A stretch of 47,898 bases of DNA from Planctomycetota bacterium (GTDB lineage Bacteria; Planctomycetota; Planctomycetia; Pirellulales; Lacipirellulaceae). Location of the stretch: assembly GCA_031403315.1 (NCBI GenBank), contig JANNTD010000127.1:1-47898 (forward strand), given 5' to 3'. This document shows positions 1 through 47,898 of this stretch, piece after piece; the stretch's first letter is position 1, and every line of letters begins with the position of its first letter. The translations under genes and the position numbers were made by a program. Below the pieces are notes generated by a model that did not search any database, was not told the DNA's origin, and saw only the letters and a list, made by a program, of their open reading frames with translations.

Positions 1-154
1 TCTCGCCCATCCACTCGACTGCCTGGCTGCCGACAGTCGAGGCGGCCACCATGATCATGCCGGCGATGGCGATAATCATCACGACTTGCAGGGCTTCGAG
101 GCCTTCTTCGTTGCTGTGGAACTTGCGGATCAGGTTGTTCAGGTTCGTGGTCAT
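1..154 (-). CDS. Flp/type IVb prepilin-like small protein, copy A (3' end outside window)
   Basis: ATG at 154-152 is preceded by GAGGAG. nt 1-154 equal 423-576 except C89/T511, a synonymous Leu change. Product begins MTTNLNNLIRKFHSNEEG-LEALQVVMIIAIAGMIMVAAS: short polar leader, Gly, then one hydrophobic helix. Confidence 0.5.
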   Translation of the reverse strand, partial: MTTNLNNLIRKFHSNEEGLEALQVVMIIAIAGMIMVAASTVGSQAVEWMGE

Positions 155-309
155 CTTCGTATCTCCTCGGAAAAAAGTGTTTGTTTCGGATGCAGGCCCT
201 GTCTTGTCAGCCAAGTCAGTGTTCCTGCTTACAAAGTCTCATACGGGCGATTTGGCGGGTGTTACAGCGAAGCGGAACTCTTTTTGGGGCGGATATCACC
301 GCGGCTGCC

Positions 310-350
310 AAAAGAAAAAGGCGGCTCGATTCCGGAGGGAATCGGCCGCC
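310..350 (-). terminator. Intrinsic terminator downstream of pilin copy B
   Basis: GGCGGC(T)CGATTCC (320-333) pairs with GGAATCGGCCGCC (338-350): a 13-bp GC-rich stem with one bulge and a 4-nt loop. On the minus strand it is followed by TTTTTCTTTT (complement of 310-319). It lies about 35 nt after the stop at 385. TTTT also follows on the plus strand. Confidence 0.8.
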
Positions 351-384
351 TTTTAGAGGTGCCAAGGTGAATCTGGCTAAGGAT

Positions 385-576
385 TTAGAGGGAGATGTCT
401 TGGCCCTTGAGGGCTTCCCACTTCTCGCCCATCCACTCGACTGCCTGGCTGCCGACAGTCGAGGCGGCCACCATGATCATGCCGGCGATGGCGATAATCA
501 TCACGACTTGTAGGGCTTCGAGGCCTTCTTCGTTGCTGTGGAACTTGCGGATCAGGTTGTTCAGGTTCGTGGTCAT
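385..576 (-). CDS. Flp/type IVb prepilin-like small protein, copy B
   Basis: 63-codon ORF with a GGGAG SD 9 nt upstream of ATG 576. Leader-Gly-hydrophobic helix layout (..HSNEEG LEALQVVMIIAIAGMIMVAASTVG..), followed by a strong terminator. A CpaF-class ATPase lies 2 kb away on the same strand. Confidence 0.55.
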   Translation of the reverse strand: MTTNLNNLIRKFHSNEEGLEALQVVMIIAIAGMIMVAASTVGSQAVEWMGEKWEALKGQDISL

Positions 577-1068
577 CTTCGTAATCTCCCGTAAAAAGTG
601 GTGTTTTGGATGCAGGCCCTGTCTTGTCAGCCAAGTAGTCAGTCTCCTGCGAACATCATCTCATACGGGCCGCTAGGCGGGTGTTACAGGCCGGTCAGAA
701 AAAGCGTCCCGGGCCATAGATGTGCAAAATGTAACACTCGGGGCGCGCTCGAAAATCCTCGAGATCTGGCCGTAGATGACCAAAAGTCGCCGGGAGTTCT
801 GCGCATCTATGGAGGTGGCAAGATGGGTAAAATATGGCTCCGCGGTTAGGAGCCGCACTCGGGGCAGGCGTAGGGACTATTTGCCCACGGACTTAGATGG
901 CTGTCCCTCGGATTCCGCCTGGCGGGCGACCGGTTGCGCCCAAAACCAATAAGTGCCACCACAGCGAGCCCGACGAGTGTTCGGCAGCCGGGTTCAGGAA
1001 CGATTGATTCACTAGGCCACCCCCTTAATAAGTAAGGTCGCCACTTGCATTAGATAACTCTGTAGTAT

Positions 1069-1078
1069 AGAGTACTCT
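1069..1078. promoter_or_regulatory. Perfect 10-bp palindrome AGAGTACTCT, candidate operator upstream of the 1097-2510 operon
   Basis: The palindrome sits 19 nt upstream of ATG 1097 in an AT-richer stretch and overlaps a possible TTGCAT(1045)-N17-TAGAGT(1068) sigma70-like promoter. The operon encodes a winged-helix regulator. Function is inferred only. Confidence 0.2.
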
Positions 1079-1096
1079 GCAGTCCTGGAGACCATC

Positions 1097-1636
1097 ATGT
1101 CACTGTCACCGAACGAAGCCGCGCAAAGCTTGCGCGAGGCCACTGTAATTCAGAAGCGCAGCGCCGAAGTCTATGGGTATAGCCTGTGCGCTCCATACTT
1201 CTTTATCTGGGGCCTGGTCTGGGTGGCAGGTTACGCCGGCCAAGCCTTGGCGCCCGCCCGCACCGGATGGATATGGCCGGGTAGCGTGCTCGCGGGCATC
1301 CTCGCAACAGTTGTTGCCGGCAAGATGCAGAAAATGCGCCCCCATTGGCGCGTTGGCGCCGCTTTCGGCCTGATTTTTGCCTTCAGTTGCGCGCTATTCG
1401 CGGTCATTCCCCCGAGGAATGATCTTCAGGCAGGCGCTTACTGGCCCCTGCTATTTGCCGCTCTGTACGCGGGTGTGGGGCTTTGGTTCGGCACGCGCTA
1501 CATGATCGTGGGCGCCATTCTCGCTGCCGCTGCGCTGGGCGGATATTTTTTCCTGCCCGGAATTTTCTTCCTCTGGATGGCGCTCGTCGGCGGAGGGTCT
1601 CTGATCTTGACAGGCTTTTGGCTGAGGCGGGCCTGA
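1097..1636 (+). CDS. Polytopic membrane protein, unknown function
   Basis: 179 aa with several hydrophobic helices (YFFIWGLVWVAGYAG, VLAGILATVVAG, AAFGLIFAFSCALFAV, IFFLWMALVGGGSLILTGFW). GGAGA SD. The stop abuts the next ATG (TGAcATG). Confidence 0.6.
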   Translation: MSLSPNEAAQSLREATVIQKRSAEVYGYSLCAPYFFIWGLVWVAGYAGQALAPARTGWIWPGSVLAGILATVVAGKMQKMRPHWRVGAAFGLIFAFSCALFAVIPPRNDLQAGAYWPLLFAALYAGVGLWFGTRYMIVGAILAAAALGGYFFLPGIFFLWMALVGGGSLILTGFWLRRA

Positions 1637-1637
1637 C

Positions 1638-1928
1638 ATGGAGCAGCCCGATTCCATCATCCATCAGCCAGTGCGGCTGAAAATCATGGCAGCGCTGAAT
1701 CCGCTGCCGGCGTCCGAGAAAATTGAATTTGTGCGGCTGCGCGCGATCGTGGCTGCTACCGAAGGCAATCTCGGCGCGCATCTCGGCACACTAGAGCAAG
1801 CAGGCTATATCGCAGTGGAAAAGGATTTCGACGGCAAGAAGCCCCGTACTCGAGTTCGCCTCACCAAAAATGGACGTCGCGCCTTTGAAGTCTATGTGGC
1901 TTATCTGCGCGACATTATTGAAGGTTGA
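1638..1928 (+). CDS. Small winged-helix DNA-binding transcriptional regulator (HTH_34/ArsR-like layout)
   Basis: 96 aa. HQPVRLKIMAAL ... FVRLRAIVAATEGNLGAHLGTLEQAGYIAVEKDFDGKKPRTRVRLTKNGRRAF reads as helix-turn-helix followed by a basic beta-wing. Translationally coupled to both neighbouring genes. Confidence 0.7.
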   Translation: MEQPDSIIHQPVRLKIMAALNPLPASEKIEFVRLRAIVAATEGNLGAHLGTLEQAGYIAVEKDFDGKKPRTRVRLTKNGRRAFEVYVAYLRDIIEG

Positions 1929-1934
1929 TCCGCC

Positions 1935-2510
1935 ATGAATATTTCCAATATTTCCTTCCTCGGCTGGATTCACAGCGTTGCCTGTCTTGCAGCTCTATTT
2001 ATTGGCGCGTATGTACTCGCGGCGACAAAGGGCACGCGCCGTCATCGCTATTGGGGCTTCTGGTATGCCGGCGCGATGGGCGTGCTGAATCTGAGCGCCT
2101 TAGCCATCTATCGCTTCGATATTTTGCCGGGCGCAGTCCTTAGGGTCGGGCCAGGGGTTTTCGGCATTTTTCATATCGTATCCGTCATCGAGATTCTGAT
2201 CGTTGCGATGGGCATTTACAGTGCCTCCCGGCAAAAACGCGCCATGTGGGCGTATCTGCACCCGCAGTTGATGCTGCTCAGCTTCTATCTTCTGATCGGT
2301 GGATTGATCAACGAAGCATTTGTTCGCGTGACTTGCCTGCACGATTTTGCGATGGCCGTAAGCCCCGAGGCCTTAAATCCCGCCAACACCCTCATCGCCG
2401 GCCGGACACAACAACTATCGATGCTCGTCTGGGGGTTCTGGGTGATTTATTTCGTGGTCAAGGTCGCGCGATCGAGGCGCCGCAAAGATAGTGTAACTTC
2501 TGTTCTGTAA
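1935..2510 (+). CDS. Polytopic membrane protein, unknown function
   Basis: 191 aa with at least 5 hydrophobic segments (WIHSVACLAALFIGAYVLA, VFGIFHIVSVIEILIVAMGIY, LMLLSFYLLIGGLI, MLVWGFWVIYFVV). Starts 7 nt after the regulator's stop. Confidence 0.6.
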   Translation: MNISNISFLGWIHSVACLAALFIGAYVLAATKGTRRHRYWGFWYAGAMGVLNLSALAIYRFDILPGAVLRVGPGVFGIFHIVSVIEILIVAMGIYSASRQKRAMWAYLHPQLMLLSFYLLIGGLINEAFVRVTCLHDFAMAVSPEALNPANTLIAGRTQQLSMLVWGFWVIYFVVKVARSRRRKDSVTSVL

Positions 2511-2670
2511 AAGTGATCGCTTGGGGGCTGTGTTGGAGGCCGCCATAGATTGCCAAACGGACGGGGCCACACAGGACCGCGTCGGTACTCCCCAGACCGA
2601 CGTTCGTTTGGCACTCTTTGGACGAAGGTGCCAAATCGTATTGGTGCCGTTGAAATGAGAACCAAATCGG

Positions 2671-3795
2671 CTAGCTGTTGGCGCTCGTCGATGAAAACAG
2701 CTTCCGCGTCAGCTTGACGCGGTCCTGATAGCCCATTTGGGCGGCTTCTTCGGCAAAAGTCGGCACGACGCCGGTCGGCAGCAGTTCCCCCAGCAGCCTG
2801 CCATCCGGACCGATTCCCTTGGCCTCGAACCGATAGAGGTCCTGGAATTGATAGTTGCCGCGTTCGTCCAGGCCGAGGCACTCGCTGATCGCGCGGATCT
2901 TGCGCGAGCCGTCGAGGAAGCGGGCGATCTGCACCACGAGCTGAATGGCCGAGGCCACTTGCATCCGGGCCACGTGGACCGGCAAGGCCACGTCGCTCAT
3001 CATGCTCAGTGTTTCGAGCCGAATCGCGGCGTCGTTGGCGGTCGTGGCATGCACGGTGGTGAGCGAGCCCGAGTGGCCGGAGATCATCGACTGGACCAAA
3101 TCGAGGGCTTCGCCGCGGCGGATTTCGCCGACCACGATCCGATCGGGCCGCATCCGCAGCGAATCGACAAACAGGTCGCGGATCGTCACCCGCCCCGTCC
3201 CATCCGGCTTGGCCGGTTGAGCTTCCAAGTACACGGTGTGGGGCTGATTGAGCTGCAGCTCGGAGCTGTCTTCGATGACGACGATCCGTTCATTCTCCGG
3301 GATCTCGGCCGACAGCGCGTTCAAGAGCGACGTCTTGCCGCTGCCCGTCCCGCCGGCGATCACCGTGTTCTTGTGCAGCAGGACCGACAAGCCGAGGAAT
3401 TCCCGGCCCTCTTCCGACATGCTGCCCGACTTCACCAGCGACGACAGGTTGAACGACGATTGCTTGAACTTGCGGATCGAGATGCAGCAGCCGTTGCGCG
3501 AGCTGGGCGGCACGATCACGTGTACGCGCGAGCCGTCCGGCAGGCGGGCGTCCATGCTGTGGTTGTCATCGTCGATCGAGCGGCCCGTGTATTCGGCGAT
3601 GTTTCGCGCCGCCGCCATCAACAGGGCCGGATTGGGGAACGAGAGCTCCGAGCGGTTCAAGCGGCCGTCGCGTTCAAAATAGATCGTCCGGTGGCCGTTG
3701 ATGAGAATCTCCGTCACCGACGGATCATCCAAGAGCGGCAACACGGGTGCCAAGAAGTGACGGACCGTTTCCTGGTAGATTTCCTTCGTTTCCAT
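2671..3795 (-). CDS. cpaF: CpaF/TadA-class type II/IV secretion ATPase
   Basis: Walker A AGGTGSGKTS, Walker B-like RIVVIEDSSEL, His-box GHSGSLTTVHA and N-terminal SVTEILING motif. Start placed at METKEIYQ (ATG 3795); the 49 upstream in-frame codons are Arg/Gly-rich and lack a family match. Confidence 0.85.
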   Translation of the reverse strand: METKEIYQETVRHFLAPVLPLLDDPSVTEILINGHRTIYFERDGRLNRSELSFPNPALLMAAARNIAEYTGRSIDDDNHSMDARLPDGSRVHVIVPPSSRNGCCISIRKFKQSSFNLSSLVKSGSMSEEGREFLGLSVLLHKNTVIAGGTGSGKTSLLNALSAEIPENERIVVIEDSSELQLNQPHTVYLEAQPAKPDGTGRVTIRDLFVDSLRMRPDRIVVGEIRRGEALDLVQSMISGHSGSLTTVHATTANDAAIRLETLSMMSDVALPVHVARMQVASAIQLVVQIARFLDGSRKIRAISECLGLDERGNYQFQDLYRFEAKGIGPDGRLLGELLPTGVVPTFAEEAAQMGYQDRVKLTRKLFSSTSANS

Positions 3796-3976
3796 CGTTC
3801 GTTTTCCGGGATCGCGCCTTTTCCAAAAGCTACCCTTGCCGGGACACGCCGCCCATTGTAGCACCCTCCGGCCCATCGAGTATGATGGTGGGCAACCGCA
3901 GCCGCCCAGGTGGCGTTTCGACCGCCGACTCTCGCTTCCCATCCCAACCGGTCCGTCCCCAACAATCGATCCGACG

Positions 3977-6484
3977 ATGAACCAGCATCCCTCCTACGAG
4001 CTGTTCGAAGAACTTGGCCGCGGCGTGAACACGGTCGTGTTCCGCAGCTACGACCTGTCCCTCGGCCGCGAAGTGGCGATCAAGGAGCTGGACGAAAGCG
4101 CTCGGCGGGACCCGCGTCACCGCGAGCGCTTCCTGCGCGAGGCCCAGTTTCTGGCCCAATTCGAGCACGACAACGTGCTGCGAGTGTATTCGGTCGATAC
4201 CGAGCGGGGCTGGATCGTCATGGAATTGATGAAGGGCACGCTGGCGTCGATCATCGCCGAGGGGCCCAGCGATCCCGATTTGGTCCGCAGCGTGCTCAAG
4301 CAGACGCTCGAAGCACTCGCCTTCTTGCACGAGAAGAGCAAGGTCCACGGCACCGTGCGGCCGTCCAATCTGCTGATCAACGAAGCGGGCCGGGTGAAGC
4401 TCAGTGAGTTCGAGCAGACAGCCGTCGGCGGCGAGCTGCGCGTGCCGCGGGGGAGCAAGAAATACCTGGCGCCCGAGTTGATCCGGCCGGAATTCGGCGA
4501 CTTCGGACCGCCACTCGACTTGTACTGCTTGGGATTTACGGCGCTCGAATTGCTCAAGGGTCCGCAGTTCGACGGCTTGTTCCCGGGAACGGGCAAAGGC
4601 GCCATCGACGCCGACACGGCCTGGCTGCGCTGGCATAGTTCGCCCGACGAGCTCGCCTCGACCAAGAAGCTCGTCAAAGGAATCCCCGACGACCTGGCCC
4701 ACGTGCTCGATCGGATGCTCAAGAAGCGAGTCGCCGAGCGAGCCCAGACCGCTCAAGAAGTGCTCAAAGAACTGGCCGACCGGCCCTTCATTCCGGTGCC
4801 GGTCGCGGGTGGAGTCGACGAGGAGGGCGCGGTCCCAGCGGATGGCCGTCCGCTCGCACCGGCTGTGGTGAGAACGTTGTCGCCGGGACAGCAAACGGTC
4901 CTGCCCGGCGGGCATAGTCCGGTAGCTACCGCCGAGGTTGCTGCCCCGTCCGCCGAGAAACGCGCGAAAAAACCGACTGCAGCAACGACTAAGCCCGCGG
5001 CGCCAAAATTCAGCAAGGACTGGTTCAACCAGCAGCTAAGTCGGCCCTATGTGCTGTACCCGCTCTGCGCCTTGATAATCCTCGGCGCGCTTTGGTTTAG
5101 CTTTCGCGGCAACGCCGGGGCGGCGATTCCCGTGACGTTTGCCGTCGAACCGGATGCCGCCAATCTGGAAGTCGTCGAAGGTCAGAAGCCCGTCCAAGCG
5201 TCGCCCGACGGAACGTATGCCTTCAAACCCGGTAAGCATGCCGTGACCTTTCGCAAGGCAGGTTTCCATCCGGCCACGCAGGAGCTAGTCGTCTCGGCGG
5301 AGAAGAACAAGTTCTCGGTCAAGCTCGAACCGATCATCACGTTCGTCGACGTCGCCGTTCAACTGTCGCCCCCCGATGCTCAATTGAGCGTGGGCGGCAA
5401 AAACCAGGCGTTGGTTGAAGGGGCCGCGACGTACAAGCACCAACAAGGACAACCGCTGCTGTTGGAAGCACGCCGCGATGGGTACGTGCCGGCCACTCGG
5501 TCGCTCTCGCCCGAGGAACTCTCGAAGCTCGGCAACAAAGTGTCGCTCGAGCTGGAGCGCGAAAAGCCGCGTCTGCCCGAGTCGCTCGTCGCCAAGCCCG
5601 GCGCGGAAGTTGACTCGGCGATTCAATTGCCGGTCCGCGCACTTGCCGCACGGCTGGGTGACCAACAGCCGTTGGAGTTCGCACTGGTTAAGCCGGGAAC
5701 GTACAACTATGGCTCGTCGAGCGACAAACTCCGCGAGGGCGAATTGCCGAAGCGCACCGTCGAGATCAAGCAGCCGTTCTACATCGCGCTCCTCGAAGTC
5801 ACCAATGCCCAATACCAACAGTTCTCCGGCGCCGCGGGAGACTCGAAAGCGGGCACCCGCTGGCAAGATGCATCTAAAAAATGGGCCGAGCCGCAGAACC
5901 TCGACCCACTGAAAAATCCTCTGCCCGTAACCAATGTATCGAGCGAACAAGCCCAGGCCTGCTGCCAATGGCTCGGCGGCCGTCTGCCGACGGAGATCGA
6001 ATGGGAGAGCGCCGTCCGCGGACCGCAGGATCGGGGCTACCCGCTACCGTGGGGATCCGACGAGCCCAACCGCGACCGCTGCCAAATTTTTTACGGCGAG
6101 CTCGGACCGGTGCCGGTGGAGAGATTGACGGCGGGTGCGTCGCCGCTGGGGCTCATGAACGCGATCGGCAACGCGGCCGAATGGTGCCAGGACAGCGAGC
6201 AGCCGGGCGGCTTCATCCTCCGCGGCTGCAGTTTTGCGACCGCCAACATCGACGACGTCCGCGTCACCTGGCGGCGGCGCGGCGACGTCCGCGGCGAAGA
6301 AGACACCGGCTTTCGCGTTGTGATTCCCATCACCATTCCCGTCGCCGATGCCGGCCCCGGTTCGGTTCATACGCCCAATTCCAAATCGGAAGTCAGCAGC
6401 AACCCGAATCTACTGACGCCGGTCGTGGTGCTGTTCTCGTTGCCATGGGATTCGTATTCCCGCGAGCTCGGACTGACGGAGTGA
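3977..6484 (+). CDS. Hanks-type (pseudo)kinase domain - TM helix - FGE-sulfatase (SUMF1-like) domain protein
   Basis: Kinase-fold landmarks: VAIKEL and YLAPEL. TM helix: YVLYPLCALIILGALWFSF. C-terminus (YIALLEVTNAQYQQF ... CCQWLGGRLPTEIEWESAVRG ... GNAAEWCQD ... GFRVV) is typical of FGE-sulfatase domains. Start at MNQHPSYELFEELGRG (ATG 3977). Confidence 0.8.
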   Translation: MNQHPSYELFEELGRGVNTVVFRSYDLSLGREVAIKELDESARRDPRHRERFLREAQFLAQFEHDNVLRVYSVDTERGWIVMELMKGTLASIIAEGPSDPDLVRSVLKQTLEALAFLHEKSKVHGTVRPSNLLINEAGRVKLSEFEQTAVGGELRVPRGSKKYLAPELIRPEFGDFGPPLDLYCLGFTALELLKGPQFDGLFPGTGKGAIDADTAWLRWHSSPDELASTKKLVKGIPDDLAHVLDRMLKKRVAERAQTAQEVLKELADRPFIPVPVAGGVDEEGAVPADGRPLAPAVVRTLSPGQQTVLPGGHSPVATAEVAAPSAEKRAKKPTAATTKPAAPKFSKDWFNQQLSRPYVLYPLCALIILGALWFSFRGNAGAAIPVTFAVEPDAANLEVVEGQKPVQASPDGTYAFKPGKHAVTFRKAGFHPATQELVVSAEKNKFSVKLEPIITFVDVAVQLSPPDAQLSVGGKNQALVEGAATYKHQQGQPLLLEARRDGYVPATRSLSPEELSKLGNKVSLELEREKPRLPESLVAKPGAEVDSAIQLPVRALAARLGDQQPLEFALVKPGTYNYGSSSDKLREGELPKRTVEIKQPFYIALLEVTNAQYQQFSGAAGDSKAGTRWQDASKKWAEPQNLDPLKNPLPVTNVSSEQAQACCQWLGGRLPTEIEWESAVRGPQDRGYPLPWGSDEPNRDRCQIFYGELGPVPVERLTAGASPLGLMNAIGNAAEWCQDSEQPGGFILRGCSFATANIDDVRVTWRRRGDVRGEEDTGFRVVIPITIPVADAGPGSVHTPNSKSEVSSNPNLLTPVVVLFSLPWDSYSRELGLTE

Positions 6485-6493
6485 GTCAGAGAA

Positions 6494-6600
6494 AATGACC
6501 AATGACCAAATCCCAATGACCAAGTAGCCGCTGGTCTCGCTTGTCTCCCCGGTTGCCGACGTCTCCTTGTCTCCCCATCTCCTTGTCTCCTTGTCTCTTG
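6494..6600. repeat. Short direct word repeats (AATGACC x3; CCTTGTCTC-type x4-5)
   Basis: aatgaccaatgaccaaatcccaatgacc at 6494-6521. ttgtctcc / gtctccttgtctcccc / atctccttgtctccttgtctcttg at 6541-6600. Confidence 0.9.
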
Positions 6601-6870
6601 ATTGCCAATTGTCGGTCGGTCGAGCGAACTCTTTCGACAAATGGTGCTGGGGCTCGTGGTTTTTCGCGTTTTGTCGGGGCGTATTTTTTCGGCCGCCTCG
6701 CAAGTCGTTGGCTGGTTGTGACTTGTAAATCTTCGTCGCGGCGAAAACTCGCGCCGAGGCGACAATTGATGTCTGTTTTGTCGCTTGGCCCGCGCGGAAG
6801 CGACGTAAAAACTCGAGCGATGCTTGCCCGGCGATGGACAAAATGACTCGTCGAATTGTCGGATAGAGTC

Positions 6871-6917
6871 GGAGGGAGGGAGCAGGTGAGGAGGTGATAG
6901 GTGAGCAGGTGACAGGA
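6871..6917. repeat. Short direct word repeats (AGGTGA-type x4)
   Basis: ggagggagggagcaggtgaggaggtgataggtgagcaggtgacagg. Confidence 0.85.
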
Positions 6918-7051
6918 GTCGAGGGCCAGGCAGACGCTTCTGGCGCTGGCCCTCCGCTCTCCGCCCATGGCTCGCGAATGTTCATGCGTACACTATATCC
7001 AAGCGGGTGGCCAAATTCAAGAGCTATTTTTGGCCACTTGGGGATTTTCAC

Positions 7052-7115
7052 CACGGAGGCACGGAGGGCACGGAGAGGAGGGGAAATGACGAATGACGAA
7101 TGACCGCACGGAGAG
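7052..7115. repeat. Short direct word repeats (CACGGAG x4; AATGACG/AATGACC x3)
   Basis: cacggaggcacggagggcacggagaggaggggaaatgacgaatgacgaatgaccgcacggagag. The AATGAC word is the same one seen at 6494-6521. Confidence 0.9.
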
Positions 7116-7300
7116 ACCGGCAAATACGGCGGACAGTGAGACAGGCCGGATCAGCCGGCGTACCCGGTCGCCGGGTCGGCTCCCGGTTTTCCCAACTTCC
7201 ACAAGGAATTCAAGACCCGATTTCGGTCACTTGCGCAAGCCAAAGGCCGGAGGAATCAAACCGGTGTTTGACAGTTCGGCGAACGCAGTGCGATTGCAGC

Positions 7301-7636
7301 TCAATCATCGGCGCTCAAGATTTCCTTGCCTAACAGCTGCATCACATAGATGTGACGGCTCAAAACGCGATCGCGATGGCGTTGATATCGCAGAGTTTCG
7401 TCGCAAGAATTGACTCGGGACCGCTGCATCGAACGAAAGCTAGGATTGCTGACTCCGGCGCCTTTTACGTGAGCGCGGCGCACTTGTTCCATGGCACGTC
7501 GTTCGAGGTCGGTTATATCCGATGACATCGGCTTCGTATTTGCCGAAAGCTTGCGAGGGCGTCGCCGATCCGACATGTCGTTCACCGCTCCAAACAAGTC
7601 AAATAAGTGATTACCGAATGTCATGCAGGAAGACAA
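7301..7636 (-). CDS. Hypothetical small basic protein at the left edge of the R-M island
   Basis: 111-codon ORF (or about 91 codons from MSDRRRPRK), same strand as and 54 nt downstream of the methyltransferase, in the less GC-rich segment. No recognisable motif. Confidence 0.3.
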   Translation of the reverse strand: MSSCMTFGNHLFDLFGAVNDMSDRRRPRKLSANTKPMSSDITDLERRAMEQVRRAHVKGAGVSNPSFRSMQRSRVNSCDETLRYQRHRDRVLSRHIYVMQLLGKEILSADD

Positions 7637-7689
7637 TTGCCTTCGTCTTGTCCCTGAACTGACCGCGAACCGATGCGATATCCGTCGTC

Positions 7690-9033
7690 CTACCTTTCCG
7701 AGCGGGATGCGTCGGCAGCACTTCGTCGAACCTCTGGAATCGAGCGGCTCATGTGGGCATTCACGACAAACTCGTAGAGTTCCTTCTTGCTCGTACGTTT
7801 GCGAATCGTCTCAACGCTTACGTCGACGAACCCCGCATCCTCAAATAATGCCGCGTAGATGCCCTCGACGGGAAGCATTGTGTCGTAGAATTTGCTGTTG
7901 CCCACGATATAGTGGCAGCGTGCGCCCGGCGCAAGGACGGACTTGAGGCCGAGAATGTGGCATTTGATATCCTCGAAGTATTTGTGCACGTAGCGGCCCA
8001 GCAGTTCGTGGCCTTTGCCGATGTCGTGAACGATCCGGTCGAAGTGAGGGAACGGGATGTCGCCGTGGCCGTTGGGCGACCACTTATTGAGCATGCTCGT
8101 AGCGCAGCCCCACGTGCCGCCGATTGCCTTCCAGTCGAGTTCTCCGGCGGCTCGACCGTCGGCTAAGTAGCCGAGCCAGTACATATATGGACGAAGCTCG
8201 CGGATGTAGCTCATTCGATTGGGATAGGGCGGCGACGTGATGACGGTCGTGTAACGGCCGCCGCCCTTCGGTAGCGCCGTGGGAAGTTCGCGCGAATCGC
8301 CCAGAAACACGCGGCAATCGGCGACGGGTGGTTCCACGCTCAGGCTGTCGGACACGTCGTTGGCGGCGGTCACAATCGCATCAGCCAGTCGGGCGGCGAC
8401 ACGCGCAGGCGACTCATCAAAGAGTCTGGCATCGTCGTCCTTCTTCTTAAAGGACATGGATTGGTGTCCAAAGGAGACGTTGGCAGACTGGATCATCGCG
8501 CGGCAGAACGCGACGCTGAGCAGATCAGTGACGCCGTCGGCCCGCTCGCGTGATGGATTTCGGATCGCGTCGCACCAAGCGGCCAGCGTGTGCAACGTTG
8601 GCGCGTCCCACCACTTCTCGATCTGATGCAGGTCGGGCTTCCACGCACCAGCGTCGGGGTCTCGAATCTTGTCCGCGATACGTTTTGCAGCAGCCAGCAC
8701 CGCGCGGGCGGTGCCATCGTCGAACCGAGTAAGTTTGAGATTACCCAGCCAGACGAGGAACGGATTGATGTCCACCGCGTGGCAGCGGATGCCGAGCGAG
8801 GCGCAAGCTAGGGGCGTCGTACCGGTTCCCGAGAAGGGTTCAAGGACAAACTCATCGGGGCTGGACTGCTTCAGGAGTTCGTGAACAAGGTGGAGCGAGT
8901 AGGCGGGCGTTAGGCGAAGCCAGCCGTGCCGCCCGAGCGCGACGTTGCCCCGAAACGTGAGGTGATCGCGGCGACCCAGACCGTTTGCGGGCTTGCCATT
9001 GGCGATCGGATGGCCGAAGAGGTCTGTGTTCAT
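7690..9033 (-). CDS. Type II DNA amino-methyltransferase (N6-adenine or N4-cytosine)
   Basis: AdoMet motif VLEPFSGTGTT near the N-terminus and catalytic VITSPPYPN about 200 residues later. ATG 9033 overlaps the endonuclease stop by 4 bp. Confidence 0.85.
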   Translation of the reverse strand: MNTDLFGHPIANGKPANGLGRRDHLTFRGNVALGRHGWLRLTPAYSLHLVHELLKQSSPDEFVLEPFSGTGTTPLACASLGIRCHAVDINPFLVWLGNLKLTRFDDGTARAVLAAAKRIADKIRDPDAGAWKPDLHQIEKWWDAPTLHTLAAWCDAIRNPSRERADGVTDLLSVAFCRAMIQSANVSFGHQSMSFKKKDDDARLFDESPARVAARLADAIVTAANDVSDSLSVEPPVADCRVFLGDSRELPTALPKGGGRYTTVITSPPYPNRMSYIRELRPYMYWLGYLADGRAAGELDWKAIGGTWGCATSMLNKWSPNGHGDIPFPHFDRIVHDIGKGHELLGRYVHKYFEDIKCHILGLKSVLAPGARCHYIVGNSKFYDTMLPVEGIYAALFEDAGFVDVSVETIRKRTSKKELYEFVVNAHMSRSIPEVRRSAADASRSER

Positions 9034-9848
9034 CGAAGGAGCCCCTCGAAAACTGCCAATGTCTCCGCCTTAATGGCGTCGGAATTGCGATGGAAGAACC
9101 CAGCAAGGTCGTAGCCAAGCACCTCGCGACAGAAAAGATACGTTGAGTCGGTCGATTTACCGCTGACCGTGCCGCGAAGAATGAGCCAGTGGGCACGCTG
9201 ATAGCGCTCGGCAAGACTATTGGGAATTTGCACAGACAAGAGCAGCATCACGGGCAAATAACCGTGCGCAAATGCGTTGGCCGCGTTCGATACATCGGCG
9301 TTCTGGCGCTTGGCGTCGTTGCTCTTGTACCCTTGCCGCACTTCAAATACACAGCCGTCAAGAGTAGCGGCTTTCTTGCCCTTCAACCCTACGCTGTCAA
9401 TCGCTTCGGCAAGCCATTTTTCGACGCGCTTGCGAGCGGGAGCACTAGCGATCTTGTCGATCGGAATGCGACCGTCGAGGGCAAGGAGTCGCGCCTTTGC
9501 GCCCTTGACTTTGATCTCGTAGGACCACGTGGCATCGGCTGCCGAGAGGCTCAGTGTGTCTTGAAGTACATTCTGGAAAACTAACTGGCAACCCATCCCA
9601 ATCTGTCGATAAACCGAAGTCATGCCGCCTGCGGCTTTGTGCGCGGCGTAAACTAGTGGCGAGTCCAGCCCGAACCACGAATAAAACGCATCTTCGCTAT
9701 ATATCTGCTGGAATCGCTCAAGGGAGATGCCGTCACCCCTCCCGTGTCCAAAAGCAGGTTTGTAACTAAGGCAGACGCGGAGCGCGCTACGGATTAATTC
9801 CAAGTAGCGCTCGTCGGGGAAAACGGGTTGGCTTGGTGTCGTGGTCAT
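9030..9848 (-). CDS. Putative type II restriction endonuclease
   Basis: 272 aa from MTTTPSQ. ATG 9848-9846 shares a base with the TGA of the upstream mod remnant (TGATG). Contains LDGCVFEVRQGYKSNDAKRQNAD (D...E-x-K-like core) and HKAAGGMTSVYRQ. From memory this resembles ApaLI-family enzymes; that is unverified. Confidence 0.6.
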   Translation of the reverse strand: MTTTPSQPVFPDERYLELIRSALRVCLSYKPAFGHGRGDGISLERFQQIYSEDAFYSWFGLDSPLVYAAHKAAGGMTSVYRQIGMGCQLVFQNVLQDTLSLSAADATWSYEIKVKGAKARLLALDGRIPIDKIASAPARKRVEKWLAEAIDSVGLKGKKAATLDGCVFEVRQGYKSNDAKRQNADVSNAANAFAHGYLPVMLLLSVQIPNSLAERYQRAHWLILRGTVSGKSTDSTYLFCREVLGYDLAGFFHRNSDAIKAETLAVFEGLLR

Positions 9849-10180
9849 CAGCTGTTGCAACCTATGGCGTTCTTGCCGACCGTGTGGCCAATCCATTCCT
9901 TGAATTGCGGTTGGGTGAGGTTGTCGTTGTAGACCCAGCCCTCGTCGCCGGTGTTGTAGGGCGGGTCGATGTAGATGCACTTCACTTTGCCTGCGTGGGT
10001 GGGGAGCAACGCTTTGAGCGCGATAAGATTGTCGCCTTCGATGATGAGGTTGCCGTCGAGCGAGGGCTTTTCGCTTTTGCCCAACAGCGAGAGCTTGGCG
10101 TCGAATTCCAGCCGGTGATGGGGCACCGTGTGGTGGTAGTTTTCCACCGCGGTCTTGCCCTTGAATTGCAGCACCGACAT
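9848..10180 (-). pseudogene. 5' remnant of a type III Mod-like (beta-class) adenine methyltransferase
   Basis: 110 codons. LDGNLIIEGDNLIALKALLPTHAGKVKCIYIDPPYNTGDEGWVYNDN is the N-terminal region plus DPPY motif IV of Mod-type enzymes. The ORF ends about 30 codons later with no FxGxG motif or target-recognition domain. Strong SD GAAGGAGA lies 8 nt before ATG 10180. Confidence 0.7.
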
Positions 10181-10697
10181 CGCTTGAGTCTCCTTCTACA
10201 GCAGCGACTGCTTTTTTAGGGCGTATGTGGACAGATGTCAAGTATCCGGGCGGGGTGATTGCCTTTTCCTGCGGGCATCGCCGGGATCGCGGATGGTGCG
10301 GAACCCCAATGTTCGGGCCCCGAATCGGACGTAAACTAATCCGCCGTAGCATTTTAGCCGCCAAAGCGGGTGGAAAACAATCGGCAGAAAGCGTTGTAAA
10401 ATCGTTTCTGCGAGTACGAACTGAAAAGGACGGTAAATCGTCCGGGTTGCGCCGAAGTGTGCGACTGAAGGCCGACGCTGGAACGGTGGGAAACATGTGC
10501 AGCCGGGACCTTCACTCGCTCACGACCAAGCGTCCTGCTCGGTGTCCGTCGCGGCCTCTTCCGCGGGGAGGGGCGGGAATCTCGAAGCGAATTGGGGCCT
10601 GTTGACCGCGTGGTGTACAATTCTGCGATGGGCAATGGGGTGACGGGCGAATGGCTGACCGGGAAGCGTTCGGTGACGTGTGTGGGAGGCGATTGGC

Positions 10698-11390
10698 ATG
10701 AGAACTCGCGGTGTGGCAGTTCTGGCGTTGGTTGTGTTGGTGGGATTGGTCGTCGCGGCCAGTATGCGAACGCGGGCTCGTGAGAGTGTGGGGGTATCGA
10801 CAGAGATGTCAGCGGCAGAGATATCGGCGACCGAGATTTCAGCGACAGAGATTTCAGCGACAGTGATACCAGCGAACGGGAATGAGGAGTCGGGCACGAT
10901 GAAGAGCACGAATGATCGGCCGCAGGATTCTTCGAAGTTGAGTGGGCCGGGGAGTGAGGCTCGGTGGCGGGAGTCGCTTACGGCGGAGCAGTATCGCGTC
11001 ACGCGCGAGAAGGGGACCGAGGCGGCGTTCTCGGGCGAGTATTGGGACAACCAGCGGGAGGGCTTGTACCGCTGTGTGTGCTGCGGGGAGCTGCTGTTTC
11101 GCTCGGAGACGAAGTTTGATTCGGGCTGCGGTTGGCCGAGCTTCTATCAGCCGGCCGATGCGAAGAACGTGGCCACCGCAGAGGACAACAGCTTGTTCAT
11201 GCAGCGGACGGAAGTGACTTGCCAGAAGTGCGGGGCACATTTGGGGCATGTGTTTGAGGATGGGCCGCGGCCGACGGGTTTGCGGTACTGCATCAATTCG
11301 GCGTCGCTTGCGTTTCAGGAGGAAGAGGCGGGGGCGGATGGCGGGGCGGTTGATGGTGCTGCGGCGAAGAGGGTTAATATCAAGGAGTAG
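10698..11390 (+). CDS. msrB: Peptide-methionine (R)-S-oxide reductase MsrB with N-terminal membrane anchor and repeat linker
   Basis: [33 protein letters not shown] and RYCINS give two CxxC zinc pairs plus the catalytic Cys of SelR/MsrB. GGGAGG SD 8 nt upstream of ATG 10698. N-terminus: [21 protein letters not shown]. Confidence 0.9.
10801..10875 (+). repeat. 5 x 15-bp in-frame tandem repeat (pentapeptide [ST]-E-I-S-A)
   Basis: cagagatgtcagcgg / cagagatatcggcga / ccgagatttcagcga / cagagatttcagcga / cagtgataccagcga. Encodes [24 protein letters not shown] inside msrB. Confidence 0.9.
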
Positions 11391-11620
11391 CGGAAGACCC
11401 TCACCCGCTCGACGACTCGCGGCCTCTCCCGGAGGGCGAGGCGGGGAGCGGCGGGGGTGAGCGTTTGAGCGGGGCGATGACTGCCGGCGTGGTGGAGCGT
11501 TCGATCGGGGTCGAGGACGAAGGGTTGGCTTGCAATCGTGCTCGCTGGCTCGCGGATAACTTTGCTCGCTTGGGCTCGCGTTCTGCGACCTATTCTTGAG
11601 GGAGCTGTATACTAGCTGCC

Positions 11621-14548
11621 ATGCTCGCCAACCCTCCCCGCCGCGCGATGCAAATCCACGAACCGATCCCGAGCGAACCCACTGGCCAGACGGCCGAGCA
11701 ATTGCGGCTGGCGGAGGCGCATGCGCGGTCGGCGAATTGGCAGCGGTGGGGTTCGTATCTTTCCGAGCGGCAGTGGGGCACGGTCCGTGAGGACTATTCG
11801 GCGAATGGAGATAGCTGGGACTCCTTCCCGCACGACCAGGCCCGCAGCCGGGCGTATCGCTGGGGCGAAGACGGGCTGTTGGGGTTTACGGACCGCGAGT
11901 GTCGGCTCTGCTTTGCGCTCGCGCTCTGGAACGGCCGCGATCCGATCTTGAAGGAGCGGCTGTTTGGCGTGACGGGGCCGGAAGGCAACCACGGCGAGGA
12001 CGTGAAGGAGTGTTACTACTATCTGGACGCGACGCCGACGCATTCGTACATGAAGTCGCTCTACAAGTATCCGCAGGCCGAGTATCCGTACGCCCGGCTG
12101 GTGGCAGAGAACCGCCGCCGCGGCAAAGGGGAGCCGGAGTTCGAGCTGGCGGACACGGGCGTGTTCGAGGGCGGCCGGTATTTCGACGTCACGGCCGAGT
12201 ATGCCAAGGCGTCGCCGGATGATGTGCTGGTGCGGATCACGGTGGCGAACCGCGGGCCGGAGGCGGCGACGCTGCACTTGCTGCCGACGCTGTGGTTTCG
12301 CAACTCGTGGTCGTGGGGTTGCGATCACGAAGGCTGCGAGGTGAAGCCGCGGATTGATGTGGATGGGGGCGGTGGCGGGGGTGGTGCGAGTGGCGTGATA
12401 ACTCAGCATGCGTCGCTGGGCAGGTATCGAATGGTTGCGGAAGCGGCGTCCGATGGCACCGGCCCCGATAGAACGTCGCCGACGTTGCTATTGACCGAGA
12501 ACGAAACCAACACCGAGCGGCTGTACGAAATTACCAACATTTCACCGTATATGAAGGACGCGTTTCACGACTACGTGGTCGACGGCCGGACGGATGCGGT
12601 GAACCCCGCAGGCCACGGCACGAAGGCGGCCTGGCACTATGCGCTGGAGGTGCCGGCGGGCGGCGAAGTCGTCGTTCGGCTGCGGCTGGTGGCTGAAGGG
12701 GAAGCGGCGGGCAAGGGTTTTGAGGAGTGTTTCGGGGAGGAGTTTGACGAGACGTTTGCGCGGCGGATTGCGGAGGCCGACGAATTCTACGCGGCTCGCA
12801 TCGCCGACCAGGAAAGTTTGTCGGCCGACGAACGCAGCGTGGCTCGGCAGGCATACGCGGGGCTGTTGTTCAGCAAGCAGTTTTATCACCTGGTGGTGAA
12901 GAGTTGGCTGGATGGCGATCCCGATCAGCCGCCGCCGCCCGAGGCCCGCAAGCAGGGCCGCAACCACGAGTGGCGGCACCTGTTCAACCGCGACGTGATC
13001 TCGATGCCGGATAAGTGGGAGTATCCGTGGTACGCGGCCTGGGACCTGGCGTTTCACATGCTGCCGATGGCGCGGGTCGACGGCGAGTTTGCCAAGGAGC
13101 AGTTGCTCTTGTTCCTGCGCGAGTGGTACATGCACCCCAACGGCCAGATTCCGGCCTACGAGTTTGCCTTCGGCGACGTGAATCCGCCGGTCCACGCTTG
13201 GGCCTGTTGGCGGGTGTATAAGATGACCGGCGCGCGGGGCCAGCGCGATCGGACGTTTTTGCGGCGGGCGTTTCACAAGCTGTTGATCAATTTTACGTGG
13301 TGGGTGAATCGCAAGGACCCGCAGGGGCGGAACCTGTTCGCGGGCGGATTTTTGGGCCTCGACAACATCGGCGTGTTCGATCGCTCGCGGCCGCTGCCCG
13401 GCGACCATCAGCTCGAACAGGCCGACGGCACCGCCTGGATGGCGTTCTATTGTGCCACGATGCTCTCGATCGCGTTGGAGCTGGCGGCCGACGATCCGTC
13501 GTACGAAGACATTGCGTCGAAGTTTTTCGAGCACTTCGTGGCGATCACCGACGCGATGAATTCGCTCGGCGGCATGGGCCTGTGGGACGAGCAGGATGGC
13601 TTTTATTACGATGTGCTGAGCGCCGATGGGACGGCGTTTCCGCTGCGGATTCGCTCGATGGTCGGCATCATTCCGCTGTTTGCGGTCGAGGTGCTCGAAC
13701 AGGAGGTGATCGACCGGCTGCCGGGGTTCAAGAAGCGGCTCGAGTGGTTTCTCAAGCATCGCCAGGACCTCGCGCGGCACATTAGCTACTGCGACAAGGG
13801 CACCAGCAAGGGAGACGATGACGGCGACGGCGACGGTGACGGTCACAAGCAGCGGCACACGCACCGGTTGCTCGCGGTGCCTTCGCGCGAGCGGCTGGTC
13901 CGCGTGCTGCGTTACGTGCTCGATGAAAAGGAGTTTTTGGCGCCGTATGGAGTTCGCGCGCTGTCGCAGTTTCATCGCGAGCATCCGTATCAGGTCCAAC
14001 TCTGCGGCACGGAGCATCGCGTCGACTACACGCCCGGCGAATCGGACTCGGGCCTGTTCGGCGGCAACTCGAACTGGCGCGGGCCGATTTGGTTTCCGGT
14101 CAATTATCTGCTCGTCGAGGCGCTTGAGCGGTATCACCATTTCTACGGCGATTCGCTGCGAGTGGAGTGCCCGACCGGGTCGGGGCAGATGATGAATCTG
14201 AAGGAAGTGGCGGCCGAGCTGGCGTCGCGGTTGACGCGGCTGTTTTTGCCGGACGAAGCGGGCCGGCGGCCCTGCCACGGCGACGACCGCCGCTATGCCG
14301 ACGACCCGCACTGGCGCGAGCTGGTGTTGTTCCACGAATACTTCCACGGCGACACGGGCCGCGGCGTTGGGGCCAGTCATCAAACCGGCTGGACGGCGCT
14401 GGCGGCGAATCTGCTGCACTCGGTTGCTCAGAATCGTGTAGCTGGAGACCGTGTTGCTCAGGAGCGTGTGGCACAGGAGCGTGTTGCACAAGTTCGTGCT
14501 GAGCAGGACCGTGCTGCCGCGGTCGGTGTCGCCAAGTTTTCGGGTTGA
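11621..14548 (+). CDS. GH63-like (MGH1-type) glucosidase family protein
   Basis: WGSYLSERQWGTVREDYS, RAYRWGEDGLLG, CFALALWNGRDPILKERLFG, EGNHGEDVKE and WEYPWYAAWDLAFH..YMHPNGQIPAYEF..NPPVHAWA match my recollection of the conserved bacterial glucosidase (MGH1-like) family. The start could instead be ATG 11648. Confidence 0.7.
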   Translation: MLANPPRRAMQIHEPIPSEPTGQTAEQLRLAEAHARSANWQRWGSYLSERQWGTVREDYSANGDSWDSFPHDQARSRAYRWGEDGLLGFTDRECRLCFALALWNGRDPILKERLFGVTGPEGNHGEDVKECYYYLDATPTHSYMKSLYKYPQAEYPYARLVAENRRRGKGEPEFELADTGVFEGGRYFDVTAEYAKASPDDVLVRITVANRGPEAATLHLLPTLWFRNSWSWGCDHEGCEVKPRIDVDGGGGGGGASGVITQHASLGRYRMVAEAASDGTGPDRTSPTLLLTENETNTERLYEITNISPYMKDAFHDYVVDGRTDAVNPAGHGTKAAWHYALEVPAGGEVVVRLRLVAEGEAAGKGFEECFGEEFDETFARRIAEADEFYAARIADQESLSADERSVARQAYAGLLFSKQFYHLVVKSWLDGDPDQPPPPEARKQGRNHEWRHLFNRDVISMPDKWEYPWYAAWDLAFHMLPMARVDGEFAKEQLLLFLREWYMHPNGQIPAYEFAFGDVNPPVHAWACWRVYKMTGARGQRDRTFLRRAFHKLLINFTWWVNRKDPQGRNLFAGGFLGLDNIGVFDRSRPLPGDHQLEQADGTAWMAFYCATMLSIALELAADDPSYEDIASKFFEHFVAITDAMNSLGGMGLWDEQDGFYYDVLSADGTAFPLRIRSMVGIIPLFAVEVLEQEVIDRLPGFKKRLEWFLKHRQDLARHISYCDKGTSKGDDDGDGDGDGHKQRHTHRLLAVPSRERLVRVLRYVLDEKEFLAPYGVRALSQFHREHPYQVQLCGTEHRVDYTPGESDSGLFGGNSNWRGPIWFPVNYLLVEALERYHHFYGDSLRVECPTGSGQMMNLKEVAAELASRLTRLFLPDEAGRRPCHGDDRRYADDPHWRELVLFHEYFHGDTGRGVGASHQTGWTALAANLLHSVAQNRVAGDRVAQERVAQERVAQVRAEQDRAAAVGVAKFSG
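14423..14527 (+). repeat. About 7 x 15-bp in-frame tandem repeat (pentapeptide V-A-Q-x-R)
   Basis: gttgctcagaatcgt / gtagctggagaccgt / gttgctcaggagcgt / gtggcacaggagcgt / gttgcacaagttcgt / gctgagcaggaccgt / gctgccgcggtcggt. Forms the C-terminal tail VAQNRVAGDRVAQERVAQERVAQVRAEQDRAAAVG. Confidence 0.9.
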
Positions 14549-14686
14549 GAGTCTGCCGTAATGTCGCGGTTTGACTCGCACAGGTGGAACAATCGGACCG
14601 ATCCATTGCCGGCTGCCGGCGACGTGCATGACATACACTTTTGATGGCGGGCGACGGTTGTGTCGAATGCTCGCCGGAGAGTGAGT

Positions 14687-14983
14687 ATGCATACGATCGT
14701 TGAAGCCAGCAATCTGACCGTCGCGGAACAGGATCTAATTCGGGCAGCCGTCGTCAATCAGGGCGTGCTCGAAGTCGTGGTGCGGACCGAGACGCATGGG
14801 CGGGCCGTGGTGGCGGGACGGAAGAAGTTTTTCGATCCCAAGGATCGGACTGTCGCCGAGCACTTTATTTCGTTGCTCGCGCACCTGAAAGCGATGGAGC
14901 TGATTCACGAGACCGCCGACAAGAATGCTTACGAGCTGACGAACTTCGGCTGGCAGTTGAGCCGGAAGCTGGGAAGGCCGTAG
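14687..14983 (+). CDS. Hypothetical small soluble protein
   Basis: 98 aa from MHTIVEASNL. GGAGAG SD 5 nt upstream. No TM segment or known motif. Lies 65 nt upstream of the AAA+ gene on the same strand. Confidence 0.45.
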   Translation: MHTIVEASNLTVAEQDLIRAAVVNQGVLEVVVRTETHGRAVVAGRKKFFDPKDRTVAEHFISLLAHLKAMELIHETADKNAYELTNFGWQLSRKLGRP

Positions 14984-14990
14984 GGCGCAG

Positions 14991-15011
14991 AGGTCGGAGG
15001 TCGGAGGTCAG
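14991..15011. repeat. Heptamer word repeat AGGTCGG AGGTCGG AGGTCAG
   Basis: Read directly. Intergenic, between the small ORF and the AAA+ gene. Confidence 0.9.
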
Positions 15012-15048
15012 GCAAGCGACGGCTTTCTTAACGCACAGGTACGAATCA

Positions 15049-16404
15049 ATGTCTGCAACCGCAACGCTTGACAATAGTGCGCTCGATAGCGGTGCGCTTG
15101 ACCGGACGACGTCGCTGATTTCGGCGCTGGGGCTCGACGACAGCTTTCAGCCGCAAGAGCCGGCGACGATCAAGGACACGGGGCTCAGCGACGCGCTGGT
15201 CGAGGACCTGATCCTGAAATTTCTCTCGGGCATCGGCTCGGAGAGCGGTCGGGCGATCTCGGACCACGTCTGCCTGCCGATGGCGATTCTCGAGGACCGC
15301 TTCAACGCCCTGCGGCAACGGCAGGAGATCGCGCCCTCGGGCTCCGCGATGCTCGGCGACCACATCTATCGGCTGACCGACGTGGGTCGCGACCGCGCCC
15401 ATCGGGCGTTGCGCGAGTGTGCCTACGTCGGCCCCGCCCCGGTGCCCTTGGACGACTACATCAGCTCGGTGGGGGCCCAGACGATTGCCTCCGAGCGGCC
15501 GCGCAAGGCGCAACTTGAAAAAGCGTTTGCCGACATCCACATCGAGCCCGAAATGCTCTGCCAACTCGGGCCCGCGATCAACGCCGGCAAGGGCATGTTC
15601 ATCTACGGCCCGCCGGGCAACGGCAAAACCACCATCGCCCAGCGGATCACTCGCTGCTTCGGCCAGAACATTCTCATCCCGCACGCGATGGTCGAGGGCG
15701 GCAAGATCATCAAAATGTTCGACGCCTCGTGCCACAAGGCGGTTCGCACCGCGACCGAGAGCCTGTTCCGCACCGCCGAATTTGATCGCCGCTGGATTCG
15801 CATCGAGCGACCGACCGTGGTGGTGGGCGGCGAGCTGACAATGGACAGTTTGGAGCTCAAGCACGACCCGGTCGCCAATGTGAGCGAGGCCTCGCTGCAG
15901 CTCAAGAGCAACTGTGGCTGTTTGCTCATCGACGACTTCGGCCGGCAGCGCGTCAACCCGACCGAGCTGTTGAACCGCTGGATCATCCCGCTCGAAAACC
16001 GCATCGACTACTTGAGCCTTTCGAACGGGCGGAAGATCGAGGTGCCGTTCGAGCAGTTGATTATTTTCTCGACGAACCTCGAGCCGCACGAGCTAGCGGA
16101 CGATGCGTTCCTGCGGCGGATCCCGTTCAAGGTCGAGGTCGGCGACCCGTCGCTGGAAGAGTTTCATTTGCTGTTCCAGATCTTCGCCAAGAAGCTGCAG
16201 GTCGACTGCCCGCGGGCGATGGTCGACTACCTGATTCGCACGCACTACCACGGCGGCAAGCGGCCGCTGCGCCGCTGCCACGCCCGCGATTTGCTCGAGC
16301 AGATCATCTATTTCTGCGCCTACAACGAGGTGCCGCCGCTGATCAACGAGCCGCACCTCGACCAGGCGGTGCGGAACTACTTCACGGCGCTGAAGGGGGA
16401 TTGA
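15049..16404 (+). CDS. AAA+ family ATPase with an unassigned N-terminal domain of about 190 aa
   Basis: Walker A IYGPPGNGKTT, Walker B CLLIDDFG, sensor-like IIFSTNLEP and Arg-rich FLRRIPFK. The N-terminal part (LSDALVEDLILKFL...GDHIYRLTDVGRDRA) may be winged-helix-like. Confidence 0.8.
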   Translation: MSATATLDNSALDSGALDRTTSLISALGLDDSFQPQEPATIKDTGLSDALVEDLILKFLSGIGSESGRAISDHVCLPMAILEDRFNALRQRQEIAPSGSAMLGDHIYRLTDVGRDRAHRALRECAYVGPAPVPLDDYISSVGAQTIASERPRKAQLEKAFADIHIEPEMLCQLGPAINAGKGMFIYGPPGNGKTTIAQRITRCFGQNILIPHAMVEGGKIIKMFDASCHKAVRTATESLFRTAEFDRRWIRIERPTVVVGGELTMDSLELKHDPVANVSEASLQLKSNCGCLLIDDFGRQRVNPTELLNRWIIPLENRIDYLSLSNGRKIEVPFEQLIIFSTNLEPHELADDAFLRRIPFKVEVGDPSLEEFHLLFQIFAKKLQVDCPRAMVDYLIRTHYHGGKRPLRRCHARDLLEQIIYFCAYNEVPPLINEPHLDQAVRNYFTALKGD

Positions 16405-16523
16405 GCGGGCGAGAGCGCGGGTGGGAGACGGCGAGTGGGGGGCGAAGCTCCCGCTGAGCTTCGAACGGGTAGGCGAAAACGGCGCACTCTTCGGTGCTGA
16501 CGGAACAGTGTGTAGCTGACGAA

Positions 16524-16862
16524 CTATTTTGTTACAGGGAATGTGTGCACGATTTCCTTATCCCAAAGTATGGTTCGCTGAGTGCAACTCTGGCCGGTGG
16601 AATGATATTCAAACCGGTCCAATAGCGAGCTGTCGCCGCCATCTGGGTACGTCAGGTTGAGCTCGAACAGCGAGTCGGGATAAGACTGGCCGGGTGGGAT
16701 AGCGGCCAATTGATCGTATATCTCTTTGTCGAGCGCTGCTTGTGCCGATCCGTCGGCCGCATCAGCCACTACGAGCCACGTATCCACGGCCCAGATACCG
16801 AGGACAGCCAGTGGGATAATCACGATCGTCGACCAGAACAATCGTTCGCTGTGCTTCCTCAT
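16524..16862 (-). CDS. Hypothetical N-terminally anchored small protein
   Basis: 112 aa from MRKHSERLFWSTIVIIPLAVLGIWAV (ATG 16862). The longer 144-aa ORF would overlap the upstream gene. Less GC-rich than the flanks. Confidence 0.4.
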   Translation of the reverse strand: MRKHSERLFWSTIVIIPLAVLGIWAVDTWLVVADAADGSAQAALDKEIYDQLAAIPPGQSYPDSLFELNLTYPDGGDSSLLDRFEYHSTGQSCTQRTILWDKEIVHTFPVTK

Positions 16863-16873
16863 TCTCCCAGCCC

Positions 16874-17254
16874 TCACCGGACAGTGTAGCAGACGACGCC
16901 CAGCACGAGGGCAACCACCGTCGTGGCGATGAGCAGGGTGCGGAGGCTGAATCGCCATTTCAGCTCAGGCACGTAAGCGGCCATGACAGTTAGCCCAAAT
17001 GCCAACAGAGTCCAAAACCCGACAATCAGCAGCCATGCCAGTGGTGTCTGCGGCGAAGCCCCAAATGCCGAAATTTCGTAATGCGGTTTCCCGATCAACT
17101 TGGCCAAACCAAACCACAGTGCTGGGATGTTGATCCAGAAAAAAAATGGCAGAATGAACAGCATCCCGAGACCAGGAATCCAAAACAATATCGCTGGACT
17201 GTTCAGCACCGCCGTCAAAATGAGCAGATGCTTGACGTGTTTCATGGCCGCCAT
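16874..17254 (-). CDS. Hypothetical small polytopic membrane protein
   Basis: 126 aa with four hydrophobic segments. C-terminal RFSLRTLLIATTVVALVLGVV. Less GC-rich than the flanks. Confidence 0.45.
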   Translation of the reverse strand: MAAMKHVKHLLILTAVLNSPAILFWIPGLGMLFILPFFFWINIPALWFGLAKLIGKPHYEISAFGASPQTPLAWLLIVGFWTLLAFGLTVMAAYVPELKWRFSLRTLLIATTVVALVLGVVCYTVR

Positions 17255-17458
17255 TCCTCCGCCGGACAGTGTACCACGGGGGTTTGCACGAAAACTAACC
17301 GGCTGCGGAGGCGAAACGCCAAGACAGTCCTCCCAAGAATGAGCAGGGGCGAATCAGCCTCGATGATGAGCTCTGCCGCAGGGCGAAAGTTCTTGTGAGC
17401 TGTAGAGCCTCACCGGCAAACACGCCAGTAGCAGGTCGGCGGGATTGAACGAGGGTGA

Positions 17459-17956
17459 CTACTGCCGAATTTCACGCTGAGGCGTTTGGGGTGCAGTCGC
17501 GGACCAGAGAGAGTCGTATTCGGCAGCGTCGACTTCGCGTTGTTGCATGTTGAGGAAGCCGACGAGGCGTTTGTCGCCGTCGCCAGTCGCTTCGAAGACG
17601 ACCGGCTCGCTGCTGCCCCTCACGTTGCCGGGAACGCCATAGCGGATTTTGAATGGCTGGCCGTCGCGTTCGCTGATGAAGAGCTCGTCGATCTTGGCGG
17701 GATCGATGCCGATGCGGGTTAGTTTGTCCGGGTTGATGCTGTGAATATACTTCTTGAACTGGGCTTCGTCGGCGGGCCCACGCCAATCGTTCTCGGTTTG
17801 GAACGCAAAGTAAAGATTGGCGATCCGCTGCAAGTTCGTTTCGTTGGCTTTGGCGAGCGCGTTGGTCGGGTCCGAGCTATTGGAGCAGCCTGCCATCGCA
17901 ACGATCAGCCAAACGGCAGCGCCGACGACAAGACTTCGAGCGGTAAGTTTTACCAC
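17459..17956 (-). CDS. Putative lipoprotein downstream of the DUF1559 gene
   Basis: GTG 17956 gives MVKLTARSLVVGAAVWLIVAMAGC-SNSS: a basic n-region, hydrophobic core and lipobox-like AMAGC. 25 nt after the DUF1559 stop. The first 137 codons of the listed 302-aa ORF overlap that gene out of frame. Confidence 0.5.
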   Translation of the reverse strand: MVKLTARSLVVGAAVWLIVAMAGCSNSSDPTNALAKANETNLQRIANLYFAFQTENDWRGPADEAQFKKYIHSINPDKLTRIGIDPAKIDELFISERDGQPFKIRYGVPGNVRGSSEPVVFEATGDGDKRLVGFLNMQQREVDAAEYDSLWSATAPQTPQREIRQ

Positions 17957-17981
17957 GATTCGCGTCCGTGAAAACCAAGAA

Positions 17982-19031
17982 CTACAGTGACTCGAGCGAC
18001 GGATTCGATTGATCCGCGCGTTTTCCGAGCATATCAAGTACGAGCACGTCTGCCGATGAAGAGATCGGTCGCGTCGAACCGTCGCCAAAGACGGCACAAA
18101 TGATTCCCGGATGGGCGGAACCAAAGCCAAACTCGTCGGCACGTGTCCGGGATTCATTATCTCCGAGAATAGGATACTCCGGATTTGTCGATGTGGAGCC
18201 GGGAGGCTTAACAGCAAACATTCGCATGATCGGCCAATCTGCTCCTGTGTAGTAGCCGTAAATCTCCCAAAATTGAAAGGCGTTGATCGTGTAATTCGCG
18301 CTCGACACCGCCTTCTCGGCCAACAAGATCGTGTGAGAAGCGCCATCTTCGATAGACTTGAATCCAACTCCCTGAAATTTCCAGACCTGCGGCGGCGTTG
18401 CGATACTAACTTGTCCGCCCTTCACGAGAATTCCAGTCCAAGTCAGATACTGCTCGCTTGTCTTCGGATTATTAGGATCGCTTATTTTCGGTGCTTTATT
18501 GACCTCCCAGGCGAAGCCCGGCCAATTCGGATCAAACCAACTCGCCATGACACCCGCGTAATCGCCGAGTGAGTAGATCGTGGTCGCAATCACAGCAAAA
18601 CGAGGGCCCCTGGACGGGCAATTGAAGAGCGAAACCTGTACCTCCGAAAGACCACTCTTGACAAATCCTGCGTTGGCAGCACTTGTGCCCTTCCTCAAAT
18701 CGTACAAGGACTGCTGCTCGATATTCGGCAGAATTTGATACATCCAACTGGCACCCTCGTATCCAAACGAAGCCTTGGACAATTCGGCGGCGTTGAAGTA
18801 TTGATTTACCGCGCCGCCCGCGGTGGGAAACACCTTTTTCTGTGACTCGAACAAGTGGCAGGCCAGGCCGAGCTGCCGCATGTTGTTGAGACATTGCGAC
18901 CGCCGCGCCGACTCGCGTGCCGCCTGAATTGCGGGGAGCAAGAGCGCAACGAGAATGCCGATGATGGCAATCACCACCAGGAGTTCAACCAAGGTGAAAC
19001 CTGGCGTCCGTGGGACAGGCTTACCATTCAT
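17982..19031 (-). CDS. DUF1559 / H-X9-DG pseudopilin-like protein
   Basis: [30 protein letters not shown] is a prepilin-type cleavage/methylation N-terminus. C-terminal [17 protein letters not shown] gives H-X9-DG. AAGGAG SD before ATG 19031. Confidence 0.85.
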
Positions 19032-19217
19032 TCCCAATGCTCCTTGAGTTTCGCGTTTTGAATTGGCTGTTGGAGGGTCGGTCAAGAGGGGCACATTCGC
19101 TGTCAGCGACATCGGCTGCGCTATTGATGTTGCAATGTCAAAGGTTCGGTCGACGTCGCCGGCGGAGACTGAAAAGTAGGTCGCGGCGCCCCCCGCCGGC
19201 CGCGGCCTCATGCCGCG

Positions 19218-20102
19218 TCAAGTGGCGCGGCGGTAACCCATTAACAGTGTGATGGATGCCGCAATTGCCAAGCAGCAAGAGCCCGGCTCTGGAACTGCAG
19301 CCGCACCGAGACTCCCACTGCCGCCACCGACGAAACTCGATTTCCACAGGTCGTAGTCCGCTGCGACGACGGTTGCGGCGCCGGTGCCGTTTCCATTGAG
19401 CGCCGCGGCGTCGCCGCCCAAATTGTCGCGCCAGGTGGTGTAGTCCGCTGCGTCGACTTGGCTGTCATCGTTGTAGTCGCCCGGAAGTCCCTCCGGTGCA
19501 ATCGTCTCGATTGTGAGGGTGCCCAAGGGACCAGCGTCGGTGATCCAGACGTTAGGTCCTTGGGTGTTGAACCCGTACTGCACATGCCGCCCCGGCTCGG
19601 CGCTCGTATCGAGCGTGACGCTGAACGGGCCGGGAGTGAGCACCATGGTGGTCGTTTCAAACGTTGAGTAGTCCGGAGCAAAATCGCGGATAAAGGCGAT
19701 GGACTCATAAGGACTGACAAACGTGTTGGTAAGCACGGTGCCAGTGAACGTGACCGACTGGCCGGCGAGCGTGTCGTTTTGTTCGACGTATAAGTTGGCG
19801 TCCATCCATTTGTTACCCATCGCGCCGGGTCCGCCGGCTGGGGTGTACCAGAAGGCGTTCGGGTCATCGACGGAATTGGGCGCGAGCGTCAGCGTGGAAC
19901 CGGAGAAATTCGAGACCAGGTCGGCGGTGCCCCAGCCGCTGCCGAAGACGTAGCCAAAGCCATTCTCAGGAAGTTCGAAGACATTCATGAAACCCAGCCA
20001 CGGGGCCGTTGAGTCGACTTCGAAGGTGACCGCTGCGCAGGGTGTGGAAGTCGAGCAAAGCAAAACGCCTCCCACAATCGACCACAAGTATCCGCGTGTC
20101 AT
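19218..20102 (-). CDS. Secreted protein with dockerin-like repeats and PEP-CTERM anchor
   Basis: Signal-like MTRGYLWSIVGGVLLCSTSTPCAA. GDYNDDSQVDAADYTTWRDNLGG and VVAADYDLWKSSF are paired EF-hand/dockerin-like repeats. C-terminal VPEPGSCCLAIAASITLLMGYRRAT. Confidence 0.8.
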   Translation of the reverse strand: MTRGYLWSIVGGVLLCSTSTPCAAVTFEVDSTAPWLGFMNVFELPENGFGYVFGSGWGTADLVSNFSGSTLTLAPNSVDDPNAFWYTPAGGPGAMGNKWMDANLYVEQNDTLAGQSVTFTGTVLTNTFVSPYESIAFIRDFAPDYSTFETTTMVLTPGPFSVTLDTSAEPGRHVQYGFNTQGPNVWITDAGPLGTLTIETIAPEGLPGDYNDDSQVDAADYTTWRDNLGGDAAALNGNGTGAATVVAADYDLWKSSFVGGGSGSLGAAAVPEPGSCCLAIAASITLLMGYRRAT

Positions 20103-20583
20103 GATTCGTATTCCCCAAATTGAAACCGAACAAACAAGTCAAAGGCAAGAAAAACTAGGGTGCTGCAATGGCCGCAAGCCACGAACGGGACCGCCAAGTT
20201 GCATCTCGAGTGAGAAAAAAAGGAGCGAACCGCCGCCAAGCAACCGATCCGCGCCGCCATCGCCGCCGCCGTCGCAGAGAGCGAAAACCAACAAGTCACG
20301 TCACTCGGGCCACTCGAGACAACCCGGGATGCGCCCGCGGAAGTCGGTGCCGAGAAACGTTTGCGAAACAGTTTACAGGATACTATCTCGCTGTTTGTGC
20401 GTCAATTGATTAAGTGATTTTCTGAATAAGGAGGCGTGGGGTGGCCAAAAGTGTCGCGGTGAGCAGGTGGAAGAAACTGTTTCTCGGCCGGGTGGGTTGA
20501 ATTGACGGCTGTTTGAATAGAAGTGGCAGCGCGAATTGGGGAGTGGAAGTCGTGGCCGACGCCGCTACGTGGACCACCAGACT

Positions 20584-22017
20584 TTAAGTGGCGACTTCGG
20601 CGACTTCACCGATCATCGACGGCACGACGAGATACGCCAGCTCGTCGGCCGGCTTGTCGCTGTTGGCGAACGACTCGGCGTGGATCGGGTCGATCATCGA
20701 GAGGAAGCCGTCGCAGGTGAGATAGCCGAGCGGATGGTCGCCGGCGGTGACGACCAGCGTCGCGCAGCCGCGCGAGGAGAAGGCTTCGTAGATTTCCGGA
20801 AAACTGGCATCGAAAGAAATCGTTTCGGGCTGTTCGAGCGGCGCACCCGCTGGAGCGGCTGCCCGACCAACTTGAGTTTCGCCGGCCGCGTGTTCGTCGG
20901 CCGCCACGCCGACCAGCCGGCCCTCGTGATCGACATACGGCCGCACGGGAATGCCCGCGCGGCGGAGCGACTCGGCCAGCTCGCTTTGCTCGGCGTTCTG
21001 CTCGGTATTCTGTTCCAAGAGCGCGGGAAACGGTTCCATGATGTCCTGGGCGACGACGTTGGCGAACGGATTGCCGGTGGCCATTTCCTCCTGCCAGGCG
21101 GCGAGCTCCTTGTTGAACTCGCCGTGCAGGACGACGCAGTCGCCGCCGGAGTGGATGGCCAGGTCGAGCGTCTCCATGGCCTCGTTGAGGAAGTGGTCCG
21201 CATTGATGCCGGCCGCATTGTCTCCGGCTGACCACGGCACGACGGCGCTCGTGAGCGTCGGTCGCGGGATCGACTCGTGATGACTCTCGCGGCTGCCAAA
21301 ATCTTTGGCGAGCGTTTCGGCGACGCCCTTGGCGGCGGCGAGCGATTGGCCCACGAGCAGCGTGGCGAATCGGCCGTCGCCAAAGTAGGCCGAGACGGCA
21401 CTCTCGCCGACGGCCCGCTTGATGGCCCGGGCCGCCGTGCTCACCAGACCGCGGCTCGCGGTCTCGCCGCTCTTGCGTCGGATGCCGACGTACCAATCGA
21501 TCGACGTGACCAACAGCGCGTGCTGCGACGAACCGACTTCGTCGCTGGCCGCGAGCTTGCGCAGTTTGCGGAGCAGGCCGCGCCGCGAATACATGCCGGG
21601 CACCGTGCAGCGCGACGACTGGAACTGCAGCCGGCGCTCGAATTCGAGATAGCGGGCCCCGGTTCGGACGCGGGCTAGCAATTCGCCGCGGCTCACGGGT
21701 GTGCGGAGCGCGTCGTGGGCCCCGGCGGCGTACCAGCCGGCGAAATCGGTGTGCTTCGCCGGGTCGTAGAGAAAGATCCGATAAAGCGGGTTGTCGGAGT
21801 CGTGGGCAAACGTGGCGGCGGTCGGCTCGGCCACGTTGCGGCCGTCGACGATCACGAAGTCGGTGAGCGAATAGCGCCGCCAATGGGCGTCCTGGTCGAA
21901 GTCGTTGGTCGTCTGGACCTTGTACCCGACGGCCTCGAGGACCCAGGAAACTTCATGCAGCAGCGACACGTCTTGCGAGACCACAACAACGTGCAGGGGA
22001 CGGGGATCGGACGACAT
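20584..22017 (-). CDS. Receiver-like - degenerate GGDEF - CBS-pair protein
   Basis: N-terminus LHVVVVSQDVSLL...DFVIVDG is CheY-like. The middle follows GGDEF-domain spacing (MYSRRGLL, LLVTSIDWYVGI, SAYFGDGRFATLL in place of RYGGDEFAILL). The C-terminus has two CBS-like units (VAQDIMEP...VDHEGRLVGV; ATLVVTAGDHPLGYLT). Confidence 0.7.
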   Translation of the reverse strand: MSSDPRPLHVVVVSQDVSLLHEVSWVLEAVGYKVQTTNDFDQDAHWRRYSLTDFVIVDGRNVAEPTAATFAHDSDNPLYRIFLYDPAKHTDFAGWYAAGAHDALRTPVSRGELLARVRTGARYLEFERRLQFQSSRCTVPGMYSRRGLLRKLRKLAASDEVGSSQHALLVTSIDWYVGIRRKSGETASRGLVSTAARAIKRAVGESAVSAYFGDGRFATLLVGQSLAAAKGVAETLAKDFGSRESHHESIPRPTLTSAVVPWSAGDNAAGINADHFLNEAMETLDLAIHSGGDCVVLHGEFNKELAAWQEEMATGNPFANVVAQDIMEPFPALLEQNTEQNAEQSELAESLRRAGIPVRPYVDHEGRLVGVAADEHAAGETQVGRAAAPAGAPLEQPETISFDASFPEIYEAFSSRGCATLVVTAGDHPLGYLTCDGFLSMIDPIHAESFANSDKPADELAYLVVPSMIGEVAEVAT

Positions 22018-22264
22018 CGCTGTTAACCCTCTGAATCTGGAAATGGGCTGAAACTGGAGATGGGCTTTCCGAATGCCGGGATTGGCGCGTTTGATCCACT
22101 CACAACCCTAGCACAGGCCGAATTCGCAGGCCGCCGGAATCGCCCCGCCGGCCCCGGGATAGTCGGCAAATGCTAGGCTTTCTCATGGGTAGGACCGCAG
22201 AATCCGGCGAGGCTGCCCGCGCGCGAACCGATCATTCCATCCCGGCCGCACCAGTCGCACGAAC

Positions 22265-23437
22265 GTGCGCTCGTCGTCCGACCAAGCTCACCCCCTGCCG
22301 ACCAACACCGTGACCCACATCACGCTTTCGAAAAAGACGACTTCCAAACCGAGTCTCGAGTTCTATTCCGACGGCAACGGCGAACTCCGCCGGGTGACGA
22401 TCGAGAACTTTCCATTTCGCATCGGCCGAGCGGAGACGGCGGACCTGCGCGTCGAATCGGTCGAGGTCTCGCGCGAGCACGTCGAGATCGTCGAGCGGAA
22501 CGGCATGTGGCTGGTCCGCGACTTGGGCAGCACCAACGGCACGCAAGTCAACGGCAAGTCGATCAAGGAGACGCTGCTGGCCGACGGCGACATCCTGCGA
22601 GTCGCCGAGACGGAGCTGACGTTTGTCGCGTCGTCGGCGTCGCAGTTTCAGCGGATGGTGACGCAGCCGATCCAAGCGAAGAAAGCGTCGGCCGCGGCTC
22701 CGAGTTCGCTGGCACCCGAGATCGCCGCCACGCGAATGATGACCGAAGCCACGCTCTGGCAAGCGATCCCGGCCCAATTGTTCGCGGCCACTTCGCTGCG
22801 GCATGGAGTGACGGAAGCCTTTTTTGCGCCGGCGACCGCGAGCGCGCAGCAGTTGCCGCTGTTCGACCAGCCGCACGCGGTGGGTGATCGCTACCGCGAA
22901 CTGGAGCGGATGCGAGCGCTCGAGCTGGCGATCGAACGGGCCGACACGAGCCGCTTGTTTCTCGCCGTGGGTGCCGCAGAAAGCGAGTCGCCGCATCGGC
23001 TGTTTTCCAGTATCAAGCAATTTCAAGGACTCCTGCCGAGCGGTTGGGAGCTGGGCATCACAATCTCGTTGCCGACCGACGTCGACATTTTGCGAATCAC
23101 CGAAATCTACCGCGAGGCGCGGGACCACGGCCTGCTCGTGGCATTTGACGAGTTCCAAGGCAACGGCGGGCAAGTGATGCACTTGGAATCGCTGCTGCCC
23201 GATTACCTGGTGCTGGCCGCGAACATGACGAAGGACCTGACGTCGACGCGGCAACCGCTGCGGAGATTGGAGTCGCTGCTGGCGGCCTGCGAAGAGCTGG
23301 TGATCAAACCGGTGCTGCCGCGCAACGACTCGGGCCACGCCATCGCGTTGTGCCAGGAAATCGGCTTCGACCTGGTGCTGCAATCGGCCACGCGCCGAGC
23401 GGCGCCGCCCGTTGCGGAACTGAGTGCGTCGGTTTAG
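22265..23437 (+). CDS. FHA domain protein with degenerate EAL-like C-terminal domain
   Basis: FPFRIGRAETADLRVESVEVSREHVEIVERNGMWLVRDLGSTNGTQVNG...DGDILRV is a canonical FHA domain. The C-terminus keeps EAL-domain spacing (TEAFFAP, RLFLAVG, LLVAFDEFQGNGGQVMHLESLLPDYLVLA) but lacks most catalytic residues. GTG start assumed; no in-frame ATG precedes the FHA domain. Confidence 0.7.
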   Translation: MRSSSDQAHPLPTNTVTHITLSKKTTSKPSLEFYSDGNGELRRVTIENFPFRIGRAETADLRVESVEVSREHVEIVERNGMWLVRDLGSTNGTQVNGKSIKETLLADGDILRVAETELTFVASSASQFQRMVTQPIQAKKASAAAPSSLAPEIAATRMMTEATLWQAIPAQLFAATSLRHGVTEAFFAPATASAQQLPLFDQPHAVGDRYRELERMRALELAIERADTSRLFLAVGAAESESPHRLFSSIKQFQGLLPSGWELGITISLPTDVDILRITEIYREARDHGLLVAFDEFQGNGGQVMHLESLLPDYLVLAANMTKDLTSTRQPLRRLESLLAACEELVIKPVLPRNDSGHAIALCQEIGFDLVLQSATRRAAPPVAELSASV

Positions 23438-23482
23438 TTGCGGATAGTTTCTCGTCCAAGCGATCGCGAGCGTGTGAACCTC

Positions 23483-26449
23483 ATGTCGACCGGCACCCAA
23501 GCTTGCGACATCGTGCTGCCCGGCTACACGCTAGCCGATCGCATCGGGTCGGGCGGCTACGCCGAGGTGTGGCGCGCCGAGGCGCCGGGCGGCATCCAAA
23601 AAGCGGTCAAGATCGTCTACGGCTACTACGACGATGAATTCGCGTCGCAGGAGCTCAAGGCGCTCGAGCGGATCAAGGGCGTGCGGCATCCGTTCTTGCT
23701 GTCGCTCGAACGATTTGAGATCATCAGCGGCCGGCTGGCGATTCTCACGGAACTGGCCGACATGAGCCTCGACCAGCGGCTCCGCCAATGCCGCGCCGAC
23801 GGTCTCACCGGCATCCCGCGCGACGAACTGCTGCAGTACATGGCCGACGCGGCCGAGGCGCTCGACTTCCTTTCGCAGAAGCACAGCCTGTTGCACCTCG
23901 ACATCAAGCCGGAGAATTTGTTGGTCCTCGGCGATCACATCAAGGTGGCCGACTTCGGGCTGGTGAAGGAGCTGGCGTCGCGGACGCAGAATTCGCTAGT
24001 CTCGGGGATGACGCCGACCTACGCGTCGCCCGAAATGTTCGACGACGAGCCGTCCGCCCACAGCGATCAGTACAGTCTGGCGATCGTGTATCAGGAAATG
24101 CTGGTGGGCACCCTGCCCTTCCCCGGCCGCACCGCCGCGCAACTCGCCAAGCAGCACACGCAGGCCGAGCCGCAGCTGATGGCGCTGCCGGCGGAAGACC
24201 GGCCGGTGATCGCGCGGGCACTGGCGAAGAAGCCCGAAGACCGCTTTCCTTCCTGCAAGGCCTTTATTGACGCGCTGCTGCGTCGCGCGGAGGCAGCGCG
24301 CAATCCGCTGCCAACGGAGTTGCCACGGCCGACTCCTGCTGCGCCGCCGCCATCGGTTCCCGACGAGGGCGACACGAAGCCACCGTCGTTCTCTGCGACA
24401 CTCCGCAGGGCACCTGGACAGTCGTTCGAGGAATCGGATGCGAAGTTCACCCAACCGGTCGTGCGCGGAGAGCAGCCGGTGGAAGTGCTTCGGCCGGTTG
24501 CCGCCGCGCCCGAGCCGTTCGTCCCCGAAGACACGATCGACATCGCGGTGCCGGAGACGAACGCCGCCTTGCGGTGCGAGCAGCCGACGTTATACGTCGC
24601 GCTCGGTGGCGTGGGGATTCAAGTGCTTTGTCGATTGCGGGCGCTCGCCGCGTCGCGCGGCCAATCGAATGACGCTTACGAAGCGGCCGAGGCAATCGCA
24701 CTCGATACCGATCGCGACGAACTGCGCGAAGCCTGCTCGAGCCGCTGGAAGTGGCCGCTGGTGTCCGACGACACGCTGCACCTGCCGCTGCGGCTGCCCA
24801 AGAGTTACGACAATTCGCGCGAGATCCTCGGCTGGGTAAGTCGCCGCTGGCTGTACAATATTCCGCGGTCGCTGGAGACGCGCGGCTATCGCCCGTTGGG
24901 TCGCGTCGCGCTCGTGGACCACTCGCGACAGGTGTTCGCGCTGGTGGATCAAAAGCTTCAGCGCCTGGCGACGTTTGCCGATTCGGCCGACGCGGCGGGC
25001 GATGCTCGTGACTCCACGATCAAGATTGTGCTCTTGGCCGGGATGGGCGGCGGTACGGGCGCCGGCATGGCGATCGACGTCGCCAACGCGGTGAGGTCAC
25101 TAGCCGCCACCCGCGGGCTCAAGGTGGAGGTCCAAGGCTTCTTGATCTGCACCTGTTTCGGCGGCGCCAATTCGTCGCCGCTCGTGGCCGCAAATACTTA
25201 TTCGCTGCTCACGGAACTGAATCATGCGACGGCCGTGGGCAACGGCAGCGCGAGTGAGGCGGCGGTAAAAGCCAATCGGTTTGAATCGCGCGAGGCACCG
25301 TTCGACTGCGTCTACTGCGTGCCGGCTCGTGCCCGGACATCGGACTCGCAGGGCGCGGACGCGCTCGACACATTGGCCAAGTATCTGGCCCTCGAATCAA
25401 TGCCCGACGCCCGGGCGGTGATTCGCTCCTGCCGCACCGCGCAGACGCCGCGCGAGCAATCGCGGGGCCGGTCGCTTTCGCTCAAGAAGCTGGGCTTCGC
25501 ATCGCTCGCGGATCGCAAGCACGAATTCATCCGCGAGCTGGCGAACGATCTCGCCGAAGCGATCAAACGACACTGGCTGGCGAAGGACAACAGCGCCGAT
25601 TGGGAGCGGCTCGTCCGCAACGAGCAACAAGCCGCGAGCGTACCGAAGTTGGCAACCGCGACCGAGGGCGAGCCAGGCGCGCCGCCGGTCGTGCTGCCGG
25701 TGAACGACGCGTCGCCGCTGGCGCTCCGCGGTCGATTCAAAGACCACATGTCGCTCGAGTTTGCCAGTGAAGTGCTGGTCGCGATTCAGCATCAGCTCGA
25801 CGCCCGCGACGATCGCGGCCGGCCGCTAATTCTGCCGCGCGACGCCAAGCAGATCGCCGACGCGGCTCGTGGCGTGTTGGCTGCGCTCGTCGTCCACGTG
25901 AAACACCAAACCGGCGGCGCTGCACGATTCGTCGGTTCGCCGGTGCTGCGCAATTTGATCACCGCCGGCAGCCAGCGCGTGCTCGGTCAAGCAGTAGAAA
26001 AATTCGACCCGAAGCAACCCGAACGATTTCTACCCGTCGAAGCGATCGATGAGCTGCTTCAGGCGGGGTGTCGGGCCCTGCTCGAAGAAAGCCTCGCCCA
26101 GCCGGAACTCGCCGCGGCACTCACGGCACTCATCGAGCTCGACCAGGCGACGGCCCGCACGATCGACCATGCGACCACCGATCTGCTTCAATGTGGCTGC
26201 GACCGGCGCACGCTGTTGGTCGTGCCGCAGGACCAGTCGCAGAGCGCGGCGGCGGAAAAGCTGCTGGCCGCGCGGCCGATGGCGGCCGTCGTTCCGGCCG
26301 CCGTCGAAGACGTGCTCGTGGTCTCGGAAGAGGCCGGTATCTCGCCGCGTTCGCTCGCCCTGGGGCTGGAACGCGTGTTCCCCGGCATCGCCGACGCCGC
26401 CCGCCGGCTGCTCACGCGGATCGACGTCGAGTGGCAGAGCCTGGTTTGA
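23483..26449 (+). CDS. Ser/Thr protein kinase fused to a tubulin/FtsZ-superfamily-like (Tubulin_2-type) module
   Basis: Kinase motifs: IGSGGYAEVW, AVKIV, HLDIKPENLL, ADFGL, ASPEMF. A Pro-rich linker follows. The second module then has TLYVALGGVGIQVLCRL, RGYRPLGRVAL, LLAGMGGGTGAGMAIDVA (GGGTGAG at 25046-25066) and ANTYSLLTELN. ATG 23483 preferred over TTG 23438. Confidence 0.75.
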   Translation: MSTGTQACDIVLPGYTLADRIGSGGYAEVWRAEAPGGIQKAVKIVYGYYDDEFASQELKALERIKGVRHPFLLSLERFEIISGRLAILTELADMSLDQRLRQCRADGLTGIPRDELLQYMADAAEALDFLSQKHSLLHLDIKPENLLVLGDHIKVADFGLVKELASRTQNSLVSGMTPTYASPEMFDDEPSAHSDQYSLAIVYQEMLVGTLPFPGRTAAQLAKQHTQAEPQLMALPAEDRPVIARALAKKPEDRFPSCKAFIDALLRRAEAARNPLPTELPRPTPAAPPPSVPDEGDTKPPSFSATLRRAPGQSFEESDAKFTQPVVRGEQPVEVLRPVAAAPEPFVPEDTIDIAVPETNAALRCEQPTLYVALGGVGIQVLCRLRALAASRGQSNDAYEAAEAIALDTDRDELREACSSRWKWPLVSDDTLHLPLRLPKSYDNSREILGWVSRRWLYNIPRSLETRGYRPLGRVALVDHSRQVFALVDQKLQRLATFADSADAAGDARDSTIKIVLLAGMGGGTGAGMAIDVANAVRSLAATRGLKVEVQGFLICTCFGGANSSPLVAANTYSLLTELNHATAVGNGSASEAAVKANRFESREAPFDCVYCVPARARTSDSQGADALDTLAKYLALESMPDARAVIRSCRTAQTPREQSRGRSLSLKKLGFASLADRKHEFIRELANDLAEAIKRHWLAKDNSADWERLVRNEQQAASVPKLATATEGEPGAPPVVLPVNDASPLALRGRFKDHMSLEFASEVLVAIQHQLDARDDRGRPLILPRDAKQIADAARGVLAALVVHVKHQTGGAARFVGSPVLRNLITAGSQRVLGQAVEKFDPKQPERFLPVEAIDELLQAGCRALLEESLAQPELAAALTALIELDQATARTIDHATTDLLQCGCDRRTLLVVPQDQSQSAAAEKLLAARPMAAVVPAAVEDVLVVSEEAGISPRSLALGLERVFPGIADAARRLLTRIDVEWQSLV

Positions 26450-26477
26450 TCGGGGCGCGTTGGGCAAGATGCCGATG

Positions 26478-27938
26478 CTAGTTGCGGCTATCCGCGATCG
26501 GCCTCCAGCCCAGCCGCTTGACTCCGCGTTTTGCTAGCTCGTGGCTCATGAAGAGCTTCCAAATGAGCCCGGTGCGCGCATTTTCGATGGCAAGCAACAT
26601 CGGACCGATGTCGATCGAGACGTTGTCGTCCGAAACATGGGGCTGGTCGAGATTGAAACTGTCGGCAAACGCGAAGCCACCGTTGTCCGGGTCGCGCCAA
26701 ACGAGCGGGGCACCATTCTTGTCTTTCAATTGGCGATACGCACGCAGGGCGGCAATGCTTTCGGTCGGCGTGAACATGATTGAGCTGCCCGCCGCATAGG
26801 GTGCGATGGTTCCCAGTCGCCAGTCCTCCTCGTCGCGCAGGTTGGGTTCGACACCCTGGACCAGATAGACTGACTGCCCGCGGGCGTTGAATCCCATGCA
26901 CGGGCTGACACCCCATCGATCGGGCGCAAAGGAAGTGAAACGATCGGCGACCTCGAGGCAGCGCTGGCGATGCGTCAACAAAGCCCGCCGCGAATTCTCG
27001 AACCAATCGACGCGCGGCGCTTTGACGCCAAACCTGGCCGGCTCGTCGGCGGCGAATCGGCGGTGATCGATCCAGCAGTGGGCAAACAAATAGTTGAAAG
27101 GGATGCCGTTCCAAGACACGACGAACGGCAGCAGATCGTTGTGCCGCTCGACGGTTCGCTGGAGCCGATAGTAGTCGCGCGGCTCGAGGGCGAATTCCGG
27201 CGTCGGGCAGGCGACCGCGAGAAAATAGATGATCCGCTCTTCGTCGCTGGCGAGATACCAGGTGTTCTCGATGAATGTTCCGGGCCCCTGCATGTTAGCG
27301 TTGTCGGCGGGCCGCCAACCCATGTGCAGGAAGCCGTCGGCCCGGCTGACGAACGCCCGCCAGTTGCTCTGGGCGGCAATCTCGTCGACGATGCGTGCTA
27401 CTTCGCCGCCGAAATAGACGGCGGCAGGCATCGCACCGGCCAGCAGCAGCGAGTGGTCGACGGTGCTGGCTTCGTTGCGATAAGGCGGATGGATGTCACC
27501 CGAATCGGTGCGGACAAAGTGCAAGTAGATGCCGTCGCGGCGGTTGGTGTCGCGGCGACGCAAGAAGCGCAGAACTTGCAGCGCCCGCTGTTCGCCTTGT
27601 GCGTGTGTGATCCAACCGCGTTCGACGCCGATCGGAATTGCCGAGAGCTGGAATCCCACGCCGGCCAAACTCGCAACTTCACCGTAGCGCCGATCCTTGA
27701 CCAGTCCGCTGGGACGGCCAACTTCCTGCCAGAGAAAATTGAAGCAACCTCGCTCGATGGATTCCAACAAAGCCGCGTCGTCGGCCGAGAAGTTGTAGTC
27801 TATGGCTTGCCGGGTCGCGGCCGTGCGCAGAATATCCTGCGTCTCGGCCGCCGACAGCGGCCCGGATCGCGCGACAATCATCCACGCCGCGGCGGCGACG
27901 AGGGCGAGCGCTAGCGCGTGCGGGCGGTGCGGCGTCAT
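26478..27938 (-). CDS. Glucoamylase-like (DUF3131/PF10091-type, GH144-like) glycoside hydrolase, secreted
   Basis: Signal-like MTPHRPHALALALVAAAAWMIVA. Alpha/alpha-barrel-type motifs as I recall them for the glucoamylase-family beta-1,2-glucanase group (FNFLWQE, GLVKDR, VGFQLSAIPIG, STVDHSLLLAGA, WRDPDNGGFAFADSFN). The family call is unverified. Confidence 0.5.
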   Translation of the reverse strand: MTPHRPHALALALVAAAAWMIVARSGPLSAAETQDILRTAATRQAIDYNFSADDAALLESIERGCFNFLWQEVGRPSGLVKDRRYGEVASLAGVGFQLSAIPIGVERGWITHAQGEQRALQVLRFLRRRDTNRRDGIYLHFVRTDSGDIHPPYRNEASTVDHSLLLAGAMPAAVYFGGEVARIVDEIAAQSNWRAFVSRADGFLHMGWRPADNANMQGPGTFIENTWYLASDEERIIYFLAVACPTPEFALEPRDYYRLQRTVERHNDLLPFVVSWNGIPFNYLFAHCWIDHRRFAADEPARFGVKAPRVDWFENSRRALLTHRQRCLEVADRFTSFAPDRWGVSPCMGFNARGQSVYLVQGVEPNLRDEEDWRLGTIAPYAAGSSIMFTPTESIAALRAYRQLKDKNGAPLVWRDPDNGGFAFADSFNLDQPHVSDDNVSIDIGPMLLAIENARTGLIWKLFMSHELAKRGVKRLGWRPIADSRN

Positions 27939-27953
27939 GGCTCGTCAATTGCT

Positions 27954-29456
27954 CTATTCGTCGGTCGCCAACGGCACGGCGACAATTCCGTACATGTTCA
28001 AGTCGTCGTGCGGGGTCTCGGTGGCGCCCAAGCGGACCGGCCCCGGACTCTCGACCTCTCGAACCCAGACAGAGAGCACGTCGTCGACGCTAACCCCCGC
28101 GCCCGCGCCCGCGGCGACACCCTGGCTGAGCACGCCGTTATACATCCAGGGACCGCCGTCGACGCCGATCTTGTCGCCGGTATCGCGGAAGTTCTCACGC
28201 AACCACAGTGGCGCGGCGATGCGGTCGTCGAACAAGATGTAGAGCTTGCACGGCTCCTCGAGCGTGACGATGATCTCAATGTCTTTGCGACACTTGTCGT
28301 TGTTGAAGGTCTTCACGTAGTCGCCGCCCAGCAAGTATTTAGGCATGCCCGACGGATCGGTGCCGTTCCATTCGTGCGATTGGCGGTCGACAAACGCGCG
28401 AGCGTCTTCTTGCATTCCGGCGCGGACGATTTCGTAGTAATTCCAAGCCGTTTCGCGTTGGATGTTGTCGCGGACCGACGAGATGATGGCGGGCCGGAGC
28501 GAATTCGCCACGGGCGTCAGTAAATCGTCGGAGAATCGCTGGTCGGAGATCGAAACGATGCGGCTGATCGTGCCGTAGGCGTCGAATCGCATCGCCTCCC
28601 CGGTAAAGAGCCGGCGCTGCTGCTCGGCGCCCCCTTCCTCGAGCTGGTAGTTGAGATCGACCGATCCCTCGAAGACGACGACGTCGGTGGCGCCGGCGTC
28701 GTCGACCTCGATGCCGAGCTCCGTCCCGAGGTCGATCACGGTAGCACGCGGCGTCAGCACAGAGAAGCCTTCGGCTCCTTTGGCGATCTTGGCGGTGAGC
28801 TTGCCCAAGAGAGCCCGCCCGCGCATGTCGGAGATCACCTCGAACAGCGCCGGGCCGTGGAGCGTGAGCACGGTGCCGTTGTCGTAGGTCAAACGCAACT
28901 TGCCGCGAGCCACGCGAATCATGTCGTTGCAGTAGATGTCGCTGCGCTGGGCGTCACTGTGGTGATCGAGCGACCATTGGCAGTCGGATGTCTCGAGCAC
29001 CACCTGGGCCAAGACCGTGGGCGGCGCGGTTCGATCCACGATGTCTGCCGGCGGTCGGGCGACGGTTTCTCGCGCCGTACGCGGATACCAAACGAAGGCG
29101 GCGGCTACTGTCAGGCCGGCGGCGATGAAAGCAGCGAACGCCAACCGTTGGCGATTTGTGGTTGCTCGACGACTTCGACCAGACACGGCGTCCGACGCCG
29201 CCGGCCGGGGCCAGTCGCTGGAATCGCAGAACGAAGGCACGACGGATTGAAGGTATTCCTTGGCCGCGACTTCGCCGTGGATGCCTGCGTGAACTCCCAT
29301 GTAGGCGATGTAAATCGCGCGGGCCTCACGGCTCTGCTTGAGCTCGCTCTGAAGTTGTTCCAGCTCCTCGTCGCCGATGCTGCCGTCGCACCAAGCGGAG
29401 ATCAGGCGCCGCAGTTGCTCTTGGTTGAATCGAATTGGCGAACCGGCTTCGGCCAT
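27954..29456 (-). CDS. FecR-family transmembrane anti-sigma factor with a large C-terminal sensor region
   Basis: N-terminal LISAWCDGSIGDEELEQL, TM LAFAAFIAAGLTVAAAFVW, and FecR beta-domain (RGKLRLTYDNGTVLTLHGPALFEV...VLTPRATVIDLGTELGIEV...VVVFEGSVDL). Starts 10 nt after the sigma gene; its stop lies 15 nt upstream of the next gene's start codon. Confidence 0.8.
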   Translation of the reverse strand: MAEAGSPIRFNQEQLRRLISAWCDGSIGDEELEQLQSELKQSREARAIYIAYMGVHAGIHGEVAAKEYLQSVVPSFCDSSDWPRPAASDAVSGRSRRATTNRQRLAFAAFIAAGLTVAAAFVWYPRTARETVARPPADIVDRTAPPTVLAQVVLETSDCQWSLDHHSDAQRSDIYCNDMIRVARGKLRLTYDNGTVLTLHGPALFEVISDMRGRALLGKLTAKIAKGAEGFSVLTPRATVIDLGTELGIEVDDAGATDVVVFEGSVDLNYQLEEGGAEQQRRLFTGEAMRFDAYGTISRIVSISDQRFSDDLLTPVANSLRPAIISSVRDNIQRETAWNYYEIVRAGMQEDARAFVDRQSHEWNGTDPSGMPKYLLGGDYVKTFNNDKCRKDIEIIVTLEEPCKLYILFDDRIAAPLWLRENFRDTGDKIGVDGGPWMYNGVLSQGVAAGAGAGVSVDDVLSVWVREVESPGPVRLGATETPHDDLNMYGIVAVPLATDE

Positions 29457-29466
29457 GGGAATTTAC

Positions 29467-30024
29467 CTACTTCGACCCCGACGTCGGATGCGCATCGCGG
29501 GCGATGGCCAGCTCGACGCAACGATACAGCGACTCGCGGATGCGCACCAAGGAACTATAGACCGTGCTCAGCGGCCGGCCAAGTTGCTCGGCGATCTGAG
29601 CCACGGTGATTTCCGAGCTATAGCGGGCACTGAGCAGCCAGCGGTCCTGTTCGCTGAGCTTCTTCATGCAATCGGGAAGGGCGGTCCGACGGCGATCGTT
29701 GTCGTCGGCGTGCTCCAGGTATTCTTCGGCGAGTGTGTTGATCAGGGCCTCGTCAAATTGCAGTTTGTCGGTCGCCGCCATCCGTCGAAAGCGAAGCACT
29801 TCAATCAGTGCCACGCCGCAGGCCCAGCGGAAGAAATCGCGCGTCGGGTCAAATGTCGCCCGTTTCTTCCACAAGGCGATGCTGGCTTCTTGAAGCACGT
29901 CGTCGGCGTGAGTGCAGTCGCGCACCAGGCTGAAGATATAGGCGCGCAGTCGCAACTGGCTTTGGGCAAATAACTGCACAAAACGATCGTCGGGCGATCG
30001 GTCCTGGTTTGGTTCCGTCTCCAT
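29467..30024 (-). CDS. ECF (group IV) RNA polymerase sigma factor
   Basis: 185 aa from METEPNQ, with GGAGG SD. Region 2: LRAYIFSLVRDCTHADDVLQEASIALWKK..FFRWACGVA. Region 4: LSEQDRWLLSARYSSEITVAQIAEQLGRPLSTVYSSLVRIR. The upstream 131 codons of the listed ORF have no family match. Confidence 0.85.
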   Translation of the reverse strand: METEPNQDRSPDDRFVQLFAQSQLRLRAYIFSLVRDCTHADDVLQEASIALWKKRATFDPTRDFFRWACGVALIEVLRFRRMAATDKLQFDEALINTLAEEYLEHADDNDRRRTALPDCMKKLSEQDRWLLSARYSSEITVAQIAEQLGRPLSTVYSSLVRIRESLYRCVELAIARDAHPTSGSK

Positions 30025-30262
30025 CACTCCTCCGCCGCGCGAGTAGCTCCACAAGTTATCCGCCATCAGGGCCCAAAAATTCCAGGCAAGAATCGGCGAA
30101 ATCCCCAGATTTGTGGCCCCTGGGTAACGGTCGACAAATCTGACCATTTTGGGGGATTTTCGTTCGTAATCCTGGCTCCAGTCGGCGGAATAGTTACGGG
30201 CCAGACGGTGTCTGGGATCGGTTGGATTTCCATTTGCGTTAGTTCGAGCCCGAGGAGCAACC

Positions 30263-31411
30263 ATGGCGGCGAGACGGACCAACCGGCGGTGCGCCTTTAC
30301 ACTTGTTGAATTGCTGGTCGTGATTGCGATCATCGGGATTCTGGTCGCCCTGTTGTTGCCGGCGATCCAGGCGGCCCGCGAAGCTGCTCGTCGGTCGCAG
30401 TGCAAGAACAACCTCAAGCAAGTCGGCCTGGCGACGTTGAACTTTCACGATTCGAAGAAGTACTTTCCGCTCGGCGGGACGGGCGCGTGGCCGATCTATG
30501 ACTACTACTTCACCGGTGGCCGGTCGAACGGGCCGCCGACACAGGGTTTGGGCTGGCCATTTCAGCTCATGCCGTTTATCGAGGAACAGGCGGCCCAGCA
30601 GAATGCAGCCGCCGTCGCCGACGGCACGCGGGCCGGTCTCAACGCGATCACTGCCAATCCGATCGAAGGCTACAACTGCCCTTCGCGTCGCGGGCCGACA
30701 CGACATTTCGACGCCACCGAAAATCTCTCCACGTGGCTGATGGATTACGCGGCGGCGAATCCCGGTCCGACGCGCGCCGAGAGCGCCAGCACCGATTCCG
30801 GAAACTCCGATCTGCCGAAGGATTTCAATCAGTTGCTCAACGATGCCGCTTGGGAGGCCCAGAGCGGGCCAGATGTCGGGTTCTTGTTCAATGGTTGCAA
30901 TGAATGTCGCGGGCGCCTTGATCCGGGTTGCGTGGCCAGCGGCGTCCGTTGGCCGAACGCAACCTTTCGCGGCATCGTCCAGCGGAGCGATTGGAAGGCC
31001 TTTGCCGCGAGCAATTTTAACAATTGTCACTACGGTTGGGGCCGTACGGTGAAAATCGCGCAGGTTACGGACGGCACCAGCAAAACCATGTGGGTTAGCG
31101 AAAAGCGGCTCGAGCCCAAGAGTTACCAAGAAGGCGCCGGCTGGGACGACCGCGGTTGGACCGACGGTTGGGACTACGACATCATCCGCTCGACGATGGC
31201 GCCCTTGGCCGCGGATGCCGACCTGGCCGACACCGCAAACCGCGAGCGTGCTCAGTTGTCATACGGTTTCGGCGCGGCCCATCCCGGCGCCGTGAACGCA
31301 GTGTTCGCCGACGGGTCGGTGCAGTCGATTTCGTACGACGTGGACCGAGAACTATTTAACGTACTAGCGCATCGCGACGACGGCGAAGTCGTCAAAGCAG
31401 ACGCATTCTGA
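30263..31411 (+). CDS. DUF1559 / H-X9-DG pseudopilin-like protein
   Basis: [37 protein letters not shown] and C-terminal [17 protein letters not shown] (H-X9-DG). Confidence 0.85.
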
Positions 31412-31418
31412 GGCAACT

Positions 31419-32573
31419 ATGAACGGAAACATCAGGCGATATTTGTTGGTGGCAGGCGTGACGGTGGTGATCGTCGGTGCCGTTTGGCAGCCGGCGGTCC
31501 AGGCCGGGCCACAGGTCAATCATGTGCTCGAGGAGTTGTTCGTCGCCCAGAACGTGCCAGGGACATCCGTCGCCACGATCGACGACATCGCTGACGGCAG
31601 TTGGTCGTTTTCCGAGACGAACATGGTCGGACTAACCACGGGATTCGCCAACAATCGGCACAATTTCAAGTTTTCGGAAGACGGCGTCAATCCGATCCTA
31701 TTTCAAAATGACTTGCCGTGGGACGTGAGCTTCGACATTCGGCTGGATGCAACGCTGGCGAGTCCGCGCAAGGCGTTTAATTTCACGCTCTTCAACAGCG
31801 GCGGCACGGGAACTTCCGGCAGCGGCGACAGCCAGATCAATCTGACGACCAACCGCAGCCCCGTTGGCACGACCGGCTCGAGTGATCCTCCCGGCGAAGC
31901 GGCCCAATTCAGCGGGCAATTCAATTTCCTGCGCTTGATCGGGCCTCCGGACGGTTCGGCGGCGATCAATCCGAATCCGACAGTTAGTTACACGGCGGGT
32001 ACGACGATCAACATGCACATCGTCCATACGCCGAGCCCCGACGACGGCGTGACGCCGGCCGAAGTGGAATTCATCTATACCGATGGCAGCGGAGCCTACA
32101 CCAATGCCGATAGCAGCGGCGTCGCGCCGAGCGACCCCATCAAGCTGCGCAACACAGGCGAGTTCATTGACGGTTACACCATGGGGTTCATCGTCCAGGG
32201 AATTGCTCACTCCGGCACGCCGGTCGACAGCTACGGCGTCACGATCACCAATTTTCAAGCGTCGATCGGCGAGATCGGCGTGCCAGGCGACTACAACGAG
32301 AACAACGTGGTTGACGCGGCCGACTACAGCGTGTGGCGTGACCGCCTGGGCCAAAATATTGCGCTGCCAAACGAAGTCGAGACGCCCAACATGGTGACCG
32401 TCGAAGACTACGACTATTGGAAAGCTCATTTCGGCGCGACCAGCGGCAGCGGCGGTGGCAGCGCCGCGGTGGGCAGTGTGGTTCCCGAGCCGGCGGCAGC
32501 GATTCTCGCGATCGTGGCCGGCGTTTTGCTTGGTCCATGGCATCGCAGGAACAAATTTGCGGCGAGTTCGTGA
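31419..32573 (+). CDS. Secreted protein with dockerin-like repeats and PEP-CTERM anchor
   Basis: Signal-like MNGNIRRYLLVAGVTVVIVGAVWQPAVQA. GDYNENNVVDAADYSVWRDRLG and TVEDYDYWKAHFG. C-terminal VPEPAAAILAIVAGVLLGPWHRRN. Starts 8 nt after the DUF1559 gene. Confidence 0.8.
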   Translation: MNGNIRRYLLVAGVTVVIVGAVWQPAVQAGPQVNHVLEELFVAQNVPGTSVATIDDIADGSWSFSETNMVGLTTGFANNRHNFKFSEDGVNPILFQNDLPWDVSFDIRLDATLASPRKAFNFTLFNSGGTGTSGSGDSQINLTTNRSPVGTTGSSDPPGEAAQFSGQFNFLRLIGPPDGSAAINPNPTVSYTAGTTINMHIVHTPSPDDGVTPAEVEFIYTDGSGAYTNADSSGVAPSDPIKLRNTGEFIDGYTMGFIVQGIAHSGTPVDSYGVTITNFQASIGEIGVPGDYNENNVVDAADYSVWRDRLGQNIALPNEVETPNMVTVEDYDYWKAHFGATSGSGGGSAAVGSVVPEPAAAILAIVAGVLLGPWHRRNKFAASS

Positions 32574-32677
32574 GTGATTGATGTGTGTATGGCGGTGAGT
32601 TGTCGGAGCGGCGGCGTCCGCCCTTTGGGCAACCCCTCTTCTTTGATTGTGTTCTACTTTTGATGGAGGTGTGATTA

Positions 32678-33385
32678 ATGAGACGAATCTTTGTGTTGTG
32701 GATGGCAGTCGGTGCGATCGCGATCCTGGCCCCAGCGGCCCAAGCGGAATTGCTCTTGAACGGCGAATTGACGACCCCGGCCGGCAACAACGAAGCGGCC
32801 GACAATTGGTCGAAGTCGGAGCCGACGCTTAACGGCGTGACGCCGATTGATTCTTTCCGCTTCCAAAAAGCCGGCTTCACCGACCACGTGGGCGTGGACG
32901 CGGTGGGCGGCATGTGGTTTCGCGGCTTTCAGGGTGACAACGGCTCCAACCCCGGAATCTTCGTCGACGCCAGCGCCTGGCAAGATGTGGCCGCCGGTCC
33001 CGGCAGCTACTTGCTCTCGTTCTTCGAGAAGCACGAGCGGAACTTCACAGCCGATTCCGCGACCGTGGAAATGATTTTCTATCAAGGGGGTGGTGGCGGT
33101 ACCGCGCTGGGTTCTGCTTCGTTCGATCTGTTGGCGTCGCCGTCGACGTTCACGGACCCCGAAAACTGGGTGCAGCGCTCGCTGCCCGGAGTGGCCCCAG
33201 CCGGTACCGACACGATCCGCGTGTTGGCCCAAATGGACAACGGCCGCGATTCGCATATCGCGGGCTTCAACCCGCAGAGCATGATGCTCGACGGCTTCTC
33301 GCTGACGGTTCCAGAGCCGGGGACGATCGTCCTGCTTGGGCTCGGAGCGCTGAGCTTGGCCGGCGTGGGATGCCGCCGACGCTAG
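32678..33385 (+). CDS. PEP-CTERM secreted protein, unknown function
   Basis: Signal MRRIFVLWMAVGAIAILAPAAQA. C-terminal VPEPGTIVLLGLGALSLAGVGCRRR. Confidence 0.75.
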   Translation: MRRIFVLWMAVGAIAILAPAAQAELLLNGELTTPAGNNEAADNWSKSEPTLNGVTPIDSFRFQKAGFTDHVGVDAVGGMWFRGFQGDNGSNPGIFVDASAWQDVAAGPGSYLLSFFEKHERNFTADSATVEMIFYQGGGGGTALGSASFDLLASPSTFTDPENWVQRSLPGVAPAGTDTIRVLAQMDNGRDSHIAGFNPQSMMLDGFSLTVPEPGTIVLLGLGALSLAGVGCRRR

Positions 33386-33433
33386 TGGCGGCCGCAATCA
33401 ACCATTCCCCAATTCTCAAGGTACGGTTCCACG

Positions 33434-33464
33434 AGGGATGCTCGTCTCGAGGGCGAGCATCCCT
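33434..33464 (+). terminator. Hairpin terminator candidate
   Basis: AGGGATGCTCG (33434-44) / loop tctcgaggg / CGAGCATCCCT (33454-64): a perfect 11-bp stem 49 nt after the stop at 33385, followed by tgttaactttt. Confidence 0.5.
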
Positions 33465-33569
33465 TGTTAACTTTTGGCCTGACACATTCGGTCACGCGGC
33501 CACCGATCGCCCGCACGAGCGTTTTTACCCCAAAAACCACTTTCCCCACTACAGGTTTTCGGAAACACC

Positions 33570-34619
33570 ATGAGTTATTCAGCATTCCGCGACGACTGGC
33601 AGTCGACTCGCTCGACCCGATCGCGAGCTTGGCCTGCACTGGTCATGGCGTTGTCGGTCATCTTCGCTGCCGGCTCAATCGCCGTTGGCGCACCGATCAA
33701 AGTCATGTCGTTCAACATTCGCGCGGACTTCGATTTTGGCACGCCGACGAACAGTTCCGAGGCGTGGATTGCTCTCTCGGGCAACCATCGTCGCAATCTC
33801 GTCACAACGCTCGTCAACCAGCAGTCGCCCGACATCCTCGGTGTCCAGGAGGCATTTCGCAATCAGGTCGTCGACCTTCAGAGCGCGATGCCCGGTTACT
33901 CGTTCTATGGCATCGGGCGCAATGACGGCGTCAACTTCGGCGAACACAGCGCCATCTACTACCGCTCGGACCGCTTCGCGCGTGTCAACCAAGGCACGTT
34001 TTGGTTGAGCAACTCGCCCGGCACGGTCGGCAGCGTGTTCCCCGGCGCGGCCACGATTCGGATTGCGTCTTGGGCGATCTTGACCGACCACGCCAACGCG
34101 GACCAACAGTACTTCGTGCTCGACACGCATTGGGACCACGTCAGTCAGGACGCCCGGCTTCACTCCGCCAATTTGATTCGACAGCAGATCGGCGCACTCG
34201 CCGGCGGTCGGCCGCTAATCGTCATGGGCGACATGAATGCCATCGAAACTAACCCAGCCATCACGAATCTGCTCGGAGCAAATGATCCGGGCGGACTTCA
34301 GCTAATGGACAGCTATCGCGAAGCGATACCAGTGCGTAGTCCCAACGAAGCGACGTTTCATGGATACAGCGGATCACCGGCCGGTTCGCGCATCGACTAT
34401 ATTCTTCACAGCGACTTCTTCCGAGCGACGGAGGCGGCGATCGTTCGTACGAACTTCAACGGTCGGTATCCGTCCGACCATTTTCCCGTGACGGCCGTTC
34501 TGGAGCCGATCCCTGAGCCGGCAAGTTGGCAATTGGCCATTGCCCTCATGATTGGGTTCGCCGGAAGGCAGTTTACGACGTTGACTCGATTGCGCTGGGT
34601 TCAAGTCGACGTATCTTGA
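33570..34619 (+). CDS. Endonuclease/exonuclease/phosphatase (EEP) family protein with PEP-CTERM-like tail
   Basis: IKVMSFNIRAD, PDILGVQEA, HWDHVS, IVMGDMN, RIDYILHS and SDHFPV are the ordered catalytic motifs of the EEP fold. Tail: IPEPASWQLAIALMIGFAGRQ. Confidence 0.8.
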   Translation: MSYSAFRDDWQSTRSTRSRAWPALVMALSVIFAAGSIAVGAPIKVMSFNIRADFDFGTPTNSSEAWIALSGNHRRNLVTTLVNQQSPDILGVQEAFRNQVVDLQSAMPGYSFYGIGRNDGVNFGEHSAIYYRSDRFARVNQGTFWLSNSPGTVGSVFPGAATIRIASWAILTDHANADQQYFVLDTHWDHVSQDARLHSANLIRQQIGALAGGRPLIVMGDMNAIETNPAITNLLGANDPGGLQLMDSYREAIPVRSPNEATFHGYSGSPAGSRIDYILHSDFFRATEAAIVRTNFNGRYPSDHFPVTAVLEPIPEPASWQLAIALMIGFAGRQFTTLTRLRWVQVDVS

Positions 34620-34711
34620 CGGGAGAATGGGCCAGGCCGATCGCTGCCTCGTCGTGGTATCATGAGAAGTCTCTCAACCACACTAGCGACGCTCGAGCAG
34701 GTTCCAACCGT

Positions 34712-36232
34712 ATGCAAGTTTTCCGTCGAGATGCATTGTTGATCGTGCTGTGGTCGCTGGCGGCGCCGCTCGCGAGTTCTGCCGCCGATTCGCGGCCGAA
34801 CATCCTGTTCATCATGAGCGACGACCACGCCTATCAGGCCGTGGGTGCGTACGGCTCGCGGCTCAACAAAACGCCCAACATCGATCGCATTGCCAACGAG
34901 GGTCTGCGGTTTGACCGCTGCTACGCGACGAACTCGATCTGCGGGCCGAGCCGCGCGTGCATTCTCACGGGTAAGTACAGCCACAAGAATGGTCAATACG
35001 ACAATTTCACGACGTTCGATGGCAGTCAGACGACGTTTCCCAAGCTGCTGCAGACGGCCGGCTATCAAACGGCGATCGTCGGTAAATGGCATCTCGTGAG
35101 CGATCCGACCGGCTTCGACCATTGGGAAATACTGCCCGGCCAGGGAAAATATTATCGCCCCGATTTCATTTCGGCGGCAGGGAAAACCGCGGTGCCGGGT
35201 TACACGACTCAGATCACGACCCAAAAGGCGCTCGACTGGCTGCGCGACAGGCGGGACCCGCAACGGCCGTTCCTGCTGATGGTCCAACACAAGGCGCCGC
35301 ATCGTCCATGGGACCCGGCCGTCGACCAGCTCAATGCGCGTGAAAAGGAATCGCTCCCCGAGCCGACGACGCTCTTCGACGATTATGCGACGCGCGGCAC
35401 CGCCGCCCACGAGGCCCGCATGCGGATCGAACAGATGAATCCCAGCATCGACCTCAAGCTCTGGGACCGCGCGAACCCAGATCGCACTTGGCTCTACGGC
35501 CACATGACGCCCGAAGAGCGTTCGGCATGGGAGACACACGTCGATCCGCGGCTCGCGGCATTCGAGCGCGCCAACCCCCAAGGCCGCGATCGCACGCGTT
35601 GGTTCTACCAGCTCTATCTCAAGGATTACCTGCGCTGCGTCGCCTCGGTCGACGAAAGCGTCGGCGAGCTGCTCGACTATCTGAAGGAAAGCGGATTGGC
35701 CGACAACACGATCGTAGTCTACACCAGCGATCAGGGTTTCTACCTCGGCGAACACGGCTGGTTCGACAAGCGATTCATGTACGAAGAGTCGCTGCGGACT
35801 CCTCTGGTGATTCGCTGGCCGGGTGTGGTTCGCCCCGGAACGGTCGAGAATCGAATCGTTTCAAACATCGATTTTGCGGAAACATTTTTGGCTGCCGCGG
35901 GGGTGGCGATTCCGCCCGACATGCAAGGGCGGAGCCTGGCGCCGCTGTTGCGCGGCGAGCCGCCGGACGATTGGCGCGAGTCCTTCTACTACCACTACTA
36001 CGAAGGCCCGGCCGGCGAGCACCACGTGTATCCGCACGAGGGCGTCACGACGGGCCGGGCCAAATTGGTCCACTATTACCCCCTCGACGAGTGGGAATTG
36101 TTCGATTTGCAGGCCGACCCCGACGAGCGGACCAATGTCTGGGGGCAGCCAAAATACGCTGCTTTACAAGCCAAATTGCTCGCCGAGCTGGACCGGCTGC
36201 GGACTGAATTGCAGGTCCCGAGGGCCCGCTGA
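34712..36232 (+). CDS. S1-family sulfatase (formylglycine-dependent)
   Basis: Signal MQVFRRDALLIVLWSLAAPLASSAA. NILFIMSDDH, SICGPSRACILTG (C-x-P-x-R FGly motif), GKWHL and VVYTSDQG. The listed ORF's first 62 codons overlap the EEP gene's 3' end. Confidence 0.9.
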   Translation: MQVFRRDALLIVLWSLAAPLASSAADSRPNILFIMSDDHAYQAVGAYGSRLNKTPNIDRIANEGLRFDRCYATNSICGPSRACILTGKYSHKNGQYDNFTTFDGSQTTFPKLLQTAGYQTAIVGKWHLVSDPTGFDHWEILPGQGKYYRPDFISAAGKTAVPGYTTQITTQKALDWLRDRRDPQRPFLLMVQHKAPHRPWDPAVDQLNAREKESLPEPTTLFDDYATRGTAAHEARMRIEQMNPSIDLKLWDRANPDRTWLYGHMTPEERSAWETHVDPRLAAFERANPQGRDRTRWFYQLYLKDYLRCVASVDESVGELLDYLKESGLADNTIVVYTSDQGFYLGEHGWFDKRFMYEESLRTPLVIRWPGVVRPGTVENRIVSNIDFAETFLAAAGVAIPPDMQGRSLAPLLRGEPPDDWRESFYYHYYEGPAGEHHVYPHEGVTTGRAKLVHYYPLDEWELFDLQADPDERTNVWGQPKYAALQAKLLAELDRLRTELQVPRAR

Positions 36233-36247
36233 CTCGCAAAACTGAAA

Positions 36248-36291
36248 GCGCTTGCATAAACTAGGTGCTGGAATCGGCAAGCGCAATTTTT
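36248..36291 (+). terminator. Hairpin plus T-run after the sulfatase gene (weak)
   Basis: GCGCTTGC (36248-55) pairs with GCAAGCGC (36277-84) across a 21-nt loop, followed by aattttt. Confidence 0.3.
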
Positions 36292-36312
36292 GATGGAAAT
36301 GAGAAACCATTG

Positions 36313-38676
36313 ATGTCGCCCCTAAGTCGCAGAATTTGTCTCCCGGCCAGTTGCCGCGTCGTGTTCGCCCTATTGTTGACGATCGGTAGCGGTACGAGCG
36401 TTGTCGGGCAGTCAACGGTTGGGTCGGCTGCTCCTGCAAAGGTTGACAAGCGGCCGTGGCTCGACCAAACGCTCGACCTCGACGAGCGCGTGGACGCACT
36501 CGTCGGCGAGATGACGCTCGCGGAAAAGGTCGGCCAGCTCACGCAACTCAACGGCATCGGCAGCCCACCGACCGGCACCGCCGACAACTTGGTCGCGTCG
36601 AGTGCTATTTACGAGCGGCTTCGCCAGGGCCAACTCGGCTCGATTCTCAATGAAATCAATACGCCGACGATCAACGCACTGCAGCGTGTGGCGGTCAAAG
36701 AGAGCCGGCTCGGCATCCCGCTCGTTATTGGCCGCGACGTGATTCACGGGTATCGCACGATTTTTCCGATTCCCTTGGGCCAGGCGGCGAGTTGGAATCC
36801 GGAGTTGGTCGAAGCGGCCGCAGCCGTTGCCGCCAGCGAAGCACGACCGGTGGGGATCCATTGGACCTTCGCGCCAATGGTCGACATTGCTCGCGACCCA
36901 CGTTGGGGTCGCATCGCGGAAGGGCTCGGCGAGGATCCGCACTTGGCGAGCCAATTGTCGGCAGCGATGGTCCGTGGCTTTCAAGGCGACGATCTCGCGG
37001 CGCCCGATCGCATCGCCGCTTGTGCAAAGCATTTTGTCGGTTACGGCGCAGCAGAAGGAGGACGCGACTACAACACGACCGTCATTTCGCCGTCGCTGAT
37101 GCGGAACGTCTATTTGCCGTCGTTTCACGCCGCGGTCGACGCGGGCGCGGCGACTTTGATGACGGCTTTCAACGACGTGAACGGCGTCCCGTCGTCGGCC
37201 AACCGGCACTTGCTCCACGACGTGTTGCGCAAAGAGTGGGGCTTCGATGGGTTCGTGGTTAGCGATTGGGAGTCGATCCGCGAGATGATTCCGCACGGCT
37301 ACGCGGCCGACGGAATGGATGCCGCGCGGTTGTCGGTCGACGCGGGCGTGAACATGGACATGGCCAGCCCCGTGTATCACGACTACCTGGCGGCGCTGGT
37401 CGAAGCGGGCACGGTTCCCGAGTCGGTCGTCGACGAGTTGGTACGCGAAATACTGCGAGTGAAGTTCCGGCTGGGCCTGTTTGAAAAGCCGTTCGTCGAC
37501 GAGTCGAAGCAGCCGCCACTCTTGACGGACGAGAATCTCGAAGTGGCGCGCCAACTCGCGATGCAATCGATGGTGCTGCTCAAGAACGACAAACGCGTCC
37601 TGCCATTCGATTCGTCGAAACTCAAGACGCTGGCGGTGATCGGTCCGCTGGCGGATGCGAAACACGCTCAGATGGGCACGTGGGTCCCGGACGGACGGGA
37701 GGAGGACAGCCGTACGCCGCTCGCGGCGATCCGCGAGAAGGTCGGCGACAAGGTGGAAGTGCTCTATGTTCCCGGATTAAAGGATGACTTGGACCGCAGC
37801 ACGGAAGGTTTTGCCGCCGCCGTTGCCGCGGCTCGCAAGGCCGACGTGGTCCTGTTGATCGTTGGCGAGCGGGCGCATCTCTCCGGCGAAGCGAGCAGCC
37901 GGGCGATCATCGACCTGCCCGGCGCACAGAATGAGCTCGTTGCTGCGGTCGCCGCGACGGGCAAGCCGGTGGTGCTCATCATCCAAGCGGGGCGACCGCT
38001 CACGATTGGCAAGCAAGTGGCCCAGGTCGAAGCGGTGCTCTACGCGTGGCACGCCGGCACGATGGCCGGGCCGGCAATGGTTGATCTGTTGTGGGGCGAC
38101 GAATCGCCGTCCGGAAAGCTGCCGGTCACGTTTCCTAAATCGGTCGGTCAGATCCCGCTCTATTACAACCACGTGAACACCGGCCGGCCGCCGCGGCCTT
38201 ACGATTTCGCGCGCGACAACCAGGTCGACGACGAGATCGATTCCGAATTGGGCTACAACTCGAACTACCTCGACGTGAGCCCCTATCCGTTCTATCCCTT
38301 TGGCTATGGTTTGTCGTACACGACGTTTGAATACGGCCCAGCCGAACTATCGACGAAAAAGCTCCGCGCAGGCCAGACGCTCGCGGTGCGTGCTCCGGTG
38401 AAGAACACGGGTGAAGTGGCGGCCGACGAGGTGGTGCAGCTCTACGTCCGCGACGTGGTAGGAAGTCTCACCAGGCCGGTTCGCGAACTGAAGCAATTCC
38501 GCCGCGTGCACCTCAAACCGGGCGAAGAGCAGGTCGTCGAGTTCGCGCTCCCGGCCGACGCCCTGGCGTTCTACAACAATGAGGAACAGCGGCTGCTCGA
38601 GCCCGGCAAGTTCGAAATCTACGTCGGCGGAAGCTCGCTGGCACCGTTGGCGGGCGAGTTCGAAGTGGTCGAGTGA
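36313..38676 (+). CDS. GH3 beta-glucosidase (BglX-like), secreted
   Basis: MTLAEKVGQLTQ, GIPLVIGRDVIHG, DPRWGRIAEGLGEDP, KHFVGYG and GFVVSDWESI (nucleophile Asp), followed by beta-sandwich/Fn3-like C-terminal VVQLYVRD...ELKQFRRVHLKPGE. ATG 36313 gives the signal MSPLSRRICLPASCRVVFALLLTIGSG. Confidence 0.9.
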   Translation: MSPLSRRICLPASCRVVFALLLTIGSGTSVVGQSTVGSAAPAKVDKRPWLDQTLDLDERVDALVGEMTLAEKVGQLTQLNGIGSPPTGTADNLVASSAIYERLRQGQLGSILNEINTPTINALQRVAVKESRLGIPLVIGRDVIHGYRTIFPIPLGQAASWNPELVEAAAAVAASEARPVGIHWTFAPMVDIARDPRWGRIAEGLGEDPHLASQLSAAMVRGFQGDDLAAPDRIAACAKHFVGYGAAEGGRDYNTTVISPSLMRNVYLPSFHAAVDAGAATLMTAFNDVNGVPSSANRHLLHDVLRKEWGFDGFVVSDWESIREMIPHGYAADGMDAARLSVDAGVNMDMASPVYHDYLAALVEAGTVPESVVDELVREILRVKFRLGLFEKPFVDESKQPPLLTDENLEVARQLAMQSMVLLKNDKRVLPFDSSKLKTLAVIGPLADAKHAQMGTWVPDGREEDSRTPLAAIREKVGDKVEVLYVPGLKDDLDRSTEGFAAAVAAARKADVVLLIVGERAHLSGEASSRAIIDLPGAQNELVAAVAATGKPVVLIIQAGRPLTIGKQVAQVEAVLYAWHAGTMAGPAMVDLLWGDESPSGKLPVTFPKSVGQIPLYYNHVNTGRPPRPYDFARDNQVDDEIDSELGYNSNYLDVSPYPFYPFGYGLSYTTFEYGPAELSTKKLRAGQTLAVRAPVKNTGEVAADEVVQLYVRDVVGSLTRPVRELKQFRRVHLKPGEEQVVEFALPADALAFYNNEEQRLLEPGKFEIYVGGSSLAPLAGEFEVVE

Positions 38677-38710
38677 AAATCGCCGGACTGAGAATCGCCC
38701 GTCAATGACG

Positions 38711-40051
38711 TCACGCGGCGGGTTGCTCGCTCTTCTTGGCCGGAGCGTTCTCTGCCGAGACACTGGGGCGAATTGTCGCGGCCGGTTGCGCGATCGGCGC
38801 ATTTTCGTTGCTCATCGGCCGGAGATCGTTCGCGCCAATGTCGATCGCCTGGTACATGCCGACCGACGCTTCCACGCCAACAAGCGGTAGACCGTCGCTG
38901 CCATCCAGGCCTCGTAGGTACACGGCGGTCAGATCGTAAGCGCTGCTGTTGGCATCGCCGCTCGGCTCAAGCAGCACCATGCCGCCCTCGGCGTGTTCCC
39001 TCGCAGGTTGGGCAGAGAGGTGATGGTCTGCCGGGAGGTAATTCTCGCCGGATTCTCGCGCAGTATCCGAATTCTGCCCTTCCGTGGTTTCGGTCTGTTG
39101 ATTGGCATGATTCTCGGCGTGCAGCTTCAGGTCGTGGAGTTGCGCGAGGACCGCGTCGATTGCAGTTCGCTCCCGCTGCAGCGCGTCGAGCGACGCAGCC
39201 GCGTCCTGGTCGACGAGCAATTCTTCTGATCCGCCGACGTCAGCTAACTTCTCGTCGTCAGACTCCAGCTTGTCGTCGAGATCGCCATTCGAATCGCTGT
39301 CCTGCTTCGAATCCAGGTCGGCGGCCAACAGGAGCGAGTCGGGCGAATAATCTCCAAACACGGCGTCATACGTCTTGAGAGAGATCCGGGTGGCAGAGCT
39401 CGCCGTCTCCGATGCGGAAGTGAAGGTCGAAAGCGAAGAAAAGTAACTCGCGACCGATCCTGTCGCGTCGCGCAGCGAATGATCCATGAAGGCGACTGGC
39501 CCGCGCATATCGCCCGATGGTGGGGCGAAGTTGCTTGTCCCACCTTTTGCCGCACCAGGATCGGCGGATGGATCGGCATGGGCAAATTGTGGCTGCCCGT
39601 AGTCTGTTGAGTTATTTGGTCCGGCATGGCCAGTCTCTATATCGACAATCGCGCCTCCGCCGTTTGTGTACCCGCCGTTCGACAAACCGAGTGGAAATTG
39701 GTGATCGGGCCGCCCACCGAATCCGTTAAAATGCCCGGGTTCACCGAAATAACCATGCGACCCAAATGGCGGCAAGGTCTCCCAAGGTGCGTCGCTGAAT
39801 TGGTTGAACGCGTCGGTCGCCAGCCGTTCCGGCCCGGGCGGCCGACTCTCCCATACGGCAACGACCGTGATCGTATTTGCTTCAAAATCGACCGCCACCA
39901 CGTTGACCGCCACCACGCCGATCGTCGCTGAGAGCACCGTTCGCGATTCGAGCTGCTCGATCTGTCCGCGAAAACGGGGCACGCAAACGCGCCGGCGCGT
40001 GGTGCGCTTGCCGATGCCTTCCAGGATCCATTCTTTCAAGTGATTCAACAT
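38711..40051 (-). CDS. Hypothetical acidic secreted protein with N-terminal LESRTVLSA motif
   Basis: 446 aa. The N-terminus has a basic stretch followed by IEQLESRTVLSA. The remainder is low-complexity and rich in D/S/A/G. Lies 43 nt downstream of the kinase gene on the same strand. Confidence 0.55.
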   Translation of the reverse strand: MLNHLKEWILEGIGKRTTRRRVCVPRFRGQIEQLESRTVLSATIGVVAVNVVAVDFEANTITVVAVWESRPPGPERLATDAFNQFSDAPWETLPPFGSHGYFGEPGHFNGFGGRPDHQFPLGLSNGGYTNGGGAIVDIETGHAGPNNSTDYGQPQFAHADPSADPGAAKGGTSNFAPPSGDMRGPVAFMDHSLRDATGSVASYFSSLSTFTSASETASSATRISLKTYDAVFGDYSPDSLLLAADLDSKQDSDSNGDLDDKLESDDEKLADVGGSEELLVDQDAAASLDALQRERTAIDAVLAQLHDLKLHAENHANQQTETTEGQNSDTARESGENYLPADHHLSAQPAREHAEGGMVLLEPSGDANSSAYDLTAVYLRGLDGSDGLPLVGVEASVGMYQAIDIGANDLRPMSNENAPIAQPAATIRPSVSAENAPAKKSEQPAA

Positions 40052-40094
40052 GGTGATCTACATTCTGGATGGTGACTGAATCCGAGTTGTGCGA

Positions 40095-42719
40095 TCAATT
40101 CCGTGGCAGCATGCCTGAGGAGTGCGGCTGTCCGGCCAGGAGAGATTTGCGCTGCTCGATAACTTCGTCGGCCGCTTGCTGTTTTTTCTGGCTTTGCAGA
40201 CACTTCGCGTAATTCGTGTAATGGTTGCTCAACAAGTCACGGTAGCGTGTCGTGTCGGAGGAGACCTCGAACGCCTGCTTTTGGAAACGGACCGCCTGCT
40301 TGTAGTTGCTTTCTGCGTCGGCGAATCGCTGCTGCTGGTCGAACAGCAAGCCAAGATTGTTGTACACGCCGCCCAGGTTACTGAGCGTTCTGACGTCCGA
40401 CGGCACCACGGCCAGCAGCCGCCGTTGCAGGCCGAGCGCCTGCCGAAACGACGCTTCCGCCTCCGCGAAGCGGCCGTCGCGGCTTTGCACCATGCCGAGG
40501 TTGTTGTAACTGATCGCCAGGTCGCGCGTGTAGGAGCCCGCCAGCGGCGACTGCTTCACCAGGTGCTCCTGAATTTTCACGGCATCGAGGTAGCACAACT
40601 CGGCATTCTGCCAATCCTGATTGCGGGCGAGCACGAAGCCCAGGTTGTTGTAGGTCCGCGCGAGGTCGCCTTGATAGAGCCGGTTGATCGGGTTGTTCTC
40701 GACCAATTGTTGTTGGAGTGCGATCGCTTTGCGGTAATTCTCCGCGGCCGCGTCGACCATGGTCGCGTCGAGGAGCGAACCGAGATTGCTGTAGCTGGCC
40801 GCGAGAACGCGGAGCGAGGTTTCGTTGCCGGGAGCATTTTCCGCCAACGGTTGCTGCAGGGCGATGGCCGCGCGGAACTGGTCGACCGCTTCACTGCGCC
40901 GGCCAGCCTGGCGCAAAACCAGGCCCAAGTTGTTGCAGGTCGTGGCCAGATCGGTCGCCAGGATTGCCGATTTCGCATCCTTTCCAAACAGCTCTTTCTG
41001 GATGCGTTGTGCCTGTTCGAGTGCCTCAAGCGCTTCCGGCACACGACCGAACTCGGCCAACAACAGACCAATGTTATTGTCGCAGATCGCGAGATTGCGA
41101 GCGGATTCCGCGCTCGTTGGCTCGTCGGCAAGGCGTGCCTCCCAAAGCTTGTGGGCGGCCAGGTGTTTCTTGAGAGCCTCCTCGCTCTTGCCCAACTTTT
41201 CGCTGAGCGTGCCCATCCGGTTGTACGCGAGTGCGAGGTCGGACGCGAGGGCGGGATCGTCGGCTGTTTGCGTTTCAAATTGCTGATAAAACTTGAGACT
41301 ATCTTCGAGCATTTGCGATCGTACGCCTTCAGCGCCAGGGATCGCCGCCAACTGTTCGGCGTATCGCGTGCCGAAGCGGTCGAGCACGGCGTGGGCCTGA
41401 TGCAGGTTTTCTTGCGCGGTCACCAACGCCCGTTCCGTTTCGCCAGTTTGTTTTGCGAGCATGAGATTATTGGCGGACTGACCGACGAACGCCACGAGCA
41501 GCACGGCCGCCGCCGCGTAGACCACGCCGCGATGCCGCCGGGCCCATTTGCCCGCCCTGCACACCAGGCTCGGCGGGCTGGCCAGAATCGGCTTGCCTTC
41601 GAGAAAGCGATTCAGGTCGTCGGCGAATTCCTGCGCGGTCGCATAACGCTCGTGCGGGAATTCCGCGATCGACTTCAAGATGATCGTCTGGAAGTCGACC
41701 GGGATGTGGCGATTCCAATGCCGCAGCGGCCTCGACGCGAAGCGGCGACGATCCAACAGCAGTTGGGCGTCGGTTGCGTCACCCGCCGGATGGTGCAGCG
41801 TCGCGAGTTCGTAGAGCGTGACGCCCAAAGAATAGACGTCGGTGCGATGGTCGATGAGCCCGCCGCGCCCAAGCGCTTGCTCTGGGCTCATGTAGCGCAT
41901 CGTGCCCAGGACGTCGCCGGTCTGCGTGAGTCCGGCATGCTCGCGGAAACGGGCCAGGCCGAAATCGGTGACCCACAGTTTGCCGTGATCGTCGACCAGC
42001 AGGTTCGACGGCTTCACGTCGCGGTGGACGATGCCATAGTCGTGGGCCGCGTGGAGCGCCTCGGCCGCTTGCACCCCCAGCCGCGCGACCACCCGCAGAT
42101 GGTCGCTGGTGCCGACCGTCGACGGCGTGCCGCCATGCTGCATTTCCGCGAGCAGCGTCGTGAGCGACTGCCCTTCGACGAGTTGCATCGCGTAGTAATG
42201 GACGCCGTTCTGTTCGCCCACGGCGAACACCGGCACGATGTTGGGATGCTTGATCTGGGCCGCGGCCTGGGCTTCGTTCTTGAAGCGGCTGATCTGCTTC
42301 TCGTCGTGCCCGGCGGTGAACGGCAAAATCTTGAGCGCGACCCGCCGCCGCAGCGAGATCTGCTCGGCCTCGTAGACGACGCCCATGCCGCCCCGGCCAA
42401 TCTCCTGCATCAGCCGGAAGTCGCCGATCGTCTGCTCCGGCCCCACTTTCCCGCTCGTTAGCGAAATCGATGGAGGCGCATGCGGCACGACCGCCGCCGC
42501 GTGGAACAACTCGAGGCCGCTCAAGTAGCCGCGCAGATGTTGCGCATCCTCGGGATGCCGCGCGAGCAATTCTTCCGGACTGATCGGCGCGCCCAGCTCC
42601 ATGGCGACGAGGTAGTCGTCGAGAATGCGCGCAAGCCGATCCTGCACAGCTTCCGGCAGCGCGTTGGTTTCCGGCAGGGCAACTGCGGTCGAATCGGCGT
42701 TCTCGACGTCAGGCCTCAC
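40095..42719 (-). CDS. Ser/Thr protein kinase with TM helix and C-terminal TPR array
   Basis: IGRGGMGVVYEA, VALKIL, HRDVKPSNLL, TDFGLAR and MSPEQ. TM VVYAAAAVLLVAFVG. At least 8 TPR-like units with a recurrent YNNLG/CNNLG. Start uncertain: GTG 42719 overlaps the end of the sigma reading frame, and the listed ATG 42824 lies inside sigma region 4 out of frame. Confidence 0.85.
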   Translation of the reverse strand: MRPDVENADSTAVALPETNALPEAVQDRLARILDDYLVAMELGAPISPEELLARHPEDAQHLRGYLSGLELFHAAAVVPHAPPSISLTSGKVGPEQTIGDFRLMQEIGRGGMGVVYEAEQISLRRRVALKILPFTAGHDEKQISRFKNEAQAAAQIKHPNIVPVFAVGEQNGVHYYAMQLVEGQSLTTLLAEMQHGGTPSTVGTSDHLRVVARLGVQAAEALHAAHDYGIVHRDVKPSNLLVDDHGKLWVTDFGLARFREHAGLTQTGDVLGTMRYMSPEQALGRGGLIDHRTDVYSLGVTLYELATLHHPAGDATDAQLLLDRRRFASRPLRHWNRHIPVDFQTIILKSIAEFPHERYATAQEFADDLNRFLEGKPILASPPSLVCRAGKWARRHRGVVYAAAAVLLVAFVGQSANNLMLAKQTGETERALVTAQENLHQAHAVLDRFGTRYAEQLAAIPGAEGVRSQMLEDSLKFYQQFETQTADDPALASDLALAYNRMGTLSEKLGKSEEALKKHLAAHKLWEARLADEPTSAESARNLAICDNNIGLLLAEFGRVPEALEALEQAQRIQKELFGKDAKSAILATDLATTCNNLGLVLRQAGRRSEAVDQFRAAIALQQPLAENAPGNETSLRVLAASYSNLGSLLDATMVDAAAENYRKAIALQQQLVENNPINRLYQGDLARTYNNLGFVLARNQDWQNAELCYLDAVKIQEHLVKQSPLAGSYTRDLAISYNNLGMVQSRDGRFAEAEASFRQALGLQRRLLAVVPSDVRTLSNLGGVYNNLGLLFDQQQRFADAESNYKQAVRFQKQAFEVSSDTTRYRDLLSNHYTNYAKCLQSQKKQQAADEVIEQRKSLLAGQPHSSGMLPRN

Positions 42720-43359
42720 TCTGATCCTCGCTTCCGTAGACCGCGCGCAATTTTTCGATCGCTCGCAGCCAGAGCATTCGCGTTGCACCCACTGAGCGGT
42801 CCATCCGCTGGGCGACTTCTTCAAACGGCAACCCCTGCAAGTTGCGAAGCATCAGCACTTCGCGTTAGTCGGCCGGCAGTTGCGCGAGCCGGTCGGCCAG
42901 CAGCACCGCCTCTTCGCGCTGCTGGACGGCCATGCTCGGCGAGTTGCCGGCGGCGGGCAACAGTGCCGCGAGTTGCACCGTCGATTGCTCGAGCGCCGCG
43001 CCGAGCCGCTCGATCGACACTTCGCGCCGCACGTCGCGCCGCGCGGCCAGCATATGCTGTTCGACGAACTTTGCCAAGTTATTCACCAGGATCTGCCGCA
43101 ACCAGGCCAAGAGTTCCGCCTCGGTCGTGCCGCGAAACTGGCCGAAATTCTTATGGGCCCGCAGCATGGTTTCCTGCACCACGTCCGACGGGCTCACCCG
43201 CGGTTGCAGCCGGTGTTCGAGCTGCGTCGAGGCCAGCACCATCAAGTAGTTTCGGTACTGCTGCAGGAGCACGCCGATGCTGCTTTTGTCGCCCTGCCGC
43301 GCACCGCTGATCAACGAGGGGATGCTCGACATCGGATTGGCAGCTTCCAGGACAGGCAT
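42709..43359 (-). pseudogene. ECF sigma factor (Ser/Thr-kinase-linked type) interrupted by an in-frame TAA
   Basis: Region 2 (VVQETMLRAHKNFGQFRG..LLAWLRQILVNN) is read up to LAQLPAD, then TAA (42867-42865). The same frame continues REVLMLRNLQGLPFEEVAQRMDRSVGATRMLWLRAIEKLRAVYGSEDQSEA-TGA (42709), which is a complete region 4. The stop sits where ECF sigmas have the Tyr of LPxxYRE. Confidence 0.75.
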
Positions 43360-43751
43360 GGCTCGAATCGGGGGTAGAAAAGTTAGCGGCGGGGTACGCG
43401 ACTCCAAGCTCTAGGATCGATTCTGCGGAGCAGCGTCACGAAATTTTTCGGACCGGGCCGAGAAATCTGGGGGGACAGACCCCCGGCCCTGCCATGCATT
43501 GAACCCCGGGGAAGGGGCCGAAGTGCTGGTCTGGACGGAAAAAACTTGCCCCGGCCACCGCCGTTCTCCACTCGAACAATTGGCATTTGCCGCGTGGCGC
43601 CGCCCGACGCGAACCGGTCCCTCCATCATAGCAACGGAGCGGCATTCGGCGAGCGCTTTTTGGGGCGTCGAAACTCGGCGTGCGACGATTTGTCGGGCGG
43701 CAGCCGGCTCCATGTTTGGGGCAGGAACAGAGAACCAAGGAGCCACCAGCC

Positions 43752-44822
43752 ATGAATTCTAGAAAATTCCGCAGATTCGAATCTTTAGAAAACAGATTGT
43801 GTTTGTCGGTGTCGGTTGCCGTCACCGATGGCGACCTGATCGTTTCGGGCGACGCCGACGGTGCGGTCGAAATCGTCGCGGTCAGCGCGGGCGCCTACCG
43901 CGTCACCGATAACGGCGTCTTAATCGCCGATGAAACGACGCTCCTGGGCGTCACCGACGACATTCACATCGACCTCGAAGAGAGCGTCGCCGGCACCAAC
44001 GACACGGTCACGGTCGACCTCGGCGGCCAGACGGTCGACCGGGTGTATGCCGAACTCGGCGACGGCGACAACTCGTTCGAGCTCGTGAACGGCACCGCGG
44101 CCGGACTCAACTATCGCGGCGGCGACGGCATCGACAGCGTCTCGCTCGCAGCCACGATCGAGTCGCGGGCCTTCGTCTCGCTGGGCGACGGCGACAACGA
44201 TCTCACGGTCAGCGGCGAAATCGGTAACCTCTCGATTCACGGCGGCGACGGCGCCGATCTCGTGGCGATCAGCGACACGGCCGTCGTCAGCGGCGGCGTC
44301 AGCGCGCGGCTCGGCGACGGCGACAATTCGCTGACGCTCGCCGGTACCGTGGAAGGTCATTTACTCGTGTCCGCGCGCGACGGCGCCGATACCGTGACGG
44401 TTGCCGAGGGCGCCACCATTGGCAAGAGCGCGAAGATCTCGCTGGGCGACGGCGACAACTCGGCCACGATCGCCGGCACGATCGCCGGCAACCTGGCTTA
44501 CGACGGCGGCGAGGGCGACGACTCCGTGACGCTCGCCGAAACCGCCGTCATTGCCGACAACTTCTTCGCGCGGCTCGGTGAAGGCGACAACACCGTGACG
44601 CAGGCTGGCACCGTCGAGGGCAACGTCCGCGTCGTCAGCGCGAACGAAGACGACACGGTCGACGTCACCGACACCGCAGTCATCGGCGGCGCGACCGAAT
44701 TGGGCCTCGGCGAACAAGAAGAATATGGGGGCGGCTGTGGCGGTCACGGTGGCGGCGGGCTGGGTACGCTCACGCTCAACGGCCGCAATCTCGGCTTCTA
44801 CTACCGCGGCTTCCGCCGCTAA
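43752..44822 (+). CDS. RTX-like calcium-binding repeat protein with N-terminal FESLENRLCLS motif
   Basis: AAGGAG SD before ATG 43752. Recurrent GGDGIDSVS, GGDGADLVA and GGEGDDSVT fit GGxGxDxUx, alternating with LGDGDNS units. Confidence 0.7.
   Translation: MNSRKFRRFESLENRLCLSVSVAVTDGDLIVSGDADGAVEIVAVSAGAYRVTDNGVLIADETTLLGVTDDIHIDLEESVAGTNDTVTVDLGGQTVDRVYAELGDGDNSFELVNGTAAGLNYRGGDGIDSVSLAATIESRAFVSLGDGDNDLTVSGEIGNLSIHGGDGADLVAISDTAVVSGGVSARLGDGDNSLTLAGTVEGHLLVSARDGADTVTVAEGATIGKSAKISLGDGDNSATIAGTIAGNLAYDGGEGDDSVTLAETAVIADNFFARLGEGDNTVTQAGTVEGNVRVVSANEDDTVDVTDTAVIGGATELGLGEQEEYGGGCGGHGGGGLGTLTLNGRNLGFYYRGFRR
44055..44700 (+). repeat. 5 tandem coding repeats of about 126-132 bp
   Basis: The unit marker ctSggYgaMggcgacaaY occurs at 44055, 44181, 44310, 44442 and 44574. 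Confidence 0.85.
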
Positions 44823-44836
44823 ACAAAAAAGGGAGG

Positions 44837-44884
44837 GGCGAGGCTCCTGCCGAGCCTCGTGTGTGGCTCGGCAGGAGCCACGCC
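44837..44884 (+). terminator. Long perfect hairpin after the RTX-like gene
   Basis: GGCTCCTGCCGAGCC (44842-56) / loop tcgtgtgt / GGCTCGGCAGGAGCC (44865-79). The stem is extended by GGCG/CGCC around an A-A mismatch. It lies 15 nt after the stop and has no U-tract. Confidence 0.6.
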
Positions 44885-44925
44885 TTCCCAGTCATTGATT
44901 ATCAAACACAGAGGAGCACGACGTC

Positions 44926-45771
44926 ATGAAACAACTTGCCATGTCGTTTGCTGTCATCGCATTGGTCGCCCAAACCGCGCAAGCGGGTCATCTTGGCCTC
45001 GGTGGTTGGGGCGGCCCGGGTTTGGGCGGCCATCACGGCGGCTTCCAGGGTGGTGACAGAATCGGCGGCTTCGGCGGCTTCGACAGCGAGCGACTCCAAA
45101 CACGCTTCGAAACCAAATTCGAGGATCTGCAAACCGACTACGACACCGGTCTGGCCGATATCGAAGACTTCTATAGCACCGACGACTACACCGACGTCGT
45201 CGATGGCGTCGAAAACTTGGTCGATCGCTACGATTTATTCCTCAGCGGCGTCGAGCGTGCAATCGACCGGATTGGCGACTTCATCACGATCGCCAGCGAC
45301 GATCTCACGTTTTATGAAGAACTGTTGGCCGAGTACGAAGCCCGCGACGACCTGTCCGAAGAGCGACTCGATCGCATCGTCACGCGGCTCACGAATGTCC
45401 AAGACCATTTGACGTCCAAGATCGATCTGTTGACCGAAAAGCAGACGACGCTCAGCGACAACTTCGGAACCTATCATACGTTCAGCAGCGACCTGTCGGC
45501 GTATCTGGCCGAAATCCTGACGGCCGGCGGCGGTACGACCGACCTCGGCGGCACGACCGACGAGACCGTGGCCGAAATCGTCTCGGGGGCCGTGGCGCTG
45601 CGGAGCGTGGCGGAGGTCGCAGCGCTCAGCGAGGAAACGTCATTCTGCGAACCGCCGGAAGCGGCGCTAGCAGCGACCGCAGCCCCGGAGCCGGGCACGC
45701 AATTGTTGCTGGTCGTCGTGCTAGGCTTGCTGACGCTGCGGCGGCCGGCACGCGGCCGGCCGGGCGGATGA
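44926..45771 (+). CDS. Secreted Gly-rich / acidic coiled protein with PEP-CTERM-like anchor
   Basis: Signal MKQLAMSFAVIALVAQTAQA. GHLGLGGWGGPGLGGHHGGFQGG. C-terminal APEPGTQLLLVVVLGLLTLRRPARGR. Confidence 0.7.
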   Translation: MKQLAMSFAVIALVAQTAQAGHLGLGGWGGPGLGGHHGGFQGGDRIGGFGGFDSERLQTRFETKFEDLQTDYDTGLADIEDFYSTDDYTDVVDGVENLVDRYDLFLSGVERAIDRIGDFITIASDDLTFYEELLAEYEARDDLSEERLDRIVTRLTNVQDHLTSKIDLLTEKQTTLSDNFGTYHTFSSDLSAYLAEILTAGGGTTDLGGTTDETVAEIVSGAVALRSVAEVAALSEETSFCEPPEAALAATAAPEPGTQLLLVVVLGLLTLRRPARGRPGG

Positions 45772-45954
45772 GCCGCATGAATTGAACTCTCCGTAGACGC
45801 CAGCGGTGGGCCGCGAGGGAGCGCAGCCGGTTCGGCCCACCACGAACCCCAGGGGCAGGGCCCACCGCGCCGCGTCTTGCGTTTTTTAATTCTCCAAAAG
45901 AGGCATTGGCCACGGCGCTCGAAGTGCGCGACAATTAAACCGCGGCTGGGAACC

Positions 45955-47451
45955 ATGGCAAGCGATTCATCAACTTGGTCTGTGCGTTTCCGAGCGGTTC
46001 CCCCGTTCGCGGCGCTGATGTTCGTCGTGCTCCAATCGCTTCCGGCGACGGCCTACGTGCCGAACGACCGCTGGTCGGTGACCGCGTCGGGCGCTACCGG
46101 CGCGTCCGGCACACCGGTGACACTCACCTGGAGTTTCGCGTCGGATAACACGTCGATCCCCGGTGAAGGCGCGAGCAATTTCATTTCTTACTTCGACGGA
46201 CTCTTCAATGTTACGTCCGGAGGCAGCGACCTCACCCAGCGGCCCTGGTTCACGTACTTCAAACAGTCGTTCGACCGCTGGACCGCGCTCGGCGGAATCA
46301 CGTTCACCTATGAGTCGCACGACAATGGCACGTCGCTCGAGACGTCGAGCGGCGCGCTCGGCGTGCGGGGCGACGTCCGCATCGGCGGGGCGTTCGTCGA
46401 CGGCGCCAGCGGCACGCTCGCCTACACCTGGCTTCCCAACAGCGGCGACGTCGTCGTCGACACCGGTGAGACCAACTTCTATTCCAACTCGTCGAACAGC
46501 TACCGCCAGCTTCGCAACACGATCATGCACGAGCTGGGCCACGCGTTCGGCCTGTTGCACCTCGAATCGTCGACCGACGCCCTGTTGATGGAGCCGATCA
46601 TCAACCTCGGCTTCGACGGCCCACAGCTCGACGACGTCCGCGGCATCCATGGAATGTACGGCGACGCGTTCGAGAAAACCAACGGCGGACTCGGCAACGG
46701 CACCGCGGCGCGGGCCACTAGCCTCGGTGCGCTCGCCATCGGTAGCACGCTCGACGTCGGCTCCGACGCCCTCGGCGGCCAGGCGGTCGGCGCGCTCGAG
46801 ACCGACTTCGTCAGCATCGCCAATAGTGCCGACACCGATTTCTTTTCGTTCACAATCGCAGCCCCGTCGCTGCTCGACGCGACGCTCACGCCCTTGGGTG
46901 GCGTGTTCAATCAAGGCGTCGAGGGGGGCGTGCAGTCGTCGTTCAACGCCAACGCCCGCAACGATCTCACGCTCTCGGTGTTTGCCACGAACGGCACGAC
47001 GCTGCTCGGGTCGGCGAATCTCACCGCGGCCGGCGGCGTCGAATCGCTCCTGGATTTGAGCCTCGCCGCGGCGGGGAAGTACTTCGCCCGCGTCAGCGGC
47101 GCCGCCGACAACGTGCAGCTCTATCAGTTGCAACTTGCGGCGACGGCACTCTCCACCATTCTCACAGGCGACTACAACCTCGACGGCACCGTCGACGCCG
47201 CCGACTATTCGGTGTGGCGAAATTCGCTTGGCCAGGTCGGCTCGAATCTGGCCGCCGACGGCAACGGCGACGGGACCGTCAACGCCGCCGACTACAGTCT
47301 GTGGAAGTCCCACTTCGGCACGTCCGATATCGGCAGCGGCGGCATTGCCGGCGGCGGCAGCGTCCCCGAGCCCGCCGGTCTCACGCTGCTCGCCATCGCG
47401 GCATTGCTCGCGCCGCTCGCGCGCGTGCGACAAAACGTCCGCGGCGCGTGA
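45955..47451 (+). CDS. M10-type (matrixin/serralysin-like) zinc metalloprotease with dockerin-like repeats and PEP-CTERM anchor
   Basis: HELGHAFGLLH is the HExxHxxGxxH zinc site. GDYNLDGTVDAADYSVWRNSLG and GDGTVNAADYSLWKSHFG. C-terminal VPEPAGLTLLAIAALLAPLARVRQN. Start at MASDSSTW (ATG 45955). Confidence 0.85.
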   Translation: MASDSSTWSVRFRAVPPFAALMFVVLQSLPATAYVPNDRWSVTASGATGASGTPVTLTWSFASDNTSIPGEGASNFISYFDGLFNVTSGGSDLTQRPWFTYFKQSFDRWTALGGITFTYESHDNGTSLETSSGALGVRGDVRIGGAFVDGASGTLAYTWLPNSGDVVVDTGETNFYSNSSNSYRQLRNTIMHELGHAFGLLHLESSTDALLMEPIINLGFDGPQLDDVRGIHGMYGDAFEKTNGGLGNGTAARATSLGALAIGSTLDVGSDALGGQAVGALETDFVSIANSADTDFFSFTIAAPSLLDATLTPLGGVFNQGVEGGVQSSFNANARNDLTLSVFATNGTTLLGSANLTAAGGVESLLDLSLAAAGKYFARVSGAADNVQLYQLQLAATALSTILTGDYNLDGTVDAADYSVWRNSLGQVGSNLAADGNGDGTVNAADYSLWKSHFGTSDIGSGGIAGGGSVPEPAGLTLLAIAALLAPLARVRQNVRGA

Positions 47452-47670
47452 CGTACCTCCGCCAATGTCGATCACTTAGTGTAGGTGGTGCGCTGCGCTC
47501 ATTCTTTTTCTTGTCTTTTCTCCGGCAGTGCCATCAAGCATTCGCGCATCGCGCAAGATCTTGGGAATAATTGCTTTCATCCCGCGCGAAGTACTTGGCA
47601 ATCTTCGATGACGCAAGTCAACGTGACTGCGCCGCAGCCGTGACAGTTTGACAGACCAGAGGGCAAGACC

Positions 47671-47898
47671 ATGAGACGACGCAACCAGCAGCGAGAGAAT
47701 CTGAAGATCGAACAACTCGAAGCCCGGCAGATGATGGCCGCCGATTTGGAGGCAACCGCATTGCCGCTCGCTGCGACGGTCGCCGACAACACTCAGACTG
47801 TCGTTGCTTCCGACTCCGCCACGACCAATCGAAGTGCAACTCAGACGACCGCGACACGACAGAGTGTCATCTTGATTCCGATTGCCTCGGCCGAGCCG
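47671..47898 (+). CDS. 5' end of a secreted protein with N-terminal IEQLEARQMMAA motif (runs off window)
   Basis: ATG 47671 is open to the window end (76 codons, no stop, so absent from the ORF track). MRRRNQQRENLKIEQLEARQMMAADLE carries the same basic-plus-LExRxxxxA motif as the proteins starting at 40051 and 43752. Confidence 0.45.
   Translation, partial: MRRRNQQRENLKIEQLEARQMMAADLEATALPLAATVADNTQTVVASDSATTNRSATQTTATRQSVILIPIASAEP

What the first reader, a model, noticed from the sequence alone, without database searches (positions are those of the whole stretch)
23483..26449. Active-looking Ser/Thr kinase fused to a tubulin/FtsZ-superfamily-like GTPase module
The N-terminal 290 residues carry every canonical Hanks motif: Gly loop, AVK, HLD..N, DFG, SPE. 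After a Pro-rich linker the protein has, in order: TLYVALGGVGIQVLCRL (Gly-rich T1-like loop), RGYRPLGRVAL, LLAGMGGGTGAGMAIDVA and ANTYSLLTELN. GGGTGAG (25046-25066) fits the tubulin signature [SAG]-G-G-T-G-[SA]-G. The motif order is what I recall for the poorly studied Pfam Tubulin_2 family.

The genomic context is planctomycete-like, and that lineage generally lacks canonical FtsZ. A kinase covalently coupled to a possibly polymerising GTPase would therefore be an unusual cytoskeleton or signalling element. The roughly 350 C-terminal residues are helical and unassigned.
Basis: partly seen in the sequence, partly recalled or inferred. Interest (0 to 1): 0.8.

Follow-up and report, generated by a model that had tools for sequence, protein, structure and literature searches.

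The report
Kinase fused to FtsZ-like GTPase
The gene really does encode an intact Ser/Thr kinase joined to a divergent tubulin/FtsZ-like GTP-binding domain, but this fusion has been on record for planctomycetes since 2010 (the FtsZl1 / Pfam Tubulin_2 family), so it is a correct reading of a known protein whose function is still untested.

Summary
The CDS at 23483-26449 (+) encodes 988 aa, and every quoted motif sits at the stated position. Pfam gives Pkinase (aa 15-273, E 1e-29) and Tubulin_2/PF13809 (aa 370-674, E 3e-29, 103 bits against a cut-off of 27). A confident AlphaFold model of aa 355-988 (pLDDT 86) matches tubulin, CetZ, FtsZ and TubZ in Foldseek (probability 1.0).

It is not new. 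Makarova and Koonin (2010) defined this family as FtsZl1 and noted the planctomycete members with an N-terminal kinase. Two later papers (2023, 2024) repeat this, and NCBI annotates orthologues as "tubulin-like domain-containing protein". Hundreds of orthologues exist in Pirellulales.

- The kinase catalytic residues are invariant, and it is a non-RD (HLD) kinase.
- No conserved T7-type catalytic acidic residue was found, and there is no FtsZ_C or Tubulin_C domain.
- The last ~80 residues form an alpha/beta subdomain whose motifs recur across the wider family.
- The gene sits next to an FHA-EAL-like gene in all 15 distinct loci examined, next to a divergent REC/GGDEF-like/CBS gene in 14 of 15, and near a classical AAA+ ATPase gene in most.

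The most likely function is a phospho-regulated, GTP-dependent assembly or signalling module, not a canonical FtsZ. That function is inferred, not shown.

The parts
23483..26449 (+). Complete CDS, 988 aa: Hanks-type kinase, Pro/Thr-rich linker, FtsZl1/Tubulin_2 domain, helical region, C-terminal alpha/beta subdomain
   Evidence: ORF list. Translation and motif coordinates. Pfam. 348 homologues, nearly all ~985 aa with the same architecture.
23525..24301 (+). Ser/Thr protein kinase domain (aa 15-273). It is a non-RD type, with HLD instead of HRD.
   Evidence: Pkinase E 1.1e-29. Catalytic residues are invariant in 53 orthologues, mean column identity 0.86. HLD is also invariant in 20 more distant kinase-bearing relatives.
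24302..24577 (+). Variable Pro-rich linker (aa 274-365) with conserved Thr islands: T298 (D-T-K-P), T306 and T323 (T-Q-P). These are candidate autophosphorylation and FHA-docking sites (inferred).
   Evidence: 21% Pro. Mean column identity is 0.43, yet T306 is conserved in 51/53, T323 in 45/53 and T298 in 42/53 orthologues.
24590..25504 (+). FtsZl1 / Pfam Tubulin_2 GTP-binding domain (aa 370-674), with secondary-structure elements in the order S1-H1-S2-H2-S3-(insert)-T3-H3-S4-T4-H4-S5-H5-S6-H7-like-S7
   Evidence: PF13809 E 3.2e-29. AlphaFold secondary structure. Foldseek hits to tubulin, CetZ, FtsZ and TubZ.
24605..24622 (+). T1-like Gly loop, GGVGIQ (aa 375-380)
   Evidence: G375 is invariant in 41 diverse relatives. 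It follows the first beta strand in the model.
24836..24913 (+). Most conserved block of the family, SRRWLYNIPRSLETRGYRPLGRVAL (aa 452-477). It ends in a T3-like G-x-R-P-x-G-R loop before helix H3.
   Evidence: Nearly every residue is invariant in 58 orthologues. R454, R455, W456, P461, G468, R470, L472, G473 and R474 are invariant in 41 diverse relatives.
25046..25066 (+). T4 tubulin-signature loop, GGGTGAG (aa 522-528)
   Evidence: Coordinates. This is the only stretch that aligns to FtsZ by sequence. G523, G524, G526 and G528 are conserved family-wide.
25361..25438 (+). H7-like helix pair (aa 627-652) with conserved A632, Y634, L635 and C650-R651. It is followed by a variable loop (aa 652-666) that has no conserved acidic T7 residue.
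   Evidence: Model helices. Column counts in 41 relatives.
25505..26197 (+). Helical region (aa 675-905), the least conserved ordered part. It has no Pfam family.
   Evidence: No Pfam hit at E<=1. Predicted helices with mostly high pLDDT. Mean column identity 0.49.
26198..26449 (+). Conserved C-terminal alpha/beta subdomain (aa 906-988, beta-alpha-beta-beta-alpha), with motifs CG.DRRTL..VP and R..TR.D..W
   Evidence: Model strands at aa 907-915, 935-939 and 945-953. G905, R909, P915, E949, A959, R975, R979, D981 and W984 are >=90% conserved in relatives that share 24-41% overall identity.
22265..23437 (+). Upstream co-directional partner gene: an FHA domain plus a degenerate EAL-like domain (390 aa). 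It ends 45 nt before the kinase ATG.
   Evidence: FHA E 2.5e-17, EAL E 4e-4 and below its cut-off. The FHA pThr-binding residues G54-R55, S69-R70-x-H72 and N91-G92 are invariant. It is adjacent to the kinase-tubulin gene in all 15 distinct loci examined, including a rearranged one.
20584..22017 (-). Divergently transcribed conserved neighbour: a receiver-like N-terminus, a degenerate GGDEF domain (GDGRF) and a CBS-like C-terminus (477 aa)
   Evidence: GGDEF E 4.5e-5, just below its cut-off, and a weak CBS hit. A PleD-like match appears. In P. staleyi the orthologue hits Response_reg, GGDEF and CBS. It is present in 14 of 15 loci. The motif is degenerate in all of them.
15049..16404 (+). AAA+ ATPase (451 aa) and possible fourth member of the module. 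It lies 4.2 kb from the GGDEF-like gene in this window but directly adjacent in most related loci.
   Evidence: It is 57% identical to the gene whose stop overlaps the start of the kinase-tubulin gene in L016. It is adjacent in 11 of the 15 distinct related loci (L001-L004, L006, L008-L011, L015, L016). Walker A GPPGNGKTT, Walker B IDD, sensor N343 and R356/R357 are invariant. The nearest solved sequences are VCP/Cdc48/AFG2, Msp1 and spastin.

Best explanation
Shown: the gene encodes a soluble cytoplasmic protein of the FtsZl1 / Pfam Tubulin_2 family. It belongs to the planctomycete (Pirellulales) subgroup that carries an N-terminal, catalytically intact, non-RD Hanks-type Ser/Thr kinase.

Inferred mechanism:
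1. The divergent tubulin-like domain binds GTP through its conserved T1, T3 and T4 loops.
2. Nucleotide binding drives self-association into a dimer, oligomer or non-canonical polymer. The conserved C-terminal alpha/beta subdomain may take part.
3. Self-association brings the kinase domains together.
4. The kinases then phosphorylate conserved Thr residues in the flexible linker and/or in partner proteins.
5. The phospho-Thr sites are read by the FHA domain of the co-transcribed FHA-EAL-like protein.
6. The neighbouring REC/GGDEF-like/CBS protein supplies regulatory input, and the AAA+ ATPase may remodel or take apart the assembly.

On this view it is a phospho-regulated assembly or signalling module, possibly acting in membrane or cell-envelope remodelling as proposed for FtsZl1. 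It is not a canonical treadmilling FtsZ ring.
For: Family identity:
- Pkinase and Tubulin_2 both score far above their cut-offs.
- The AlphaFold model has pLDDT 85.8 and pTM 0.81. Its Foldseek hits are tubulins, CetZ 3zid, Odin tubulin 7evh, FtsZ 2vap and TubZ 3v3t/3m89, at E 1.6e-5 to 1e-4 and probability 1.00.
- Pirellula staleyi Psta_0486, listed as FtsZl1 in the founding paper, is recovered as a relative (P0185, E 9e-59) with the same neighbouring genes.

Active kinase:
- Catalytic residues are invariant, and the kinase is the most conserved domain.

GTP-binding loops:
- They are conserved family-wide.

FHA link:
- The FHA-EAL-like gene is adjacent in every locus. This includes L016, where the gene order is rearranged to AAA+ / kinase-tubulin / FHA-EAL with overlapping or abutting genes.
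- The FHA pThr-binding residues are invariant.
- Conserved Thr islands sit in an otherwise variable linker.

Not a canonical FtsZ:
- There is no conserved T7 acidic residue.
- There is no FtsZ_C or Tubulin_C hit, and PF00091 is below its cut-off.
- This agrees with the published analysis.

Soluble protein:
- No hydrophobic segment is long enough to be a transmembrane helix.
Against: - Nothing here shows GTP binding, self-association, autophosphorylation or FHA binding. Every mechanistic step is inferred from conservation and gene neighbourhood.
- The vWA, OmpA and P-loop GTPase partners that led to the membrane-remodelling proposal for FtsZl1 are absent from this neighbourhood.
- The EAL-like and GGDEF-like domains are degenerate in this lineage, so any c-di-GMP link is uncertain.
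- The AAA+ gene is not adjacent in P. staleyi or in this window. It is also far more widespread than the fusion, so its linkage could be plain synteny.
Confidence: 0.4

Rival explanations
1. The tubulin-like domain is a monomeric or dimeric guanine-nucleotide sensor that simply switches the attached kinase on or off. No higher-order assembly forms, and the protein is an ordinary signalling kinase with an unusual regulatory domain.
For: - There is no conserved T7 catalytic residue and no canonical C-terminal activation domain.
- The literature already doubts that FtsZl1 forms filaments.
- Planctomycete kinases are fused to many different sensor domains. Two more are in this window: kinase/FGE-sulfatase at 3836-6484 and kinase/TPR at 40095-42824.
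- The tubulin-like domain is the commonest partner of cytoplasmic kinases in the phylum.
- The kinase is more conserved than the tubulin-like part.
Against: - The extremely conserved surface block SRRWLYNIPRSLETRGYRPLGR and the conserved C-terminal subdomain suggest protein-protein interfaces beyond a nucleotide pocket.
- The conserved AAA+ neighbour would fit an assembly that needs taking apart.
- Every characterised tubulin/FtsZ-fold protein I know of self-associates. This rests on my own knowledge and was not tested here.
Confidence: 0.3
2. It is a true cytomotive filament that replaces the missing FtsZ in planctomycete budding or division, with the kinase regulating filament dynamics.
For: - Planctomycetes lack ftsZ and their division mechanism is unknown.
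- The fold is tubulin/FtsZ-like, with intact T1, T3 and T4 loops.
- The gene is single-copy, vertically conserved and syntenic across Pirellulales.
- The adjacent AAA+ ATPase has sequence neighbours that include spastin and Vps4/CdvC-type enzymes, which act on cytoskeletal or ESCRT polymers.
Against: - The T7 loop and the FtsZ/tubulin C-terminal domain are not recognisable.
- In other phyla FtsZl1 coexists with FtsZ, so the family as a whole is not a division protein.
- A 2024 survey did not find the tubulin-like kinase partner in 'Ca. Uabimicrobium' or Saltatorellus, which also lack FtsZ.
- The tubulin-like part evolves faster than its neighbours (38-71% identity against 72-88% for the kinase). 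That is unlike a core division protein.
Confidence: 0.12
3. It is part of an anti-phage or conflict system, in which a kinase effector is coupled to an NTPase sensor.
For: The kinase domain matches PADLOC models mad6, PD-T4-6 and MkoA and NCBIfam MADS6. The AAA+ neighbour gives weak hits to anti-phage ATPase models.
Against: - All of those hits cover only the generic kinase fold or the Walker A region, and they fall far below the curated cut-offs.
- No PADLOC model matches the tubulin-like part or the neighbouring genes.
- The locus is syntenic and vertically inherited among Pirellulales rather than patchy. The flanking genes are housekeeping or glycoside-hydrolase types.
Confidence: 0.04
4. 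The GGGTGAG match is coincidental Gly-rich sequence and there is no tubulin-like domain.
For: PF00091 (Tubulin) scores only 24 bits, below its cut-off of 33. A profile search of PDB sequences finds only the T4 loop of FtsZ, at E>1. hhalign against the single E. coli FtsZ sequence was uninformative.
Against: Tubulin_2 scores 103 bits over 305 residues. All 41 diverse relatives match Tubulin_2. A confident model gives 318 Foldseek hits at E<=1e-3; the 50 listed are all tubulin-superfamily entries.
Confidence: 0.01

Closest known systems
FtsZl1 family (Makarova and Koonin 2010, Biol Direct 5:33), equivalent to Pfam Tubulin_2 (PF13809): planctomycete subgroup with an N-terminal protein kinase. Examples are Pirellula staleyi Psta_0486, Rhodopirellula baltica RB10367 and Blastopirellula marina gi 87309437.
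   Same: - The architecture is the same: kinase, linker, FtsZ-like domain, then a long, largely helical C-terminal part.
- The conserved loops are the same.
- The FHA(-EAL) neighbour is the same, and is listed in that paper's Additional file 5.
   Different: - The window protein is shorter than Psta_0486 (988 aa against 1206).
- It shares only about 32% identity with Psta_0486 in the tubulin-like part.
- Its middle region is predicted as a compact helical domain rather than the extended coiled coil described for typical FtsZl1.
- The vWA, OmpA and GTPase partners typical of FtsZl1 operons in other phyla are absent.
Canonical FtsZ, tubulin, CetZ and TubZ (PF00091 with FtsZ_C or Tubulin_C)
   Same: - The Rossmann-like GTPase fold is shared, with the T1 Gly loop, a T3-like loop and the GGGTG[SA]G T4 signature.
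- Foldseek probability is 1.0 against tubulins, CetZ 3zid, FtsZ 2vap and TubZ 3v3t.
   Different: - Sequence identity is only 9-14%, and TM-scores normalised to the target are 0.34-0.48.
- PF00091 is below its cut-off and there is no C-terminal domain hit.
- A large, strongly conserved insert lies between S3 and T3.
- No conserved T7 acidic residue exists.
- About 310 extra C-terminal residues and an N-terminal kinase are present.
Actinobacterial and Firmicute division-regulating Hanks kinases with FHA partners (for example PknA/PknB with FhaA, FhaB/FipA and GarA)
   Same: A Hanks kinase is encoded next to an FHA-domain protein whose pThr-binding residues are intact. The nearest solved kinase sequences are mycobacterial PknB and PknA.
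   Different: - Those kinases are membrane receptors with PASTA or other extracellular sensors, and they phosphorylate a separate FtsZ.
- Here the kinase is soluble, non-RD and covalently joined to the tubulin-like domain.
- Here the FHA protein carries a degenerate EAL domain.

Membership tests
Hanks-type (eukaryotic-like) Ser/Thr protein kinase | Pfam Pkinase match above the gathering score | tested here: met
   104.1 bits against a cut-off of 31.7, aa 15-273
Hanks-type (eukaryotic-like) Ser/Thr protein kinase | Catalytic residues: Gly loop, VAIK Lys, alpha-C Glu, catalytic Asp and Asn, DFG Asp, APE Glu | tested here: met
   G22/G24-25, K43, E57, D140, N145, D157 and E184 are present. They are invariant in 53 orthologues and in 20 distant relatives.
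Hanks-type (eukaryotic-like) Ser/Thr protein kinase | Arg of the HRD motif (RD kinase, dependent on activation-loop phosphorylation) | tested here: not met
   The motif is H138-L139-D140, and Leu is invariant. This makes it a non-RD kinase. That does not exclude membership of the kinase family.
FtsZl1 / Pfam Tubulin_2 (PF13809) | Profile match above the gathering score over most of the model | tested here: met
   102.7 bits against a cut-off of 27, profile positions 1-334 of 356, aa 370-674. 41 of 41 diverse relatives also match.
FtsZl1 / Pfam Tubulin_2 (PF13809) | Homology to founding members listed by Makarova and Koonin | tested here: met
   P0185 is P. staleyi ADB15174.1 (1206 aa, Psta_0486, listed as FtsZl1). 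It was recovered at E 8.9e-59 and has conserved neighbours.
FtsZl1 / Pfam Tubulin_2 (PF13809) | N-terminal FtsZ-like domain followed by an extended coiled coil and an alpha-helical C-terminal domain | tested here: inconclusive
   A long helical region follows the GTPase domain. However, the model is compact (pTM 0.81) and ends in an alpha/beta subdomain. No coiled-coil predictor was run.
FtsZl1 / Pfam Tubulin_2 (PF13809) | Operon partners: vWA protein, OmpA-family protein, divergent P-loop GTPase | tested here: not met
   None is found next to the gene in the window or in related loci. The only case is an OmpA gene 5 kb away in L002. The founding paper describes these partners as frequent, not universal.
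Canonical tubulin/FtsZ superfamily GTPase (PF00091 type, polymerising) | Tubulin signature [SAG]-G-G-T-G-[SA]-G (T4) and T1 Gly loop | tested here: met
   GGGTGAG at aa 522-528 and GGVG at aa 375-378, both conserved family-wide.
Canonical tubulin/FtsZ superfamily GTPase (PF00091 type, polymerising) | PF00091 match above the gathering score | tested here: not met
   24 bits against a cut-off of 33, covering only aa 510-540.
Canonical tubulin/FtsZ superfamily GTPase (PF00091 type, polymerising) | Tubulin/FtsZ three-dimensional fold | tested here: met
   Foldseek probability 1.00, E down to 1.6e-5, 315-364 aligned columns against tubulins, CetZ, FtsZ and TubZ. The model has pLDDT 85.8.
Canonical tubulin/FtsZ superfamily GTPase (PF00091 type, polymerising) | T7 synergy loop with a conserved catalytic Asp or Glu after helix H7 | tested here: not met
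   The loop after the H7-like helix (aa 652-666) is variable and gapped in 41 relatives. E658 is conserved only among close orthologues. This matches.
Canonical tubulin/FtsZ superfamily GTPase (PF00091 type, polymerising) | FtsZ_C or Tubulin_C second domain | tested here: inconclusive
   There is no Pfam hit.
Canonical tubulin/FtsZ superfamily GTPase (PF00091 type, polymerising) | GTP-dependent head-to-tail polymerisation and GTP hydrolysis | not testable with these tools
   This needs biochemistry or EM.
FHA phospho-Thr reader (upstream gene 22265-23437) | FHA profile match plus the G-R, S-x-x-H and N-G pThr-binding residues | tested here: met
   63.5 bits against a cut-off of 20.7. G54, R55, S69, R70, H72, N91 and G92 are invariant across distant orthologues.
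EAL c-di-GMP phosphodiesterase (upstream gene, C-terminal half) | Catalytic motifs EAL, DDFGTG, K-x-D, EGVE and QG | tested here: not met
   The window protein has EAF and DEFQGN and lacks the rest, at 20 bits against a cut-off of 31. The motifs are intact only in the L016 orthologue.
GGDEF diguanylate cyclase (gene 20584-22017) | GG[DE]EF active-site motif | tested here: not met
   The motif is GDGRF in the window, and GDGTF, GDDHF or QEGEF in orthologues. The score is 23.7 bits against a cut-off of 23.8.
AAA+ ATPase, classical clade (gene 15049-16404) | Walker A, Walker B, sensor 1 and Arg finger | tested here: met
   GPPGNGKTT at aa 187-195, D295-D296, N343 and R356-R357 are invariant in 30 homologues. 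PDB sequence hits are VCP, Cdc48, AFG2, Msp1 and spastin, at E 1e-8 to 4e-4. Assignment to a specific clade is not secure because the structure model failed (pLDDT 49).

The most novel reading that the evidence does not exclude
In Pirellulales the kinase-FtsZl1 protein is the core of a conserved four-part machine. The other parts are the FHA-EAL-like phospho-reader, the REC/GGDEF-like/CBS regulator and a classical AAA+ ATPase. The machine builds and dismantles a non-canonical, phosphorylation-controlled tubulin-fold polymer used for FtsZ-independent budding, division or envelope remodelling. The AAA+ enzyme would play a spastin- or Vps4-like disassembly role.
Probability: 0.12. Interest if true: 0.8.

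Novelty: already known. Interest (0 to 1): 0.3.

Why it matters
How planctomycetes divide without FtsZ is still unknown. This kinase-tubulin-like fusion is one of the few tubulin-fold proteins they have, so it remains a legitimate experimental target. No functional study turned up in the literature searched.

The finding itself does not open that question. The family, the fusion and even the FHA neighbour have been on record since 2010.

- The kinase is intact and of the non-RD type.
- The GTP-binding loops are intact.
- No canonical T7 residue is present.
- A conserved C-terminal subdomain exists.
- The conserved gene set (FHA-EAL-like, REC/GGDEF-like/CBS, AAA+) names the partners to test.

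Tried and rejected
1. A profile search of PDB sequences with the full alignment A1 was swamped by kinases. Repeating it with the kinase-free alignment A2 found only the T4 loop of FtsZ at E>1. No member of this family has a solved structure detectable by sequence.

2. hhalign of the 58-sequence profile against the single E. coli FtsZ sequence gave meaningless alignments in both global and local mode (probability <1%). I ran no further search on building an FtsZ profile, because the published HHpred result already covers this.

3. The AlphaFold model of the AAA+ neighbour failed (pLDDT 49, pTM 0.37, from a shallow alignment at 68-92% identity). No fold search was run on it.

4. The scan of genome contigs used very specific peptide patterns and returned only 9 close Pirellulales loci. 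It therefore says nothing about the wider taxonomic spread.

5. PADLOC hits were rejected as evidence for a defence role, because they cover only the generic kinase fold.

6. The long antisense ORFs overlapping the gene (for example 23531-23938 and 24091-24543 on the minus strand) were dismissed as by-products of 63-66% G+C. They have no homology support, and the plus-strand frame has high GC3 (0.80).

7. The in-frame TTG at 23438 was rejected as the start codon, because orthologues begin at the MST... that corresponds to the ATG at 23483.

Full report
**1. Observation**

The window holds an ORF at 23438..26449 on the plus strand.

This includes GGGTGAG at nt 25046-25066.
- The linker (aa 274-365) is 21% proline.
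- No hydrophobic segment is long enough for a membrane helix.
- Long ORFs on the opposite strand are what a 63-66% G+C region produces by chance. The plus frame has GC3 of 0.80.

**2. What the domains are**

Pfam gives two strong hits:
- Pkinase, aa 15-273, E 1.1e-29.
- Tubulin_2 (PF13809), aa 370-674, E 3.2e-29, 102.7 bits against a cut-off of 27, covering profile positions 1-334 of 356.

The classical Tubulin model PF00091 reaches only 24 bits (cut-off 33), and only over the T4 loop. Nothing matches aa 675-988.

In 53 full-length orthologues the kinase is the best-conserved part, with mean column identity 0.86. K43, E57, D140, K142, N145, D157-F-G and P183-E184 are all invariant. The HRD arginine is invariantly Leu, so this is a non-RD kinase. 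The same holds in 20 more distant kinase-bearing relatives.

**3. Structure**

I predicted aa 355-988 with AlphaFold from a 58-sequence alignment. The model reached pLDDT 85.8 and pTM 0.81.

Foldseek against the PDB returned 318 hits at E<=1e-3; the 50 listed are all tubulin-superfamily entries:
- alpha-, beta- and gamma-tubulins
- CetZ 3zid
- Odinarchaeota tubulin 7evh
- FtsZ 2vap
- TubZ 3v3t and 3m89

These hits have probability 1.00, E from 1.6e-5 to about 1e-4, 9-14% identity and target-normalised TM-scores of 0.34-0.48.

The secondary-structure elements follow the FtsZ order S1-H1-S2-H2-S3-...-H3-S4-(T4)-H4-S5-H5-S6. After these come two short helices (aa 627-652) and a strand (aa 667-674).

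Three features differ from canonical family members:
- A very strongly conserved insert precedes the T3-like loop: SRRWLYNIPRSLETRGYRPLGR, nearly invariant.
- The loop where T7 should lie (aa 652-666) is variable and gapped in 41 diverse relatives, with no conserved acidic residue. E658 is conserved only among close orthologues.
- The chain continues with about 230 helical residues and ends in a beta-alpha-beta-beta-alpha subdomain (aa ~906-988). The motifs of that subdomain are conserved even in relatives with 24-41% overall identity.

Model coordinates are not exposed by the tools. I therefore could not decide whether those terminal strands complete a tubulin-type second domain.

By sequence, no member of this family has a solved structure.

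**4. How common it is, and what is already known**

A search with the kinase-free part found 348 close homologues. Nearly all are about 985 aa with Pkinase plus Tubulin_2. Those that carry an organism name are nearly all from Pirellulales or Lacipirellulaceae, and NCBI calls them "tubulin-like domain-containing protein".

An exhaustive profile search found 2361 cluster representatives at E<=1e-3 and 531 at E<=1e-30. Many are 1100-1200 aa with the tubulin-like domain starting near residue 330-400.

Of 41 diverse relatives, all match Tubulin_2 and 25 match Pkinase. Several of the kinase-less ones are partial gene calls. Named members include Pirellula staleyi ADB15174.1 and Bythopirellula goksoeyrii QEG34452.1.

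The literature settles the novelty question:
- Makarova and Koonin (2010) defined the FtsZl1 family and wrote that four planctomycete members "possess an additional N-terminal PK domain".
- Their supplementary tables list Psta_0486, RB10367, a Blastopirellula protein and two Gemmata proteins. They also list the FHA-phosphodiesterase neighbour Psta_0487.
- Santana-Molina et al. (2023) equate FtsZl1 with Pfam Tubulin_2 and repeat the kinase remark.
- A 2024 survey of planctomycete kinases states that the tubulin-like domain is the most common partner of purely cytoplasmic kinases.
- Reviews note that the function of FtsZl1 is unknown and that it may not form filaments.

My searches of this paper library found no experimental study.

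**5. Neighbourhood**

The gene immediately upstream (22265-23437, +) encodes an FHA domain (E 2.5e-17) plus a weak EAL-like domain. Divergent from it, 20584-22017 (-) encodes a receiver-like, degenerate GGDEF and CBS-like protein.

This arrangement recurs widely:
- It is present in all twelve close loci, L001-L012, of which L001 and L007 are the same contig, so eleven distinct loci.
- It is present in the complete genomes of P. staleyi and B. goksoeyrii, where the tubulin-like part is only about 32% identical.
- In a further Pirellulales MAG (L016) the order is rearranged to AAA+ ATPase, then kinase-tubulin, then FHA-EAL, on one strand with overlapping or abutting genes.

So the FHA-EAL linkage survives rearrangement.

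The state of the partner domains is as follows:
- The FHA pThr-binding residues are invariant.
- The EAL catalytic motifs are intact in L016 but degenerate in P. staleyi and more so in the window.
- The GGDEF motif is degenerate everywhere.

The AAA+ gene of L016 has a 57%-identical homologue in the window at 15049-16404.
- This gene lies beside the cluster in 11 of the 15 distinct related loci. In the window it is separated from the cluster by a 4.2-kb stretch that includes a DUF1559 gene.
- It has invariant Walker A, Walker B, sensor and arginine residues.
- Its nearest solved sequences are VCP/Cdc48/AFG2, Msp1 and spastin.
- It is also far more widespread than the fusion.
- It is not adjacent in P. 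staleyi.
- Its AlphaFold model failed.

I therefore treat its membership of the module as tentative.

The vWA, OmpA and GTPase partners typical of FtsZl1 operons in other phyla are absent here.

**6. Mechanism**

Shown:
- The kinase is intact and non-RD.
- The tubulin-fold domain has conserved T1, T3 and T4 loops.
- No conserved T7 residue and no canonical C-terminal domain hit were found.
- The protein is soluble.
- It has an obligate genomic association with an FHA protein.
- Thr islands (T298, T306, T323) are conserved in an otherwise variable linker.

Inferred:
1. GTP-dependent self-association of the tubulin-like part brings kinase domains together.
2. The kinases phosphorylate the linker or partner proteins.
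3. The FHA-EAL-like protein docks on the phospho-Thr sites.
4. The REC/GGDEF-like/CBS protein supplies regulatory input, and the AAA+ ATPase may remodel the assembly.

I put this at 0.4. The rivals are:
- A non-assembling nucleotide-sensor kinase, at 0.3.
- A genuine FtsZ-replacing division filament, at 0.12.
- A defence system, at 0.04.
- A coincidental Gly-rich match, which is refuted.

**7. Verdict**

The object is a member of a family, and of an architecture, that is already published and annotated, so I rate its novelty as "already known" and its interest at 0.3.

Some interest remains. The function is experimentally untouched and planctomycete division is unexplained. The conserved partner set defined here gives concrete experiments.

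Noticed in passing
window 15049-16404 (+); L016 5526-7004; L002 3819-5216; L003 3798-5195; L015 1742-3088: A highly conserved AAA+ ATPase (451 aa) lies next to the kinase-tubulin cluster in 11 of the 15 distinct related loci, and overlaps the start of the kinase-tubulin gene in L016. It has no Pfam family above cut-off. Its nearest solved sequences are VCP/Cdc48/AFG2, Msp1 and spastin. The N-terminal ~120 residues look like a winged-helix domain in an otherwise poor model. It might act on the tubulin-like protein.
   Followed up: partly
window 22265-23437 (+) and 20584-22017 (-): The conserved partner genes carry c-di-GMP-type domains that are degenerate in this lineage: EAL-like with EAF/DEFQGN, and GGDEF-like with GDGRF. 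The EAL motifs are intact in the L016 orthologue, which suggests a phosphodiesterase that became a non-catalytic domain.
   Followed up: partly
window 3836-6484 (+) and 40095-42824 (-): Two more Ser/Thr kinase fusion proteins lie in the same 48-kb window: kinase plus FGE-sulfatase domain (882 aa) and kinase plus TPR repeats (909 aa). This illustrates how commonly planctomycete kinases are fused to other modules.
   Followed up: no
window 16405-20583 (ORFs 17459-18367 -, 17982-19211 -, 19218-20102 -): A stretch holding a DUF1559/N-terminal-methylation gene and two unassigned ORFs separates the AAA+ gene from the rest of the cluster in this window. In most related loci the AAA+ gene abuts the GGDEF-like gene, so this looks like an insertion. 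L012 shares the ORF at 17459-18367.
   Followed up: partly
window aa 668 of the kinase-tubulin protein (nt 25484-25486): The window protein has Lys where 40 of 41 diverse relatives have Arg, in the conserved L-R-T/S-F-G strand after the T7-like loop. The significance is unknown.
   Followed up: no
window 27954-30417 (-), 30263-31411 (+), 32678-33385 (+), 2671-3942 (-): The surrounding genes are typical planctomycete content: an ECF sigma factor with a FecR-like anti-sigma protein, a second DUF1559 gene, a PEP-CTERM protein and a type II/IV secretion ATPase. Several glycoside hydrolases and a sulfatase lie elsewhere in the window. None of these is conserved next to the kinase-tubulin gene in other loci.
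   Followed up: no
L014 (Pirellula staleyi CP001848.1) 11770-12558 (-): A second, stand-alone FHA-domain gene lies about 1 kb downstream of the kinase-tubulin gene in P. staleyi.
   Followed up: no
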